64,000 nt of DNA from Promethearchaeota archaeon. GTDB taxonomy: Archaea; Asgardarchaeota; Lokiarchaeia; Sigyniarchaeales; SOKP01. Position numbers and translations under genes: made by a program. The stretch covers positions 30,009-94,008 of the forward strand of contig JBHLNS010000008.1 in the NCBI GenBank assembly GCA_048941285.1, read 5' to 3'. How positions within the stretch are numbered: position 1 is the first letter of the stretch; each line of letters starts with the position of its first letter. Positions 1 to 64,000 of this stretch are shown here, one piece after another. Under the pieces are notes generated by a model that searched no databases, was not told where the DNA came from, and saw only the letters and a program-made list of their open reading frames with translations.

Positions 1-13
1 AGTTAAATTAATA

Positions 14-1468
14 TCACGACTTTTCCAAATGGAATATACCTGAAATAATTGATAAAATAGCTCCTACTAATAGGAGTAATCCCATTACAAAACTATTGGC
101 ATTACCAAAGTCAATAAAATTATAAAACACACCTAATGACCAAATTATAAAAAACACACCAATTCCTATCAAAATACCTCCAAAAAATTTAGAAGCTCGA
201 TAAATTGCGGAGAGAATTTCTAATCTATGTATTCTACTCTCTTTATCTCTAATTTCTTTTTCTTGACTCTCTAATTCTAGTTTAAGTTTTTGTAAAATTG
301 CTCTCGAGTCATTAGTACTTGATTCAATTGATTCTTTAGCTTTACTTAATCTCTCATGTTCTGTTTCCATATGCTTTAATTTTTCAGTCAATGCTTCTAA
401 TCTTTCTTCTCGTTCAATATACTCAGTGTTTGAAGTTTCAATATCTTTTTTCAAATCTACAATTCTTTTTTCATTAGCTTCAATTAGGTTTTCCTTAGAA
501 ATAATTTGTTCAATCAAATTGTTTGCTGTATCATTTAATTCTTGTATCCTAGATTCAATTTCAATTAATTTTTGCTGTTTATCAGTTAACTGTACTTTAT
601 ATTTAGCTAGAAGTTCTTCATATGTACCTCTTTGTTTTTCCATTTCGGGAAAACCTTCTTTATATTCTTCAAGTCTTAGTTCGATCTCTTTAATCCTACT
701 CTCTTTTTTTTCAATCTGTTCGGTTAAAAGGTTCTTTTCCTCTTCCTTTGCTTCGATTTCTGAATTTGAATGTTCTAATTCAATTTTATTCTTACTAATT
801 GAGATTTTTAAAGTATCATTTTCAGCGCGTTGACTTTTCAATTTTTTCTCAAATGCTTCAGCTTCTTCTCTTTGTTTGATAAGGAGATCTTCGTTTGATT
901 GGATCTCTTGATTCAATTTCGAAATTTTATTACGAAGTTCTTCTTGAGTAGTAATTTTCTCTTTTATTGAGTCAGTAAGAACTATTAAATCCACTTGCCT
1001 TGTTTCATATGTTTTTACCAATTGTTCATTGTTTTTCAAGAGTTCCATATATTCTTGTTCGAGATTGTCTTTACTTTCTGAGGTAATTTTTAATCTCTCT
1101 TCTAGATTTCCCATTTCTTCATTTTTACGATTATATTTATCCTCAAGCTGTTTAATGGTTTCTTCAATCGCACCAAGATATTCTTCTTTGTCATCAATCT
1201 TTTTTTGAATAGTATCTAGATTTTTTTGAGCTTCTTTTATTTCGTCACTTATCTCTTCAAGAGGTTTCTTCTCACTCTCTTTTTTTTCAGCAGCTTCTCC
1301 GTTTGTTATAGTTTCTGATATGTCTTCAATGCTATCTTCAAATTTTCTTAATTTTTTATCAATCATATCTCTCGAGTTTTTAGCTTTCGATAAATATTCC
1401 TTATCTACTCTATCAACTTCCCTTTCCGATTTACTTTCCTTCTCTTCTCCTTTGAACTCGTCAGTCAT
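14..1468 (-). CDS. Long coiled-coil protein with C-terminal membrane hairpin anchor
   Basis: 484-aa ORF. About 420 aa are uninterrupted E/K/L/I/Q-rich heptad-like sequence (e.g. LEERLKITSESKDNLEQEYMELLKNNEQL). Two hydrophobic helices follow at the C-terminus (FFGGILIGIGVFFIIWSLGVFY and MGLLLLVGAILSIISGIF). No enzymatic motif recognised. Confidence 0.65.
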   Translation of the reverse strand: MTDEFKGEEKESKSEREVDRVDKEYLSKAKNSRDMIDKKLRKFEDSIEDISETITNGEAAEKKESEKKPLEEISDEIKEAQKNLDTIQKKIDDKEEYLGAIEETIKQLEDKYNRKNEEMGNLEERLKITSESKDNLEQEYMELLKNNEQLVKTYETRQVDLIVLTDSIKEKITTQEELRNKISKLNQEIQSNEDLLIKQREEAEAFEKKLKSQRAENDTLKISISKNKIELEHSNSEIEAKEEEKNLLTEQIEKKESRIKEIELRLEEYKEGFPEMEKQRGTYEELLAKYKVQLTDKQQKLIEIESRIQELNDTANNLIEQIISKENLIEANEKRIVDLKKDIETSNTEYIEREERLEALTEKLKHMETEHERLSKAKESIESSTNDSRAILQKLKLELESQEKEIRDKESRIHRLEILSAIYRASKFFGGILIGIGVFFIIWSLGVFYNFIDFGNANSFVMGLLLLVGAILSIISGIFHLEKS

Positions 1469-1893
1469 TTTATGAATATTGGATTATAATAATTTATGTT
1501 TCATATAGAATAAGAAAACGAATATTTAATTAATTTCTGCAAAAATAAAATTTTTGTTTAAACAAGTGTCGATTTAAATAATAATTTAAATAACCAATCA
1601 TGAAATCATACACTTCTTAAAACTACCTTATGAAATATTAAAATTATAGATATTTAAATTTTGATTTTTCTTTTTTTTTGTTTTGATTTAAGGATAAAAT
1701 TAATGAATAAATTTATATACGATCATGGGTTAGATGATAATTTTGATATTCCTAATAAATATAATGATTAACTTTAGGTTATTTTTTTATTTTAACCAGA
1801 TTAAAAGATGTAATGTGGTATTTATCTAAGAGTAGCTTTTAAAATATAAGTGATTTCTGTCTTGAATTGTTTTAAAACTGCTAATTGAAGAAA

Positions 1894-2868
1894 TTATGAT
1901 TTATTTTTTCTCATAAATAATAACACCTCATCATATGAAGTATTAGGCATAGGCCCAAAAGATGCAACTTTTAAAGCACCAATTGCATTTGCAAACGTGG
2001 CAATATCTTTAAGTGCCCAACCCGCTAAATATCCTATAATAAATGCACCTCCAAAGCAATCTCCTGCGCCTGTAGGGTCTTTTTCCACAGCTTTAAAACC
2101 TTTTACCTTTAAACCTTCAAATTTCTCTGAACTAAAAACTGTACATCCCTCACTTCCTTGTTTTAATACCACAATTTTTGGCCCCATCTCAAGTAATTTT
2201 TGGCATGATTCCTTAGATCCCTTCATACCTGCTAAATTTTCAGCTTCTTCTCCACTTGGTAGTAAAATTTCCGTTTTTTCTAAAATAGGTTTACTGATCT
2301 TTAAAATCGTTTTTAAATCTAGCATTTCAGCCCTAAGATTAGGATCAAATGATACTATTACATTTGGATTATTTTCTTTTGCTATTTTTATTGCTTTATA
2401 ACATGCATCTCGTGATTTATCACTAATAGAAAGAGCACTACCCATTATATGGAGGTTCTTTATATTCTTAAAATATTCTTTTTTTATATCCGATACTGAT
2501 GTTTCTCCAGCAGCTCCTTGCGAGAAAATAAATTTACGAGAACCATCTGAATTATATTGGTTAAAAGCGATTCCTGTAGTTAGATCATTGGTAATTCTGA
2601 TTTGAGAAGTATCCACATTGTCATAATATAATTTTTTCATAATACAATGTCCAAACTCATCATTTCCTATAACCCCAATAAATCCAGTAGATAAATTAAA
2701 TGGTTTTCCCATTCTAGCTGCAGTGTCAATAAATATTGCAGGTGCTCCACTTGGGAAAGGGCCTCTATAAATTTCTCCAATCTCCCCATGTTGGGCATCT
2801 TTTTTCTCTCGCATTATTTCTACTAACAATTCTCCAAGTGAAATAATATCAGGATATTTCGTCATCAT
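1894..2868 (-). CDS. PfkB-family carbohydrate kinase (ribokinase/fructokinase/KDG-kinase-like)
   Basis: 324 aa. N-terminal glycine-rich region and C-terminal PfkB signature DPTGAGDCFGGAFIIGYLAG. Overall length and layout are typical of ribokinase-like sugar kinases. Confidence 0.85.
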   Translation of the reverse strand: MMTKYPDIISLGELLVEIMREKKDAQHGEIGEIYRGPFPSGAPAIFIDTAARMGKPFNLSTGFIGVIGNDEFGHCIMKKLYYDNVDTSQIRITNDLTTGIAFNQYNSDGSRKFIFSQGAAGETSVSDIKKEYFKNIKNLHIMGSALSISDKSRDACYKAIKIAKENNPNVIVSFDPNLRAEMLDLKTILKISKPILEKTEILLPSGEEAENLAGMKGSKESCQKLLEMGPKIVVLKQGSEGCTVFSSEKFEGLKVKGFKAVEKDPTGAGDCFGGAFIIGYLAGWALKDIATFANAIGALKVASFGPMPNTSYDEVLLFMRKNKS

Positions 2869-2976
2869 AATTTAGTAATCTCTTTTCTAGCAGATTTTTA
2901 TTATAAACTAATTTGGATTTGAAAAAATTAGTTTCTATAAGATTTCGAATATAATATTTCTAAGTTGAAAAAGATG

Positions 2977-3891
2977 TCATTTTATAAATTTCTGTTTAAA
3001 TGATTCGATAGTACTTGATATTTCATTAATGTGAATTTTTAATTCCTTTGGATGAATTTCTTTTAATTTATCTAGATTTTCTATAATTTCCTTCAATTCA
3101 TCTATCCAAAGATTCATAAGAATTTCTTTTTCTTTGTTTTTACAAGCTAATTTTATTTCATCATTTATCCATTCTTTTGCGCTTTCTTTTATCTGTTTTT
3201 TTTGAACATCAAGGGTGATTTTTACTAAATCTTGTTCATTTTTTAAGCTCTCTAACATGAGTTCTAGATTATTCTTAAACTCTGTGTTTTCTTCATTATA
3301 TTTTTTAATTATATCTCGTAGAACTTCTTCTTTAATACCAAACTCTTCCCTGACATGATTAACCTTTGTAGCAAATTCTTCACTCAAATTGTTGATTTTT
3401 CCTATGATTGATTCTATGTGATTTTTAAAATTAGTTATATGTTTATCTAACTTTTGGTCAACCGTCATAAATTTATTTTCTATCTCTAAATTAAGTGTTT
3501 TAAAGTTAGTCTCTAGTTTATTTGAAAGTGATGTGAATTTATCTTTTAATTCACTTTCAAACAAGTTTGTTGAATCCTCGATTATCTTGGTTGTTGAAGT
3601 TTCTTGTTTTTCTAGGTTTTGCTTTTGTTGCGTGAGCTGTTCTTTTGTATATTGTTCTAATTTATTGATTTGGTCACTCGATTTCGCTTCAAGAGCATCA
3701 ACTTTTTCATTTAGACCTTGATCAAGTTTATTCAACCGATTAGATAATTTTTTTTCTAAATTGTTTATTTGTTCATTTGTTTTTTGCTCTGATTTTTTTA
3801 TCTGTTCATTAATTTTGTTATCTAGCTTGCTAAGTAGTTCTTTTAATTTCTGGAATTCCTTTAAAGATATTTCTTCAGATATTTTGTTCAC
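2977..3891 (-). CDS. Coiled-coil protein, function unknown
   Basis: 304 aa, almost entirely K/E/L/N/Q-rich helical heptad-like sequence. It lies 60 nt downstream of the GTPase gene on the same strand. Confidence 0.6.
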   Translation of the reverse strand: MNKISEEISLKEFQKLKELLSKLDNKINEQIKKSEQKTNEQINNLEKKLSNRLNKLDQGLNEKVDALEAKSSDQINKLEQYTKEQLTQQKQNLEKQETSTTKIIEDSTNLFESELKDKFTSLSNKLETNFKTLNLEIENKFMTVDQKLDKHITNFKNHIESIIGKINNLSEEFATKVNHVREEFGIKEEVLRDIIKKYNEENTEFKNNLELMLESLKNEQDLVKITLDVQKKQIKESAKEWINDEIKLACKNKEKEILMNLWIDELKEIIENLDKLKEIHPKELKIHINEISSTIESFKQKFIK

Positions 3892-3950
3892 CTTTTTTCA
3901 TCATTAATTCTTCAATTATATTTATTTTGTTTAATAAACAAAAAATATAC

Positions 3951-4955
3951 TTAATCAAATTGAAATTGTTCCTCTTTTGTTTTTAAGATTATTTTCACCA
4001 ATTCAAATTCTTCTCTTTTTAATTTTTCAATTATTTCAATATTGTTTTCAAAGTCTTTTTTAGCTATAATTAAAAGCTCTCTAAGGTTGTAAATTAAATC
4101 ATTAACTGATTTAGAGTAAGTTCTTTTTAATTTCATTATAGTTTTACTAAGTTCAGATAAATTAATCAAAAATGTATCAATAATATCGAGTTTTTGAATC
4201 GAGTTGTTTTCTAACTCTTTTTTTAGAAAGTCGTAGAATTTCAATTCTTTAGTTTCTTTTTCCTCAATACTAACTTCTTTGATTTTTGGTGATATTTCCT
4301 GCTTTTTTAGTATTACATCTAAATTATTTAAAGTTACTAATTCAGTTTTTAATTGTTTTTCGTTTTTATTGATTGATTTCAAAAATCCTGAAGCTGTATT
4401 ATTCTGAACAATATCAGGATATAAGATTTCTGCTTTTCGTAAAAAAGTATAAACTAATAATTCAAAAGAATCATTAATATTTTTGCCTGTTTTAGCAGAT
4501 ACGAATACTAAATTATCATTCTTAGTTAAAAAATTAGTGAGATTAGTTTTAATCTGTTTGTCATTGGTGACTAGATCCAATTTATTACCGATAAAAAGTC
4601 TTAAAACATCCTCAGAATGATAATTTACATTTTCTAAGAACTCATCTCTTAGGTGTTTTAAAGTTTCTTTTGGTTTTGTTAAATCGAAAACTAAAAGCAC
4701 GATATCGATATTTTTATATAATGCGGGATTAAAGGGATTAAACGACCTTTGACCTCCTATATCCCATATCGAAAGCAAAACTCTTATTATATTTCCATTA
4801 TCTTTCATAACATATTCTTTTTTAGTAGTTTCACTACCAATTGTTGGTAAATATTGATCGGGAAATTGACGCCCCATAAACGCGTTTATAATTGAAGTTT
4901 TCCCAACATCTCCTTCTCCGAGAACAACCAGTTTTAAATTTATAGTATTATCCAA
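3951..4955 (-). CDS. Rab/Ras-like small GTPase with ~160-aa C-terminal helical/coiled-coil extension
   Basis: G1 GEGDVGKTS, G2-region PTIG, G3 WDIGGQ, G4 GNKLDL, G5 SAKTGKNI. After about aa 175 comes a long K/E/L/I-rich helical tail. There is no C-terminal Cys lipidation motif (ends EEQFQFD). Confidence 0.85.
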   Translation of the reverse strand: MDNTINLKLVVLGEGDVGKTSIINAFMGRQFPDQYLPTIGSETTKKEYVMKDNGNIIRVLLSIWDIGGQRSFNPFNPALYKNIDIVLLVFDLTKPKETLKHLRDEFLENVNYHSEDVLRLFIGNKLDLVTNDKQIKTNLTNFLTKNDNLVFVSAKTGKNINDSFELLVYTFLRKAEILYPDIVQNNTASGFLKSINKNEKQLKTELVTLNNLDVILKKQEISPKIKEVSIEEKETKELKFYDFLKKELENNSIQKLDIIDTFLINLSELSKTIMKLKRTYSKSVNDLIYNLRELLIIAKKDFENNIEIIEKLKREEFELVKIILKTKEEQFQFD

Positions 4956-5276
4956 CTTATTAACAGCCTAGAAAATGTTAGTAAGATTCTTGTTTTGTAA
5001 ATTTTCCGGCGCGAAGAACCTTTATGAAGAATAATTTAATTTATTAAAACAAAAACGAAACTTATATTTAAATATATTTAGAACTATTGTTCCAAAAACC
5101 CCAAAAATACAATTTAAATCTAAAATTAAACAAACTTTCATTTATAAAAAAAAGCACCTGCTATCCAATTAATTTCTTTTAAATATCTAAAAACTTTATA
5201 TTACTATTTGATTTTTCACTATCATTATTATTATGTTATGATAATTATTAAAAATAGTTGAAATTGGTATAAGAAC

Positions 5277-6314
5277 ATGGGATTAAGAACAAATATAACA
5301 GAAATGTTTGGAATTAAGCATCCAATAATTGCAGCTCCTATGGGACCATTTTATACAAAAGAATTGACGGTAGCTGTTTCTGAAGCAGGAGGATTAGGTG
5401 TATTAAGCCATACTAACCTATTTGGGAAAAGTAGCTTAGAAGAAATGAAATCTGATATGGAATATGTAGTTGAACATACAGATAAACCTTTTGGATTTAA
5501 TATTAGAACTTCTAGATTACAACTAGATGCGCCGGGACTTTGTCGAGGGATTTCAAGGTTCATTATGGAGAATCCTAAAATAAAAGAACAATGTCTTTAT
5601 GCCGTAACTAGTGCAGGTTCTCCAAGAACATTACCAAAAGCAAAAACCTATCAGAAATTGAAAGAAAGTGGATCCAATATTAAGCACTTTCATGTTGCAC
5701 CAGCCTTATGGCTTGCTGACAAATGTGTGGAATCCGGTGTTGATGGAATGGTTATTACTGGATGGGAAGGTGGAGGGCATCAAAGTTATGAAAAAATTAG
5801 TTCCTTAGTTCTATTGCAGCAAGTCACAAGAAAACATCCAAATACTCCAATAATAGCATGTGGAGGATTTTCTAGTGGAGAAGGATTAGCATCAGCCCTA
5901 GCTATGGGCGCAGGAGCTATAGCGATGGGTTCAAGATTTATTGCTTCAAAAGAAAGTGAATTCCATGAAAAGTATAAAAATATTATCCCTCCATCAAAAG
6001 CCGATGATACCTTATGGGTTACTGGTGTTCTTGGGCCAATTCGCCTTTGGAAAAATAATTACTCTTTACATCATGGAGTTGTGAAAAGCAAAGAGGAAAA
6101 AATGGCTCAAGAAGCACAGATAACACCAGAAATGGCTATGGAAGATCAAAAACATTATGAAATGACCTATAAAGGTAATATTGAAGATGGAGCTGTTTTA
6201 TTAGGCCAGAGTATTGGCTTAATTAATTCTGTAGATAGTGTTCAAGACATTATAGCATCTATTGTTAGGGATGCTGAAAAAAGATTAAAAGAGGCAAATA
6301 GCTGTATTGTATAA
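5277..6314 (+). CDS. Nitronate monooxygenase / FabK-like FMN-dependent oxidoreductase (NMO family)
   Basis: The N-terminus FGIKHPIIAAPMG and the later GWEGGGH, GGFSSGEG and GAIAMGSRF segments match the TIM-barrel NMO/2-nitropropane dioxygenase pattern. Confidence 0.8.
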   Translation: MGLRTNITEMFGIKHPIIAAPMGPFYTKELTVAVSEAGGLGVLSHTNLFGKSSLEEMKSDMEYVVEHTDKPFGFNIRTSRLQLDAPGLCRGISRFIMENPKIKEQCLYAVTSAGSPRTLPKAKTYQKLKESGSNIKHFHVAPALWLADKCVESGVDGMVITGWEGGGHQSYEKISSLVLLQQVTRKHPNTPIIACGGFSSGEGLASALAMGAGAIAMGSRFIASKESEFHEKYKNIIPPSKADDTLWVTGVLGPIRLWKNNYSLHHGVVKSKEEKMAQEAQITPEMAMEDQKHYEMTYKGNIEDGAVLLGQSIGLINSVDSVQDIIASIVRDAEKRLKEANSCIV

Positions 6315-6516
6315 TTATATGCAATACTTATATTATTTTTTATCTTAATTTATTATATTTTAACTAAATCATCTTATCTAAAAATAAATTCAAAGATAGA
6401 ATTACAATTAATGCATAAATATGATGATAGCTAAAAGTACATAAATTATAATTTTATAAATTATAATTATAGATTGATCTTGTTTAGTTATCTAAGTAAA
6501 GTTCCTTACATTAAAT

Positions 6517-6765
6517 ATGGAGTTGTTTGTTATGGGTGAGTATGATGATGAGGATTATGTTTATTGTGAAAATTGCGAGAAAGAAATACTCCAAGATAAC
6601 GCAATTTATGTAGGAGGGAAACCTTATTGTAAAAACTGTTATCGTGATGCTGAGGAATATGAGACAATTGATGTATATAATGATGAGGAAGATGATAATG
6701 AGGAAGATGATGATGATGATGATGATGACGATGAAGATGATGATGACGAGGACGATTATGATTAA
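6517..6765 (+). CDS. Small zinc-ribbon protein with poly-Asp/Glu tail
   Basis: 82 aa. CENC-x19-CKNC four-cysteine ribbon followed by DEEDDNEEDDDDDDDDDEDDDDEDDYD. Confidence 0.6.
   Translation: MELFVMGEYDDEDYVYCENCEKEILQDNAIYVGGKPYCKNCYRDAEEYETIDVYNDEEDDNEEDDDDDDDDDEDDDDEDDYD
6682..6762 (+). repeat. Coding trinucleotide (GAT/GAA/GAG/GAC) repeat tract, including 7 perfect GAT units at 6706-6726
   Basis: Read directly from the sequence: gatgaggaagatgataatgaggaagat(gat)x7 gacgatgaagatgatgatgacgaggacgattatgat. It encodes the acidic tail of the 6517-6765 ORF. Confidence 0.9.
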
Positions 6766-6834
6766 AGTCGTACGTGTCTAAAACTTCGAAGCCTGATTAT
6801 CGAATTTAATAATTACCAAACAATCTATTTAAAG

Positions 6835-7320
6835 ATGGTAAAAATGTCAAGCAGCAGACAAGAAATTAGTCCATATAATTATATTAAGTATTTTAAGAGA
6901 CATACTGCATTATTAGTTTCTATGGATAAAAATGGAAAACTCAACGTTATGGCTTTAGATTGGAAGAATATTGAAGAGCTAGATGGCAGCCCTGTCATTA
7001 GAGTACAGGTGGCCTATAGTAGATATACTTATAAATTACTTACTGAAGGAGTAAATGAATTTACAGTAAATATACCTTCAGAAAAAATATATGACGCTAT
7101 AGATATTGCTGGTAGTTATTCTGGAAGAAATTTTGATAAATTTAAAGAAATTCACTTAGAAACTATTCCAGGAAAACGAACTCAAGTACCTACTATAAAA
7201 GATTGTTTATTAAACTATGAGTGTCAAATTGTTCATTCAAGTGAATCAAATTTAAGTAGTCATCACTATTTTTATGGAAAGATCTTAACCGCTTATGCCT
7301 TAAATGACATTTTCAAATAA
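6835..7320 (+). CDS. Flavin reductase-like FMN-binding split-barrel protein
   Basis: 161 aa. The pattern ALLVSMDKNGKLNVMALDW ... EFTVNIPS ... GSYSGRNFDKF ... NYECQIV ... HHYFYGKI is colinear with flavin-reductase-like domain proteins. Confidence 0.7.
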   Translation: MVKMSSSRQEISPYNYIKYFKRHTALLVSMDKNGKLNVMALDWKNIEELDGSPVIRVQVAYSRYTYKLLTEGVNEFTVNIPSEKIYDAIDIAGSYSGRNFDKFKEIHLETIPGKRTQVPTIKDCLLNYECQIVHSSESNLSSHHYFYGKILTAYALNDIFK

Positions 7321-7372
7321 TATTTTGTGTATATTAAGGTAGACTTCAAATAATTTTAGGATTAAATTCATT

Positions 7373-8806
7373 ATGAGGGAGCCAATAGCATTAACTTGTA
7401 TAAATTGTAAGAAAACATTTGAATTTACGTTTATTAATAATATATGTCCTGAATGTAGGGGTATGTTATGGGTTGAATCTAATTTAGATAAAATTAGAGA
7501 AAATTTTACTAAAGTTAAAACAGACTACAGATTTTGGGATTATAAGTTTACTTTTCCTCCCATTGAAAACGATTTTATTATTTCATTAGGGGAAGGTGGA
7601 ACTCCCTGCAGAAGTTCAAAGCAATTTGGTAAAAAATTGGGATATAAAAATCTATATTTTAAAGATGAAACTCAAAATCCAACTAATTCTTTTAAAGATC
7701 GTGTAGCAGCATTATTAATTTCGCATGCACGGAGCTGGGGTTATGAAAAAGTAGTTTGCGCTTCTAATGGAAACCAAGGCGCTTCAATTGCTGCATATTG
7801 TTCTCTTGAGGGAATTGAATGTATGAACATTATACCTAGAGAAATTGATGCAGGTAAAAAGGCTCAAATGATCGCATATAATTCAGATTTAAAAATAGAA
7901 GGAGAAACTGTTGATGATGCTATTGATTATGTTATAAAGAATAAAAATTTTGAAAATTATTATCAATGCACTCCAGAATTAAATCCACTTACACTTGAAG
8001 CCCAAAAAACGATAGCTTATGAAATTATTAACCAGATTGATAACCCAAATTGGATTATAGTTCCAATGGGAAGTGGGGAGCTATTGGTAAGCATGTGGAA
8101 AGGATTTAATGAACTTAAACAAATAAAAATTATTGAAGAAATACCTAAATTAATAGGTGTTCAATCTGAATCCTCATCACCAATAGTAAATGAATATTTT
8201 AGCAAAGATACATCAAAAGCTAAAAAAAAGAATACTCACAAATCAATAGCATTAGGGATATTGGTTAAAAATCCAATATATAAAGATTTAGCTATAAAAT
8301 GTATAAGAGACACTGATGGAACTGTAATTGCAGTTCCCGAAGATCTAATATTAAACTCAATTGAAGAACTTATAAGGAGTGAAGGGATATTTGCAGAACC
8401 ATCATCAGCTCTAACTTTAGCTGCTTTACAATTACTTGATCAAAAATCCTTATTTAAATCTAAAGATAATATCATCTGTCTTATTACTGGAAGCGGATTA
8501 AAAGCACCATATATATTAGAAGCAATTTCATCCCAAACTAAGACAACAGGAAAAGGATCTATAATTATTACAAAACTAAAAATTTTATCTCAAATATCTC
8601 TTTCAAGTATTAAAGGTATAACTGGGACAGATATTAAGGAAATCATGGAGAATATAAGTTTAGCCGCTATTTATCAGCATCTTAAGGAATTGGAAATAAA
8701 GGGCTTAATCACAAGAAAAAAAGAAGGTAAAAATGTGTTATATTTTATATCTGATTCTGGAAAAAAAGTCTTAGATGCTCTAGATGTTTTAATTACCTTG
8801 CTTTAA
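7373..8806 (+). CDS. thrC: Threonine synthase with N-terminal zinc ribbon and C-terminal winged-helix (ArsR-like) domain
   Basis: CINC-x14-CPEC ribbon. PLP-lysine motif FKDETQNPTNSFKDR. Also NGNQGAS and GSGLKAP. The last ~80 aa (ITGTDIKEIMENISLAAIYQHLKELEIKGLITRKKEGKNVLYFISDSGKKVL) read as a wHTH. Confidence 0.85.
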   Translation: MREPIALTCINCKKTFEFTFINNICPECRGMLWVESNLDKIRENFTKVKTDYRFWDYKFTFPPIENDFIISLGEGGTPCRSSKQFGKKLGYKNLYFKDETQNPTNSFKDRVAALLISHARSWGYEKVVCASNGNQGASIAAYCSLEGIECMNIIPREIDAGKKAQMIAYNSDLKIEGETVDDAIDYVIKNKNFENYYQCTPELNPLTLEAQKTIAYEIINQIDNPNWIIVPMGSGELLVSMWKGFNELKQIKIIEEIPKLIGVQSESSSPIVNEYFSKDTSKAKKKNTHKSIALGILVKNPIYKDLAIKCIRDTDGTVIAVPEDLILNSIEELIRSEGIFAEPSSALTLAALQLLDQKSLFKSKDNIICLITGSGLKAPYILEAISSQTKTTGKGSIIITKLKILSQISLSSIKGITGTDIKEIMENISLAAIYQHLKELEIKGLITRKKEGKNVLYFISDSGKKVLDALDVLITLL

Positions 8807-9441
8807 TATTTTTCCTCTACATCCTTCCCTGTTTCCGTATAAATAAATATTTTATCAAAAACTTGAGGTAAATTAACTATAATATTTTTTCGAGCAAAAA
8901 TTGCGAACAAGATTGCTGCAGCCACTCCAAAACCGAATTGAATTGCACTATTAAAGAAAAATTCGAATATTGCCGCTGGAAATCCATATATGATAATCTC
9001 TGTTATAAGGTACCCGAAAATCATTATTAATCCTCCTAATATTACTGCAATTATGTCTCTATAATTAAATTTTAAATAATTTTTTTTTGGATTAGCAATA
9101 AAACCCACAATAAATCCTTCCAATCCTTTTATTATTAATGTAGGAAAAACATATAAAGGCGCTAAAAAAATATCTGTAATAGCAGAACCTAACCCTCCTG
9201 CAATGCCACCAATTATGGGCCCAAACAAAATACCTGAAATCATAACTCCAATATCCCCAAGATTAATATAACCTCCAGTTGCAGGGATCGTCAAAGGCAC
9301 AATGAAGGTTAATAGACACGTTAAAGCTGTAAAAATAGCAATCATTGAAATTAATAATGCATTATTAGGTATAAAATAACCATATAGGCCTCTTTGATTA
9401 AAAGAACTTTTACTTCTTACAATCTTACTTTTTACACCCAT
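8803..9441 (-). CDS. ECF-transporter S-component-like integral membrane protein
   Basis: 212 aa with about 6 hydrophobic helices. The glycine-rich segment GGYINLGDIGVMISGILFGPIIGGIAGGLGSAITD is typical of ECF substrate-capture subunits. Substrate unknown. Confidence 0.6.
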   Translation of the reverse strand: MGVKSKIVRSKSSFNQRGLYGYFIPNNALLISMIAIFTALTCLLTFIVPLTIPATGGYINLGDIGVMISGILFGPIIGGIAGGLGSAITDIFLAPLYVFPTLIIKGLEGFIVGFIANPKKNYLKFNYRDIIAVILGGLIMIFGYLITEIIIYGFPAAIFEFFFNSAIQFGFGVAAAILFAIFARKNIIVNLPQVFDKIFIYTETGKDVEEKY

Positions 9442-9461
9442 CTTTTCTCATTTCATTAATG

Positions 9462-9513
9462 TAAGTCTGAACTTATATATAATCATTTATATAAGTTTAA
9501 ACTTATATATAAA
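9462..9513 (-). promoter_or_regulatory. Tandem direct repeat carrying TATA-like boxes upstream of the ECF S-component gene
   Basis: taagtctgaacttatatataa (9462-) and taagtttaaacttatatataa (9492-) differ at 2 positions and are spaced 30 bp apart. They lie 20-70 nt upstream of the minus-strand start at 9441. On the minus strand they read TTATATATAAGTT. Confidence 0.35.
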
Positions 9514-9555
9514 TATTTCTGAAAAATTTGAAATCTTATTTTATAATAAATTCAG

Positions 9556-9699
9556 TTAGTTAGATTTACAATTTTCACATTCAATTTCATCAAAATCCTC
9601 CCAATCATCTCTATAAATCTTAATTTTGCCTGTATCACGACAATGCACGCATTTGTATTCTGAACTTATGAATGTTTCTTTTTCAACTAATTTAGTCAT
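9556..9699 (-). CDS. Small zinc-ribbon protein (47 aa), not in the supplied ORF track
   Basis: My own translation: MTKLVEKETFISSEYKCVHCRDTGKIKIYRDDWEDFDEIECENCKSN. It has a CxxC-x21-CxxC ribbon whose first knuckle is CxxCxxxG-like. It lies co-directionally downstream of the DnaJ-type zinc-finger protein. Confidence 0.45.
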   Translation of the reverse strand: MTKLVEKETFISSEYKCVHCRDTGKIKIYRDDWEDFDEIECENCKSN

Positions 9700-9874
9700 A
9701 ATGCTAAATTTATTTCTATTTATTTAAATAAAAAATTCTCAATAAAAAATGGCAATTCCACTTATTTATAAGTTTGGGTTAAGAAATTTATTCAATTAAG
9801 ATATCATAACAAAATTTAGGATAAAAATGAAAATGTCTTGATTAATTAATTCTATTAATTATAGAAAAGAAGAA

Positions 9875-10834
9875 TTAGAAGTTGGAATATACCATAAATT
9901 TATCTCCGGAGCCTAAACTGTAAAGTTCGAATTTACCTCCTCGTTTGGTTTCACAAAACATTTGGATCAAAGGGAATAGGTAAATTTGTGTAGTTACTTG
10001 TGAATCTTTATCTTTAGTATATGTTCTGTAGTCGCTGTTTGCAGCATTTATAGTCTTTTTAATATTTTTATTCCAGTATCCTAATGAGGGTTCTGCTTTT
10101 GATTCTAATTCTTTAAAATCACTAAATTTTATACCTTCCACTTCTTCAATCATCTTGTGGAGATCTTCCCCTATTTCTTTCTCATATTTCGTTTGTGCAC
10201 TTGAATGAAGTATAGGGACACCGGTAACGACAGTTTGAAAAGGTACAGGTAGTTCCTCATATTTATAAAGGTTTTTATGGCCTCCACATTCTTTACACTG
10301 CTCGGTTCTGTTTCCAGTACCATAACAAGCCCCACAAGGGTAAGAAAACACTTTTTTCTCTTTTTTTTGTTCTTGGCCAACTAATACTGTAAGATTTTCT
10401 TCAATTTTACCAGTTCCTTTACAAGTTTTGCATTTCTCTTCAATATATCCTTTGCCTCTACAGTTTTTACAAACTACAGCTTGTAGTGATTCAAACTGAG
10501 GTAATATCTCATCTCCTTTCCATTCATCCTTATTTATTTTTCCAGTACCTTTAAATGAATAGAATTGTACTCTTCCTACCCTAGGAGCAGTTATAGTATT
10601 TTCCTCTTTTCCCTTTGGTACTGGACCAAGTGACTTTTTTACTGCAAAATAAATTGCTGCTTCCTTATTAGTATCTTTTACGTATTCAGCAGCACTTATA
10701 GCATCTAACGAAAAAACTGCTCCTTTTGTTCCAAATTGTTTTTCCATCTTTTTCCTATCTGTCCTAGCCGCTTTTTGTTTCCATTTCTCAAAAATATCAT
10801 CTAAATTAGGTGTTTTTATTCTCACATCAGGCAT
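9875..10834 (-). CDS. Protein with DnaJ-type cysteine-rich (CxxCxGxG) zinc-finger module, no J domain
   Basis: 319 aa. Four knuckles: CKNCRGKG, CKTCKGTG, CGACYGTG, CKECGGH (aa 122-186). The flanking N- and C-terminal domains are unrecognised. Confidence 0.6.
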   Translation of the reverse strand: MPDVRIKTPNLDDIFEKWKQKAARTDRKKMEKQFGTKGAVFSLDAISAAEYVKDTNKEAAIYFAVKKSLGPVPKGKEENTITAPRVGRVQFYSFKGTGKINKDEWKGDEILPQFESLQAVVCKNCRGKGYIEEKCKTCKGTGKIEENLTVLVGQEQKKEKKVFSYPCGACYGTGNRTEQCKECGGHKNLYKYEELPVPFQTVVTGVPILHSSAQTKYEKEIGEDLHKMIEEVEGIKFSDFKELESKAEPSLGYWNKNIKKTINAANSDYRTYTKDKDSQVTTQIYLFPLIQMFCETKRGGKFELYSLGSGDKFMVYSNF

Positions 10835-10982
10835 GATTTCTCATTTTTTTTTTTTTAAAATATTGCGTTAACTTTATTTAATTGATTTAGAATTATAAAA
10901 ATATAAAATAGAATAATTTATAATCTTTATATAGAAGATAAATAAAATATAAAACAAATTTAAGAGAAAAGTCGATAATAAA

Positions 10983-11144
10983 ATGTCTGCTGAAGAACGT
11001 CAATCAGTTGAATACTTCTTACAATGGATACAACAGGGCGGATTGGGCCAATGGTTGGAGCATTTCTTAAATCAGGGCGATGAAACAAAACTTAGACAGA
11101 TAAAAGAAGTTTATGACAAAATAAAACATGTTTTTGGTTTTTAA
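10983..11144 (+). CDS. Possible small helical protein (53 aa), not in the supplied ORF track
   Basis: My own translation: MSAEERQSVEYFLQWIQQGGLGQWLEHFLNQGDETKLRQIKEVYDKIKHVFGF. It is locally more GC-rich than the surrounding intergenic DNA. No homology recognised. Confidence 0.35.
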   Translation: MSAEERQSVEYFLQWIQQGGLGQWLEHFLNQGDETKLRQIKEVYDKIKHVFGF

Positions 11145-11272
11145 TTTTTAATTTATTTTTATTCTCTAATTTTTATATACTATTTGGGCCTTCTTATTTG
11201 AAAATTAGAAAATTTGATTTGGTCTTTTTAATTTTATTTTATTAGTAGATAATTGCTAAAATGGTTTCGTAA

Positions 11273-13939
11273 TTGAGTGTTAACTTAAGGAATTTCTTTA
11301 TAGTATTTGATAGAAATCGTGAACATAAGAAAGATCTGTTATTTAATGTTAATTTCTTTTATTTAAAATCATTTAAGAAAAAGAAATTTGCATTTTCTTA
11401 CATAAAAGAACCATTTTTCAAGGGAACGGTAATTTTTGGGCCAGATTTTAAAAATAGAATACGTCCTCTAAATTTTAGTAAAATTGAGAAAGAAGGAAGT
11501 TCACAACCAATTAACCCGAGATTACTTAAAAAGTTCATTTTATCAGACAAAAATAAATTTATTGCTTTTTCGAGTCAAACTTCTTCTCAAGATGTTTCAC
11601 CTATCAAAGAAATGCTACAGAATTTTCAATATGATACAGATAAGATTATTAATTTAACCTTATGTAATTCATGTATGGAAAAGAACACCTTTACATTATT
11701 AAATGAAAATCTTCAAATTAAATCCTACAAAGATCAAATTATTTGTTCTGATTGTGCTTATGAGACTGTTTTAAATAGAATCAAGCTAGCAGGGCTTATT
11801 TCTCAAGAGAAAGTCAGTCCTAAATTAAAGAACTTTTTAATGCACTTAATACTCAAATTTAGGGATATTAGGAAGGTATTGGAAGCATTTAAAGCAGATT
11901 TCAATCCCGTTCGATCTCCTGAGATAACTCTTTATGATATTGAAAAAACTCCTCTAATAAGTAAAAAATTTCTTAATCAAGCAATAGAAGGTCTAGATAT
12001 TCCTTTATCTTTTAAAGATATATTGAAAGGATTAAAACTAATTAATTTACTGCCAATCCAAGCAATTTCTATCGAACAAGGCTTATTAACAAGACGAAAC
12101 AATCAATTAATTATGGCTCCTACCAGTGGAGGTAAAACATTAATAGGAGAATTAGCTGGAATTTCAAGGGTTTTAAATGAAAAAACCAAAAAGATGTTAT
12201 ATTTAGTACCAATTGTTGCTTTAGCTAATATTAGAACTGAAGAGTTTAAAGAAAAATATAAATCAATTAAACTGAAAGTTATCAAAAGAGTTGGAGAATC
12301 ATTATTTGAGAAAAAAGAAGATGATGACATTAAAGATTTAGCGAATTCACATATTATTATTGCAACATATGAAGCAATTGATTACATATTAAGAAGTGGG
12401 AATAAAGATCTATTAGGAAAAATTGGCACAATCGTAATTGATGAAATTCAAACATTAATTGATCCAGATAGAGGATTTATATTAGATGGTTTAATCGCTA
12501 GGTTAAAAACTCAATACCAATCTCAATTTCTATATTTAAGCGCAACATTAGGAGAACCAGAGTTTTTGGCGAAAAAATTGAATTGTGATCTAATAAAATA
12601 TAATGATCGTCCTGTTCCAGTTGAGCGTCATTTATTACTTTGTTTGAATGAAGCCCAGAAACTAAAATTTATCTCATTATTAATGAAAAGTTCTTATTCA
12701 AAGAAATCTAAATACGGGTTCAAAGGTCAATCAATAGTTTTTACAAATACTCGAAAAAAGTGTGAATCGATAACATCCTATTTGCAATTAAAAAGCCTTA
12801 ATGTGGCAGCTTATCATTCAGGTTTAACAAATGATGAAAGAAAAATTATTGAAGATGAATTTCAATCGCAGAAGTTGGCAGGAGTAGTAGCTACCGCAGC
12901 ATTAGCAGCAGGGGTTGATCTTCCAGCTAGGCAAGTAATATTTGAATCTTTAGCAATGGGGATAAATTGGTTAACAGTTGCAGAATTTGAACAGATGCTT
13001 GGACGAAGTGGTAGATTAAAAAAACATGAAAAGGGTTTAGCTTATATCTTAGTAGAACCTGGAAAGATATATTCACCTAAAATGAAAAATACTGAAGAAA
13101 ATATAGCTATAAAATTATTAAATGGAAGAATCAAAGATTATGAGCTAATACCTAATGAGGATAGATCTCAGACTGAAATTTTAGCATATATTTCTATGTA
13201 TAATGAGTGGATTCCAAAAAAAATGGTATTTAATTTTTATAATCATCTAATAAATGAACATTTTAATTTAGAGGAAGTTTTAAAGAAATTAATATCTCTT
13301 AATTTAGTTCGAATAAAGGAAGATCTGACAGTTAAAACAACGCGATTAGGAAGAGCAATTGCTAATTCATTTTTAAGTGTTGATGATAGTCTTATAATCA
13401 TTGAGAAATTACAAAGTAAATCAAAAACTCCTTTAGATATTGCTTTAGATATAGAATCTTTAAGAAATGTATACATATCAAAAAATATTGTTGCGGATTT
13501 ATCAAAAAATGTAAATATGAAATATTTTTCAAATAATCTCTTTAGTGCTAGTGTTTTATCTCTAATGAATGCGGAATATGTAAAAAAGAGAAAATCATTT
13601 TCCCGTGATTTTATTGATTTTATAATGAAATTAACTAATGATATATTCAATTGCAATTGTAAAGATAATCCATATTGCGATTGTGGGCGTTTAAATTTAG
13701 AAAAGCTAATCCTTGACTTAAGGATCACCCATAACATGACTATTGAAGAGATTTCTAATTATTTATTAGAAGAATATAAAATCATGGTTTTTAAAGGGGA
13801 TCTTATTGATTATTTAGAGAGTTTAATCTATAGTTTGGAAAGCATTAAAAACATCGCAGAAGGTATATCTAATTTAGATGAAGATTTCAATAACGAAATT
13901 AAAGAAATTCCTAACTTGATTGAGAGCATTAAATATTAA
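11273..13939 (+). CDS. Archaeal superfamily-2 DEAD/DEAH-box helicase with N-terminal zinc-ribbon region
   Basis: Motif I MAPTSGGKT, motif II VIDEIQ, motif III LSATL, AAGVDLPARQVIF, motif VI QMLGRSGR. N-terminal CNSC...CSDC and a C-terminal Cys cluster CNCKDNPYCDCG. The predicted start is TTG and there is no ATG in the first ~110 codons, so the start is uncertain. Confidence 0.8.
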   Translation: MSVNLRNFFIVFDRNREHKKDLLFNVNFFYLKSFKKKKFAFSYIKEPFFKGTVIFGPDFKNRIRPLNFSKIEKEGSSQPINPRLLKKFILSDKNKFIAFSSQTSSQDVSPIKEMLQNFQYDTDKIINLTLCNSCMEKNTFTLLNENLQIKSYKDQIICSDCAYETVLNRIKLAGLISQEKVSPKLKNFLMHLILKFRDIRKVLEAFKADFNPVRSPEITLYDIEKTPLISKKFLNQAIEGLDIPLSFKDILKGLKLINLLPIQAISIEQGLLTRRNNQLIMAPTSGGKTLIGELAGISRVLNEKTKKMLYLVPIVALANIRTEEFKEKYKSIKLKVIKRVGESLFEKKEDDDIKDLANSHIIIATYEAIDYILRSGNKDLLGKIGTIVIDEIQTLIDPDRGFILDGLIARLKTQYQSQFLYLSATLGEPEFLAKKLNCDLIKYNDRPVPVERHLLLCLNEAQKLKFISLLMKSSYSKKSKYGFKGQSIVFTNTRKKCESITSYLQLKSLNVAAYHSGLTNDERKIIEDEFQSQKLAGVVATAALAAGVDLPARQVIFESLAMGINWLTVAEFEQMLGRSGRLKKHEKGLAYILVEPGKIYSPKMKNTEENIAIKLLNGRIKDYELIPNEDRSQTEILAYISMYNEWIPKKMVFNFYNHLINEHFNLEEVLKKLISLNLVRIKEDLTVKTTRLGRAIANSFLSVDDSLIIIEKLQSKSKTPLDIALDIESLRNVYISKNIVADLSKNVNMKYFSNNLFSASVLSLMNAEYVKKRKSFSRDFIDFIMKLTNDIFNCNCKDNPYCDCGRLNLEKLILDLRITHNMTIEEISNYLLEEYKIMVFKGDLIDYLESLIYSLESIKNIAEGISNLDEDFNNEIKEIPNLIESIKY

Positions 13940-15129
13940 GTTATATGTATTTCTACAATATCATAATCTTTTAGTGCATAATCTAATCCAACTTTTTTGC
14001 GTTTTTGCCTTACTCCTTCACGTATTACAATTGCATGTTCAAAGTTCTCAAAGAAGCTTCTATGAATCTTTTCAGCAACTTCTTTTACGGTTACACCCTG
14101 TTCCATTAGGAGAGGTTGATCAGCCACTCTTCCACTGCTCATAGTAAATATTCTAATTTTTTTTAGAAATTTTATGATTATCTCACCAAAATCTTTTGGG
14201 AAATTCTCTTTTTCAAAGCTTGTACCAAGAATTATTGGAAATCTATTTGAATATGTTGTTTTTAACATCTCAAAAGTCTCTTGAGTGTGTGGAAGATCTC
14301 CTTTAGTTCCTAATATAATTACTTTTTTATAAACAATAGAAGGAGTAAGAACATCAATAAGATTATTTATATTAATTTTTCCATATATTTTTACAATTCC
14401 ATTACGAATTCCATTTTCTTTCACAATTTCTTTTATATCTTCTGTTAGCTTATCCAATTCCTCAATTTGTTTTGCTTCCTTAGTCATATATAAAACCTGA
14501 ATTTTATTTGCTCCAGTTTTTTCAATAGAAAGAGGGGGAGGGGGTATATTAATTCGAATGTCAGCTCTAGTTAACTCATTTAATAATAAATCCATCTGTT
14601 CTTTAACATTTCGAGATAAGTCTATACAAAAGCATAGTAGATCTGCTGCTCTAAGTTGTGAAAGAATTTCTTTTCCATTACCAATTCCTTCAGAAGCTCC
14701 TTCCATAATTGAGGGCATATCAACAATTTGAAATCTAATTTTTTGATATTTATAAATTCCAATTTCTGGGAGAGGGGTAAACCTACCAATTTTTTCGTTT
14801 GCAGCACCTGTTAAATAATTCAAAAGAGTAGTTTTCCCTACTCCTGGAGTATAATAACTGCTAACTAATATTATTTGAAGTCCTTCCTTTTTTATTGAAA
14901 AAGGACTAACAATCTTCTGGGTACTTTTCTGCTTTATTCTACGTTCCTCTACTTCACGTTTCATCTTTGCTAAACGGGATTTATTTAGAGCAACGATTTT
15001 TTCAGTAGCTTTATGCTTAGGTACTAGAGACAGAAATTCTTCTAATTTCTTGATTTTTTCTTCTGTTGAATTAGCATCAAGATATTCTTGATATTTTGTT
15101 TTTGCAGCAGTTGGTAAATTTGAGCTCAA
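13936..15129 (-). CDS. DRG/Rbg-family (Obg-like) GTPase with C-terminal TGS domain
   Basis: P-loop YTPGVGKTTLLNYLTG, DMPSIMEGASEGIGNGKEIL (DRG-type switch II), IRINIPPPPLSIEKTG, GTKGDL (G4), and a C-terminal TGS-like segment VGLDYALKDYDIVEIHI. TTG start. Confidence 0.8.
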   Translation of the reverse strand: MSSNLPTAAKTKYQEYLDANSTEEKIKKLEEFLSLVPKHKATEKIVALNKSRLAKMKREVEERRIKQKSTQKIVSPFSIKKEGLQIILVSSYYTPGVGKTTLLNYLTGAANEKIGRFTPLPEIGIYKYQKIRFQIVDMPSIMEGASEGIGNGKEILSQLRAADLLCFCIDLSRNVKEQMDLLLNELTRADIRINIPPPPLSIEKTGANKIQVLYMTKEAKQIEELDKLTEDIKEIVKENGIRNGIVKIYGKININNLIDVLTPSIVYKKVIILGTKGDLPHTQETFEMLKTTYSNRFPIILGTSFEKENFPKDFGEIIIKFLKKIRIFTMSSGRVADQPLLMEQGVTVKEVAEKIHRSFFENFEHAIVIREGVRQKRKKVGLDYALKDYDIVEIHIT

Positions 15130-15151
15130 GACAAAACACTTAGCTATTAAG

Positions 15152-15607
15152 TTAAAATAAAGAACGAAATCTATCTTCTGTTTTTAATTTTAAATCTCCT
15201 AATACTTCATTTATTCGGGTTTCAAATTCTTTGAAATATTTAGGTTTTTTTGAGAATATATCATTAAGAGGATAGCGATTCAGGAAATAGGTAATGATTT
15301 GATTTAACTGGCGTTTAACAACTGACGAATCTGTGGCTTTTTCTATAATAGCATATGACAATAAAGGTTGTTTATTATTTTCATCTTCGGTAGGTAAATT
15401 AACCATCTCACAGTAACATACTAATTTAAAGGACGCAAGGGAGATTACGTTTATATCATCACCGAAAACTTCACTAGTAAAACTTTCTAGTGCTGTTAAA
15501 AATCCTGCACGCAAGTTTGGGTCTAAGACATCATCTGAGGAAGAGTAATATTTGATTTCAACTAAGTTTCTCATGCCTAAATTTATTCCTACTTCAAGAA
15601 CAGCCAT
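15152..15607 (-). CDS. Stand-alone longin-like domain protein
   Basis: 151 aa. The predicted order is beta-beta-alpha-beta-beta-beta-alpha, with the motif DPNLRAGFLTALESFTSEVFG. The same motif recurs in ORFs 34334-35638 and 56743-61422. It sits 22 nt upstream of the DRG GTPase on the same strand. Confidence 0.55.
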   Translation of the reverse strand: MAVLEVGINLGMRNLVEIKYYSSSDDVLDPNLRAGFLTALESFTSEVFGDDINVISLASFKLVCYCEMVNLPTEDENNKQPLLSYAIIEKATDSSVVKRQLNQIITYFLNRYPLNDIFSKKPKYFKEFETRINEVLGDLKLKTEDRFRSLF

Positions 15608-15802
15608 TTTAAAAAAGAATGTCTATATTCTAAAATGTAATTTATTATAATTTTTTATTTCTATTTTTTTTTAAAAACTTTATTTAATATAATTTTAATT
15701 ATTTTTAAAAGGATAAAAGAGCTCATTGAAAATTTTTTTTTGGATTATCCTATTATAACTGATAAATAATGTTGTGATTTAAATGATTAGCTTATAGAAA
15801 AA

Positions 15803-16666
15803 TCAAATAGACTCCATCTGTTTTTTATAAAGAAAAAACGTGTTCTCACAAAGCATCGCAACGGTCATAGGACCTATACCTCCTGGAACAGGTGTAATTT
15901 TTCCGCACTTTTCAAAAACATCTTCAAAATCGATATCACCATATAATTTACCTGCAACTCTATTGATACTGACATCAACAAGAATGGCTCCATCTTTAAT
16001 TTTTTCTTTAGTTATGAAATTTGGTTTTCCAACGGCGACTATTAATATATCTGCTTTTTGGATATAATTGTTGATATTCTTCGTGGAAGTGTGACATATT
16101 GTAACGGTGGCATTTCTTTTCAACAACATAAAAATTAAAGGTTTGCCAACTAAATTTGAACGATTAATAATGACTACATCTTTACCTTTCAACTCTATAT
16201 TATTATTTTCTAATAATGAAATGATACCTTTTGGTGTGCAAGGTGCATGTTCTTCATTATAATCAAATAGTTTTCCTCTTGTAATAGGATTTAAACCATC
16301 TGCATCTTTTATTGGCAAGATTTTCTCTAAAAATTCAGGTGTATAATCTTTTAGATGTTCTGGAAGAGGTATTTGCAATAAAATTCCGTGAATATTTGTA
16401 TTTTTATTAAGCTTATCAATATCTTCTAAAAGTTCCTCCTTTGAAATTTGCTCATCTAACTCAATAATCATGGAATCAATGCCTACACTTTCACATGTTC
16501 TTTTTTTAATGTTAACATAGACTTTAGATGCAGGATCTTTCCCTACAATTATAGTAGCTAGTTTTGGTCTAATACCGGTTTTTTCAACTGCCTTTTTAAT
16601 TTGTTTTTTTAATTCTAAATTTAATTGTTCTGCTAATTTCGTTCCATCCAATATTTTATTATTCAT
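15803..16666 (-). CDS. folD: Bifunctional methylenetetrahydrofolate dehydrogenase / methenyl-THF cyclohydrolase
   Basis: GKDPASKVYVNIKKRTCESVGI, INRSNLVGKPL, and PVPGGIGPMTVAMLCENT at the C-terminus. Confidence 0.9.
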   Translation of the reverse strand: MNNKILDGTKLAEQLNLELKKQIKKAVEKTGIRPKLATIIVGKDPASKVYVNIKKRTCESVGIDSMIIELDEQISKEELLEDIDKLNKNTNIHGILLQIPLPEHLKDYTPEFLEKILPIKDADGLNPITRGKLFDYNEEHAPCTPKGIISLLENNNIELKGKDVVIINRSNLVGKPLIFMLLKRNATVTICHTSTKNINNYIQKADILIVAVGKPNFITKEKIKDGAILVDVSINRVAGKLYGDIDFEDVFEKCGKITPVPGGIGPMTVAMLCENTFFLYKKQMESI

Positions 16667-16754
16667 AGTATTTCTTGTTTATAATAAAATTCGAAAGTAA
16701 AAAAGGAATAATATTAATATCAAAATATAGTGTTTATTTAAAAAAATATAATAC

Positions 16755-17864
16755 TTAAATTCTTCTTCTTCTCCAAAGAAAAATAGCTATAGCGATAATT
16801 AATCCAATTGAACCTAAAACAATTCCTAAAATAAGGAAATTAAACTCAACCGTCCAGATCTCGTAAAGTAAACTAGATAATAAATTTAGTATTTCTAAAG
16901 TTTTAAAAGCATAAAAACAAGAGACAACAGAAGAGATTTTTGGTTGAAATTCTCCAGTATTCTCGAAAAATCCGCCATCCTCGAAATTTTGGTGTTTTAA
17001 TACCCATAATTGTATTTCACGATTATTTAAAATATTATTATCAATTATTGAAATTGCTTTTACACAATAATATGTACTACTTAATAATGCATTTCCAGCT
17101 AATTCATTAGGAAGAAATCCTCCATAATTGTGTAAATCGGCAGAATTATTAACATAAAAAGACTTTAGATATGCTAATGTGCTATCAATATTAATTAAAT
17201 CATGAATATCTCCAAACCTTTCATCATCTAGAATAAATACTGCAAAACTTGTATCAAGATATGTAGATAATGAGGTTTCATTCCCTCCATATCCACCATC
17301 AGGATTATTGCATGAAAGAACCCAATTTTTATGAATTGATACATTTAAAATAGGTTGTTCTATTAGCGCGTAAATTTGTATGGCATAAAACGTTGAACTT
17401 ATGGTTGGTAAACCAGTTGTGTTTGAAAAAGAAAAACCCCCACTTATTTGAGCAATATTATTTAGATAGTTATAAATTCTATTTGATAGACTTGAGTCAA
17501 TGGTGTACTCTAATAGATTTAGTGAATTTAATAGATAATATAAGTTATATATATTTATTCGAGTACTATCAAACATGTCTTCAATTTTTCCTTCTAAATG
17601 AGTCTCTAAAGTGTCATCACTTTTGGGATTTCTTCCCAAATTATTTAATAAATACAAAGCATAAGCTGTTGCTTCAAAAGAAACTAAATCACCACTAGGA
17701 TCATCCATAATGGCATTGGAAAAGCCTCTTCCTTCAATTTCAGTATCTAATATAAAATCTGCTAAATATGATTGGCGTGTTTTTCCTAATACGTTCGGAA
17801 TTGTATTTACTGTGAAAAATAATATGAGCGTAATTATGATAAAATTCCGATATTTATATTTCAA
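16755..17864 (-). CDS. Membrane-anchored extracytoplasmic prenyltransferase/squalene-oxidase-repeat (alpha-alpha toroid) protein
   Basis: N-terminal signal-like helix IIITLILFFTVNTIP. Repeated glycine motifs ISGGFSFS, PDGGYGGN, NYGGFLPN, EDGGFFEN. C-terminal TM helix followed by WRRRRI. Confidence 0.65.
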   Translation of the reverse strand: MKYKYRNFIIITLILFFTVNTIPNVLGKTRQSYLADFILDTEIEGRGFSNAIMDDPSGDLVSFEATAYALYLLNNLGRNPKSDDTLETHLEGKIEDMFDSTRINIYNLYYLLNSLNLLEYTIDSSLSNRIYNYLNNIAQISGGFSFSNTTGLPTISSTFYAIQIYALIEQPILNVSIHKNWVLSCNNPDGGYGGNETSLSTYLDTSFAVFILDDERFGDIHDLINIDSTLAYLKSFYVNNSADLHNYGGFLPNELAGNALLSSTYYCVKAISIIDNNILNNREIQLWVLKHQNFEDGGFFENTGEFQPKISSVVSCFYAFKTLEILNLLSSLLYEIWTVEFNFLILGIVLGSIGLIIAIAIFLWRRRRI

Positions 17865-18021
17865 TTAAAAGTACCTGATTCTGATTGATTAAAATTTAAT
17901 TTGTTAAATATATCTTGAAATTAAAAATTAACTATATGTTTAATGAACTTAAAGTGATATTTCAATTTTTTACTATTTATATAGAGTTATAAATTAAAAA
18001 ACTGATATTTTAAACATTTAG

Positions 18022-19542
18022 TTAAAGAATTTCACTAATATCTCTATATAATAATTCTCTATTAACTTGAAATTGATCATATGTGATAAAGAGTTTTCGA
18101 AAGGATCCTAAACTTCCAAGTATTGCCGCTCCATTAAAAATAGCATATTGAAGATTATCGGGTATAAAAAATTTGAGTACTTTGCTTGCTGATTTAATCG
18201 ATTCAGAGAATTCCTGGGCTGGTGATTTTTCTTTTAACTTTTTTGGTAGATTACTTGTCTCTAAAGTTTCTATTGGTTTTCCACAATATGGGCAAAATAG
18301 TGATTCTGAGTCAGGAAGATCCTTACTGCAATAGGGGCATTTTACTACTTTGATCTTTTGTTTACTATCATCTATTTCACCAATCTTAATCTCTGGTAAG
18401 ACTAATACTCCTCCACATGAGGGACATACATTTTTTCCATCACTGAGATCTATAAATGCTCCACAGTGAGGGCAAGTATCCTCTTTCTTTTTTGAAATTT
18501 CAACGGCTTGGAGCTTGATTAGTTCGCTTTTAACAGCAGAAAGAGGTGTGACTGGTTTTGGAATAGATCCTAATTCAGGAAGTCCTAATTCTAACTCTGT
18601 TTCAAAGCGTTCTTGAAAGCCAGAATAGGAAAGATTGCCTCCTGAAAAAACTATATGAGATAAAAGATCATACCAATATAAACTATCTATATTTCTCAAA
18701 CTAGCGATAATCGCTTGAGGGATATTCATAACATTACTGTAACCTAGCATTGCAGGATTGAATAATACTTCCGGAGCTTGATAAAGAATGTAAGTTGGAA
18801 CCTTTATTGTTGAACCATCAGGCATTGGAACACTAAACATATCTCCTGTCTTCATAGACTTATTGGCGTCTAAAACAAAATAACAATTCTTCTCTTTAAT
18901 TTCTTGTAAAATTTCATCTGCGGCACTAGATGCGATACTAACACCTTCTCTCATTAAAAGGCTTTTTAAATTTTGATTTACATCAATTCCAGCAAGAGGA
19001 AGCTTCTGAACTGCATGTTGAACAATTGTCCCGTTTATTATTGGGGCAATCCAAGTTAAACCATCTCCCGATTCGATAACCATACCTGTTGTTAGACCAA
19101 CACTAAATAAGGATAGTAGCGGTGTTGGCATCATTATCAGACTGTTAACTCGGTGGGTTTCAAAGAAAACTCTAGCAATGTATTCTTTTGTTTCTTTATG
19201 CATAAAAGGAGATTCGCAATAGAACACTGGATATTGAGAAAGATCTTCAATTCTAAGTAGTGAATAAAAAATGTAATTCAATATTTCATAATAGCTATCC
19301 CAATCCATGATATTACCTCTTTCGATTGGATGTTTAATTTTTAGTACACCCCGCATTCGAGAAACATCATTTCCAACATATATACTACGAGCACTTACAT
19401 CAACCATAACAGATTTATATTTCTCAGTGCCAGTAATACAAGGAAACACAAATCTTGGTCCAGGTTCTCCTGCAAATCCGATTTTGACGTATGCTGATCC
19501 CATATCAATTATGATAGGTGTTCCAGGTAAAGGCAGTGCCAT
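18022..19542 (-). CDS. Divergent actin-family (Arp-like) protein with internal double zinc-ribbon insertion
   Basis: Actin-fold signatures IIIDMGSAYVKIGFAGEPGPRFVFPCITG, VIESGDGLTWIAPIINGTIV, IVFSGGNLSYSGFQERF and C-terminal YAIFNGAAILGSLGSFRKLFITYDQF. The inserted segment contains CPHC-x12-CPSC and CPYC-x11-CPYC (aa 357-420). Confidence 0.8.
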   Translation of the reverse strand: MALPLPGTPIIIDMGSAYVKIGFAGEPGPRFVFPCITGTEKYKSVMVDVSARSIYVGNDVSRMRGVLKIKHPIERGNIMDWDSYYEILNYIFYSLLRIEDLSQYPVFYCESPFMHKETKEYIARVFFETHRVNSLIMMPTPLLSLFSVGLTTGMVIESGDGLTWIAPIINGTIVQHAVQKLPLAGIDVNQNLKSLLMREGVSIASSAADEILQEIKEKNCYFVLDANKSMKTGDMFSVPMPDGSTIKVPTYILYQAPEVLFNPAMLGYSNVMNIPQAIIASLRNIDSLYWYDLLSHIVFSGGNLSYSGFQERFETELELGLPELGSIPKPVTPLSAVKSELIKLQAVEISKKKEDTCPHCGAFIDLSDGKNVCPSCGGVLVLPEIKIGEIDDSKQKIKVVKCPYCSKDLPDSESLFCPYCGKPIETLETSNLPKKLKEKSPAQEFSESIKSASKVLKFFIPDNLQYAIFNGAAILGSLGSFRKLFITYDQFQVNRELLYRDISEIL

Positions 19543-19641
19543 TTTTTATCACTATTTTTTTTTTATTTTTTTTTTAATAATAATCTAAATTTATGATTTT
19601 TATAATTACTTTATAGAATTTAAAAATAAGAATTCTTTTAA

Positions 19642-20067
19642 TTATTTTTTTATATATTTAAGCAGAGTTTTGAGGATCTCTTTTTGCATAACTAATCCAA
19701 TAAGTTCATTATTTTCATTTATAACAGGTAATCGTTGTACTTTTTTATTGAACATTATCTCTAAAACATAAATTAATGTGTCATTTTCTTTTACAACGAA
19801 AGGTTCTGGAGTCATTAAGTCCTTGACAAGTGTATTAGGTGAGTCTAGACTCATCGCAAATCTTGCAAGACGTATATCTCTCTGTGTAATTATTCCAATT
19901 AATTTCTTATCCTTGCGATCCTTAACAATTGGAAGGCCTCCAATATTTTTTCTAATCATTAATAGTTCAGTAGCACTAATTTTTTCATTTGGAAATGAAT
20001 ATAGCGGATCTTTTATCATTATCTCAGATACTTTTATATTACCTAATTTTTTTAAGCAATCTTCCAT
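19642..20067 (-). CDS. CBS-domain pair protein
   Basis: 141 aa. Two CBS repeats (GGLPIVKDRKDKKLIGIITQRDI and QRLPVINENNELIGLVMQKEIL). Confidence 0.8.
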   Translation of the reverse strand: MEDCLKKLGNIKVSEIMIKDPLYSFPNEKISATELLMIRKNIGGLPIVKDRKDKKLIGIITQRDIRLARFAMSLDSPNTLVKDLMTPEPFVVKENDTLIYVLEIMFNKKVQRLPVINENNELIGLVMQKEILKTLLKYIKK

Positions 20068-20158
20068 CTTAATACCCCAAATTCGACTTAATTATTCAAA
20101 AATCTTTATTAGAAGTTTTTTATGGAAAGTAATCAATATGAAAATTAAAGTTTAATTA

Positions 20159-20539
20159 TCAGTTCCTACTTATTGATTCTCCTAAATTTTTCTCAATGAT
20201 TATTAGCTGTTTTAGATATTCCTTATATATTTTTAAGAGGTATTCGCCCCAATTATTTAATTTAACCCAACCTCCTCCCCCGCGACCTCCTTTACCAGTT
20301 TTTACAACAGACATACCAGTTCTTTTTTCTATTCTTTTCAAAATATTCCATGCATATTTGTAAGAATAACCACATTCCTTAGCGGCTAAAGTGAGGGATC
20401 CATCTTCATTTTTTTCTATTCTGTCTAGCAATTCAGCCCATCCTGATCCTAAAATACTTTTATTATCAAATTCTAACCAAAATTTTATACCAAAACCTAC
20501 TTTTGACTTTAAACTTTCAATATTGGATTGATTTTCCAT
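20159..20539 (-). CDS. ModE N-terminal-type winged-helix regulator (no Mop/TOBE domain)
   Basis: GSLTLAAKECGYSYKYAWNILKRIEKRTGMSVVKTGKGGRGGGGWVKL is colinear with the ModE N-terminal HTH including its GGxGGGG loop. Confidence 0.7.
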   Translation of the reverse strand: MENQSNIESLKSKVGFGIKFWLEFDNKSILGSGWAELLDRIEKNEDGSLTLAAKECGYSYKYAWNILKRIEKRTGMSVVKTGKGGRGGGGWVKLNNWGEYLLKIYKEYLKQLIIIEKNLGESISRN

Positions 20540-20651
20540 ACTAATATTATTGGTTTTTTAATGATTTAATAATTTCTTTTATATCAGAAAAGAAAAACAT
20601 AAATGTTAAGCTCTTTTTATCTCTTTAGTTATATAGATTAAAATATAGATT

Positions 20652-21413
20652 ATGTTTTTTTCGAGTGGAGAATCTGAAAAAAAGGGGAGAGAAGTTTTAA
20701 AAAATCTTTATTATTTTTCAGAAAGTCAAATGTTAGATTGCAATCAATATATCATACAAGATTTAGGAACTAAAGAACTAGCTTTATTTGATACAGGTAA
20801 TGGAATTTCTCTCAAAGGTTTATTTAAAGGTATGGCAAAACACAATCTTGAACCTTCCAATATAACAAAAGTCTTCTTAACTCATGAGCATGTAGATCAT
20901 ACTCTAGGACTTTATCCATTAATTAAATTAATGGCTGATAACCCTCCTCAGATTTATGCTTACGGTGAAACTACTAAAATATTAAGAGAGGGAGATGTAA
21001 GTAGAATATTTCCTGGAAATCTTGGCATCAAACCAAGCATGTTTGGAGTGGAAATTATTCCATTGAAAGTGATAAATTTAGAAAAGACTAATAAAGTTAG
21101 AATATCTTCTGAATTTGAGTTTCAAATTCATTATACTCCGGGACATTCTTTAGGATCAATATGTTATTATGAATCTGCTAAAAAGATTTTAATTCCTGGA
21201 GATTTAATTTTTCAAATGGATAAATTTTATAATATTGGGAGTTTTGGTCGTTATGATTTTCCAGGAGGATCATTAAATGCTTTGAAAAAATCGATTAAAT
21301 ACATTGCAGAATTTGATGTTTCGATTTTACTTCCTGGTCATATGGGCATTGTCTTGGAAAACGCAAACCAGCATATCGCAGCAGCTTATAAAACTATACA
21401 GACACTTCGATAA
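20652..21413 (+). CDS. MBL-fold metallo-hydrolase
   Basis: THEHVDHT (HxHxDH), later HTPGHS, and PGH near the C-terminus. Confidence 0.8.
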   Translation: MFFSSGESEKKGREVLKNLYYFSESQMLDCNQYIIQDLGTKELALFDTGNGISLKGLFKGMAKHNLEPSNITKVFLTHEHVDHTLGLYPLIKLMADNPPQIYAYGETTKILREGDVSRIFPGNLGIKPSMFGVEIIPLKVINLEKTNKVRISSEFEFQIHYTPGHSLGSICYYESAKKILIPGDLIFQMDKFYNIGSFGRYDFPGGSLNALKKSIKYIAEFDVSILLPGHMGIVLENANQHIAAAYKTIQTLR

Positions 21414-21568
21414 TAGAATCATGCACTCAATGCATAAAATGATAACACTCACCATTAATATTCTGCTTTTAAATTAATTCTCCAAGATACTAATATTTAA
21501 ATAACCCTTCAATCTATTATCTTTATAATCTACCTTAAAATTTAAAAAAAAAAAAGTGAAAATATATT

Positions 21569-22237
21569 ATGTCCGAACAAAAAAAACAAGTTAAGCACCC
21601 AACTGAAATTTTTATTCGTTCTTATCCAAAAATAATCTTTTTCTATCCATTATTAGTTACATCCTTGATTCTCTGGCTGATTCAGATGTTCATAGCCCCA
21701 AATAATGTTTTAGGATATATTTGGTTTATAGTATTTTTTGTAAATATTTTTGTAACCGCATTTGATTTCTCTTCGACTAAATTCTTCGTCTTAATTTTGG
21801 CCATAGTAATCGTTGTCTTAATTGTTGCTTTCTTAGTCCTTCCGAATGTTACAATTTCGCTTATAGGAATTAGTCTTGATCTGGCATTGCCTTGGGAGTT
21901 CTATATGTTAATGACTTTAATATTAGGATTTATCTTGGGAATTATATTCATAAGTACGAGATTTGATTATTATAAAATAGAAAGAAATGAAATAATCCAT
22001 AAAAATGGTATTTTTAGTTCAGCTGAACGATTCCCAGTAAAAAGCCTAAGATTTAAAAAAGAGATTCCTGATGTATTTGAATTTTTTATGTTGCGTGCTG
22101 GGCGATTGACTATAATGCCTGGAAAAGCTGATGAAGTAATGATCTTACCCACAGTCTTAAATATTAATAAAAGGGAAGAGCAACTTGATTGGTTGCTTTC
22201 TCACGTGTCTGTTGAACCAGATGAAATAGATCAATAA
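21569..22237 (+). CDS. Integral membrane protein with C-terminal bacterial-PH-like (YdbT/DUF304-type) domain
   Basis: 222 aa. Four or five hydrophobic helices followed by YYKIERNEIIHKNGIFSSAERFPVKSLRFKKE...RLTIMPG. The domain call is inference. Confidence 0.45.
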   Translation: MSEQKKQVKHPTEIFIRSYPKIIFFYPLLVTSLILWLIQMFIAPNNVLGYIWFIVFFVNIFVTAFDFSSTKFFVLILAIVIVVLIVAFLVLPNVTISLIGISLDLALPWEFYMLMTLILGFILGIIFISTRFDYYKIERNEIIHKNGIFSSAERFPVKSLRFKKEIPDVFEFFMLRAGRLTIMPGKADEVMILPTVLNINKREEQLDWLLSHVSVEPDEIDQ

Positions 22238-22258
22238 AATTAGAAATAATACATATTC

Positions 22259-22275
22259 TTTTTTTTTAATTTTTT
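22259..22275 (+). terminator. Oligo-T tract downstream of the 21569-22237 gene
   Basis: T9 (22259-22267), then aa, then T6. Archaeal RNA polymerase terminates at oligo-T runs. Confidence 0.4.
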
Positions 22276-22337
22276 ATCCTTTTTCTAAAATTAACATAGA
22301 TAAATTTAATTTGTAAATAGCACTTTAAAATACAGTT

Positions 22338-23063
22338 ATGTCTCATCCACCCATTTTGTTATTTGATTTTGATGGTGTTGTTATAACTCAAAAATCTCTG
22401 GAATATACGGCATCCAAATTAATAAAAAATGATTTTTATGGATGGAAAAATATTCAGAATATGAGATTAATAGATTTTGCTAGACTTATTGAGGAATCCG
22501 ACTCCAAAAATCAATTGGCAGCTCTAAAAAGAATTAACAAAGCATATAAGCCATATATTCCAAGTATATGGAAAAGAAATCTATTTTTCATTAAATTCAG
22601 GCGTATGTATCCTATGCTTGAAAAGTATGAGATATTAAAACCTAATCTAGAACTAATTTTAAACCACCTTAAAAGGAACAATTTTCAATTAGGAATTGTC
22701 TCTAATACAAGTAAAAATAGATTAGATTTTTTTCGAAAGAAATTTAATTTAGATAAGTATTTTTCTGTCTTTATCTCTCGTGATGATTCTCCATTAAGGA
22801 AACCTAACCCATACCCAATTATAGTAGCATTAATTAAAATTAAGAAAAATTTTAATTATTCAATAAATAAGAACAATGTGTATTATATCGGTGATCTTCC
22901 AGCAGATATAGAATGTGCTAGGAACGCAGGTATCAAAAGTATTGCTTTACTTTCTGGTCATGGCAGAAAGGGTGATTTAGAAAAATCGAATCCAACTTAT
23001 TTGATTCCAAATATTAAGAACATTTTAGAAATTGATTATTTCAAAAAATTCTTATTGAATTGA
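22338..23063 (+). CDS. HAD-superfamily hydrolase
   Basis: Motif I LLFDFDGVV, motif II VSNTSK, motif III/IV K...YYIGDLPADIECARNAGI. Confidence 0.8.
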   Translation: MSHPPILLFDFDGVVITQKSLEYTASKLIKNDFYGWKNIQNMRLIDFARLIEESDSKNQLAALKRINKAYKPYIPSIWKRNLFFIKFRRMYPMLEKYEILKPNLELILNHLKRNNFQLGIVSNTSKNRLDFFRKKFNLDKYFSVFISRDDSPLRKPNPYPIIVALIKIKKNFNYSINKNNVYYIGDLPADIECARNAGIKSIALLSGHGRKGDLEKSNPTYLIPNIKNILEIDYFKKFLLN

Positions 23064-23082
23064 ACACTTTTTAACATTAAAT

Positions 23083-25812
23083 ATGTTTAATCTTGAAGAA
23101 TTTAAGGATAGCTTAATTCTTGAAAAAGTTGATAAGCTAAATAAATACTTTTTTAAGAAAAAATCTGATAAAATATCTAAAATACTCAAAGAATTTTTAG
23201 CTTTATTAGATCAACAAGAATATGTTGTACCAATTACATATATTTTAAGTATTATAGCAGAAAAGGAAATAGAACTTATTTCTGAAGGATTAATAGAAAG
23301 AATTGAGGTTTTTTTCAACTCTGAGAATACTAAACTAAGGATTAACTCACTAATTATTATTGGATTTTTTATACAAGCAAATCCAAATTATATTAAAAAA
23401 TATTTTCAAGAATTCGTAAAATTCCTATTAGATGATTTTGAGGATGTTAGAAATAATATTCACTACTTTCTGCCAAAATTGGTTGAATTAAAACCTGAAT
23501 TAGCAAAAGATAATATAGATATCATCTTACAGAGTTTTGAAATTGAACAAAACAATGATAATCTTATTTCTTTATTAAAATTATTGCTTAAATGTGAAAT
23601 TCTTGAATTTGATCAGTTATATACTATTAAAAATATTTTAAAATCAATTCTTAACATAATTGAAATCAAAGAAAACTCTAAATTATTTAGAGAAGTAATA
23701 AATATAATAAAAAAGGTATATTCAGAGCTCGTTAAACTCGATTTGGAGAAAGAAGGTGCTGGAATAATCATAAACTTATTAGAAAATCAATTTTTAATGA
23801 AAAAAACAAATTTTACTGAAGTAGGTAGAAAAACTGGGATACAATTAAAAGACTATTTAAAGAAATTTGTAAAATCTAAGTTAAAGGATAAAAAAATCTT
23901 TTTTTATATTAAAACAAAAGAAAATTTGATATATATTTATGAATTAGAAAAAAGCAAATTAAAAAGATTCTTTGAGCAGAAAATTAAAATATCAGATGAG
24001 CTTATCAAGAAAACTTTTTCGCAAGTTATAGATAATGGCTCAGAATTAAAAATTTTTATCAAAACGTTAAATAACTTAAAATTAATTGATGGTTATTATT
24101 CTAACATTGGATTTTTTTATCCAACTATTTATATAAAGTCAATGTTATTAGAAGATTTACAAACAAATGGAGCTATAAGCATAAAAAAGTTCAATTTTCT
24201 TCCACATAATTTTATTGAAAGAATCATTAAAGATATTTCCAAGGTTACCAATCAAAAATTTTTAAGACATAAAGATAAAGAAACTTATATATCTTTAAAA
24301 AAAGTTAAAGATCAAATTAATTCTGAAGCAGCAAAAAAAAGTGTTATAGAATTACGACAATATCGTGAGATTTTATTTGATGAAGATTTCATAAAATTGA
24401 TAAAAAATATGCCTAGAGCGTTTTTATCAGAATTTCATAAAGGAACACAGTGGTTAACTAATCTAGGGTCACAAAAAATTAGTAATGAGATCCAAAATTC
24501 TAAAATAGTTGGTTATTTTAACATTTCTAAAGTATCTGATAAATTAAATATAGCAGAGCTTCTATTATTAGACGTTTTTGAACAATTTGTAGATTATAGA
24601 AGTGGGATTTGGAATAGAGAAAAAAATATCTTTTATTATTCAAAGTATTTAAAAGAAAAAATCGATCAAATTAGTTTAGTTTCTGATGAACATGAAAAAT
24701 TGCAGCAAATTGAAGTGATCTCTACAGAACTTAATATTGATAAGAATCATATTTTATCCAAAATAGATGAAAATTTACAATTGATTGCAGAAGAAATAAA
24801 ACAGAAAGATCAAATAATATTAAGTGAATACCTCCAAAAAACAGGGATGGAATTAGATGATTTTTTGACATTTATTGATGATTTAGATATTCATTACTTC
24901 AGAAAGGCGGATTTATTAATTTTTAATACTCAGAAAATTGATGAGGCAAAAAATGAAATAAAATATATGTTAATTGATAAGTCTAAATCAGAGGATTATA
25001 TACCACTAGGAACAATGAAATTTATTCAATCAACTCTGATTGAAGATTTAATGAAGGAATTACTACAAGATGGAAAGTTAAAAGGCATTTTTCATGAAGA
25101 GGAAGGAGAACTCATTTTTTATACGGAACGAGGAATCGGTAAGTTGATGCTAGAAAATAGCTTACTTTTTTCATTTCATGATTTATTTTATGGTAAGGAA
25201 TTAAATCAAGAAGAAATTGATTTATTGAAGGGAATATTTGAAGATTTAATTAAAAGTAGAGTTATCAAAGGAGATTTTGATGAGGAAACGTTAACTTTTT
25301 CTAGTGATGAAGTATTATTTGCGAAAGATTACAATATTGTTTTATCGGAATTTGAAAAAATGGTAGAAAATTATATTAAGAATTTTGAAATTGAATTCCA
25401 AAAGATCAAAAAAATTCTTATTAAGAGAGAAGAAACAATTTTTCCACAAGAGATAAAGTATATTCAAGATATTATTGACAAAATTAATGAGAAATATATT
25501 AATTGGAGAAGTGGTTTAGAAGCTTTTATACGTAGAACTAATAAAAAGTTATTAAGAGATCAAGGTATTAGCGTAAGACAATATAAAACCATTCTCTCAA
25601 AAGAAAAAAAAGAAGAAATAAAATCATTAGAGCAAGATCCCGAAGTACATGAGCTTTTAAATAAATTTAATAATTGGGTAAAAAGATATAATAAAATTGA
25701 ATTAAAATATCCAAATATAATATTTTACCAAAAAAGATTGATGAATAATCCAGAAGACAGGGAGTCTAATACTAAATTAATAGAATTATTAGATGAATTA
25801 GAGTTAAAATAG
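23083..25812 (+). CDS. Large helical protein: N-terminal HEAT/ARM-like solenoid plus repeated winged-helix-like modules, function unknown
   Basis: 909 aa, K/E/I/L-rich. The first ~220 aa show HEAT-like periodicity (NTKLRINSLIIIGFFIQANPNYIKKYFQEFVKFLLDDFEDVRNNIHYFLPKLVEL). Later segments repeat a pattern such as NGAISIKKFNFLPHNFIERII and KIVGYFNISKVSDKLNIAELLLLDVFEQFV. Confidence 0.4.
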   Translation: MFNLEEFKDSLILEKVDKLNKYFFKKKSDKISKILKEFLALLDQQEYVVPITYILSIIAEKEIELISEGLIERIEVFFNSENTKLRINSLIIIGFFIQANPNYIKKYFQEFVKFLLDDFEDVRNNIHYFLPKLVELKPELAKDNIDIILQSFEIEQNNDNLISLLKLLLKCEILEFDQLYTIKNILKSILNIIEIKENSKLFREVINIIKKVYSELVKLDLEKEGAGIIINLLENQFLMKKTNFTEVGRKTGIQLKDYLKKFVKSKLKDKKIFFYIKTKENLIYIYELEKSKLKRFFEQKIKISDELIKKTFSQVIDNGSELKIFIKTLNNLKLIDGYYSNIGFFYPTIYIKSMLLEDLQTNGAISIKKFNFLPHNFIERIIKDISKVTNQKFLRHKDKETYISLKKVKDQINSEAAKKSVIELRQYREILFDEDFIKLIKNMPRAFLSEFHKGTQWLTNLGSQKISNEIQNSKIVGYFNISKVSDKLNIAELLLLDVFEQFVDYRSGIWNREKNIFYYSKYLKEKIDQISLVSDEHEKLQQIEVISTELNIDKNHILSKIDENLQLIAEEIKQKDQIILSEYLQKTGMELDDFLTFIDDLDIHYFRKADLLIFNTQKIDEAKNEIKYMLIDKSKSEDYIPLGTMKFIQSTLIEDLMKELLQDGKLKGIFHEEEGELIFYTERGIGKLMLENSLLFSFHDLFYGKELNQEEIDLLKGIFEDLIKSRVIKGDFDEETLTFSSDEVLFAKDYNIVLSEFEKMVENYIKNFEIEFQKIKKILIKREETIFPQEIKYIQDIIDKINEKYINWRSGLEAFIRRTNKKLLRDQGISVRQYKTILSKEKKEEIKSLEQDPEVHELLNKFNNWVKRYNKIELKYPNIIFYQKRLMNNPEDRESNTKLIELLDELELK

Positions 25813-25819
25813 GTCATTT

Positions 25820-26101
25820 TTATTTTCTTTTACCGTTATTAGCAAGAAAATCGTCTACATCAATTTTTTCTCTTGAAATAATTTTATAAGTTTTTGGATT
25901 AGTGATCCCGTTCAACCTTAAAATTCCTTGATCTTCAAGATATTTCAAAGCTCTCCAAATAAAATTAATTTTAGATCGATTTGAAGATTTAATATTATTA
26001 CATCTTCTTATTCTTTTAGCATTTACAATAGTTACATTGTTATCAATTAATTTATTAATCGCTTCTACTGTTTCTTTTAAATTCTTCTGAAAAAAATCCA
26101 T
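25820..26101 (-). CDS. Small basic protein, possible winged-helix DNA-binding protein
   Basis: 93 aa. RALKYLEDQGILRLNGITNPKTYKI resembles a recognition helix plus wing. Weak call. Confidence 0.35.
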   Translation of the reverse strand: MDFFQKNLKETVEAINKLIDNNVTIVNAKRIRRCNNIKSSNRSKINFIWRALKYLEDQGILRLNGITNPKTYKIISREKIDVDDFLANNGKRK

Positions 26102-26327
26102 ATTTAAAGCGAACCCTCAAATTAAAAGTTAATTACTAGTACTCTCCTCAATTAAAATAATAATTAAAAAAGTTAAATTGACATTGCTTAAGTATTATAA
26201 AATTATATTTAGAAGTTTATATAGTTTTTGCATGTAAAGAGACTGAGCCTCAAAACTTTAACTCATCGAAATATTGAATAGAATAGACAATTTAATTTAA
26301 TAGAAGTTAACTCATTTATTTTTTGGA

Positions 26328-27941
26328 TTAATGTCGGAAAACTCTTTTTCCACAGAATATTAAAGCACAGCCTAATTCGTCTGCGCGTTTAATTACTTCC
26401 TTGTCTCTTATGGAACCTCCGGGATTAATAATAGCTTTTGCACCACTATTTACAGCAACTTCTAAACCATCAGGAAATGGAAAAAAAGAATCTGTACCCA
26501 TAAAGGCCCCTTTTAGTTCTTCTTCATGCCCAAATTCTTTTGCTTTTTGAGCTGCTAACTTAACTACATGAACTCTACTATGTTGTCCAGCTCCAATACC
26601 CAATGTATAAATACCATCATCATAGATTTGAGCAAAACATGCTGAATTTGATTTAGCCCATTTTGATACTCTATAAGCAAAAAGTAATGCCTCTTTTTCA
26701 AGTTCATTTACTTTTTTTTTGCTAACTACATTCCATTCTTTAACAATTGGTTTAGTATCATACTCTTGAACAAGAATACCCCCTAATACTCCCCTAATTT
26801 CTAAATTCTTATTAATTTTACTACTTTTACTAATTAATTCTTTATAGTCAATAATTCTTAAATTCTCCTTTTGTTTTAATATCTCTAAAGCTTCTTCCTC
26901 GAAAGAGGGTGCGATTATAACTTCTACAAATATTTTTTCTTGATTTATGATAAAATCTGCTACTTCCCTCTTTAGTTCTTTGTTAACTCCCCAAATCCCT
27001 CCGAATGCAGATAAAGGATCTGTACTAAATGCTTTTTTAACTGAGGTTAATTGATCTTTTTTATCTATAGCTACCCCATTTGGACTTGTATGTTTTAAAA
27101 TTGCTGTTACGTAGTGTTGAGTATCAAAATCCAAAAGAACCCGTATACAAGAGTCTATATCTAAATAATTGTTAAATGAGAGGTCTTTACCACTAAGTTG
27201 TTTCAAGAGATGAAGCCCATATTGAGAAGAAGTATCTTTATAATAAGCAGCTTCTTGATCCCAGTTTTCTCCATATCTGCAATCTTGTACTTTTTCATAA
27301 ACTTTTATCATGGTATTAGGAAAAATAGCAGCTGGATTGTAAAATTTTTGTAAAAAGTTTGCAATTGAAGCATTATAATCTGCCATAATTGAAAAAACCT
27401 CTTGGGCTAGTAATAATCGAGTATTTTCGGTAATTGCTCCCTTATTTTTTCTCATCTCATCAATAATTTCATCATAATATTCTGGACTGGGAACTACAAT
27501 AACATCTGGAAAATTTTTTGCTGCTGCGCGAATCATTGTAGGGCCACCGATATCAATCATCTCTAATGCATCATCAATTTTTATTCCAGGTTTCTCAATT
27601 GCTTCTTTAAATTGATATAAATTACAAACAACCATATCGATTGGTTTAATATTATATTTTTCAGCTTCGTCGGTATCTTTCTTTAATCCTCTACGATATA
27701 AAATGCCTCCTTCAATTCTTGGATGTAATGTCTTAATTCTGCCATTAAACATCTCAGGAGTTTCAGTGAAGTTAGAGATTTTTGTATAAGAAATTCCATT
27801 TTTCTCCAAAATATTTCCAGTACCTCCTGTAGATAAGATGTCAACTCCAAACTCACTTACCAATACCTTTACAAACTCAAGGATTCCAGTTTTATCAAAG
27901 ACACTAATAATTGCTCTTTCTATTTTTTTCATAAAAATCAA
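26328..27941 (-). CDS. purH: Bifunctional AICAR transformylase / IMP cyclohydrolase
   Basis: MGS-like N-terminus RAIISVFDKTGILEFVKVL...LSTGGTG, then KTLHPRIEGGIL. C-terminal AICARFT region GIGAGQHSRV and IINPGGSIRD. Confidence 0.9.
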   Translation of the reverse strand: MIFMKKIERAIISVFDKTGILEFVKVLVSEFGVDILSTGGTGNILEKNGISYTKISNFTETPEMFNGRIKTLHPRIEGGILYRRGLKKDTDEAEKYNIKPIDMVVCNLYQFKEAIEKPGIKIDDALEMIDIGGPTMIRAAAKNFPDVIVVPSPEYYDEIIDEMRKNKGAITENTRLLLAQEVFSIMADYNASIANFLQKFYNPAAIFPNTMIKVYEKVQDCRYGENWDQEAAYYKDTSSQYGLHLLKQLSGKDLSFNNYLDIDSCIRVLLDFDTQHYVTAILKHTSPNGVAIDKKDQLTSVKKAFSTDPLSAFGGIWGVNKELKREVADFIINQEKIFVEVIIAPSFEEEALEILKQKENLRIIDYKELISKSSKINKNLEIRGVLGGILVQEYDTKPIVKEWNVVSKKKVNELEKEALLFAYRVSKWAKSNSACFAQIYDDGIYTLGIGAGQHSRVHVVKLAAQKAKEFGHEEELKGAFMGTDSFFPFPDGLEVAVNSGAKAIINPGGSIRDKEVIKRADELGCALIFCGKRVFRH

Positions 27942-27991
27942 TTTGGACTAATTTAGTTACATTTTAATAATATATGTAAAATAGAAAAGTT

Positions 27992-28031
27992 TACTATTGT
28001 TGAAACCTAAATTTATAAAGTTTCAATAGTA
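27992..28031. promoter_or_regulatory. Imperfect inverted repeat in the purH / SRPBCC divergent intergenic region
   Basis: TACTATTGTTGAAAC (27992-28006), a 13-nt spacer, then GTTTCAATAGTA (28020-28031). The arms pair except for a 2-nt bulge. Confidence 0.3.
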
Positions 28032-28148
28032 GAATACAAAGCAATTAGTATTATAAAAAAATCCTGTTTTTTTCTATTTCTACGACACAAATGTATAAAA
28101 ATGATGATGCCCTAAATTAAACCGAAATCAAATGGAGGTTATCATTAT

Positions 28149-28580
28149 ATGAGATTAGAGAAAAAAATTGAGATTAATTCTACTCCTAAAAGGATATATG
28201 ATATTGTAATTGATGGTGAAATTGTAACAAAATGGAACTTAGGGGTTGATGATATACAACCGAAAGAGGAAGGTAAAAATTTTCTGTTAAAAACTAAAGT
28301 TGGAGATATCCTAATTGTTAATTGGGAACAAAAGGAAAATGAATATGTAACTTGGCATATGAAAGATAGTGACATGAATTCTATTGGATATATTCTAAAA
28401 CCAAAAGGAGATATGGTGCATACAACCCTATGGGTTGATTTTGAGAACAAGAAACTCAAAAAGTCTTTTGAGAAAATAGGTGACTTAACATTAAAAAGTT
28501 TAAAGAATTTCATTGATTTTATTGAAGAAGGTGGAAACATAGAAGATTATGATAAGAAACAACTCATGGTAATTCCTTAA
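28149..28580 (+). CDS. SRPBCC-superfamily (START/AHSA1/CoxG-like) small protein
   Basis: 143 aa. The N-terminus RLEKKIEINSTPKRIYDIVIDGEIVTKWN is typical of SRPBCC proteins. A strong GGAGGT sits 9 nt upstream of the ATG. The antisense ORF 28145-28540 was judged spurious. Confidence 0.5.
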   Translation: MRLEKKIEINSTPKRIYDIVIDGEIVTKWNLGVDDIQPKEEGKNFLLKTKVGDILIVNWEQKENEYVTWHMKDSDMNSIGYILKPKGDMVHTTLWVDFENKKLKKSFEKIGDLTLKSLKNFIDFIEEGGNIEDYDKKQLMVIP

Positions 28581-28593
28581 GTTATTCCTAATC

Positions 28594-28605
28594 TTTTTTT
28601 TTTTT
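28594..28605 (+). terminator. T12 tract downstream of the SRPBCC gene
   Basis: Twelve consecutive T, 14 nt after the stop codon. Confidence 0.45.
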
Positions 28606-28634
28606 ATATAAAGGCTGAAAGTCAGCGAGGAAAA

Positions 28635-30047
28635 TTAAAACTTTCCAATAAGATCATGAGGTTGAGTTTCAAGTTGCCCTACTGCTGAAATAATTCCTAA
28701 AGCAGCTTCCTTCATCTCTTGAACAGATTTTGCTCCCGCATATATCATCCCGTTAGCTAATCCTTCTTTTAATGTTGCTAAAACTCCATTTACATCTCCC
28801 ACATAAGGCACATAATTTGAAACTCCCTCTGTTAGCATTTTTGAACCTTCAACATAACGATCTGATATATAACCAAATGTTCTTGCTTCTTTACTTCCCA
28901 TTCCGCGATAGACTTTTACCTTCCTTCCAGCGATAGTGTCAATAAAACCTGGAGATTCATCTGTACCAGCAAAAAAATGTCCAGACATTATCAAATCAGC
29001 CCCAGCAGCAATCGCTTTTGGTAAGTCACCTGGTTTAGTAAAACCTCCGTCTGCAATTAATGATAATTTTGGATTATAATCTTGTATGGCATCAGCTACT
29101 TGCGCTGTAGCAAATAGAGTAGGAGCACCAACTCCAGTTTGTATCGAAGTTGTGCAAATAGACCCAGAGCCCATTCCCACTTTCAATCCAATAAATCTTT
29201 CCTCTACAAAATCACATTTTGTAATCAAATATTCTGCTGCTTGATAAGTTCCAATATTCCCAAGAACAAAATCAGAATTTAAGAGCTTCATAATTTTTGC
29301 TGTACCTTCAATGTCAGCCTTTTTAAAAAAATCAGCAACATCAATAAAGAAAATGTCAACATATTTATCAATTTCTTTTAACATATTCTGAGCTTGTGAG
29401 GATTCTGGAAATCTAGGTGACAATGCTAAAGCACATAATAAATGTCCTTCTTCATCTTTTGAAGCGAGAGGAAATTCTGGAGCTAAATCTTTTTTCGTAA
29501 TCAATCCTTTTAAATACCCATCTTTGTCTATAATTGGCAATTTTTCTTTCCGTGACTCATAAAGAATTTTCAAAGCATCCTCCCTAGAGGCTCCTGGTTT
29601 AATAGAAATGACATTTTTTGTCATATAATCTTTTACAACCCCATTTTGCATATCATGCTCTGAAAAGGGAATATCCCGCTTGGTGAAAATACCACAAACT
29701 TTCTTAGATTCGTTTACTACCACTATACCGCTTATATTATAGTTATCCATCATGTATTTTGCTTTAGCAACTTTGGCATCAGGATTAATAGTAGCTACAT
29801 GTTCATCATCAATTACAAAGGATCTAGCTCTTTTTACAATTCTACACATTTCTAATTGTCTCTCGTAGGAGCAATTACGGTGGAGAACTCCTAATCCCCC
29901 ATGTAATGCCATATTGATCGCCATTAACTCCTCAGTAACAGTGTCCATAGCTGAAGACATTATAGGAAGTGCTAAATGATGATTTCCTAAATTTGAGGAT
30001 AAATCAATTTCTTGAGGCGTGAAATTTGTAAATCCGGGGAGGATCAA
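28635..30047 (-). CDS. guaB: IMP dehydrogenase with CBS-pair insertion
   Basis: Catalytic loop GMGSGSICTT, GVGAPT, IADGGF, and two CBS repeats. IMPDH-like sequence (HSEDIIATFQDV) continues upstream of the predicted TTG start, so the real start is uncertain. Confidence 0.9.
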   Translation of the reverse strand: MILPGFTNFTPQEIDLSSNLGNHHLALPIMSSAMDTVTEELMAINMALHGGLGVLHRNCSYERQLEMCRIVKRARSFVIDDEHVATINPDAKVAKAKYMMDNYNISGIVVVNESKKVCGIFTKRDIPFSEHDMQNGVVKDYMTKNVISIKPGASREDALKILYESRKEKLPIIDKDGYLKGLITKKDLAPEFPLASKDEEGHLLCALALSPRFPESSQAQNMLKEIDKYVDIFFIDVADFFKKADIEGTAKIMKLLNSDFVLGNIGTYQAAEYLITKCDFVEERFIGLKVGMGSGSICTTSIQTGVGAPTLFATAQVADAIQDYNPKLSLIADGGFTKPGDLPKAIAAGADLIMSGHFFAGTDESPGFIDTIAGRKVKVYRGMGSKEARTFGYISDRYVEGSKMLTEGVSNYVPYVGDVNGVLATLKEGLANGMIYAGAKSVQEMKEAALGIISAVGQLETQPHDLIGKF

Positions 30048-30214
30048 TACATCTTGAAATGTAGCAATTATATCTTCTGAATGGACTTTTTTGCGATAAT
30101 TCTCAGTAATTTCTAGTCACCTTCTTGAAAATCAAATATAAATTGATTTCTATTCCTATTAAAACATATATAAATTATATCAGACTTAAAAATTTTAGTA
30201 TTGAATTACTGATT

Positions 30215-30237
30215 AAAAAAAAAGAAAAATTAAAAAA
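30215..30237 (-). terminator. Oligo-T tracts (minus strand) downstream of the ABC operon
   Basis: The plus strand reads A9 gaaaaattaaaaaa immediately below the stop at 30239, which gives T-runs on the coding strand. Confidence 0.4.
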
Positions 30238-30238
30238 T

Positions 30239-31054
30239 TTAGACTGGAATATCTCGTTTATTAAATATTATAATGGATGAAGTTGCCAAACCTATAGAAT
30301 AACCTAAAAGGATTAAAACATGTAACGCTACGTTATCCCAAATATGGTTCACGAGGAGATTAGACATATCTGAATAAAAGAAGATGCTCATACGTTTAAT
30401 CTCTTGAACTCCTTCTGGAAATGATTTCCAAAATTGTCCAACGGCGTAGAAAAATATCACTGCTCCTAATCCTAAAGCTAATGCCTTTTTTGACGATAAG
30501 AAAGTAGAGAAAACGAATCCCGTACTTATTAATGCAACCATAAAAATAAAATTCCATAAAAATGCGAAGAGTATTTCGTTGAAAAAAATATCATTAGCAT
30601 TTACGGAAGGAAATATTAAAATTCCTGAAAGAACGCTCATCATGACAAAATAATATATTATTAAAATTTCAATAATTAGAGATAAATACTTCCCTAAACT
30701 AAGTTCGAAGCGTTTAACGGGTTTTGAGAGTAACATTTCAATTGTTTTATCCTCTATCTCTTTTGGGATGTTCTGTGCAGACTTTAATATAAAATAGATA
30801 CCAAAGTAGAAAAAAGATACTGAAAACAAATAAACGTTAAGAAAACCTCCAAATTCAGCGAGATTATAAAATTCTCCAACAATCTGCTTGATAGCATCGG
30901 GATAACCCTCAAATATTTCCTCCATACCGGCAAATAGCTCAGGATCAAAAAATGTTACAAACCAGATGAAGAAGAGTGACATAATACCTGTATAAATCAA
31001 GAGACTTTTGTAATGATTTTGTAGTTCATTCCAGACAATTTGTATTACTTTCAT
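30239..31054 (-). CDS. ABC-2-type transporter permease
   Basis: 271 aa, six hydrophobic helices. Its start overlaps the stop of the upstream ATPase gene by 4 nt (ATGA). Confidence 0.7.
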   Translation of the reverse strand: MKVIQIVWNELQNHYKSLLIYTGIMSLFFIWFVTFFDPELFAGMEEIFEGYPDAIKQIVGEFYNLAEFGGFLNVYLFSVSFFYFGIYFILKSAQNIPKEIEDKTIEMLLSKPVKRFELSLGKYLSLIIEILIIYYFVMMSVLSGILIFPSVNANDIFFNEILFAFLWNFIFMVALISTGFVFSTFLSSKKALALGLGAVIFFYAVGQFWKSFPEGVQEIKRMSIFFYSDMSNLLVNHIWDNVALHVLILLGYSIGLATSSIIIFNKRDIPV

Positions 31055-32007
31055 GCGATTTCCCCTCCTTTTGATCCACTTTCTTCATAATACTGCAAAA
31101 AAATATTCTCTAGTGTTGAATGTGTAATCGAGAAATCTTTTATAGGCATACCAGCCCAATCTCTTTCACTAATTTCGCATAATATCTTTCGAGTTGAATA
31201 TGGTGGTAATAAAAATTCAAGTTGATTTTGGAAATCATATTTTATTATCGATTCAGGGTACTCTGATCCTAAGAATTTTTTAAATGACTTCTTACTTTCT
31301 GGAGTTTTAAATAACAATTCTATATGTTTCAAATTTTTAGCTTTAAGTTCGTCTACTTCAGATATTTCAGCTATTTTTCCCTTCTTGATAATAGCTACTT
31401 GATCACAGAATTTATCTACTTCAGCGAGAACATGACTACAAAGAAATACAGTGCAATTTGATTCTTTCTGGCGCTCTGATACGATTCGATAAAATTCTGA
31501 CTGCATCAAAGGATCTAACCCCGAAGTAGGTTCATCCATTATTAATAAATCAAATTTACCCATTAATGCTGATAATACACCAACTTTTTGTTTATTACCC
31601 TTACTTAAAACTCCCACCTTTCGATTCATATCTAGTTTAAGACGTTCTGTTATTTCTTTTACAAATTCCCAATCTATATCTATATCATAAAGTTTAGCAA
31701 AATATTTTATCAGTTCATATGCGGTCATATTTTTATATAGTCCCAATTCACCTGGTAAATATCCAATTCGGTTTCGAACCATTATATCCTTTTTTGGATT
31801 GATCTTTTCCCCTAATATTGTAATATCTCCAGCATCAGGATTAAGAAAACCAAGTATACATCGAATCGTGGTAGTTTTTCCTGCTCCATTTGGTCCTAAA
31901 TACCCAAATCGTGATCCTTGGGGCACCTCAAATGAAATGTCGTCAACAGCTTTAACTCTACCGCGATTATAATATTTGATTAAATTTTCAACTTCTATAG
32001 CATTCAT
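31051..32007 (-). CDS. ABC transporter ATP-binding protein
   Basis: Walker A GPNGAGKTT, signature LSKGNKQK, Walker B LLIMDEPTSGLD, H-loop CSHV. Confidence 0.9.
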   Translation of the reverse strand: MNAIEVENLIKYYNRGRVKAVDDISFEVPQGSRFGYLGPNGAGKTTTIRCILGFLNPDAGDITILGEKINPKKDIMVRNRIGYLPGELGLYKNMTAYELIKYFAKLYDIDIDWEFVKEITERLKLDMNRKVGVLSKGNKQKVGVLSALMGKFDLLIMDEPTSGLDPLMQSEFYRIVSERQKESNCTVFLCSHVLAEVDKFCDQVAIIKKGKIAEISEVDELKAKNLKHIELLFKTPESKKSFKKFLGSEYPESIIKYDFQNQLEFLLPPYSTRKILCEISERDWAGMPIKDFSITHSTLENIFLQYYEESGSKGGEIA

Positions 32008-32033
32008 TTTGATTGACCTTAAGTTTTTTATTT

Positions 32034-32105
32034 TTCATGAATAATAAAGAACCCAATAAAATAATATGAAGAATGCATATTTAAATGTTCTTCATCCTTC
32101 ATGAA
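32034..32105. promoter_or_regulatory. Candidate operator cluster between the ABC operon and the wHTH gene pair
   Basis: Palindrome TTCATGAA at 32034-32041 and 32098-32105. Inverted repeat ATGAAGAA (32066-32073), N14, TTCTTCAT (32088-32095). The minus-strand reading of 32078-32095, ATGAAGAACATTTAAATA, nearly matches a motif upstream of the fused paralog at 35662-35678. Confidence 0.45.
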
Positions 32106-32152
32106 AGATAAAAAATTATAAATAGTTTCTTGCACATTAATTATAGTAAGAA

Positions 32153-32671
32153 ATGATAGATGAGGAACTTTTGCTCGAAAATCATAAATTTGAGGGCAAA
32201 ATTAAAGAATATGAACAAATTCTTATTGATTTTGTATTAGATTCAGGAAGAGCAAAAAGTGTTGATCCAAATCTTCAGTTAATTCTTGGATACATTGGAA
32301 TACACAAAAGATTAACTCAAAAACAGTTAAAAGGGCTAACAGGGCTTTCTTCAGGTACAATTTCAAAGAAATTGAGAGATATATTAGCTTTACATGTTGT
32401 AAAAAAAGAAAGTATCCCGAAATCTAATGAATATCTTTATATCAATACCCCTGAAACTTATGGAGACACAGCTGATGCAACTCTAGAAGAATTCATAGAA
32501 ATTAATGAATTTCTTAAAAAAAAAGTTAGTGTGCTTGAGAAACTTAACGATAAAAAAGGAGCTAAATTTCTTTCACATCGAATAAAAGGATTAATAAAGA
32601 CTTTTGATACAGTTCAAAATATCTGGTCTGATATAGAGTTTATTTTTACACAAAAAAAGGATAAAAATTAA
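32153..32671 (+). CDS. Winged-helix transcription regulator, half A of a split pair
   Basis: 172 aa. LILGYIGIHKRLTQKQLKGLTGLSSGTISKKLRDIL is an HTH. It is colinear with the N-terminal half of ORF 35706-36776. Confidence 0.6.
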   Translation: MIDEELLLENHKFEGKIKEYEQILIDFVLDSGRAKSVDPNLQLILGYIGIHKRLTQKQLKGLTGLSSGTISKKLRDILALHVVKKESIPKSNEYLYINTPETYGDTADATLEEFIEINEFLKKKVSVLEKLNDKKGAKFLSHRIKGLIKTFDTVQNIWSDIEFIFTQKKDKN

Positions 32672-32673
32672 AA

Positions 32674-33204
32674 ATGAAATTAGAGGAAATATTTGATCCT
32701 AAAATTATAGAGATTGAAAAGGAGATTATTGATAAACTATTAAATTATACAGTTTTTACTGTTCGGGGTGAAATAACATCAACGATACTCTTCTATTTTA
32801 TAACTCGGAAAGATTTAACACAATCTAAGCTCCGAAAATTGACTGGTTTTTCTGCGGGAAAAATTTCTCAGGAACTTAATAATTTTCTAGAATTTAATTT
32901 AATAAAAATTTCTAAATATTCAAAACCATGGGTTTATTCTATGGATTCTGTAGTGACAGAAACCTTCAGTAGAGCAATTAACCTCTTGAAAGCAAATATT
33001 AAATGGGAGGAGAAATTCCTCGAAATAAAAAAAGATTTGGATAATAATAAAGAAACACTTCAAAAATTAAATGGATACGACAAAGTAAAAGATTTTCTTG
33101 AGATAAATCTAATGAGATTTGCTGGTTTTAAGGTTATAATAAAACTTTGGGAAGATCTTAAAAAAAAATATGAAAATAAATCCCTACCAAATCAGGGGAA
33201 TTAA
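32674..33204 (+). CDS. Winged-helix transcription regulator, half B of a split pair
   Basis: 176 aa. TILFYFITRKDLTQSKLRKLTGFSAGKISQELNNFLEFNLIKI is an HTH. It is colinear with the C-terminal half of ORF 35706-36776 and starts 2 nt after the half-A stop. Confidence 0.6.
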   Translation: MKLEEIFDPKIIEIEKEIIDKLLNYTVFTVRGEITSTILFYFITRKDLTQSKLRKLTGFSAGKISQELNNFLEFNLIKISKYSKPWVYSMDSVVTETFSRAINLLKANIKWEEKFLEIKKDLDNNKETLQKLNGYDKVKDFLEINLMRFAGFKVIIKLWEDLKKKYENKSLPNQGN

Positions 33205-33864
33205 TTTTTTCTTGGTTTTTTGAGCATATTCTGTGTATCCTTCAAGCTCTTCATGTAGCATTCTATCCTCCAAAACGGTACGAATTATTAACCCGGCAAC
33301 TCCAAGCATTGTAGGTATAAGTGAATAAAGAGAACCAAGGGCTAAACAATAAAATACTATAAATAAAACAAATCCAAAATACATTGGATGCCGTACTAAT
33401 CTATAAGGTCCAGTAGTTATTACTTTATGATCTCGATCTTTTTGAATCTCGACTGATTTTGACAAAAAAGTGTTTTCTTTCATTACTAAAAAGATAATTG
33501 CTAATCCTAAAGTCATTCCAATAAACCCAATGATTTCAACCCAGAATGGAATGTATGACCAGCCATACTTTCGTTCAAATCCTGGTATCATAAATGTTGG
33601 AAAAAATCCGAATCCCATTAATATCATGACAATTTTATCCCATTTTTCTGTGAATTTGGGTTTAGCCCTTTTCTGGAGCATTTCAGGGTCGTGTTTATCA
33701 AAATATAAGACTACTGTTGTGAAAAAGATTGAAAATATAATAAGATAGATCCACGTCTCAAGCCAGAAAAATGTTCCCGCTGGGATAAATAAACCTAATC
33801 CTAGGAAGGCGGTAACAATATATACAATTAATAATAATGTTGATTTGGTAATTTTTTTAGGCAT
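33184..33864 (-). CDS. ICMT/PEMT-family membrane methyltransferase (isoprenylcysteine carboxyl methyltransferase-like)
   Basis: 226 aa, multi-pass. Signature GPYRLVRHPMYFGFVLF and C-terminal EDRMLHEELEGYTEYAQKTKKKLIPLIW. Confidence 0.75.
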   Translation of the reverse strand: MPKKITKSTLLLIVYIVTAFLGLGLFIPAGTFFWLETWIYLIIFSIFFTTVVLYFDKHDPEMLQKRAKPKFTEKWDKIVMILMGFGFFPTFMIPGFERKYGWSYIPFWVEIIGFIGMTLGLAIIFLVMKENTFLSKSVEIQKDRDHKVITTGPYRLVRHPMYFGFVLFIVFYCLALGSLYSLIPTMLGVAGLIIRTVLEDRMLHEELEGYTEYAQKTKKKLIPLIW

Positions 33865-33946
33865 AAATAAGATTAATTTTTATCACATTTAACATTATTA
33901 GACATTTTTCTAAAAATAATATTAGATAGCATTCTGTTTTTACTAA

Positions 33947-34171
33947 TACAAAATTATACGACATCCAATATATTTTAGCGCGATTTTTATAATGTTAGGT
34001 AAATATTTAGCTTTTAGATCTATATTTTTATTAATTTGCATGACGATATTGAATATTTCTCTATTGAGAATGTGAATAAAAATAGAAGAAAAAATGTTGA
34101 TCGGGACATTTGGTGTTGAATATAAAGACTACATGAAGAAAAGTAAAAGATTAATTCCATTTATTTATTAA
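33947..34171 (+). pseudogene. C-terminal remnant of a second ICMT-family gene, truncated and interrupted by an in-frame TGA
   Basis: My own translation of one frame: YKIIRHPIYFSAIFIMLGKYLAFRSIFLLICMTILNISLLRM*IKIEEKMLIGTFGVEYKDYMKKSKRLIPFIY*. It contains the RHPxY motif and the EE..L...FG.EY..Y....RLIP tail. The TGA is at 34073-34075. A TAA lies immediately upstream at 33944-33946 and no N-terminal half is present. Confidence 0.6.
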
Positions 34172-34333
34172 TAGGACTATTCTAATTCCCTTTTTTTCTT
34201 TTTTTTTATGTATACGGATATCACGTAAAGATAAATTTCTAGTATATATTAATTAGATAAAATTAGTATAGGACTTCTTAAGTGCAAGATATCTTCAACT
34301 TACTAGAGATCAAATTAAAAATTTAGTAGAAAA

Positions 34334-35638
34334 ATGAGCACTGAAACTGAAATTACTGAGGAAAACGTAATTGATTATCTAATCGAAAAGAGTAAAAGCA
34401 AATTTGGTTTGTTTTCTATTAATTATATTCTAATAAATTGTAAAATTAAAGAATTGTTAGAATTTATTTCCGATTATGGGATTACGGTTCCTGAAAAACC
34501 ATTTATTAGCAGACTTGAATATATAAAGCTTATTTTAACACATTTAACTAATACTTATAACTCAACAGATTGGCAAAAAAGATTTGAGAATCCTTTAGAA
34601 TATTGTGGATATGCTGTAATTAATTCAAAAACATTCAAGAAATATCTATATCATTTAGACTTCATTGCAAAGCAAGATTTGAGTGAAACTTTTGCTGATT
34701 ATTGTGCTGATCACGAAATAACTGTTCATAATACCTCCTATAATTCTATTACACCTAAAATGGATATGTACTTAACAATGAAAAAATCAAAAGTCAAGAC
34801 TGCAGCTGTATTTGTTATGAATGGAGTCAATGTTAATGATAATAGATATCTCGAGGTAAAAGATTCAATTAAGCTAGCTGCTAAGATTGCGAGTTGGAAT
34901 ATTTTTGTAACAACACCCATAGGAGTTCTTAGAATAGGGTTGAGAAATTTAATTTATGATATGAAAAATTTAAATTGTTGGCTTTATGTTGTAGATCCAT
35001 CAAGGAAAATAGTTTATGGTGTTATAAAGGCAAAAAAGAACGATGATTATGATCTTGAAATGCGAAATCAGTTTATTAAAAAACTTCCAAAAGAACCAAT
35101 GAGAGCTCCTTCGCAAGTAATAAAATTATCAGATTATTATTTCGACGAATCTAATTCGTTTGACTCTTATAATTTTAGACTTTTTGATATCTATAATGAC
35201 TTAGAACATAATAAGTTAATGCTTAAAGAATCTAATGCGCCAAAATATTCGGATATTTTCAGAGATTTAATAATAATGGAAAAAACTAGTGGAGCGCCTT
35301 TAATAAACTATGCTAGCGAAAATTTCAAGGAACAGGCATTAGTATCAGGTTTTTTAGCTGCAATGGATTCATTTGTTACTCAAATTGGAGGCTCAAAGAT
35401 GGAAGAGATTAATTATAAAGGTCTTTATGTTCAAGCAAGTTATGGTAAAGATATTGAAATTGTATGTTTTTTATTTAAACCACCAGACTCAAGTTTTAAG
35501 GAAAGGCTTAATTATCTTTCTAATCTTATTGAAGCACTTTATCAAGATCAAATTGATTTATTTAAGAAAACTGGTAATGTTAATTTATTTGATGAAGATG
35601 AGATATTATCAATTACTAAAGAGATCCTTGATATTTAA
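34334..35638 (+). CDS. Protein of unknown function with C-terminal longin-like domain
   Basis: 434 aa. C-terminal ~100 aa: LIIMEKTSGAPLINYAS...ALVSGFLAAMDSFVTQIGG...INYKGLYVQASYGKDIEIVCFLFK...RLNYLSNLIEALY. This is the same motif and predicted secondary-structure order as ORF 15152-15607 and the tail of ORF 56743-61422. Confidence 0.5.
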   Translation: MSTETEITEENVIDYLIEKSKSKFGLFSINYILINCKIKELLEFISDYGITVPEKPFISRLEYIKLILTHLTNTYNSTDWQKRFENPLEYCGYAVINSKTFKKYLYHLDFIAKQDLSETFADYCADHEITVHNTSYNSITPKMDMYLTMKKSKVKTAAVFVMNGVNVNDNRYLEVKDSIKLAAKIASWNIFVTTPIGVLRIGLRNLIYDMKNLNCWLYVVDPSRKIVYGVIKAKKNDDYDLEMRNQFIKKLPKEPMRAPSQVIKLSDYYFDESNSFDSYNFRLFDIYNDLEHNKLMLKESNAPKYSDIFRDLIIMEKTSGAPLINYASENFKEQALVSGFLAAMDSFVTQIGGSKMEEINYKGLYVQASYGKDIEIVCFLFKPPDSSFKERLNYLSNLIEALYQDQIDLFKKTGNVNLFDEDEILSITKEILDI

Positions 35639-35658
35639 AAACTTTCCAAAATTCAAAT

Positions 35659-35678
35659 TTCATGAAAACATTTAAATA
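35659..35678 (+). promoter_or_regulatory. TTCATGAA palindrome plus TATA-like box upstream of the fused wHTH gene
   Basis: TTCATGAAAACATTTAAATA. The TTTAAATA box is centred about 31 nt upstream of the ATG at 35706. The 17-mer ATGAAAACATTTAAATA matches 32078-32095 (minus strand) apart from a 1-nt indel. Confidence 0.45.
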
Positions 35679-35705
35679 AACGTCTAACCTATATTTAATT
35701 AAGAG

Positions 35706-36776
35706 ATGGCAGTTGAAGAAAAATCAGAAACTTATGAAAACTTATTTAGTCTTAAACTTCGAAAGTATGAGGATAAACTTGTAGAGTTTCTTTTAGATAT
35801 AGCTGAAAGTAAACGTGTTAATCCAAAAATATCTAAAATCTCTTCATATTTATTAATCCATGGAGAATTAACTCAGAGAGAATTAAAGGAGTTAACAGGA
35901 TTTTCAATGGGCTCAATTTCCACTTTCTTATCTGTTATGACTGGTACAGGAACCTATAAAAAAGAGCGACTTCCTGGTACTCATACCTATGTGTATTCCT
36001 TTTCGGGCAAACTTGAAGATCTTACCACAATGGGATTAGAACTCGCGTTAAATAGTTTCAATAGGTTACAGAGTTATTTTAAAAACAAAAAAAAGGAATT
36101 AAATAAATTACTTGAACAATCTAAAAAAGGAGCAGATCATCTTCTTCAAAGAATTGATGAATTGTTTGAAGTATTTGAAATTTATAAAGTTTTATTCCCT
36201 ATAATAACTCAGAATAAAATTGATAAAAACATCAATGTAGAAAAACCAATTCTTACCAGAAGAGAAGAAAAGGAACCAAAGAAAATTCAATTTGATGCAG
36301 AAGTATATGTACTTGAAGATGATATTTTGAATCAATTTGCAGCATCACCTATTTTTTCAAGCCGAGATCCAATGTTTGTTAAGATTCTTGGCTATTTTAT
36401 TACTAGAAAATATCTTACTCAAAAAAAAATAAAGAATATTACAGGTTTATCAGTTGGGAAAATTTCTGAAGAAGTTAACTTATTATTAGAAAACGGACTA
36501 ATAGAAAAAGTGGACATATCACCTAAAGGAAAAATTACATATGGGGCTGAATCTGCTGGAGTAATTCTCCTAAAGTTTTCACGATCGATTATTAACAAAA
36601 TGGCAGAATGGGATACTGAGCTACAAAAAATGAAGATAGAATTGGAAAATAATAGAACTAGCTTAGAAAAATTGAAGGGCTATTCCCGGATTTACAAGAT
36701 TAATGATTATATTCTGGATTTAATTATGAAATATAAAATATTTATTGAAATGGCGGATCAAATTTTAAACGCATAA
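35706..36776 (+). CDS. Double winged-helix regulator (fusion equivalent of ORFs 32153-32671 and 32674-33204)
   Basis: 356 aa. HTH 1 is ISSYLLIHGELTQRELKELTGFSMGSISTFLSVM. HTH 2 is ILGYFITRKYLTQKKIKNITGLSVGKISEEVNLLLENGLIEKV. Each is followed by a helical region resembling the tail of the corresponding split gene (for example LEKLKGYSRIYKINDYILDL versus LQKLNGYDKVKDFLEINL). Confidence 0.6.
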   Translation: MAVEEKSETYENLFSLKLRKYEDKLVEFLLDIAESKRVNPKISKISSYLLIHGELTQRELKELTGFSMGSISTFLSVMTGTGTYKKERLPGTHTYVYSFSGKLEDLTTMGLELALNSFNRLQSYFKNKKKELNKLLEQSKKGADHLLQRIDELFEVFEIYKVLFPIITQNKIDKNINVEKPILTRREEKEPKKIQFDAEVYVLEDDILNQFAASPIFSSRDPMFVKILGYFITRKYLTQKKIKNITGLSVGKISEEVNLLLENGLIEKVDISPKGKITYGAESAGVILLKFSRSIINKMAEWDTELQKMKIELENNRTSLEKLKGYSRIYKINDYILDLIMKYKIFIEMADQILNA

Positions 36777-36804
36777 AAAAATAAATTATTTCTATTTTCA
36801 AAAA

Positions 36805-37713
36805 TTACATTCTTATTAGATTTTTTCTCGGTAATTGTTGGATTTTTGGGTCATTAATGTAAGAAGCTAATACTTTTATAAAATTTTCTCGATCTTTTTT
36901 TATATTTGAAGATTCTAAGGCGCAATAATTAGATATATGGTCATTAAAAACCTGAGAAGTCACATTTTCCGCTAAATTTTCTATAATTTGCTTTTCTTCT
37001 TTTAAATTTTCAACAGGACTTAATAATTTAAATTTTCCTGATTTCCAATCATCCCAAAGAGGAGTACCAGGTAAAATATTTAATGTTCTAAAACGAAAAA
37101 TGGTGGGATTAATTTCACTTAATACTCTGGCCGTTTCTATTACATGTTCTTCTGAATATTTATGACTTCCTAATCCTAAAATTATGTATAATGATAATTG
37201 GATTCCCGCATTTAAAATCTTCTTTCCTGCCTTTATCATAGATTCTGCATTTGTTCCTTTTTTCATAATTCTTAATATTGTATTTGAACCACTTTCTAAT
37301 CCCATATAAACAATATCTAATCCTGCATTGGCTAATTTTTTTAATTCTTCATCCGTTTTTCTTAGAATATCTAAAGATTTAGCATAACAACTCACTCGTG
37401 GAACATCTCTTAATTTTACTCTGACATATTTAATAATGTCAACTAAATAATCTGTTGGAGCAGAAGTAGGGTTACCTCCTGCTAAAAAAACGGGGAAACC
37501 ATGATAATTACTCTCAGTATATCTATCAATATCTTTTTTTACATCTTCTAAAGATCGAATAGCGTAGTCTTGAGATACTCCATATACACCTTTATAAGTT
37601 CCACAAAAACGGCATTGATTCCACGAACATCCACCAGTCACAGGTATTAAAACTGAATAGGCTTCAACAGGAGGTCTTATAACAATTTGATCAGGAGGAA
37701 TTTTAATAGCCAT
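36805..37713 (-). CDS. Radical SAM protein with CX4CX2C cluster motif
   Basis: 302 aa. IRPPVEAYSVLIPVTGGCSWNQCRFCGTY, FLAGGNP, YMGLESGS. Paralog of ORF 48502-49428. Confidence 0.75.
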   Translation of the reverse strand: MAIKIPPDQIVIRPPVEAYSVLIPVTGGCSWNQCRFCGTYKGVYGVSQDYAIRSLEDVKKDIDRYTESNYHGFPVFLAGGNPTSAPTDYLVDIIKYVRVKLRDVPRVSCYAKSLDILRKTDEELKKLANAGLDIVYMGLESGSNTILRIMKKGTNAESMIKAGKKILNAGIQLSLYIILGLGSHKYSEEHVIETARVLSEINPTIFRFRTLNILPGTPLWDDWKSGKFKLLSPVENLKEEKQIIENLAENVTSQVFNDHISNYCALESSNIKKDRENFIKVLASYINDPKIQQLPRKNLIRM

Positions 37714-37987
37714 AAAGTTTCATATGAAAAAATAATTAATGAATTTAAACAACCTTTTTTTCTATTATATTAAAAGAAAAGCGACTTTTAGATATTATTC
37801 TTATAATTCATATATTTTTGAATCTTCCTAAGATATTTTATTAACTTAGCTTATAAATAACCGCCTTAGATAACTATTTAAGGTGTTATATATTCATTTT
37901 ATTAAAATTAAAGAATATAACATTCCAATAATCAAACATTAATAATTTCTAGGATAATTTAATTGACATTCAAGGATCTATTATAAA

Positions 37988-38584
37988 ATGAGTTATAACC
38001 GAAAAGATATTTTATTTAGCTTTAAAACCGTGATTTGTGGTGCCAGTTCAGTAGGTAAAACCTCATTATTTAATCGTTATTGTTTTAACTCATTCAATTT
38101 TGATAGCTCTCCAACAATTGGAATAAATTTTCATTCTGTCTATTTAAAAATAAATTTTAAAAAGGAGATAAACCCACAGAAGGAAAATTATGTTGTAAAC
38201 TCTATTTTTGATTTCGGAGGGCAAGAAAGATTTACCCCGTTAATTCCAAAATTTATAGACGGTGCTAATGGAGCTTTATTAGTTTTTGATTCCGTAAATT
38301 TTCCATCTTTCAATCAATTAGATTTTTGGTATGATAATATCATTGAAAATGCAATAGATCCAAAGATTCCTATTATATTAGTTGCAAATAAAAGTGATTT
38401 AATAGAGAAAACCTCAGAATCTGAAATTATTCATGATAAATTAATTTTTGAATATTTAGAAAATCGAAAATTAGATGGTTTCGCTAGAACATCCGCTTTA
38501 GAGAATTACAATGTTTTAGAAGTATTTAAAAAATTAAATAATTTAATGTTGAAGAAACAACGGATTCCATTTGTTGTAGCATAA
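37988..38584 (+). CDS. Rab-like small GTPase
   Basis: G1 GASSVGKTS, G2 SPTIGINF, G3 FDFGGQERF, G4 ANKSDL, G5 TSALEN. 198 aa with no C-terminal cysteine (ends IPFVVA). Confidence 0.85.
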   Translation: MSYNRKDILFSFKTVICGASSVGKTSLFNRYCFNSFNFDSSPTIGINFHSVYLKINFKKEINPQKENYVVNSIFDFGGQERFTPLIPKFIDGANGALLVFDSVNFPSFNQLDFWYDNIIENAIDPKIPIILVANKSDLIEKTSESEIIHDKLIFEYLENRKLDGFARTSALENYNVLEVFKKLNNLMLKKQRIPFVVA

Positions 38585-38601
38585 AATATTAGAGAGAAAT
38601 A

Positions 38602-39675
38602 TTAAAATTCTCTTGAATAAACAAAATCTGAAAAACCATTAAAAAAGATTTTTTGTTCTCTATTTAGATCGGGGTAAATCTCTTTTAGAGAAGTTTTAGC
38701 TTGTTCAATGAAATTTTTCGCTAAACTCTCAGCAATCATTAGTGCATTAGTTTCTAAGAAAATATTCTTCACTGTTTTTACATCATTATTTGTTAAATTT
38801 TCTTTATGATAAATTTCGTTTATTGCTTTAGATTGTTCTTCATCTGTATTTTGAACTGCTAAAATATATACAATTTTTCTCTTCTTTCCTTTAATGTCGT
38901 CTTCTAGATCAAGGATATCATCACGTATTGCATGAGCTTGACCAATTCGTAACATTGCATAACTTAATGGTTTAATTTGATAATGAATATTACCTTTTGC
39001 TAAAATTGCTCCAATTTTAGTAGACTTTTCAAATATTCTTGCTTTTTGAAATTCAGCGATATTCAAATATTGTTCTAAAGTCATAGTTATATTATTATAG
39101 TTCATGTACTCTTCAACCAATTGTCCCTTCATCAAATAATCCATTGCTTCTGTATATTCATTAATAGCAAATAGTTTCAATTGTTCTGGAAATTTTGAAG
39201 ATTTTAAAATATCTAAACCTAAAAGATAACCTTGTGTACCTCCTAATATTGACATGTCTCTTCCATATAATTCAATTACTTCTTCTTTATTTGGGAGATC
39301 TAAATCCTTATACACTTGATTTATTTCGTTTTCTAATTGCATATGAAAAGTTGGTTTTCCTCTTCTTGTTTTATCATCATCAAGAAGATCATCATGTATT
39401 AAATGTCCACTGTGTAGCAATTCGACTGATATGGAAACCTCACGAATTTGTTCTATTTGATCTCCTAAATACATAGGGTTTACAATACCAGAATAAGCAG
39501 CAATTAGTAAAATAGGGTGGATTCTTTTAGCTTTTTCATTTAAAATGAATTCTTCAAGTTGATTAATAAAATCATTTAAAAGTATATCCTTTTCTTTTTT
39601 ATGCAGATTAGCAAAGTATCTTTCTAATTGCTGGTCTACCATCATTTTTTCGAGTTTAAAGAATTTATCAATCAT
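38602..39675 (-). CDS. trans-Polyprenyl diphosphate synthase (GGPP/FPP synthase family)
   Basis: First Asp-rich motif LIHDDLLDDDKTRRG and second Asp-rich motif IRDDILDLEDD. Confidence 0.85.
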   Translation of the reverse strand: MIDKFFKLEKMMVDQQLERYFANLHKKEKDILLNDFINQLEEFILNEKAKRIHPILLIAAYSGIVNPMYLGDQIEQIREVSISVELLHSGHLIHDDLLDDDKTRRGKPTFHMQLENEINQVYKDLDLPNKEEVIELYGRDMSILGGTQGYLLGLDILKSSKFPEQLKLFAINEYTEAMDYLMKGQLVEEYMNYNNITMTLEQYLNIAEFQKARIFEKSTKIGAILAKGNIHYQIKPLSYAMLRIGQAHAIRDDILDLEDDIKGKKRKIVYILAVQNTDEEQSKAINEIYHKENLTNNDVKTVKNIFLETNALMIAESLAKNFIEQAKTSLKEIYPDLNREQKIFFNGFSDFVYSREF

Positions 39676-39794
39676 GTTAAATACATAAATTTGCTTTAGT
39701 TTAGCTAATGAATAATATTAATATTAAACATTTAATAATTTAATTTTATTATATAACAAACTAAAAAATTCATTTTAAAAGGAGATTATTAAGG

Positions 39795-40307
39795 ATGAAA
39801 ATTGCGGTAATTTCAGACTCCCATGATCATAAAAGCAATATCTTAAAAGCAATATCAATTATAAATGAAAGAAATGTTGATGCCCTTATACATTGTGGAG
39901 ATTATGTTGCACCATTTGTTAGGAGATGGTTTAACGAATTAAAAGATTCAATAAAAAATAATTTTTTTGGAGTTTTTGGGAACAATGACGGAGAAATCCT
40001 TCTTCTAAAAGAAAACTTAGGAAAAATATGCGAATTTCCACAAAATGGAAAGGAAATGATTTTAAATTTAGGAGGTAAACGAATCTTTGTATCTCACATG
40101 CCCCGAGAACAAACAATAGAAGCTTTAGGAAAATCGGGAAATTTTGATATTATTTTAACAGGTCATACACATGTCTTGTTTAATAAAAAATTAGAAAATG
40201 GTACTCTCGTGATTAATCCAGGCGAAGTCTGTGGTTACTTAACAGGAAAGGCTACTTTTGCTATTATAGATACGGATGGAATGGAATCTGAAATAATTGA
40301 GCTATAA
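39795..40307 (+). CDS. YfcE/MJ0936-family metallophosphoesterase
   Basis: ISDSHDH, HCGDY, GNNDG, GHTH motifs in canonical order. 170 aa. Confidence 0.85.
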   Translation: MKIAVISDSHDHKSNILKAISIINERNVDALIHCGDYVAPFVRRWFNELKDSIKNNFFGVFGNNDGEILLLKENLGKICEFPQNGKEMILNLGGKRIFVSHMPREQTIEALGKSGNFDIILTGHTHVLFNKKLENGTLVINPGEVCGYLTGKATFAIIDTDGMESEIIEL

Positions 40308-40482
40308 GATTCAAATAGTTTTTTAATAAATTGTGTTTTCAAAAAGTAAGCTCTTTAATATTGAATTTATTCAAAATAGGAGAAGAAATAGGATTAAGTT
40401 TTGAAATCTCAGTGAGCTTAAATTCGTTTATCATTCCAAGCTTTTTACGTATACTTTTATTTTATCTAATTTTTTATTTATT

Positions 40483-41697
40483 ATGTCATTACCATTGGAA
40501 GGGAAAATAATATTAGATCTGACTAGAATGCTACCTGGACCCTTTTGTTCTATGATACTCTCTGATCTTGGGGCCAATGTTATTCGCGTTGAAGATCCTC
40601 GCTATTTCTATGGACAACCACCTCCATTCTTTCAAAAAGGAAAATATCGTGAAAGTGCTTTTAATTCAATTCTTAATAGGAATAAAAAGTCAATTACTCT
40701 TAATTTAAAAAAGGAAAAAGCTCGTGAAATTTTTTATAAATTGGTAAAAGAAGCTGATGTAGTTATTGATTCCTTTCGACCTAAAGTTACAAATAAATTG
40801 AAAATTGACTATAAAACGTTAAGTGAAATAAATCCATCAATAATATGTTGTTCTCTGACAGGTTATGGCCAATCTGGTCCATATGAACAAATAGCGGGTC
40901 ATGATCTTAATTATATTGGAATATGTGGTATTTTAGATTTAAACAGAGAACGAAAGGTTTTTGGTAATGAATCACGAGAAAGAATGCCCGTAAATCCTGG
41001 GGTTCAAGTAGCGGATATAGGAGGAGGATTAGTTTCAACTATAGGGATATTAGGAGCAATAATTGAAAGAGAGAGAAATCAAGAAAGAAAAGGACAATAT
41101 ATAGATATATCAATGACAGATTCTGTTTTTTCATTCATGCCTCTCGTTGCTGCTTATCATTTTTCTAAAGACCTAAATGAGGGGATAGAAACTCAAAATC
41201 CCTTACATGGAGATTTTCCTTTTTATAATGTATACAAAACAAAAGATAATAGATTTTTGTCAGTAGGGATTGTAGAAGTTAAGTTCTGGCGGGCATTATG
41301 TGAAACAATAGGACGTAATGATTTAATTCTCAAACAATTTGCTCAAGGCAAAGAAAGAGAGTATGTTTTTATAGAACTCCAAAAAGAATTTTTGAAAAAG
41401 ACTCAAAAAGAGTGGATGGATATGTTTAAAAGCCTTGACGTTTGCATTATGCCAGTAAAATCTTTTGCTGAAGCGTGTGATGATCCTCAAATTAAAGCTC
41501 GTAATATGGTAATAGAAATGGACCATCCAAAGTTTGGGAAAATTCAAAATATATCTTCACCTATCAAATATTCACGAACACCTCTAAGGATTAGAGAATT
41601 ATCTCCTAAACTTGGTCAACATACAAAGCAGATTCTTAAAAAGTTGGGATATTCCGATGAAGATGTTCGAGAATTTAGAAAAAAAGGAATTATATAA
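40483..41697 (+). CDS. Family III CoA-transferase (CaiB/BaiF/AMACR-like)
   Basis: N-terminus PLEGKIILDLTRMLPGPFCSMILSDLGANVIRVE, then GYGQSGPY and HDLNY. Confidence 0.85.
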   Translation: MSLPLEGKIILDLTRMLPGPFCSMILSDLGANVIRVEDPRYFYGQPPPFFQKGKYRESAFNSILNRNKKSITLNLKKEKAREIFYKLVKEADVVIDSFRPKVTNKLKIDYKTLSEINPSIICCSLTGYGQSGPYEQIAGHDLNYIGICGILDLNRERKVFGNESRERMPVNPGVQVADIGGGLVSTIGILGAIIERERNQERKGQYIDISMTDSVFSFMPLVAAYHFSKDLNEGIETQNPLHGDFPFYNVYKTKDNRFLSVGIVEVKFWRALCETIGRNDLILKQFAQGKEREYVFIELQKEFLKKTQKEWMDMFKSLDVCIMPVKSFAEACDDPQIKARNMVIEMDHPKFGKIQNISSPIKYSRTPLRIRELSPKLGQHTKQILKKLGYSDEDVREFRKKGII

Positions 41698-41718
41698 TTT
41701 TTATTATTATAACTGAAA

Positions 41719-42090
41719 TTAGAAAATTAAGATTAATGATGTGATAATTAGAGAAATAAATGTAAATACTAATAAAGTGATAAACATAGGCCAATCCTTT
41801 AATTGACCATAAAAACCTGCTGCGTTTATTGTAGAGTAGATAGCCATTCCAATAGCAATAAAAAATACTGCTATTCCCCAAAATTGATTCATAATCAATC
41901 CAATCCCTCCAATTATAAGCGCTATAGATGTTAAAAATTCAGCAATTAAATGAAAATATATTTGCGTTGGCTTAGTTTTAAGTTCGGGTACTTCTCTCTT
42001 CATTATTAATAAGAACCACATACATAGCATTGTTATTCCAATTATTATAACATAAATTGAAGCAATTAATTCAAATACTATTTTATTCAC
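41719..42090 (-). CDS. Small four-helix integral membrane protein
   Basis: 123 aa, four hydrophobic segments, GTG start. No family recognised. Confidence 0.45.
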   Translation of the reverse strand: MNKIVFELIASIYVIIIGITMLCMWFLLIMKREVPELKTKPTQIYFHLIAEFLTSIALIIGGIGLIMNQFWGIAVFFIAIGMAIYSTINAAGFYGQLKDWPMFITLLVFTFISLIITSLILIF

Positions 42091-42190
42091 CTTTAAATAT
42101 TAGGTTGATTCAGTTTAATTAATAGTTAAATTAACTTAAATTTTCTATAAACCTTTTTATTTAAAAATTGATCTTGAATTAGTTGTATTA

Positions 42191-43462
42191 TTATTTATAA
42201 TTTACAAAATCAAAAACGACTTTAATAGCATGAGATTCAGATTTATGAGCGAGTGTGTTAAACGCAGTCCTGTATTCTTCAAGGGGAAATTTATGAGTAA
42301 TTAGTATCTGTGGATCTATTAATCCTTCTGATAAAAAATTTAAAAAATGTTCAAATGCGTGTAAAAATACATTATGGAACATTTCTATACCAAATGCATT
42401 TGAACCTATAACTTCGAGTTCTTTAAAATAATGAAGTGTATTTTCAAACCTCTTTGGAGAGCTTACACCAAAAAATACTAATTTACCTTGAGTGCGAAGT
42501 ATTCTTTCTCCGATTTCAAAAGTCTCTGCTGAAGCAATGGTATCAACTATTGCATCCACACCATCAAATGTCCATTTAAGCCCCTTTTTAGGTGTGTATA
42601 ATTCAGCATTGTTATATGCAGCTATTTCTTCAATTAATAACTCACCTGAGTTTAAAAAAACATGATCAGCTCCTAATTTAATGGCTATATCTTTCTGAAA
42701 TTGATATCGCCCAATGCCTATTACATTTTTTACTCTAAAAATGTTTTTTAAACAAAGTATTGTCAACAAACCTATAACACCTAAACCATAAACAAGAATT
42801 TGAGAACCAGGGTTAGGATTTAACAATACTAGAGAGTGAAAAGAAACAGAAAAAGGATCTGCCAAAACTGCTTGCTCAAATGATATTTTATCAGGTATAG
42901 AAAAACATTGAGATTCATGAACGGTTAAATATGGACTAAATCCACCATATCCACGTGTAACACCTAAGTGCATTCCTACTGGAATTTTACCCTTCTGGAA
43001 ATTTTGACAATGTTTAAAATCACCTAAAGAACATCTTGAACATATCGGTATGATTCCGCGAGGAATACATGAGAACCATGGATTAATTACAACCCGATCT
43101 CCTTTTTTAAACTTTTTGACTTTACTTCCAACACTTTCTATAATACCGACAGGTTCATGCCCCATTATCTGAGGAAAAGAAATAAACGATCGTATAGGAT
43201 TATCAAGTGAGCCATTAAGTCTTAATTCAGTCATATCACTACCACAAATTCCACAAAAAACAGTTTTCACAATAACCCAGTCTTCTGCAATCAACTTTGG
43301 ATATGGAACATTTTTTAGAGAAACTGGTCCTCCCGATTTCCAATACCCTTTAGGATTTATTTTTCCTCTGATAAATGCTTTCAATAATTTGAATTTTTTT
43401 AATTCAAATGTTAATGCAGGAATGCACCCCTTCTCATTTTTTGAATTCATATAAAATTTCAC
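42191..43462 (-). CDS. Zinc-dependent medium-chain dehydrogenase/reductase (alcohol/polyol dehydrogenase-like), tandem paralog 2
   Basis: CGICGSD, GHEPVGII, structural-zinc Cys cluster CSRCSLGDFKHC, Rossmann VYGLGVIG. It has an N-terminal extension of about 45 aa. Confidence 0.8.
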   Translation of the reverse strand: MKFYMNSKNEKGCIPALTFELKKFKLLKAFIRGKINPKGYWKSGGPVSLKNVPYPKLIAEDWVIVKTVFCGICGSDMTELRLNGSLDNPIRSFISFPQIMGHEPVGIIESVGSKVKKFKKGDRVVINPWFSCIPRGIIPICSRCSLGDFKHCQNFQKGKIPVGMHLGVTRGYGGFSPYLTVHESQCFSIPDKISFEQAVLADPFSVSFHSLVLLNPNPGSQILVYGLGVIGLLTILCLKNIFRVKNVIGIGRYQFQKDIAIKLGADHVFLNSGELLIEEIAAYNNAELYTPKKGLKWTFDGVDAIVDTIASAETFEIGERILRTQGKLVFFGVSSPKRFENTLHYFKELEVIGSNAFGIEMFHNVFLHAFEHFLNFLSEGLIDPQILITHKFPLEEYRTAFNTLAHKSESHAIKVVFDFVNYK

Positions 43463-43470
43463 TCCATGAA

Positions 43471-44730
43471 TTAATCAAAATAAAATTCAACTTTAATAGA
43501 TTTATATTTCTCTTGATTTCTAGCAACCACAAACGCTTTTTTATAATCTTTCAAGAGAAATTTATGTGAAATTATTGGTGTTGGATCAATTCTTCCCTCT
43601 TCTAATAATCGAAAATAGTGATAATAGGCATGATCTCTAGTGCCTTCAAAATCTTCTATTGAAAAGGCATTACTACCAATAATATTTATTTCTTTAAAGT
43701 ACCAAGGTGTCCATTCAAATTTCTTAGGAATATGAACTCCTGTTAACACAATTACTCCGGATTTGTCCCGATTATTCTTATAATCTATTAATCTTGATTT
43801 TACGATACGTAAACCGGTCTCTAATGTTTCGGCAGATGCAACTGTATCAAATAAAAAATCAATTCCTTCTAATAACCATGGTTTATTTTTCTTTAAATAA
43901 TAAATATCATAATTTAAGTAATCTCCAACACTTTCAATAACTCTACTTGGGGGAGATGATTTGATTACTAGATCTGCACCAAATTTTTTTGCCATTTCTA
44001 CTTGATGTGGAAATCGGGCAATGGCAATTACAGTCATGTTTTCATAAATACTCTTTAAGAAGTGAATTGTTAATAATCCAAGATTTCCACATCCATAAAC
44101 CCCACAAATCGATCCTTCTCTAAGATCGACCTTTAGTATAGAATGAAGTACCACTGCAAAAGGATCTGATAGAGTGGCTTGCTCCAATGACACTGAATCA
44201 GGAATTTTTATTGCCATAGTTTTATGCGCTGGGAAAAATTCTGCAAATCCACCTGTTGCATCACTACTAGTACCTGAATGAATTCCAGGTGTGAGAATAC
44301 CTTTTGTAAAATTTCTGCAAAGATATGTATTTCCCTCTTCACAGGCGCTACAAAGGGGTTTAATTTCTCTTGGTTCGCAACTTATCCATGGATTTAAAGC
44401 AACTCTATCACCTAATTTTAAATTTGATGATTTTCCGGCTTTATTAATTATTCCAACTGCTTCATGACCTAAAGTTTGAGGCCATGAAAGTAAAGCAGTT
44501 ATAGGATTATCAAAATTCCCATCAAGAAAGATTTGTTTTTGATCTGAACCGCAAATCCCACAATATTTAGTCTTTACGATAGCCCAATTGTTAGATTTAA
44601 GCTTTGGAAGAGAAACTTCTTTCAAACGTAATGCTCCAATTTTAGAAAGATATCCTTTTAGATATAAAGTTCCCAATATTCGAGATAATGCTAATCTGTA
44701 GAGTTTATAATTAAAAATAAGTGCTTTCAT
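43471..44730 (-). CDS. Zinc-dependent medium-chain dehydrogenase/reductase, tandem paralog 1
   Basis: CGICGSD, GHEAVGII, CSACEEGNTYLC, VYGCGNLG. Colinear with the downstream paralog, including the N-terminal extension. Confidence 0.8.
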   Translation of the reverse strand: MKALIFNYKLYRLALSRILGTLYLKGYLSKIGALRLKEVSLPKLKSNNWAIVKTKYCGICGSDQKQIFLDGNFDNPITALLSWPQTLGHEAVGIINKAGKSSNLKLGDRVALNPWISCEPREIKPLCSACEEGNTYLCRNFTKGILTPGIHSGTSSDATGGFAEFFPAHKTMAIKIPDSVSLEQATLSDPFAVVLHSILKVDLREGSICGVYGCGNLGLLTIHFLKSIYENMTVIAIARFPHQVEMAKKFGADLVIKSSPPSRVIESVGDYLNYDIYYLKKNKPWLLEGIDFLFDTVASAETLETGLRIVKSRLIDYKNNRDKSGVIVLTGVHIPKKFEWTPWYFKEINIIGSNAFSIEDFEGTRDHAYYHYFRLLEEGRIDPTPIISHKFLLKDYKKAFVVARNQEKYKSIKVEFYFD

Positions 44731-44903
44731 AATGGTATTATTTTGATGTACTAAAAATCATTAGATTGTTTATATTAAATGATGTTTAAATTATAATAAA
44801 TACCGTTTTATTAAAACTCTTAATTAAGATTAAATCTAAATATTTTATTCAAGAGAACTAATATAATATTTTAGAGAATTTATATTTCAATTTTATAACG
44901 ATA

Positions 44904-45419
44904 TTGATAAATAAATCTAGAATTATGAATGTAAATATTGCTTTATATGAAATGATTAAAGTTTCTGGAATAGATTTAATTTTATCTTTACCATGTATTT
45001 TATTAAAGGGAATTTTAGAAGAAATTGATGAAAGATATGAAATACAGCATATTCCGATAACAAGAGAAGAAGAAGGAGTTGGAATTGCAGCAGGTGCTTA
45101 TTTAGGAGGGCGAACACCAGCAATATTAATGCAAAATTCTGGATTGGGTAATTCAGTAAATGCAATAAAATCATTATTGCAATTATACAACATTCCGGTC
45201 ATATTTATAATGAGTCATAGAGGTGCTGAAGGGGAAAACATTCTAGCTCAAATTCCAATGGGAAAACTTACGCCAGATCTCTTAGATTTATTAAAGATTA
45301 AAAAATTTTTTATAAATTCAGTAGATAAGGTTGATATAATTCCGAAAGCAGTAAATTTCAGTAGGAAAACAAACAAATCAGTGGGTATTCTTTTAAAAAG
45401 GAATTTGTGGAGGAATTGA
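44904..45419 (+). CDS. Sulfopyruvate/phosphonopyruvate decarboxylase-like TPP enzyme, alpha (ComD-like) subunit
   Basis: PYR-domain pattern LSLPC...PITREEEGVGIAAGAYLGGRTPAILMQNSGLGNSVNA. The more likely start is the ATG at 44925 (MNVNIALYEM). Confidence 0.7.
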   Translation: MINKSRIMNVNIALYEMIKVSGIDLILSLPCILLKGILEEIDERYEIQHIPITREEEGVGIAAGAYLGGRTPAILMQNSGLGNSVNAIKSLLQLYNIPVIFIMSHRGAEGENILAQIPMGKLTPDLLDLLKIKKFFINSVDKVDIIPKAVNFSRKTNKSVGILLKRNLWRN

Positions 45420-45420
45420 T

Positions 45421-45993
45421 ATGAAGAGATATGATGCAATAAAAAGAATTGTAGAAGGATTAAATGATGAGCTAATCATTTGTAATCTAGGGGCACCTTC
45501 CAGAGAGTTATATGATATCTTGGATCGAAAAGAAAATTTTTATATGTTAGGTTCAATGGGCTTATCAAGTTCTATTGCATTTGGAGTCTCAATTTCTCAA
45601 CCTATGAGAAAAATAATTTGTATTGATGGCGATGGCTCGATTCTAATGAATCTTGGCAGTTTAAGCACTATAGCGAATAATAACCCAAATAATTTAACTC
45701 TAATTGTTATTGATAATTCATCTTATGGATCAACTGGAGATCAAAAGACGTACACAAGTAATAAAACAAGATTGGAGATTATAGCTAAAGGTGCTGGATT
45801 TAATTCAATCGCAGTTATAGATAAAGAGGAACAGATTACTCCATTCATTGAAAATTTAGAATCTGGATGTAATTTTGTACTTATTAAAACTGAAGCAGGA
45901 AATGCACCAGTAGAAAACGTCCCATTGCTCCCAGAAGAAATAAAAAGGAGATTTAAAGATGCAATTTCTAAAAAAAGTGAGATTTCGTTTTAA
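45421..45993 (+). CDS. Sulfopyruvate/phosphonopyruvate decarboxylase-like TPP enzyme, beta (ComE-like) subunit
   Basis: TPP-binding motif GSMGLSSSIAFG ... IDGDGSILMNLGSL ... VIDNSSYGSTG. It starts 1 nt after the alpha-subunit stop. Confidence 0.75.
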   Translation: MKRYDAIKRIVEGLNDELIICNLGAPSRELYDILDRKENFYMLGSMGLSSSIAFGVSISQPMRKIICIDGDGSILMNLGSLSTIANNNPNNLTLIVIDNSSYGSTGDQKTYTSNKTRLEIIAKGAGFNSIAVIDKEEQITPFIENLESGCNFVLIKTEAGNAPVENVPLLPEEIKRRFKDAISKKSEISF

Positions 45994-46061
45994 CCATAAT
46001 TTTAATTAAGAAAATACCTATTATTTTTTTAGAAATATTAATTAAATTAGGTTTTAATGAA

Positions 46062-47681
46062 ATGTCTGAGGAATTTAAAAAAACTAGAAATGACGATGAT
46101 TCTAAAAAAAAAAATTTAGAAACTAATTCAGAAAAACAAAAAATTGAAGAAGAGAAGCAAATAGAAAAAATAAGTAAACCCGTTGTTATCAGAGCAGATG
46201 CTTATAAGACAATAATTCTATACGCAAGTAGATATGCAAATAAATCAATTCTACCTGAAGAGTGGAAAGAAATATATGGAATTTTGATTGGTAAAGCTGA
46301 TGGGGAATTAGTCTATGTAGAAAGTGCTGAAGCTTTAACATTTGGGCATGCTACAGATGTCCAATTAGATGAAAGGCATTATGGATTTATTGAGGAAATA
46401 CAAGAAAAACTAGATAAAGAAGGAAAAAAGTATTATATGGTAGGGTGGTTCCATAGTCATCCAGGTTTGAATTTATTTTTTTCCTACATAGATATAATTA
46501 ACCAATTAGGTTTTCAACAAAATAATAATGATTTTTGTGGGTTAGTCTTTGATCACACACTATTAGGAAATAAAAAAGAAGAAATCCAAAAAAGGGAAGA
46601 TGGTTCTGAATATACTATGACTAAGTATGATACCGGCTTTGAGATATATAGAATAACCAATGTCGATATGGACATTAATGATCCAGAATTTGATAATAAT
46701 TATCATAAAGTAGATTACGTAATAGATGGATTAAATAAATATTTTTTCGCAAATGTTTTATCTGAGCTATCTGCTTTAGTGACTGAAGGAAAACCTTTAC
46801 AATCTGCTTATAAAGAAGAATTTGCATTAGATAAAAATACTCAAGCACCATCAAGTGAAAGAATATTGGAAAGAGAACAGAATTATCATTATACATCGAA
46901 TCAAAGTGATTTTTCGAATAAAGATTTATTAACTGAAATTCCTATGACCGAAGATATTGCATTTGGGGTCGATGATTTTTTTTATGAAGGCACAGCAGAG
47001 AGAAAAAAACAAAGAGAGAAAAATAAAAAAGAAGAAGCTGAAGAATTGATTTATGAAGGAAATTTAGCTTTTAAAAAAAAAGATGCTATTACTGGAGTTG
47101 AAAAATTCAGACAAGGGATTGAGAAGTATAGAGAAATTGGAGATTTTGAGAGAGTTCTAGAATTATTAAGAACAGTTACTCAAATATGTATTTCTAATGA
47201 ACATCTACCTATTGCTGAGGAATTTGCTGACGATTTATTTAAACTCGCTAAAAAGCAAAACCAGCGATTTTATTTAGGAGTTGCATATTATATTAAAGGA
47301 TATTTACTATTAAAAATGGGAGATAATGAGGTTTTAGAAGAAGCGTTACATAAAATTCAAGATGCTGCTATAAATTTTGAAAGAGAAAGCGATTTTGCTG
47401 GCGCAGGAATGTGTTTTAATAAGATTGGCTCAATTTATCAATCGCGACTTAATAAATTAGAAAATGCTTGTCTTTTTTATAGAGCAGCAATAGAAAATTT
47501 TAATAAAGCTATTTTAAAAACTCATCCATTAAGAACCGATTTTTGGAATAAACCAGAATTGCTTACTCAAAAAGTAGTAGAATTACGAGATATAGTTGAG
47601 GAGCTTTTGCCTAATTTAGAAAATGTTGATTTAAGGAAAAAAATAATTAAGGATCTCAAAAATCTACGTTTTAATTTTTAG
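46062..47681 (+). CDS. JAB/MPN+ (JAMM) metalloprotease with C-terminal TPR-like helical domain
   Basis: Upstream Glu (EEWKEIYGILIG) and JAMM motif GWFHSHPGLNLFFSYID (HxH-x7-S-xx-D). The C-terminal ~230 aa has TPR-like periodicity (LIYEGNLAFKKKDAITGVEKFRQGIEKYREIGDF...). Confidence 0.8.
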   Translation: MSEEFKKTRNDDDSKKKNLETNSEKQKIEEEKQIEKISKPVVIRADAYKTIILYASRYANKSILPEEWKEIYGILIGKADGELVYVESAEALTFGHATDVQLDERHYGFIEEIQEKLDKEGKKYYMVGWFHSHPGLNLFFSYIDIINQLGFQQNNNDFCGLVFDHTLLGNKKEEIQKREDGSEYTMTKYDTGFEIYRITNVDMDINDPEFDNNYHKVDYVIDGLNKYFFANVLSELSALVTEGKPLQSAYKEEFALDKNTQAPSSERILEREQNYHYTSNQSDFSNKDLLTEIPMTEDIAFGVDDFFYEGTAERKKQREKNKKEEAEELIYEGNLAFKKKDAITGVEKFRQGIEKYREIGDFERVLELLRTVTQICISNEHLPIAEEFADDLFKLAKKQNQRFYLGVAYYIKGYLLLKMGDNEVLEEALHKIQDAAINFERESDFAGAGMCFNKIGSIYQSRLNKLENACLFYRAAIENFNKAILKTHPLRTDFWNKPELLTQKVVELRDIVEELLPNLENVDLRKKIIKDLKNLRFNF

Positions 47682-47780
47682 ACTAAATTTTTGAAAAAAA
47701 CTATTTTCTTAATCTGCAATCCAAAAAAATTAAATTTTAGGAAAGACTATTTTACTTACTTCTTTTAGTGATTTTGAATT

Positions 47781-48464
47781 ATGCCCAGACGAAAACAAAA
47801 AATAAAATATTCAAGAAAAATTGCGTGTAAAAATCTCGAGCCAAAAGGTAATATAAGTAATAGCCTTCAATCTTTGTGTTATTGTAACGCCAGAGAACTC
47901 ATTTTAGGCTCTCGTGCTTATGTTTGCCAAGTATGTGAATTATATGACACAGGTAAAAATAATAGGCGTTTTTCTGAAGTATATGAAGAGAGTAAAAGGA
48001 TTGCGGAAAAGAAAATTAAAGAAAAAGAAATTAAATTAGAAGAATTTGAAATTGCTGAAATAACGTCCGAGGATGAAATTGATTTATCGATTGATGAGTT
48101 TGAAGAAGAAGATGAAGAAGCACCTTTAAAATTTGAGAGAAGAAAAGCTGGAAAAGCTGGTTTAGAAGACTCAGAAGAACTAGAGGGATCTACAGAATGT
48201 CCCTTCTGCGGTGATTTCTTTGTCGATTTAGCATCACACATTCAAAATTGTGAGTTTGCACCTGATGATGCTAGTGTAGAGGATATTATGCCTTCAAAAC
48301 CAAAAAAAAAAAAGAAGAAAGTAAGTACTGAATCAGAAGGAAAATCTACCGAATCTACTGATAAAAAGAAATGTCCTTACTGTGGAAAGGAATTTGTTCG
48401 ACTTGGTCGCCATATAAGTTCTTGTTCAAAAAAGCCTGCTGATGCAGAAATTGATGAGGAATAA
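47781..48464 (+). CDS. Acidic/basic low-complexity protein with two C2HC (UBZ4 / zf-C2HC_2-like) zinc fingers
   Basis: CPFCGDFFVDLASHIQNC (48198-48251) and CPYCGKEFVRLGRHISSC (48372-48425), both C-x2-C-x9-H-x3-C. An N-terminal Cys-rich region is also present. Confidence 0.6.
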   Translation: MPRRKQKIKYSRKIACKNLEPKGNISNSLQSLCYCNARELILGSRAYVCQVCELYDTGKNNRRFSEVYEESKRIAEKKIKEKEIKLEEFEIAEITSEDEIDLSIDEFEEEDEEAPLKFERRKAGKAGLEDSEELEGSTECPFCGDFFVDLASHIQNCEFAPDDASVEDIMPSKPKKKKKKVSTESEGKSTESTDKKKCPYCGKEFVRLGRHISSCSKKPADAEIDEE

Positions 48465-48501
48465 AATCTACTAAAATATTATAGCGCTTTTTTATTTAAT
48501 A

Positions 48502-49428
48502 ATGAAAAACAAGGAAGAAACCATCTACCTTTGTCATCCTGTTTTTAGACCGCCATCCGAAGCTTATTCTTTATTAATTCAATTAACTGAGGGTTGTACA
48601 TTTAAATGCGACTTCTGTATGTCAAATCTTCGTAAAAATTTTTTAGTGAGAGATATAAAATTAGTTAAAAAAGATTTGGACGTTGCTAGGAAGCAATATG
48701 GATCAAACATAAGAAAAATTTTTTTCTTAAATGGAAATGCCATGGTTACGCCTACAGATAAGTTATTAGAAGTAATCAAATATGCATTTTCACTTTTTCC
48801 TCATTTAGAAAGGTGCGGAGTTTATGCTCATTCTAAAGATATACTTAAAAAATCAGAAGAACAGTTAAAAATGTTATATGATGCGGGCCTTAAAATTGCT
48901 TATGTTGGTTTTGAGTCTGGTTCTGATAATTTACTTGAAATGGTACATAAGCAAGCTAATAAATTAGATCATATTAATGCATCAAAAAAATTGATGAAAG
49001 CGGGAATAACTTTATCAGCAACATTAATAAATGGACTTGGTGGTGGAGATAATCCCGAAATTTCAAAAGAGCATGCTTTAGAATCAGCTGATTTAATTAA
49101 TAAAATATGTCCTGATGATAATAGGACTTGGTATATCGCATTTCTTACACTCATGGTTCCTACAGGGACTGAAATCTTTAAGAAAAAGGTCAGTGGAAAG
49201 TTTGTAGAAATGAAATCAATGGATATCCTTCAAGAATTAAAAACTTTTATAAGTCACATTAATTTTCAAAATAAAGATGCTAATTGTATCTTCCGAAGTA
49301 ATCACGCATCAAATTATTTGCCCATTAAGGGAATTTTAGATCGAGAAAAAGAAAATATCTTAAGTACCATAAATTATGGAATAACACATAAAGGAATTTT
49401 AAGACCAGAGTTTTATAGAGGATTATAA
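48502..49428 (+). CDS. Radical SAM protein (canonical CX3CX2C), paralog of 36805-37713
   Basis: FRPPSEAYSLLIQLTEGCTFKCDFCMS, FLNGNAM, YVGFESGS. Colinear with the other copy. Confidence 0.75.
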   Translation: MKNKEETIYLCHPVFRPPSEAYSLLIQLTEGCTFKCDFCMSNLRKNFLVRDIKLVKKDLDVARKQYGSNIRKIFFLNGNAMVTPTDKLLEVIKYAFSLFPHLERCGVYAHSKDILKKSEEQLKMLYDAGLKIAYVGFESGSDNLLEMVHKQANKLDHINASKKLMKAGITLSATLINGLGGGDNPEISKEHALESADLINKICPDDNRTWYIAFLTLMVPTGTEIFKKKVSGKFVEMKSMDILQELKTFISHINFQNKDANCIFRSNHASNYLPIKGILDREKENILSTINYGITHKGILRPEFYRGL

Positions 49429-49441
49429 ACTATTATAAATT

Positions 49442-50191
49442 TTAAAATCTTGATTTTTTAAATATTATTTCTTGAGTTCCAGACTCATAATCTTCTATCG
49501 GACTTCTAGGTTGTTCTCTTATAAGATTAATAAAATTCATTAGCTGATTTTGGTTAATAGCCATCATTTTAGAAAGAAAGGAAATTGGAATTTTATCAAA
49601 TTGTTTTGAAAATTCGAACAACTTTTCTTTTATTAAATTTTGATAAGTTAATAGTATCAGCATCTTCAAATTTGGGAAATTTTCATATTTGATTGCTTTT
49701 ACAAATTCTAATATCTTATCAGAAGCATCATAGTAATTTAGGACTTTATAGCAACTTAAAATTTCATACATTTTTTTAATAAATTTGAAATATTTATTAA
49801 TCTTAATACTAATATCTCTTAAATTATATTTATCAATTTTTTGGTCAATATCATTTTTTAACATGGCTAATAATTTCGAGAAATTTTCAAGATTAGATTC
49901 ATTGAGTTTTTCTCTTAATAGATTGTTGAAACGGCGTTCATAAATTGTTCTTTGATTGAATAATTGTGTTCTTACTTGATTAGTTAATTCATTAAATTCT
50001 ATTAGTTCTTTTTTAATATTATAAACTTCTTGGTGTTCTTCAAGTAATACTAATGCAGATCTTACTTTTTCTAAAGCAGAATTATAATCCCCATCATTTA
50101 CTTTCTTTATAATGAGAGATTTATAAAAATCTAATTCATGTACAAGATCCTTTTTGTTTTTAAAATTTTCAATATTGTAATTGGTACCCAT
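49442..50191 (-). CDS. Helical-repeat protein with C-terminal winged-helix; possible PCI-like domain
   Basis: 249 aa. Helical hairpins followed by KIPISFLSKMMAINQNQLMNFINLIREQPRSPIEDYESGTQEIIFKK, which fits the PCI winged-helix pattern (label...ls...v...l..mI......a.ID...g.v.F). Inference only. Confidence 0.35.
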   Translation of the reverse strand: MGTNYNIENFKNKKDLVHELDFYKSLIIKKVNDGDYNSALEKVRSALVLLEEHQEVYNIKKELIEFNELTNQVRTQLFNQRTIYERRFNNLLREKLNESNLENFSKLLAMLKNDIDQKIDKYNLRDISIKINKYFKFIKKMYEILSCYKVLNYYDASDKILEFVKAIKYENFPNLKMLILLTYQNLIKEKLFEFSKQFDKIPISFLSKMMAINQNQLMNFINLIREQPRSPIEDYESGTQEIIFKKSRF

Positions 50192-50300
50192 ATCCCTTAT
50201 ATTAAAATATCGATATTCTATATTCTTATTTATACCTAATTAGTATAGATACAAAATTTAAATTTAATATTATTCATTTACTAAAACATTTAATTGAATA

Positions 50301-50945
50301 TTGGTGAAAATTTTAAGTATGAAAAAAATAACCTTAATTGTTGGTTCTCCCCGTAAAAACAAAAGTTGTAATTATTTAGTTGATAAAGCAATTGATGGTA
50401 TTAGAACTATAAACGGAGAATTTAAAGTAGAGAAAATTTTTATTACAGACTATAAATTAACCCCTTGTAATGGATGTGATCAATGTCTAAGACCTCCAAA
50501 TGATTGTCCATTAGCTAAAGATGACGACACATATGATTTAGAAGCTATAATTTTGGGATCAGATGCCTTAATAATAGCAGCCCCCAATTATTTTGGATCG
50601 GTGAGTTCTCAGATTAAAGTCTTAATAGATCGATCTAGGCCGTGGAAAATGAAGAATTACTTGTTAAAAGATGTAATTTTTGCTCCAATGGCAGCCACTG
50701 GTTTAAGAAATGGAGGTGAAGGCGCGATATCTGATTTAATTAATTTTGCTCTCATTCATGGAATGATTGTTATAGGAAATGCTTTAGGAAGCCCTATAAT
50801 TGAAGGAAATATCCCAATTACTAGCTTACAAAAACATAAACTAAAGGAATTTTTAGCAAGAGATGAAGTTGATGAATTAGGAGGTCTGATTGCTAAAGAC
50901 CTTGGGAAAAGAGTTGCTGAATTTTTACTAAAAATCAATAAATAA
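50301..50945 (+). CDS. Iron-sulfur flavoprotein / NADPH-dependent FMN reductase family
   Basis: Flavodoxin-like ITLIVGSPRKNKSCNYL, compact Cys motif CNGCDQCLRPPNDCP, APNYFGSVSSQIK. Confidence 0.75.
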   Translation: MVKILSMKKITLIVGSPRKNKSCNYLVDKAIDGIRTINGEFKVEKIFITDYKLTPCNGCDQCLRPPNDCPLAKDDDTYDLEAIILGSDALIIAAPNYFGSVSSQIKVLIDRSRPWKMKNYLLKDVIFAPMAATGLRNGGEGAISDLINFALIHGMIVIGNALGSPIIEGNIPITSLQKHKLKEFLARDEVDELGGLIAKDLGKRVAEFLLKINK

Positions 50946-50969
50946 TTAGAAAGTATGTATAGTACAGTT

Positions 50970-51371
50970 TTAATTACGTGCACCACATAAAGAACACGTT
51001 TCAGCATCACCAATAGGATTGCCACAATCTTTACATCGTCTAATCTCATCAATAATATCTTTTCCTTCACGTAATTCCATTTTATCTTCAAAATCCTCTA
51101 CTTTTTCTTTTGAAAAGATACTACCTGGACGATCACCCGGCCAAATTATATTTATAATCATACCCAATACTATTAAAGCTACACAAATAACTATAAATAA
51201 GGTTAAGTCTCCACCTAGATTTTGTTGAAGGAATCCAACTACAACAATAATCCAATCTTGCATCCACTGTCCAATAGGGGCAAGAATTGGCATTAGAAAC
51301 GTTAAGATTGCCCCAATAATATCTGCAAGAACTTGATAAAAATCTGTTGTTTGTAAAATCAATCTTTTCAC
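50970..51371 (-). CDS. Membrane protein with C-terminal cytoplasmic zinc ribbon
   Basis: 133 aa. Three hydrophobic helices then CKDCGNPIGDAETCSLCGA. Last gene of a tightly spaced three-gene unit. Confidence 0.5.
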   Translation of the reverse strand: MKRLILQTTDFYQVLADIIGAILTFLMPILAPIGQWMQDWIIVVVGFLQQNLGGDLTLFIVICVALIVLGMIINIIWPGDRPGSIFSKEKVEDFEDKMELREGKDIIDEIRRCKDCGNPIGDAETCSLCGARN

Positions 51372-51376
51372 TCCTA

Positions 51377-51856
51377 TTATGCTTTCATTCTATCTTCTCT
51401 AATTTTCTCTCTATTAATGGTAAAATCTAATATATCATACACTTTTATAACAATTGTAAGAAAATATATTCCCATATATATTAAAACCATCTGTTGAATA
51501 TCCAAAGAGAAAAATCCAAAACCTGCGATTGTAAACTTTATATCAGTCGCACCAGAAAATTTGTAACTCCATATATATAAACAATTAACAATAACTTGAA
51601 TCAAAGCAAACACAGCTTTTCGGATTGATTTTTTAGGGGATGAGTGTGCGAAAAAGGCACATCCACAAATAATCAATCCAAATGCAGGTACCCAGAATAA
51701 TATATTTTGATAATCTTGTTGTTCAAAATCTAATGGAAAACCTTGGATTGTCAATTGGAAAAACCATGAGAATGTAATTAACGGAATTATGATTGTAATA
51801 ACGGCATATAAAATGGTGTAAAGAAAACCTCTTAGCATATTTTTAAAAGATCCCAT
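51377..51856 (-). CDS. Four-helix integral membrane protein
   Basis: 159 aa, four hydrophobic segments. 5-nt gap to the next gene and 12-nt gap from the previous one. Confidence 0.5.
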   Translation of the reverse strand: MGSFKNMLRGFLYTILYAVITIIIPLITFSWFFQLTIQGFPLDFEQQDYQNILFWVPAFGLIICGCAFFAHSSPKKSIRKAVFALIQVIVNCLYIWSYKFSGATDIKFTIAGFGFFSLDIQQMVLIYMGIYFLTIVIKVYDILDFTINREKIREDRMKA

Positions 51857-51868
51857 GTTTTACACCTC

Positions 51869-52435
51869 TTAAGGAAATCCTCCTACAGGAATATTAATAA
51901 AACCTATTGTTAAAGAATATAATCCTATGGAATAATCTAAACTGATAGTGAAATTGGCGATAAATATAACCGCGGGAGGCCCTACAGATTGATCTACATC
52001 TGTAGTAAAATTGAATGAAGGGGGAAAATTAAAGTCACTAAAAATTCCAGTAAAATTGAAGTTTCCTGTTGTACCTTTGGGTATTTTTCCAAAATTTTGG
52101 GTTTTATTAAATATTTTAATTACACGTGATTGGTTAACACCTATCACAGGATAATCAACGTGACTATAATTCATAGCAAGATCGATTCTTAGTTTAAAAT
52201 TATCCATATCAAAATACCCTGCATTGGTTAGATTGAATGGTAAAGTGAAGTTAATATTTAATGAAATAGGATTAAAATTCATATCAATTTCACGAGGATC
52301 TATTCCAATATTATCTGGATTTAAAAGAATCATAAATGCAGACATTCCACCAAGTATAGAAACTATCGTTACTGATAAAGTCAATAAAGATATAAAAATT
52401 CTAAATATAGTTCTGAAAACTCGCGAAACTCGCAT
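51869..52435 (-). CDS. N-terminally anchored beta-rich protein (possible LEA-2/NDR1-HIN1-like fold)
   Basis: 188 aa. One N-terminal TM helix, then alternating-pattern beta-rich sequence with many NxS/T sequons. The fold assignment is a guess. Confidence 0.4.
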   Translation of the reverse strand: MRVSRVFRTIFRIFISLLTLSVTIVSILGGMSAFMILLNPDNIGIDPREIDMNFNPISLNINFTLPFNLTNAGYFDMDNFKLRIDLAMNYSHVDYPVIGVNQSRVIKIFNKTQNFGKIPKGTTGNFNFTGIFSDFNFPPSFNFTTDVDQSVGPPAVIFIANFTISLDYSIGLYSLTIGFINIPVGGFP

Positions 52436-52769
52436 AATACTTGAAAGCTAATGTTTTAATTTAATTTGAAGACTTAAGTTAACTTTTATTAGACTTATTA
52501 TGCATATAAATTTTATATTTATATTTGTTAACTATTTGAGCTCATTTAAATCGTATAATTGAATCGGTATTTGGATATTTTGACAAGATTATAAAAAACC
52601 AAATCATTTGTAGGATTTTTGTTTTTCAATTTTAGAAAGTTCTCAGTTTTTAGAAATAAAAATTCTTTATTAATCAGTATAATTGAATTTAAATTTAACA
52701 ATTAAATAATTAGAATATAGGAAAAATATTTTTTTTTTCAAAAACATTATAAAAAAAACTGATATAATT

Positions 52770-55619
52770 ATGATTGATTTAGATAACATTCAAGCACACT
52801 CAACTAATTACGAAGAAGTAGCTAATAAATTAAATACTTCAGTAGAAACAGGTATAACTGATAATGAAGCTCAAACCAGACTTGAGAAATATGGAAGAAA
52901 TGAATTAATTAAAGAAAAGGGTAAAACAGCTTGGCAAATTTTTATAGGACAATTTAAAGATTTTCTTATTTATCTTTTAATGTTTGCAATTGCAATCTCA
53001 ATAGCAATTGGAGTATATGAAACCATTCATAATGGAATTCCTTGGCCTTCAGAATATACTGATGCTATAGTTATTATAGCAATTTTAATAGTAAATGCTA
53101 TTTTAGGATTTTATCAAGAGTATCAAGCGGAGAAATCACTTGAAAGTCTTAAGAAACTTGCACCACATTTTGCTAAAGTTAGAAGGGATGGGAAAGTAAT
53201 TGAAATTGGTGTAGAGGAGGTTGTGCCTGGAGATATTGCACTTTTTGAACAGGGAGATAAATTTCCTGCAGATATTAGACTGTATAAAGAATTCTCACTT
53301 TATGTTGATGAGGCGATTTTAACTGGAGAATCTAAACCAGTTAAAAAACAATTAAAACCTGTTGATAAAAAAATGATTTTGGCCGATAGGACTAATCTAG
53401 GTTATATGAATACTATTATAACCAGAGGAAATGGAGAAGGAATTGTTATTGGGACAGGAATGCGAACAGAGATAGGTAAAATAGCAGAAAGCTTACAAGA
53501 AGAAGAAATTGAACTCAGTCCATTTCAAAAAGAGGTAAATAGGTTTGGAAAGCTTTTAGGAGTAGTAATATTAATAATTTGTGGTATAGTTTTTCTAATA
53601 GAACTAATAATTTTATTAGTAACAACATTTAACCTCAATGAACTTATTGAAGCTTTTGAAATATCAATAAGTTTAGCGGTTTCTGCAGTTCCAGAAGGTT
53701 TAATAGTTGTAATTACTGTTGTTATGTCCTTAGGAATGCGCAAGATGGCTGATCGTAATGCTTTGGTCCGTAAACTTACTGCAGTCGAAACTTTAGGTAG
53801 GGTTAATGTCATTTGCTCGGATAAAACAGGGACATTAACAAAAAACGAAATGACGGTTGTAAAAGTTTTTCTTGGAGGAAATGAATATAATGTAGAAGGT
53901 GTTGGTTATGCTCTTGAAGGTAAAATTATAGATGAGAAAGGAAAGCAAGTTATTGCCACATATGAAAATAATCTTAAAAGATTTCTTGATGTATGTATGT
54001 ATTGTAATAATTCCAATGTTTCTCTTAGAAATGATGGAACAAGTGATACAGATGTGGTTGGAGATCCCACAGAAATTTCTCTAAAAGTTTTGGCAATGAA
54101 AATGGAATTAAATACTAAATCAGAGAAAATTTATGAAGTTCCCTTTAGTTCAGATAGGAAAATGATGTCTGTTGTATCAAAAATTGAGAATCGAAATTAT
54201 GCTTTAATTAAAGGAGCCCCTGATATTCTATTGAATAAAGCGGGTAAAGCTGTTATTGATGGGCAAGAGAAATCAATAAATGAAGTAAAAAATATTATAT
54301 TGAATAAAAATGAGGAATTTGCCAAAAATGCATTGAGAGTCCTTGGTATTGCTTACAAACCTCTAAATGAAGATTTTACTGAGGAGGAAATAGAAGAAGA
54401 TTATACATTTCTCGGATTAGCAGGCATTATTGATCCTGCCCGAGATGAAGTTAAAGATGCAATTGAAGAAGCCAGAATGGCAGGAATTCGTACAATTATG
54501 ATAACGGGAGATCATAAAATTACTGCTATTGCAATCGCTCAGGAAATTGGATTAACAGATTCAAATGAAGCTATTACTGGTTTAGAATTGGAAGAAATGA
54601 ATAATGATGAACTCCGGGAAAAAGTTAAAACAGTAGACGTTTTTGCGAGAGTTACATCAGAGCATAAACTCAGAATTCTACGTAGATTGAAAGAATTGGA
54701 TTTAGTGGTTTCAATGACTGGAGATGGTGTAAATGACGCCCCCGCTGTAAAAGGTGCACATGTAGGTGTAGCGATGGGTTTAAAAGGCACTGAGGTGACA
54801 CAAGAAGCTTCAGAAATGATATTGATAGATGATAATTATGCAACAATTGTAAATGCAATAGAAGAGGGCCGCGGAATATTCGAAACGACTAAAGGATTTT
54901 TCCGATACATGTTAAGTACAAATTTTGATGAAATTTTTTTAATTTTAGTAGCATATATCGTACTAAAATTATTACCATTTACATTTTTAGCCATTCCAGT
55001 TGCACCAATTCAGATTTTATGGCTCAATATAGCTACCGATGGGATTCCCGCTATGGTGCTTGGTTTAACTCCTACGGACCCCGATGTAATGAAAGAAAAA
55101 CCAAGACAAGGATTTACTTTACTGCCTGAGATTAAAGGGCCAGTTCTTTTGCTTGGAATATATACTTCGATAACAGATATAACTCTCTATTTACTTTTAT
55201 GGAGCGTATTAATCCCTGTTTGGACTACAACTGGAATTGACCCAGGACTTGTAAGTGGAGCAACAATATTTGGTATTACCTATACAGCACAAGAGTACGC
55301 AATTTTATTAGCACAAACTATATTATTTACAAATCTAGTTATTTGTGAATTAATGTTTGTTTACACGTGTACATCCAACATCAAACCATTTTATTTGTTC
55401 CCAAACAAACATTTATTTTGGGCAACTGGACTTTCTTTAGCTCTCCAATTGCTTATACTTTTTACACCAATGGGAATAGCATTTCATGTTGTACCATTAT
55501 TCCACCCATATTACTGGATAACCCTTTTCATTGGTGCATTTAGCGTTTCTGTTGTTGATGAGATTAGAAAGTGGCGATTACGTAGGAAGAAGGGGATGAC
55601 AATTTGGAATAAATCTTAA
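52770..55619 (+). CDS. P-type cation-transporting ATPase, type II (Ca2+-ATPase-like)
   Basis: LTGESKPV (A domain), AVPEGL (M4), CSDKTGTLT (phosphorylation site), KGAPD, MITGDH, TGDGVNDAPA. About 10 TM helices. Confidence 0.9.
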   Translation: MIDLDNIQAHSTNYEEVANKLNTSVETGITDNEAQTRLEKYGRNELIKEKGKTAWQIFIGQFKDFLIYLLMFAIAISIAIGVYETIHNGIPWPSEYTDAIVIIAILIVNAILGFYQEYQAEKSLESLKKLAPHFAKVRRDGKVIEIGVEEVVPGDIALFEQGDKFPADIRLYKEFSLYVDEAILTGESKPVKKQLKPVDKKMILADRTNLGYMNTIITRGNGEGIVIGTGMRTEIGKIAESLQEEEIELSPFQKEVNRFGKLLGVVILIICGIVFLIELIILLVTTFNLNELIEAFEISISLAVSAVPEGLIVVITVVMSLGMRKMADRNALVRKLTAVETLGRVNVICSDKTGTLTKNEMTVVKVFLGGNEYNVEGVGYALEGKIIDEKGKQVIATYENNLKRFLDVCMYCNNSNVSLRNDGTSDTDVVGDPTEISLKVLAMKMELNTKSEKIYEVPFSSDRKMMSVVSKIENRNYALIKGAPDILLNKAGKAVIDGQEKSINEVKNIILNKNEEFAKNALRVLGIAYKPLNEDFTEEEIEEDYTFLGLAGIIDPARDEVKDAIEEARMAGIRTIMITGDHKITAIAIAQEIGLTDSNEAITGLELEEMNNDELREKVKTVDVFARVTSEHKLRILRRLKELDLVVSMTGDGVNDAPAVKGAHVGVAMGLKGTEVTQEASEMILIDDNYATIVNAIEEGRGIFETTKGFFRYMLSTNFDEIFLILVAYIVLKLLPFTFLAIPVAPIQILWLNIATDGIPAMVLGLTPTDPDVMKEKPRQGFTLLPEIKGPVLLLGIYTSITDITLYLLLWSVLIPVWTTTGIDPGLVSGATIFGITYTAQEYAILLAQTILFTNLVICELMFVYTCTSNIKPFYLFPNKHLFWATGLSLALQLLILFTPMGIAFHVVPLFHPYYWITLFIGAFSVSVVDEIRKWRLRRKKGMTIWNKS

Positions 55620-55780
55620 ATCTTTTCTTCATTCTTAAATATTAAATTTTTTATTTTACGTCTTTTTAATTTATTCTTACTTAATTCTTAAATTCTTTTT
55701 AATTAATTTTATATCTTTTTTATAATTTAGTTTAATTATTAGAAATGAACGGTTCAATATCCTAAAACGGTATTTTTATT

Positions 55781-56479
55781 ATGAACATAGCTGAAGTTTT
55801 AAAAAATAAGATTAGGACAAATCAAACAGTTTTAACTGAATTTGAATCAAAGGAGCTTCTTAGAGAAATTGGAATTCCTGTTCCCGCTCAAAAATTAACT
55901 ATTTCAAAAGAAGAGACAATTTTTGCTGCTGAAAATATTGGGTTTCCGGTAGTGATGAAACTTATGGCAGAAGATATCGTTCACAAATCCGATACTGGTG
56001 CAGTAAAATTAAATTTGAAGTCAAAAGAAGATGTAGATAAAGCCTATAATGAATTAATGCAAATTCCATCTCAAATGGAGAAAAAAATATCAGTACAAAA
56101 AATGGCAGAAGAACCAATTACAGAGCTTATTATTGGTATGACCACAGACCCCCAATTCGGTCCTGCATTAATGTTTGGCATTGGTGGAATATTAGTTGAG
56201 ATCCTAGAAGATGTTAGTTTCAGAATTGCTCCTATAACTGAATATGATGCTAATGAAATGATTCATGAAATTAAGGGATTTCCGATATTAGATGGATATC
56301 GCGGAAAGCCTAAAGCAGATATTAAGGCAATCGTAAACGCCTTATTAACGATATCTGAATTCGTCGTGAAACATGATGAAATAAATGAAATGGATCTCAA
56401 TCCCGTGTTCATTTACGATAAAGGGTTAATTTGTGTGGATGCAAGAATAATTTTAAAGAAGAAAGAATCTCACGAGTAG
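55781..56479 (+). CDS. ATP-grasp protein resembling the beta subunit of ADP-forming acetyl-CoA synthetase
   Basis: 232 aa. LTEFESKELLREIGIPVP, GFPVVMKL...VHKSDTGAVKLNL, DLNPVF. No alpha (CoA-binding) subunit is adjacent. Confidence 0.7.
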   Translation: MNIAEVLKNKIRTNQTVLTEFESKELLREIGIPVPAQKLTISKEETIFAAENIGFPVVMKLMAEDIVHKSDTGAVKLNLKSKEDVDKAYNELMQIPSQMEKKISVQKMAEEPITELIIGMTTDPQFGPALMFGIGGILVEILEDVSFRIAPITEYDANEMIHEIKGFPILDGYRGKPKADIKAIVNALLTISEFVVKHDEINEMDLNPVFIYDKGLICVDARIILKKKESHE

Positions 56480-56742
56480 GATTTCTATTTTAATACCAAA
56501 AATTTATTATATTTTGCTAAATCCAATAAACCTTCTTCCTATTTCTAGAATTTGAGTCTTGTTTTCTAGATTAGATTATTTCTATTTACTCACTCAATCA
56601 TAATTTGCTAAAAAAAACATAGATTTATAGCAGTTAATCGTGATATAATTTATACTGTTTAAATTGAAAAATAACATTCAAATTTAAACTATAAAAATAT
56701 TAGTATAAATAATTAATTGTATTATAAAAAATTAAAAATTTT

Positions 56743-59700
56743 TTGACAATCATGAGCTATTCAAAAATTACAAAAACAAAACATTTGCTCGTCCTTTTTT
56801 TACTATTAGCTACTACTGTTATTACAAGTATTAATTTTAGTTATACGAACATAATTCAAAATCAGACAGCAAGAGATTCCGAAACTAACAAAAATAATGA
56901 TAATAACTTTGATATTGAAAAGAATCTATTAATGGCGGATTATTCCTCTTCATTTGGTAAAAGGGGAGATAATTTAAACATTTCTTTGCATCAATCTTTA
57001 GTAAATTTATCTCAAGGCGATTTCTCAAATTTAGATAATTCAAATACTCTTAAAGAAGCTTGTCCTACTGATACTTCATTTAATTCTATTTTCACAAATA
57101 TTATAGTTGAGGATATATATGCTCCAAATAAATCCATAGTTATTGAAGATAATACTGTTGGGGCTGGTTTAGAAAATTTCTTCTTAGGGGAGTATTATGT
57201 ATCCTTTACAACAAGAGGATCAGGTTTTCTGGAAAATGTTTCAATTCCTATCAAACTAGTAACCGCTTTAAACAATGCTAATGTCACAATAAAATTATAC
57301 AATGCCAGAAATGATGGTTCAGGAGTTCCTGAACCTAATTCGAATATAGGATTAATAGTACCTAAAACTCTTATTACGAGCTCAACGTATTATTGGCACG
57401 AGTTTACTAATATTCATGCTGCTTTTGATTCATCTTCAACTTTTGCAAATACTTTTTTCTTAAGGGTCGAAAAAGTTCAAGGTGGTGCCGTGTATTGGGA
57501 TTGGTATTCAGATGGTACTGATGCTGATGAAACTTATGTATATGATGCAACTTTAATTTTGGAGACTTTTGGTGTTAATACTATTGATTTAGGATTGAAA
57601 GTTGCATTTTCACCACAAGATCATACACCCACCCCTGAAGGTATTAATTTTTTGATCAATAGTACTTCAGTGACCGGAGATTTAGTTATTGAAAATAAAG
57701 GTTCTTGGAAATCTTATAATGCATATAGAAATGCGTCGGGGTTATTATATTTTGTATTAACTGCTGAATGGTGGGATGTATCATGTAGTGTTACCTACGC
57801 TCAAATTAATTACACAAAAACAGATTTAACAGCAACCTCACTCTTTTCAGTAACAGGAAGTGGTGAATCGCTTAATTGGAATTCTACTCTTGGAATCGTG
57901 AATAATTTTGTTTCACCATTTAATAATTATGAGATTAATTTCACTGTTCCAAGAACATGGGAAAACTTTTCTGCATTCAAAGGCCCGACAGATAAAAGTT
58001 CTGATATTAATATTGGCCCAATAAATGAAGGGTATCTCGATCTTCAAATTAAAAATGCTGAAAATGGGATTAATTGGTATATCATGGCTCAATCTAAAAA
58101 TCTTTTGAAAAAGATCCGAACCTATGTAGGAATAGAAGATTTATCCATAATAAATTTTACAGACACCCTAAATTTTCTAGCAAATTTCTCAGAAATCATC
58201 TCAGATGGTACTATTAACTTAACTGTTTATAGCCCTGCTCCCGGTTACCATGAAAATTACTCATATTATGATGATTCAATAACTCCAGACTCAGAAATTT
58301 CTCTAGGAAGTTGGGCAATATCTAGTAGCGCTACTGAATATGGAATGTTTAAAGTTCAAATATGGTGGTATAATGCTACTGCAGGAGGATTTCTAGAAAA
58401 AGACATAACTATAATTGCAGTTACAGATTTAGTCCTAATATCCCCTCCTATTGATGAGGATCATTTCCCTGATGATATTTTCAATATAAGAGTATTTTAT
58501 AATGATACTGGTTTGAATTCAGGTGATCAAGGTATCCCTGGTGCTACAATTATTATAAATGGCACATACGTACCTCCTATTGTTGATGAAGGAAATGGAT
58601 ATTATCAAATTCAGATAAACTCAAGCGATTATATTTATAAAAAGAATTATATCGGAATTTATGCATTAAAAACAAATTACAACGGTGCTTTTAAAAGATT
58701 TTCATTCCATTTAAGACAATATACTTCAATTGCTCCATCGGATTCAAAAAATTTTGGCGATATTATAAGAGGAACAATAGTATCATATGAATTCAATTAT
58801 TCAGATGTAGTAGGAACACCTATTACAGGAGCTATTCCTAGTATTGTAGATCTAGATCCATCATTTTTACCAGGTTCATCAATAAGTGAAAATGTAGGAG
58901 AACCGGGAAATTATACAATTCAATTGGATACTAGTGATGTTGTAGCGTCAGCTATTCCATATGAATGCATATTCAATGTCATTGCGATAGGGAAAGAAGC
59001 AAAAAATATTACCATTTATTTAACGGTGATATTATCACAGACTAGTCTTAATATAATAGAATCTGAATCTTACCTTTTAAAGAGAGATGGTTTAAACCAA
59101 ACAGTCCTATTCTATTTCAATGACACAGATAATAATCTTCCAATCACAGGTCTTCCTGTTGGTGATGTTACTGTAACGGATAATCAAACAGGATTACCAA
59201 GGAATATATGGTTATTTCCAAATGGGACAGATGGGTATTATATTTTAAATATTTCAATTACAGCTTTAAATTCAGGTTGGATTGAGTTGACAATAGACAT
59301 TACTTTTGACCCTAATTATGCCACAAGTATAGCACCTGTAATTTTCTATTATGAGGGGAATAATACTCAGACTTATTTGAGATCTATGTCAGATCCTGGG
59401 GGAGAAGGTTCTCTCAGATGCATATCAAGCACATATACTTGTTTTATAGGAAGAGATATATATATTGACTTTAATATTACTGATACTAATAATGGAAATT
59501 CTCTAATTACTGGTTTAGCTAACTCTTATATAGTACAATATGTTGAAGTTGGAAATCCTGGCAATCAAGGTGTTTTGGGGCATTCCTTAAATAATGCTGC
59601 TATATCATATCAAGGAAGTATTGATACTTCAGACATTACAATACTAGGAACTTATGAAATTACTGTAAAAGTTTATAAAACAGATTTTGAGACATCAATA

Positions 59701-61422
59701 CTGAGTTTTAATTTAACACTAAGGGCTTTATACATAATTGATATAGTAGTGGATTACCCTGCTGAAATTACAGCAGGAGACTCATTTCATGTAATCATTC
59801 AAGTAAATTATTATAATACAACCGATTGGTTACTTTTAGTTGGCTCTAACGTTAGAATTACACCTTATTTTAAAGGAACACCAGGGACACCATCTTCATG
59901 GCTTCCCACAAATAATACAGGGGAAGTTGAATTTGAAATTCTAACTAGCAATACTATTAGAAACATAACATTAACAATCGAAGTTCAAAGCGAATACTAT
60001 CATGAAGCAGATACTAAAAATATCTATAATATTAAAGTTAATCCTCCTTTTGGACTTGGAGATATACTTCCATATCTAATTATCGCCGGTATTGCTGCCA
60101 TTGCTATTGCAAGCTCAGTTGGAGTTTATAAGGGTGTTGTAGTCCCTAAAAAGCGGGAAAAATCTCGTGTTCTTACAGAAGTAAAAACTATTTTTGATGA
60201 TGCGATTAATTTAGAACATATTTTAGTTCTCTATAAAGGAACAGGAACTTGTATCTATTTTAAATCATTTGGTTCTGAGCAAATTGACCCCGAACTAATT
60301 TCAGGCTTTATATCTGCAATAAGCAGTTTTGGTAAAGATTTAGTTAGTCAAGAAGAATTAAATGAAATATCATATGGTGACAAAATGTTGCTTCTTTCAG
60401 ATGGAGAATATATCAGAGTTGCTTTAGTATTAGGTAAAAAAGCTTCATTAATTTTGCGCAGAAATTTGATGGAATTCATTCATGGTTTTGAGAAATCTTA
60501 TAATAATGAGCTACCTAACTGGAGAGGTCAATTAAATATATTTAGAGATGCTGGAAATACTATAGATGAGATTTTAAACACTTCAATTATTTTACCTCAT
60601 GAAATAACCTACGAATTTTCCAGTACCAAAACATTAAAGAAACAACAATCCAAAGAAGTTTTAAAAGTTGCTACAAATTTAATGAAAGATTCAGAAAGAA
60701 ACTTTTTCTTTATAGCAACATTGTTAAAAGTAGCTACTGAAAAGACAAGTAAAGATACAGCGCAAATTTTTATGGGGATAAAAGAATTAAGAGATAAAAA
60801 AATATTAATGCCAATTGAGATATCTGCAATTGAAACTAAGCCAATATCTCAACAAGAATTGAATTTAATCAATCAGAAAGTTTCTCAACTAGTGAGTTTA
60901 TCAGCAGAAGAAAAGCAAAAATTAGTTAATGATCTTGCTCAAATGGGGCCAGCTGAAAGGGAAGCATATTTTGTAAGTTTAACTGAACAACAAGAGATTA
61001 TATCTGCTCCTATTGAAGCTAAACTTGGAGCTGCAGTGATTAACAATATTAAAGCAGCGAAAAAAGAAATTAAAAATTTAAAAAAGAATGGAATAGTAGC
61101 AAGAAAGGAGAAAGATTACGATAAATCTATCAAAATCTTCCAAAATGCTTTAAAAATTGCCTCAAATTGGGAACTAACAAAAGAGGCTCAGGAGTTCGAT
61201 GACTTTATACGTTTAACTAAAATTGTGGATCTAAAAACCAAAATGCAAAACCTTGAACAAGAAGCTAGATTAGCTGCTAAACAAGAAAATTATAATGAAG
61301 CGGCGCAAAAATATAAAATGTCTTCAAAAATAGCTTCTGAAATATTCAAATTAGGTGAAGATTTAACTAAAGAAGTTAAGAGATTATCAAATAAAGCAAA
61401 AGAATATGAAAAACTAATATAA
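56743..61422 (+). CDS. Giant single-pass surface protein: large sequon-rich beta ectodomain with Ig-like repeats, one TM helix, cytoplasmic longin-like domain plus helical/TPR-like tail
   Basis: 1559 aa. Signal/anchor LLVLFLLLATTVITSI. Many NxS/T sequons. Repeated modules of the type P(I/L)xGAxVxV...DG.Y.I... TM ILPYLIIAGIAAIAIASSVGVY (60061-60129) followed by KKREKSR. Longin-like LEHILVLYKGTGTCIYFKSFG...DPELISGFISAISSFGKDL...ISYGDKMLLLSDGEYIRVALVLGK (60211-60495). The more likely start is the ATG at 56752. Confidence 0.7.
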   Translation: MTIMSYSKITKTKHLLVLFLLLATTVITSINFSYTNIIQNQTARDSETNKNNDNNFDIEKNLLMADYSSSFGKRGDNLNISLHQSLVNLSQGDFSNLDNSNTLKEACPTDTSFNSIFTNIIVEDIYAPNKSIVIEDNTVGAGLENFFLGEYYVSFTTRGSGFLENVSIPIKLVTALNNANVTIKLYNARNDGSGVPEPNSNIGLIVPKTLITSSTYYWHEFTNIHAAFDSSSTFANTFFLRVEKVQGGAVYWDWYSDGTDADETYVYDATLILETFGVNTIDLGLKVAFSPQDHTPTPEGINFLINSTSVTGDLVIENKGSWKSYNAYRNASGLLYFVLTAEWWDVSCSVTYAQINYTKTDLTATSLFSVTGSGESLNWNSTLGIVNNFVSPFNNYEINFTVPRTWENFSAFKGPTDKSSDINIGPINEGYLDLQIKNAENGINWYIMAQSKNLLKKIRTYVGIEDLSIINFTDTLNFLANFSEIISDGTINLTVYSPAPGYHENYSYYDDSITPDSEISLGSWAISSSATEYGMFKVQIWWYNATAGGFLEKDITIIAVTDLVLISPPIDEDHFPDDIFNIRVFYNDTGLNSGDQGIPGATIIINGTYVPPIVDEGNGYYQIQINSSDYIYKKNYIGIYALKTNYNGAFKRFSFHLRQYTSIAPSDSKNFGDIIRGTIVSYEFNYSDVVGTPITGAIPSIVDLDPSFLPGSSISENVGEPGNYTIQLDTSDVVASAIPYECIFNVIAIGKEAKNITIYLTVILSQTSLNIIESESYLLKRDGLNQTVLFYFNDTDNNLPITGLPVGDVTVTDNQTGLPRNIWLFPNGTDGYYILNISITALNSGWIELTIDITFDPNYATSIAPVIFYYEGNNTQTYLRSMSDPGGEGSLRCISSTYTCFIGRDIYIDFNITDTNNGNSLITGLANSYIVQYVEVGNPGNQGVLGHSLNNAAISYQGSIDTSDITILGTYEITVKVYKTDFETSILSFNLTLRALYIIDIVVDYPAEITAGDSFHVIIQVNYYNTTDWLLLVGSNVRITPYFKGTPGTPSSWLPTNNTGEVEFEILTSNTIRNITLTIEVQSEYYHEADTKNIYNIKVNPPFGLGDILPYLIIAGIAAIAIASSVGVYKGVVVPKKREKSRVLTEVKTIFDDAINLEHILVLYKGTGTCIYFKSFGSEQIDPELISGFISAISSFGKDLVSQEELNEISYGDKMLLLSDGEYIRVALVLGKKASLILRRNLMEFIHGFEKSYNNELPNWRGQLNIFRDAGNTIDEILNTSIILPHEITYEFSSTKTLKKQQSKEVLKVATNLMKDSERNFFFIATLLKVATEKTSKDTAQIFMGIKELRDKKILMPIEISAIETKPISQQELNLINQKVSQLVSLSAEEKQKLVNDLAQMGPAEREAYFVSLTEQQEIISAPIEAKLGAAVINNIKAAKKEIKNLKKNGIVARKEKDYDKSIKIFQNALKIASNWELTKEAQEFDDFIRLTKIVDLKTKMQNLEQEARLAAKQENYNEAAQKYKMSSKIASEIFKLGEDLTKEVKRLSNKAKEYEKLI

Positions 61423-61432
61423 TCTTTTTATA

Positions 61433-61441
61433 TTTTTTTTT
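61433..61441 (+). terminator. T9 tract downstream of the giant surface-protein gene
   Basis: aatctttttatattttttttt begins 3 nt after the stop. Confidence 0.4.
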
Positions 61442-61600
61442 ATTTCTCCAATCCAAAAAAGTTTGAATTTAATTATTACTGATTTTTAATACCTGAAAAA
61501 TCTATAAATCAGATAATTTGTCAATCGAATAAAGAATAGAAAATAATATTTAAGCAAAAATATAATTGGAAAACATGAATTTAATTTGAAATATATTTTA

Positions 61601-62863
61601 TCAATCAGATATGCCGCTTTCAGTTATGGAAAAAATAGCTTCACCTTCTGGTAAATGAGGTGCATCAACAATTTTTGCAATCCTCTGTTCTCCTTTACCT
61701 TTTCTCAAATAAACTCTAATCGTTGAACCATGGGCCACAACATTTCCTCCAGCTGCTTTTAAAGGATTGCCATAAAAAACATCAGGCTTCGCTTGTACTT
61801 GATTTGTCACTACAATTGCCAAGTTTGGATATATATCACATAATCTTAACAGGTCATGTAAATGAGAATTAATAATCTGCTGACGATTTGCCAACGTACC
61901 ACGACCGATATACTCGCTTCTAAAGTGCCCTATTAGTGAATCTACTATAATCAATTTGATGTTTTGCTCTTTTATTAAATTTGTTGCTTCTTTAATTAAG
62001 AGAACTTGATGATCAGAATTATAAGCTCGACCAAAAACAATATTTTTTAGTATTTTTTTGTGATCTAAATCCAACCCCTCAGCCATTTGAATAATTCTTT
62101 CAGGTCTGAAAGTACCCTCAGTATCAATATATAAAGCATTTCCTTCAATGCCTCCTCTTTCTTGATCTAATTGGACATTTACACATAATTGATGCATAAT
62201 TTGAGTTTTACCTGTTCTAAATTCTCCAAAAAATTCGATTAAGCTTCCTGTTTCAACTCCCCCACCAAGTAAGTCATCCAATTCTTGACTTCCTGTGGTA
62301 ATACGAGCTATATTTTTTCTATGTTCCCAAACATCCTCAGCACTTTTAAATCCAATATTCAATTTTTCCATACAAGCCTTTATCAGCTTTGTTGTTGTTT
62401 TTTCTCCTAAACCGCTCTCTTCTTGGATAATGCTAGGAGGTGTAAATGCGATTGATTCCAAACTAGAGAATCCTGCTTTTATTAATTTTGTTAAAGTAGC
62501 CTCTCCTACGCCGGGAAGCTTTTTTACGGCGTTGATGGACTCTTGTATACTATTTCCCTCATTAGAAATATCTTCATTATCGGTATCTGTGTTATCCTCA
62601 AATTGATTTTCAAGTTCATTATAATCTTCATCATTTTCAAGTTCATCAAAAGCATCAATTAGTTCTTCATCATCATAATCATCATTCGTCAAATCAGTGA
62701 TTTCTTCTTCAAAATCATTTTCGCTTTGGCGTTTAATTCGGGCAAAATCAAGATGTTCTTTGTAGATTTTCCCTTTTGTATGATTTCGTTTACATTCTTT
62801 ACAGTAATAAGGCTCACCTATTTCAAAGCCATTATTATCTTCAACTTCACTCGCTTTAGCCAT
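61601..62863 (-). CDS. radA: RadA recombinase with ~110-aa N-terminal Cys/His plus acidic extension
   Basis: HhH domain [17 protein letters not shown], Walker [10 protein letters not shown], Walker B LIIVDS, and a RecA-fold core to the C-terminus. The N-terminus has [19 protein letters not shown] then a D/E/N-rich tract. Confidence 0.9.
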
Positions 62864-63120
62864 AAAATATCATTAAAAAAAGTGTAATTTTTATAGTCAT
62901 TATTTATTATGCATAGTTAGTTAGGTCTTTATTTTAAGTAAAATAGAGTTCTAATTTTCAAATTTATTTTTATTGATGAAAAAACAGAAACCGACAATAA
63001 TTTATAGTTTTAAAATTTAGCTTTTGATAATTTTCCCCAACAGTAAATAAAATAATATAAACATGAATGGATTATATAAAGTTATTATAAATATTACTTT
63101 GTTATACTGGATAAAATCTT

Positions 63121-64000
63121 ATGCAAACAACAGTGAAATTTGAAGGTTATCCAGATATAGAAGATAACATTATAAATGATTCAATTAGCATCATAAAAAA
63201 AAATAAAGAGCATTGGGATCCTCCTTTTTTTTTCGATACTAAGACTTACCTAGATATTCCAAAGCTCCAAAAATTAATAGGTCATTACATTACTGATAAT
63301 CTTAAGAATATTATAATTTTAGGCACAGGGGGTTCAATTCAGACTTTACTTGCTTTAAAACATTTAGCGAAAAGAAAAATATTTCCAGTTACTAGTTCTA
63401 GAGCTGTAGAACTAAAAGGATGCTTGGATAAAACAACTCCAGAAGATTCAATCGTGATTCCTGTATCAAGAGGAGGAGAAACCTTAGATATTAATTCAAC
63501 TATTGGAACTTTTCTAAAAAGAGGGTATAAATTTATAGGATTATCTTCTATGGGGACAATGAATGAGATTTTAAAAAAAGTGAATTGCCTTATTCTAGAT
63601 GTACCTAATCTTTCTGGTCGCTATGCTGGATCTGTTACAAATGTAGGAATCGTTCCTGCTTATATGGCAGGTATAGATATTGAAAATTTTATAAAAGGTT
63701 TGGAAGATGCTTATAAAGTATTCTCAAAATATGAAAATCAACCAGCTATTAAACTTGCAACATTTTTATACAGATTATATAAGAAAAACTATAATGTAGT
63801 TTTTTCAATGCCCTACTCCAAGAATCTTGAGGGAAGTGTCGGGTTATGGGTACAAGGTATATCAGAAAGCACTGGAAAAGATGGGAAGGGTTTGATAGGA
63901 ACGTATCAACCGGCTCCTATTTGCCAACACTCTGTTTTAGAGTACCTTTTAGGAGGAACCAAAGGAATAGTGATTCCGATTCTATGGACAATGTTAAATG
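63121..64000 (+). CDS. pgi: Glucose-6-phosphate isomerase (SIS-domain PGI), 3' end outside the window
   Basis: My own translation runs open from the ATG at 63121 to the window end. ILGTGGS, PVSRGGETLD, SGRYAGSVTNVG, LWVQGISESTGKDGKGL, QHSVLEYLLGG match PGI signatures. Not in the ORF track because it lacks a stop. Confidence 0.8.
   Translation, partial: MQTTVKFEGYPDIEDNIINDSISIIKKNKEHWDPPFFFDTKTYLDIPKLQKLIGHYITDNLKNIIILGTGGSIQTLLALKHLAKRKIFPVTSSRAVELKGCLDKTTPEDSIVIPVSRGGETLDINSTIGTFLKRGYKFIGLSSMGTMNEILKKVNCLILDVPNLSGRYAGSVTNVGIVPAYMAGIDIENFIKGLEDAYKVFSKYENQPAIKLATFLYRLYKKNYNVVFSMPYSKNLEGSVGLWVQGISESTGKDGKGLIGTYQPAPICQHSVLEYLLGGTKGIVIPILWTMLN

Follow-up and report, generated by a model that had tools for sequence, protein, structure and literature searches.

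The gene at 56743..61422 on the forward strand of our window, the whole 64,000-nucleotide stretch of DNA analysed, encodes a putative giant, glycosylated type I single-pass surface protein in an Asgard archaeon of the class Lokiarchaeia. A predicted longin-fold domain sits immediately below the membrane and is of a type that is also joined to Arf-like GTPases in other Asgard proteins. We hold it an even call that this is right as a whole, with the protein a surface receptor or adhesin and its longin tail a docking or regulatory platform for an Arf-like GTPase.

The open frame runs uninterrupted through 1559 codons counted from a TTG. That start is a mechanical call, and the ATG at 56752, three codons into the frame, is likely the true one, giving 1556 aa. 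The stop codon is TAA (61420-61422), and a T-rich run directly 3′ of it on the same strand (61423..61446) reads as archaeal terminator-like. The convergent gene radA lies on the opposite strand at 61601. Metatranscriptome fragments match the gene at 99–100%. At least 80 genomes have it as a core gene, in single copy and in synteny, with radA the convergent neighbor in 73 of 80 orthologous loci of species-representative genomes, and about 20 full-length orthologues of 1408–1914 aa have the identical layout. Neither this gene nor the four relatives inspected have a GTPase or roadblock gene as a conserved neighbor.

Topology and ectodomain

A hydropathy scan with a 19-residue window finds only two segments with a mean above 2.0, at aa 15–33 and aa 1108–1126. 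The former (56785..56841, forward strand; mean 2.13) follows a Lys-rich n-region and is predicted to be either a Sec signal peptide or an N-terminal anchor; complete family members carry its equivalent. The latter lies in the single transmembrane (TM) helix, aa 1107–1129 (60061..60129, forward strand), whose mean of 2.26 is the protein maximum and which is helical in the AlphaFold2 (AF2) tail model. Its sequence varies across orthologues while its hydrophobicity is kept. KKREKSR stands directly C-terminal of it, and the basic juxtamembrane stretch is conserved in 15 orthologues.

The predicted glycosylation agrees with this orientation. The ectodomain has 34–35 NxS/T sequons against 18.1 ± 3.7 expected from shuffles, a count matched by 1 of 20000 shuffles, and the 430-aa tail has one. 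Many ectodomain sequons are conserved in 12–16 of 16 orthologues. The type I topology with one TM helix and the sequon-rich ectodomain, both proposed in the first-pass annotation, are thus borne out by the hydropathy, the positive-inside cluster and the sequon asymmetry.

The structures of both the ectodomain and the tail are AF2 predictions. The ectodomain, aa 34–1106 (56842..60060, forward strand), is modelled with a pLDDT of 84.4 as strands essentially throughout. Foldseek returns 458 PDB matches to it at E ≤ 1e-3, topped by tandem Ig, FN3 and MG arrays such as Robo2, MDGA1, contactin-2, complement C3/C5 and the alpha-2-macroglobulins (E 1e-17 to 1e-11). By the model, roughly ten beta-sandwich domains of Ig/FN3/macroglobulin-like type are arrayed along nearly its full length. 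At least five Ig-like repeats had been placed at its end; the beta-sandwich assignment stands in the AF2 and Foldseek results, and the restriction to the last five does not. In the membrane-proximal part, aa ~570–1100 (58450..60042, forward strand), self-comparison gives weak internal repeats with a period of ~105 aa (E 4e-3 to 0.1), among them the matches 581-658 / 791-865 / 905-994 (E 0.004–0.02). The five repeats of the first-pass annotation correspond to this part.

Cytoplasmic tail

The juxtamembrane segment, aa 1130–1156 (60130..60210, forward strand), consists of the positive-inside cluster KGVVVPKKREKSR and the conserved helix LTEVKTIFDDAINLEH, which in the AF2 model continues directly into strand 1 of the longin domain. 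It is 52–89% identical between orthologues. The longin-fold domain follows at aa 1157–1283 (60211..60591, forward strand), assigned by the tail model and Foldseek. The family motif DPELISGFISAISSFG lies inside it, and an invariant SIILPH closes it. No other part of the protein is as conserved: orthologues are 64–90% identical here against 30–43% in the ectodomain.

The tail model has a pLDDT of 85.5 overall and mostly 85–93 in the longin domain, whose elements are ordered b-b-a-b-b-b-a-a. Its PDB matches include AP-2 sigma (TM-score 0.64, rmsd 2.8 Å, 125 columns), AP-1 sigma3 (TM-score 0.70), zeta-COP, VAMP7, LAMTORs and MglB. All 50 matches listed are longin or roadblock proteins, save one weak outlier. 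With the longin domain making up a quarter of the model, the E-values stay modest (4e-3 to 3e-2). The Pfam longin and roadblock models have no match to the protein sequence. A longin-like domain had been read from the letters at 60211-60495 (aa 1157–1251), which coincides with the bb-a-bbb-a core of the model, and the tail modelled alone does adopt a longin or roadblock fold by AF2 and Foldseek.

The next part, aa 1284–1363 (60592..60831, forward strand), is a three-helix subdomain modelled with a pLDDT of ~90. It may be called winged-helix-like on its secondary-structure order (in model numbering E186-189, H202-218, H225-236, H240-252, E256-258), and searches of Pfam and PDB give no sequence match for it. 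As part of the conserved core module, it also occurs in short-tailed paralogues and is spanned by the family consensus. A helical connector, aa 1364–1419 (model residues 271-315), and a low-confidence linker, aa 1420–1435 (pLDDT <50 at model residues 326-330), lead on in the AF2 model (together 60832..61047, forward strand).

The C-terminal domain, aa 1436–1559 (61048..61419, forward strand), is modelled as five TPR-like helices with a pLDDT of 92–96 and has two 'K-x-DY-x-K/E-A/S-I/A-x-x-Y/F' hairpin motifs. Pfam TPR_2 matches it at E 4.4e-5, which falls short of the gathering score. Consensus-TPR designs are hit by a profile at E 4e-9, a value summed over four repeats of a single design, none of whose stretches is significant by itself. 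These results uphold the earlier call of a helical, TPR-like end. The domain is found in 79 of 80 orthologous loci and is confined to this orthologue group.

A large family and its link to small GTPases

A family profile of aa 1130–1291, searched against 1.84 billion representatives, retrieves 4734 clusters with E ≤ 1e-3, of which 188 have E ≤ 1e-30. In 175 of the 180 members retrieved whose upstream sequence is long enough, a TM segment lies at most 45 aa upstream of the longin domain, which is the architecture that the first-pass annotation wished to see surveyed in Asgard. Complete type I proteins number 66 of these members, with ectodomains of 295–2374 aa; paralogue ectodomains include Big_1, FG-GAP, MG4 and Invasin_D3 domains. 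The named members are Asgard without exception. The TM + longin module, covered by no Pfam model, is the mark of a large Asgard family in which the cytoplasmic module is retained and the ectodomain exchanged. This family is apparently new and undescribed so far.

Membership of the protein in this paralogous family had been overlooked before, as had two more proteins with the same longin type encoded in the window. The same longin type also occurs in the soluble relative P0101, together with strong TPR and MIT matches.

In eukaryotes, the longin fold docks small GTPases. The family profile also matches P0283, an N-terminal longin joined to a P-loop GTPase, at a database-wide E of 7.5e-8. The P0283 family, made up of ~300-aa proteins, comprises over 200 clusters, and in 3 of 10 members tested the C-terminal half exceeds the Pfam Arf gathering score. 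The longin profiles of the two families align in hhalign with a probability of 99.4% (E 5e-22, 123 columns). At the level of sequence profiles, the longin of the surface family is thus homologous to that fused to Arf-like GTPases in Asgard. This gives an indirect, Rosetta-stone argument for the proposed GTPase docking by the tail.

Three GTPases of the window, two Ras-type and one DRG-type (3951-4955, 13936-15129, 37988-38584), had been suggested as partners. They find no support, being 18–53 kb away from the gene and none of the subtype fused to this longin type. Of the first-pass reading, the architecture holds, and the proposed coupling of the cell surface to GTPase or cytoskeletal machinery is suggested indirectly by the homology to the GTPase-fused longins. 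The fold alone leaves GTPase regulation unspecified because its best structural matches, the sigma-adaptins and zeta-COP, are coat subunits and not GEFs or GAPs.

In the mechanism that we favor, the roughly ten fast-evolving beta-sandwich domains outside would form an adhesin- or receptor-like stalk. The juxtamembrane helix, the longin-fold domain and the winged-helix-like subdomain make up a strongly conserved module directly under the membrane. The tethered longin domain would probably dimerize, in the manner of other longin and roadblock domains. This platform may dock or regulate an Arf-like small GTPase, or its downstream machinery, and bring it to the site of ectodomain engagement. The TPR-like end could offer a second surface for protein binding.

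Alternative explanations

The protein could instead be a structural piece of the S-layer-less Lokiarchaeial envelope or glycocalyx, its tail anchoring, oligomerizing or tying it to the cytoskeleton without GTPase switching. We consider this unlikely. A single-copy syntenic core gene with a large, predicted glycosylated ectodomain would fit, and dimerization is a role of longin and roadblock domains (PMC10933270). Two reports describe many protruding surface densities and no S-layer on lokiarchaeal cells (PMC9834061) and one cultured relative with a quarter of its proteins predicted at the surface, many adhesin-like (bioRxiv 10.1101/2025.07.22.663070). However, ~430 conserved cytoplasmic residues, far more constrained than the ectodomain, are superfluous for a mere anchor, and the same longin type is joined to GTPase domains in other proteins.

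Equally doubtful is a built-in sorting adaptor, in which the sigma/zeta-like longin marks the protein as cargo and recruits coat-like, ESCRT or vesicle-budding machinery. The tail would then set the location of the protein, in protrusions or vesicles, and relay no outside signal. AP-2 sigma, AP-1 sigma3 and zeta-COP as best structural matches speak for it, as do P0101 and the Asgard ESCRT-linked multidomain proteins that combine longin, TPR and Ig-like domains (PMC10936438). The TPR-like C-terminal helices are also weakly MIT-like, but the Vps4 MIT matches reach only E ~4, which is not significant. Moreover, ESCRT and adaptin genes are absent nearby, and internal vesicle traffic is not shown for the cultured Lokiarchaeia (PMC10933270).

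Far less probable is a small-molecule sensor, a PAS/GAF-like cytoplasmic domain that tunes the adhesin from inside. The longin domain is a distant relative of the PAS/GAF fold class (De Franceschi 2014, cited by PMC4917890), and in Asgard, fusions of longin domains with two-component signalling domains are on record (bioRxiv 10.1101/2020.10.19.343400). Yet none of the 50 top structural matches listed is a PAS or GAF protein, and sequence and Pfam give the protein no ligand-binding motif and no kinase output domain.

A mis-assembly fusing a surface-protein gene to a cytoplasmic longin gene in a repeat-rich region, for which one could cite the near-identical ectodomain repeats that break orthologous assemblies (as at the N-gap in L001) and the mostly partial database homologues, has negligible probability and is excluded, since over 20 contigs, independent of one another and drawn from different samples, are colinear over ectodomain, TM and tail, run X1 in an independent assembly yields a 2471-base contig that matches 57758-60228 without difference, and the full-length orthologues, the radA synteny and the TM helix just N-terminal of the longin domain in the family all mark a single genuine gene.

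Comparison with known systems

The eukaryotic longins (sigma-adaptins, zeta-COP, VAMP7/Sec22/Ykt6, TRAPPC1/4) share the b-b-a-b-b-b-a-a order with our model, at TM-scores of 0.55–0.70 normalized to the target. In both, the domain is cytosolic and membrane-held, although the sequence similarity to the Pfam longin families is undetectable. The longin SNAREs have a SNARE motif and a C-terminal anchor. In our protein, a SNARE motif was not found, and the TM helix is N-terminal of the longin and joined to a huge ectodomain.

Ragulator, with its LAMTOR1-anchored roadblock dimers, and MglB are likewise membrane-held roadblock/longin-superfamily platforms that dock small GTPases, and LAMTOR2-5 and MglB match the tail model. 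The LAMTORs do so at TM-scores of 0.42–0.59, below the longins. Ragulator has its lipid anchor on a separate subunit and no ectodomain. The N-terminal helix extends from the TM helix here, whereas it folds back in roadblock.

In the SRP receptor, the longin-fold SRX domain of SR-alpha is bound to the TM-anchored Arf-like GTPase SR-beta. It would resemble our proposed mechanism in pairing a longin-type fold with an Arf-like GTPase at the membrane via one TM helix. This helix is on the GTPase there, not on the longin-type domain, and our protein is without SRP-related domains.

As to the ectodomain, the metazoan Ig/FN3 adhesion receptors Robo, contactin and MDGA and the bacterial invasin/intimin or alpha-2-macroglobulin-type arrays set tandem beta-sandwiches on one TM helix, as our protein does, and supply the top structural matches. 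Their identity to our protein is about 10% and their cytoplasmic domains differ, so the likeness is that of a fold class and not orthology.

Closer in host are the adhesin-like surface proteins described from cultured Promethearchaeaceae (bioRxiv 10.1101/2025.07.22.663070; PMC9834061). In the passages of these reports that were searched, they have the signal sequence, fibronectin/Ig-like repeats and membrane-spanning segment of our protein, and a conserved cytoplasmic longin module goes unmentioned.

The Asgard longin-Arf-like fusions, a class described in Klinger et al. 2016 (cited by PMC4917890) and also in PMC10933270, have the motif D-x-x-L-I-S-G-F-L/I-x-A-I-S-x-F in common with our protein, as in P0283. 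They are soluble with the GTPase in cis, whereas our protein is membrane-anchored, lacks a GTPase domain and adds the winged-helix-like and TPR-like parts.

Gene integrity and possible expression

The ORF at 56743–61422 (+) is a single unbroken frame closed by TAA at 61420–61422, in a window with 29% G+C and zero Ns. Its 1559 codons, whose numbering is used here, are counted from a TTG, and an alternative ATG occurs three codons past it at 56752. This ATG is likely the true start and the TTG a mechanical call; from the ATG the protein would begin MSYSKITKTKHLLVLFLLLATTVITS. The stop codon is followed by a T-run, and radA is convergent on the opposite strand at 61601.

An assembly artefact joining two genes, a possibility raised with the first-pass annotation, has a negligible chance. 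It is contradicted by more than 20 colinear proteins, running from ectodomain through TM helix to tail, among the 101 that matched in a tail search (fragments predominate, and the named ones are all Asgard). A further ~20 full-length orthologues of 1408–1914 aa came from an exhaustive search, and an independent assembly of sequencing run X1 gave a 2471-base contig that spans 57758–60228 with zero differences. Mis-assembly is thus rejected, since independent contigs and full-length orthologues join the ectodomain, TM helix and tail.

Most database homologues are partial because near-identical repeats in the orthologous ectodomains break assemblies. At L001, an orthologous locus on an ENA scaffold, the ectodomain carries such tandem repeats of ~370 bases each at 7500–8000. 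They coincide with a scaffold N-gap, and the gene call is broken into 1626-aa and 682-aa pieces.

Sediment metatranscriptome fragments with 99–100% identity cover 59921–60291 and 60965–61293, which suggests that the gene is transcribed; their depth is low, and they may also be DNA carry-over. Within the longin domain, 60334–60377 corresponds to a 47-base contig in run X3 at a word depth of 146 versus ~3–5 in the neighbouring pieces. Many related strains or genes of the run X3 sample may have this stretch in common.

Topology and ectodomain

In the hydropathy profile, just two 19-residue windows are strongly hydrophobic, aa 15–33 and aa 1108–1126, and the second is followed by KGVVVPKKREKSR. 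Fifteen orthologues retain a basic juxtamembrane stretch; the membrane segment itself is variable. Lys and Arg make up 5% of the ectodomain versus 16% of the tail. The single TM helix with positive-inside charge, as first annotated, is therefore upheld by hydropathy and the retained basic residues.

The ectodomain has 34 NxS/T sequons versus 18.1 ± 3.7 in shuffles, a count reached in 1 of 20000 shuffles, and the tail has one. Many ectodomain sites are retained in 12–16 of 16 orthologues, with N356, N544 and N79 among the conserved sequons, and the asymmetry holds in every orthologue with 40–91 sequons outside versus 0–5 inside. At the sequence level, the predicted N-terminal signal, the one TM helix, the positive-inside charge and the one-sided sequons of a type I single-pass surface glycoprotein are all present. 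As judged from the expected signs of hydropathy, sequons and charge, the protein is predicted to be a type I N-glycosylated surface protein.

The AF2 model of the ectodomain (aa 34–1106, 35-sequence alignment) is all-beta with a pLDDT of 84.4. The model bears out the annotated beta-rich character, and the sequon count the sequon-rich one. Foldseek against the PDB returned 458 matches with E ≤ 1e-3 over 700–850 aligned columns, led by Robo2, MDGA1, contactin-2, protocadherins, complement C3/C5 MG arrays and alpha-2-macroglobulins. The model contains a tandem Ig/FN3/MG array of beta-sandwich domains of ~100 aa. Pfam Ig-type models gave no match to the protein.

From the all-beta model and these matches, nearly the whole ectodomain appears to be an array of beta-sandwich domains, about ten in all. 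At least five Ig-like repeats had been annotated. Sequence self-similarity is weak and confined to roughly the last five domains, which agrees with that count, but the array is larger.

Predicted longin fold of the tail

The tail modelled alone (aa 1100–1559, 48-sequence alignment) gave a longin fold with a pLDDT of 85.5. Its TM and juxtamembrane segments form one long helix, which leads to the longin domain at aa 1157–1283 with the order b-b-a-b-b-b-a and two short helices. The elements are E58–65, E70–76, H84–99, E107–112, E115–121, E125–131, H137–153 and H165–184 in AF2 model residues. The predicted structure has the five-stranded antiparallel sheet and the order b1-b2-a1-b3-b4-b5-a2-a3 of longins.

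Foldseek of the tail against the PDB matched sigma-adaptins, zeta- and delta-COP, VAMP7, Ykt6 and TRAPP Bet5/Trs23, and also LAMTOR2–5, Rag C-terminal domains, a Streptomyces roadblock protein and MglB. The list is essentially longin/roadblock throughout. Its E-values of 4e-3 to 3e-2 are modest because the longin domain makes up a quarter of the searched tail. The best TM-scores came from sigma-adaptins, zeta-COP and VAMP7, with 0.64 (rmsd 2.8 Å) for AP-2 sigma and 0.70 for AP-1 sigma3. The model and the matches show that the longin-like domain had been placed accurately at 60211–60495.

Curated longin models of Pfam and NCBIfam (Pfam Longin, Clat_adaptor_s, Sybindin, Sedlin_N and SRX) had no match with E ≤ 1, be it in the full-length sequence, its tail or 37 members of the family. 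The longin domain profile matched no PDB sequence either. The domain is a longin by its predicted fold but not by the curated sequence models.

The next part, aa 1284–1363, has a strand, three helices and a short wing in the model. It is winged-helix-like in secondary-structure order alone, and neither Pfam nor PDB gave a sequence match to it. Further helices, a disordered linker and a C-terminal domain of five helices in the AF2 model make up the rest.

The C-terminus had been annotated as TPR-like or coiled-coil. It appears TPR-like, though below threshold, with a TPR_2 match of 23.7 bits versus the cut-off of 27. Its profile matched designed consensus TPRs with E 4e-9, summed over the repeats of one design, and its similarity to the MIT domain of Vps4 was not significant (E ~4 at best). 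Sub-threshold TPR matches were all that Pfam and NCBIfam returned on the whole protein, tail and sub-domains. In the PDB, the ectodomain was searched by sequence, and the whole protein, tail, longin domain, middle domain and C-terminus by profile; here too the matches were TPR-like only. A 'dynein light chain' PDB match of the middle domain was dismissed as not significant (E 0.07–0.28).

Conservation and family

The constrained part of the protein is the cytoplasmic module. Identity to orthologues is 30–43% in the ectodomain, 52–89% in the juxtamembrane helix, 64–90% in the longin domain, 40–85% in the winged-helix-like part and 35–81% in the TPR-like end. Topology, predicted folds and conservation together bear out the annotated observation and support its architectural reading.

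One genome per GTDB species was scanned with the orthologue-group alignment, which reaches the orthologue group only. This gave 100 confirmed matches, from which 80 loci were retained; every title names Promethearchaeota, Promethearchaeia or another Asgard group. Their longin domains share 64–94% identity, 79 of the 80 have the TPR-like tail, and 73 have radA as the convergent neighbour. Genes for a P-type ATPase and an ATP-grasp protein lie upstream both at L001 and in the window. The gene belongs to the vertically inherited core of the class Lokiarchaeia. Its neighbours are housekeeping genes and hence uninformative on its function.

Elsewhere in the window, a 909-aa ORF at 23083–25812 (+) has a sub-threshold split match to an intein splicing domain (aa 513–786) and is probably an intein-containing gene. 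An 888-aa DEAD/Helicase_C protein with a C-terminal DUF5814 domain is encoded at 11273–13939 (+).

A profile of aa 1130–1291, searched against 1.84 billion representative proteins, matched 4734 clusters with E ≤ 1e-3, 1075 with E ≤ 1e-10 and 188 with E ≤ 1e-30. Soluble longin proteins are probably among the weaker clusters, so 4734 is not a count of TM-anchored members. The family description rests on the best 150 of these clusters and the phyletic range on the named members, which come from Lokiarchaeum ossiferum (WP_371805894.1), Harpocratesius and MAGs labelled Hel-, Hod- and Thorarchaeota.

The TM and longin-like architecture, for which a survey was proposed with the annotation, recurs among the retrieved members. 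A TM-like segment lies within 45 residues upstream of the domain in 175 of the 180 retrieved members with at least 30 upstream residues, and 66 of the retrieved members are complete, with a type I layout and ectodomains of 295–2374 aa. The extensions at the C-terminus group into three length classes (about 50–100, 250–300 and 450–500 residues). The shortest is the winged-helix-like part, so the core module consists of the juxtamembrane helix, the longin domain and this part; no Pfam family covers it. Paralogue ectodomains match Big_1, Big_3_5, FG-GAP, MG4 and Invasin_D3. The family swaps ectodomains on a conserved longin-fold module.

P0101, a 771-aa relative on another contig, is soluble without a TM helix, and its ~600 aa of strong, MIT-matching TPR repeats precede a C-terminal longin of the same type. 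Thus, TPRs and this longin type recur in different arrangements.

Possible link to GTPases

A profile of the diverse family alignment matched P0283, a longin–GTPase fusion protein, with E 7.5e-8 in a 5.8-billion-sequence database. In P0283, residues 1–133 correspond to the longin domain and are followed by a P-loop GTPase. Its family has >200 clusters of ~300-aa Asgard proteins, named Arf-like, SAR1-family, Rab-family or SR-beta in the sources, and Pfam Arf exceeded the gathering score in three of ten tested. By hhalign, the TM-anchored profile matched the fusion N-terminal domain with a probability of 99.4% and E 5e-22 over 123 columns. Members with a TM anchor were matched by the fusion profile with E 1e-9 to 1e-7, the window protein with E 2.7e-3 (Z = 1.8 billion).

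Longin–Arf-like fusions are already known in Lokiarchaeum (PMC4917890; PMC10933270). The new point is that their longin subtype also sits beneath the membrane on surface proteins. By the domain-fusion argument, which is not proof, the TM-longin module would have a GTPase partner in trans.

The three GTPases of the window had been nominated as partners, and this nomination found no support. Two are Ras-type, at 3951–4955 (−) (Pfam Ras, E 2e-30) and 37988–38584 (+), and one is DRG-type with MMR_HSR1 and TGS at 13936–15129 (−). They lie 18–53 kb from the gene, and none matched the GTPase part of the longin–GTPase fusions with E ≤ 1. As partners by subtype they are rejected, none being of the fused kind.

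No conserved GTPase or roadblock neighbour occurs around five family members, an orthologue and four relatives; an Arf/Ras-like gene 8 kb from the relative P0248 is a single case and no pattern. This absence of recurrent GTPase neighbours fits the published comment that the operons of MK-D1 do not combine GTPase genes with roadblock/longin genes (PMC10933270). As to the annotated link from the surface to GTPases or the cytoskeleton, homology to the GTPase-fused longins speaks for it but the gene context gives no support.

Other genes of the window carry the same longin type. At 15152–15607 (−), a stand-alone 151-aa protein has the motif DPNLRAGFLTALESF of the family and no Pfam match, and an exact sequence look-up of it gave nothing. 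On its strand, the gene precedes the DRG/Obg-type GTPase at 13936–15129 (−) by 22 bases, and the two make an operon-like longin–GTPase pair. A 434-aa protein at 34334–35638 (+), also without Pfam match, has the longin type at its C-terminus (aa ~315–428; E 9e-14 with the family profile). A MarR/TrmB-like winged-helix protein at 35706–36776 (+) comes next and, 2.3 kb further, the Ras-type GTPase at 37988–38584 (+). At 3951–4955 (−), the Ras GTPase continues C-terminally for ~165 aa in what looks like a Lys/Glu-rich, coiled-coil-like extension.

Proposed role and alternatives

Sequence and models place a putatively glycosylated beta-sandwich stalk, roughly 30–40 nm long, outside the cell on one TM helix, with the longin-fold module directly beneath the membrane. 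The module may be a dimeric platform that docks or regulates an Arf-like GTPase or its effectors, so tying surface engagement to intracellular switching, and to this we give about an even chance. The TPR-like end would be an additional binding surface in this orthologue group. Coupling of the surface to GTPases or the cytoskeleton is a reasonable and testable hypothesis.

Two other roles are each unlikely. The module could be a built-in sorting adaptor, to which the sigma- and zeta-type coat subunits as best structural matches would point. It could also be a purely structural envelope anchor; even then, the result annotates a 'hypothetical' core gene and a domain family without a Pfam model. 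A ligand sensor is highly improbable.

For the docking platform, a wider proposal is tentative and on balance doubtful: that TM-longin modules are how Asgard archaea, which appear to have no prenylation, GDI or REP systems, bring small GTPases to the membrane. On this view, a docking platform of the Ragulator or SRX kind would be built into each of dozens of surface receptors whose ectodomains are interchangeable. Contact outside the cell, such as with a syntrophic partner, would then be linked directly to Arf-like GTPase switching and to actin or membrane remodelling.

Asgard genomes are rich in small GTPases and longin/roadblock proteins, while in Lokiarchaeum CAAX motifs, prenyltransferases and GDI/REP were not found and the GTPase genes are outside operons of putative regulators (PMC4917890; PMC10933270). 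A membrane-tethered longin platform on surface proteins would give a concrete handle on GTPase action at Asgard membranes. The tails are tractable, being small, conserved and soluble-looking, and two related organisms are cultured. Candidate partners can be listed from genomes as the Arf-like GTPases related to those fused with the same longin type.

Lokiarchaeal surface densities have been invoked in models of the cell–cell contacts preceding eukaryogenesis. The family is a candidate molecular identity for some of these densities.

Comparison with known systems

In Asgard archaea, longin/roadblock proteins count among the established 'eukaryotic signature proteins' (PMC4917890; PMC10933270; bioRxiv 10.1101/2020.10.19.343400), and adhesin-like surface proteins are described in cultured Lokiarchaeia (PMC9834061; bioRxiv 10.1101/2025.07.22.663070). 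Full-text literature searches, which did not extend to Klinger et al. 2016 or to the asCOG tables, gave no description of an ectodomain, TM helix and longin in one polypeptide. The folds are known and the widespread architecture is new, although the family may have been listed earlier.

A PAS/GAF-like sensor reading of the cytoplasmic domain was considered and rejected. Longin SNAREs (VAMP7/Sec22/Ykt6) have a SNARE heptad motif after the longin and a C-terminal anchor, whereas here the TM helix precedes the domain and the C-terminus is TPR-like. Synaptobrevin/SNARE Pfam models gave no match to the protein, and on these three grounds membership is ruled out.

Roadblock/LC7 proteins have the order a1-b1-b2-a2-b3-b4-b5(-a3), with the N-terminal helix packed on the sheet. 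The window protein has an N-terminal helix too, but it runs on from the TM segment and enters b1 without a turn. TM-scores of LAMTOR and MglB are 0.42–0.59, below those of the longins, and a Robl_LC7 Pfam match is absent. The helix order and the higher TM-scores in the predicted structure favour longin over roadblock. If the wider proposal is true, the family would be a prokaryotic forerunner of receptor-to-GTPase signalling and cargo-adaptor coupling.
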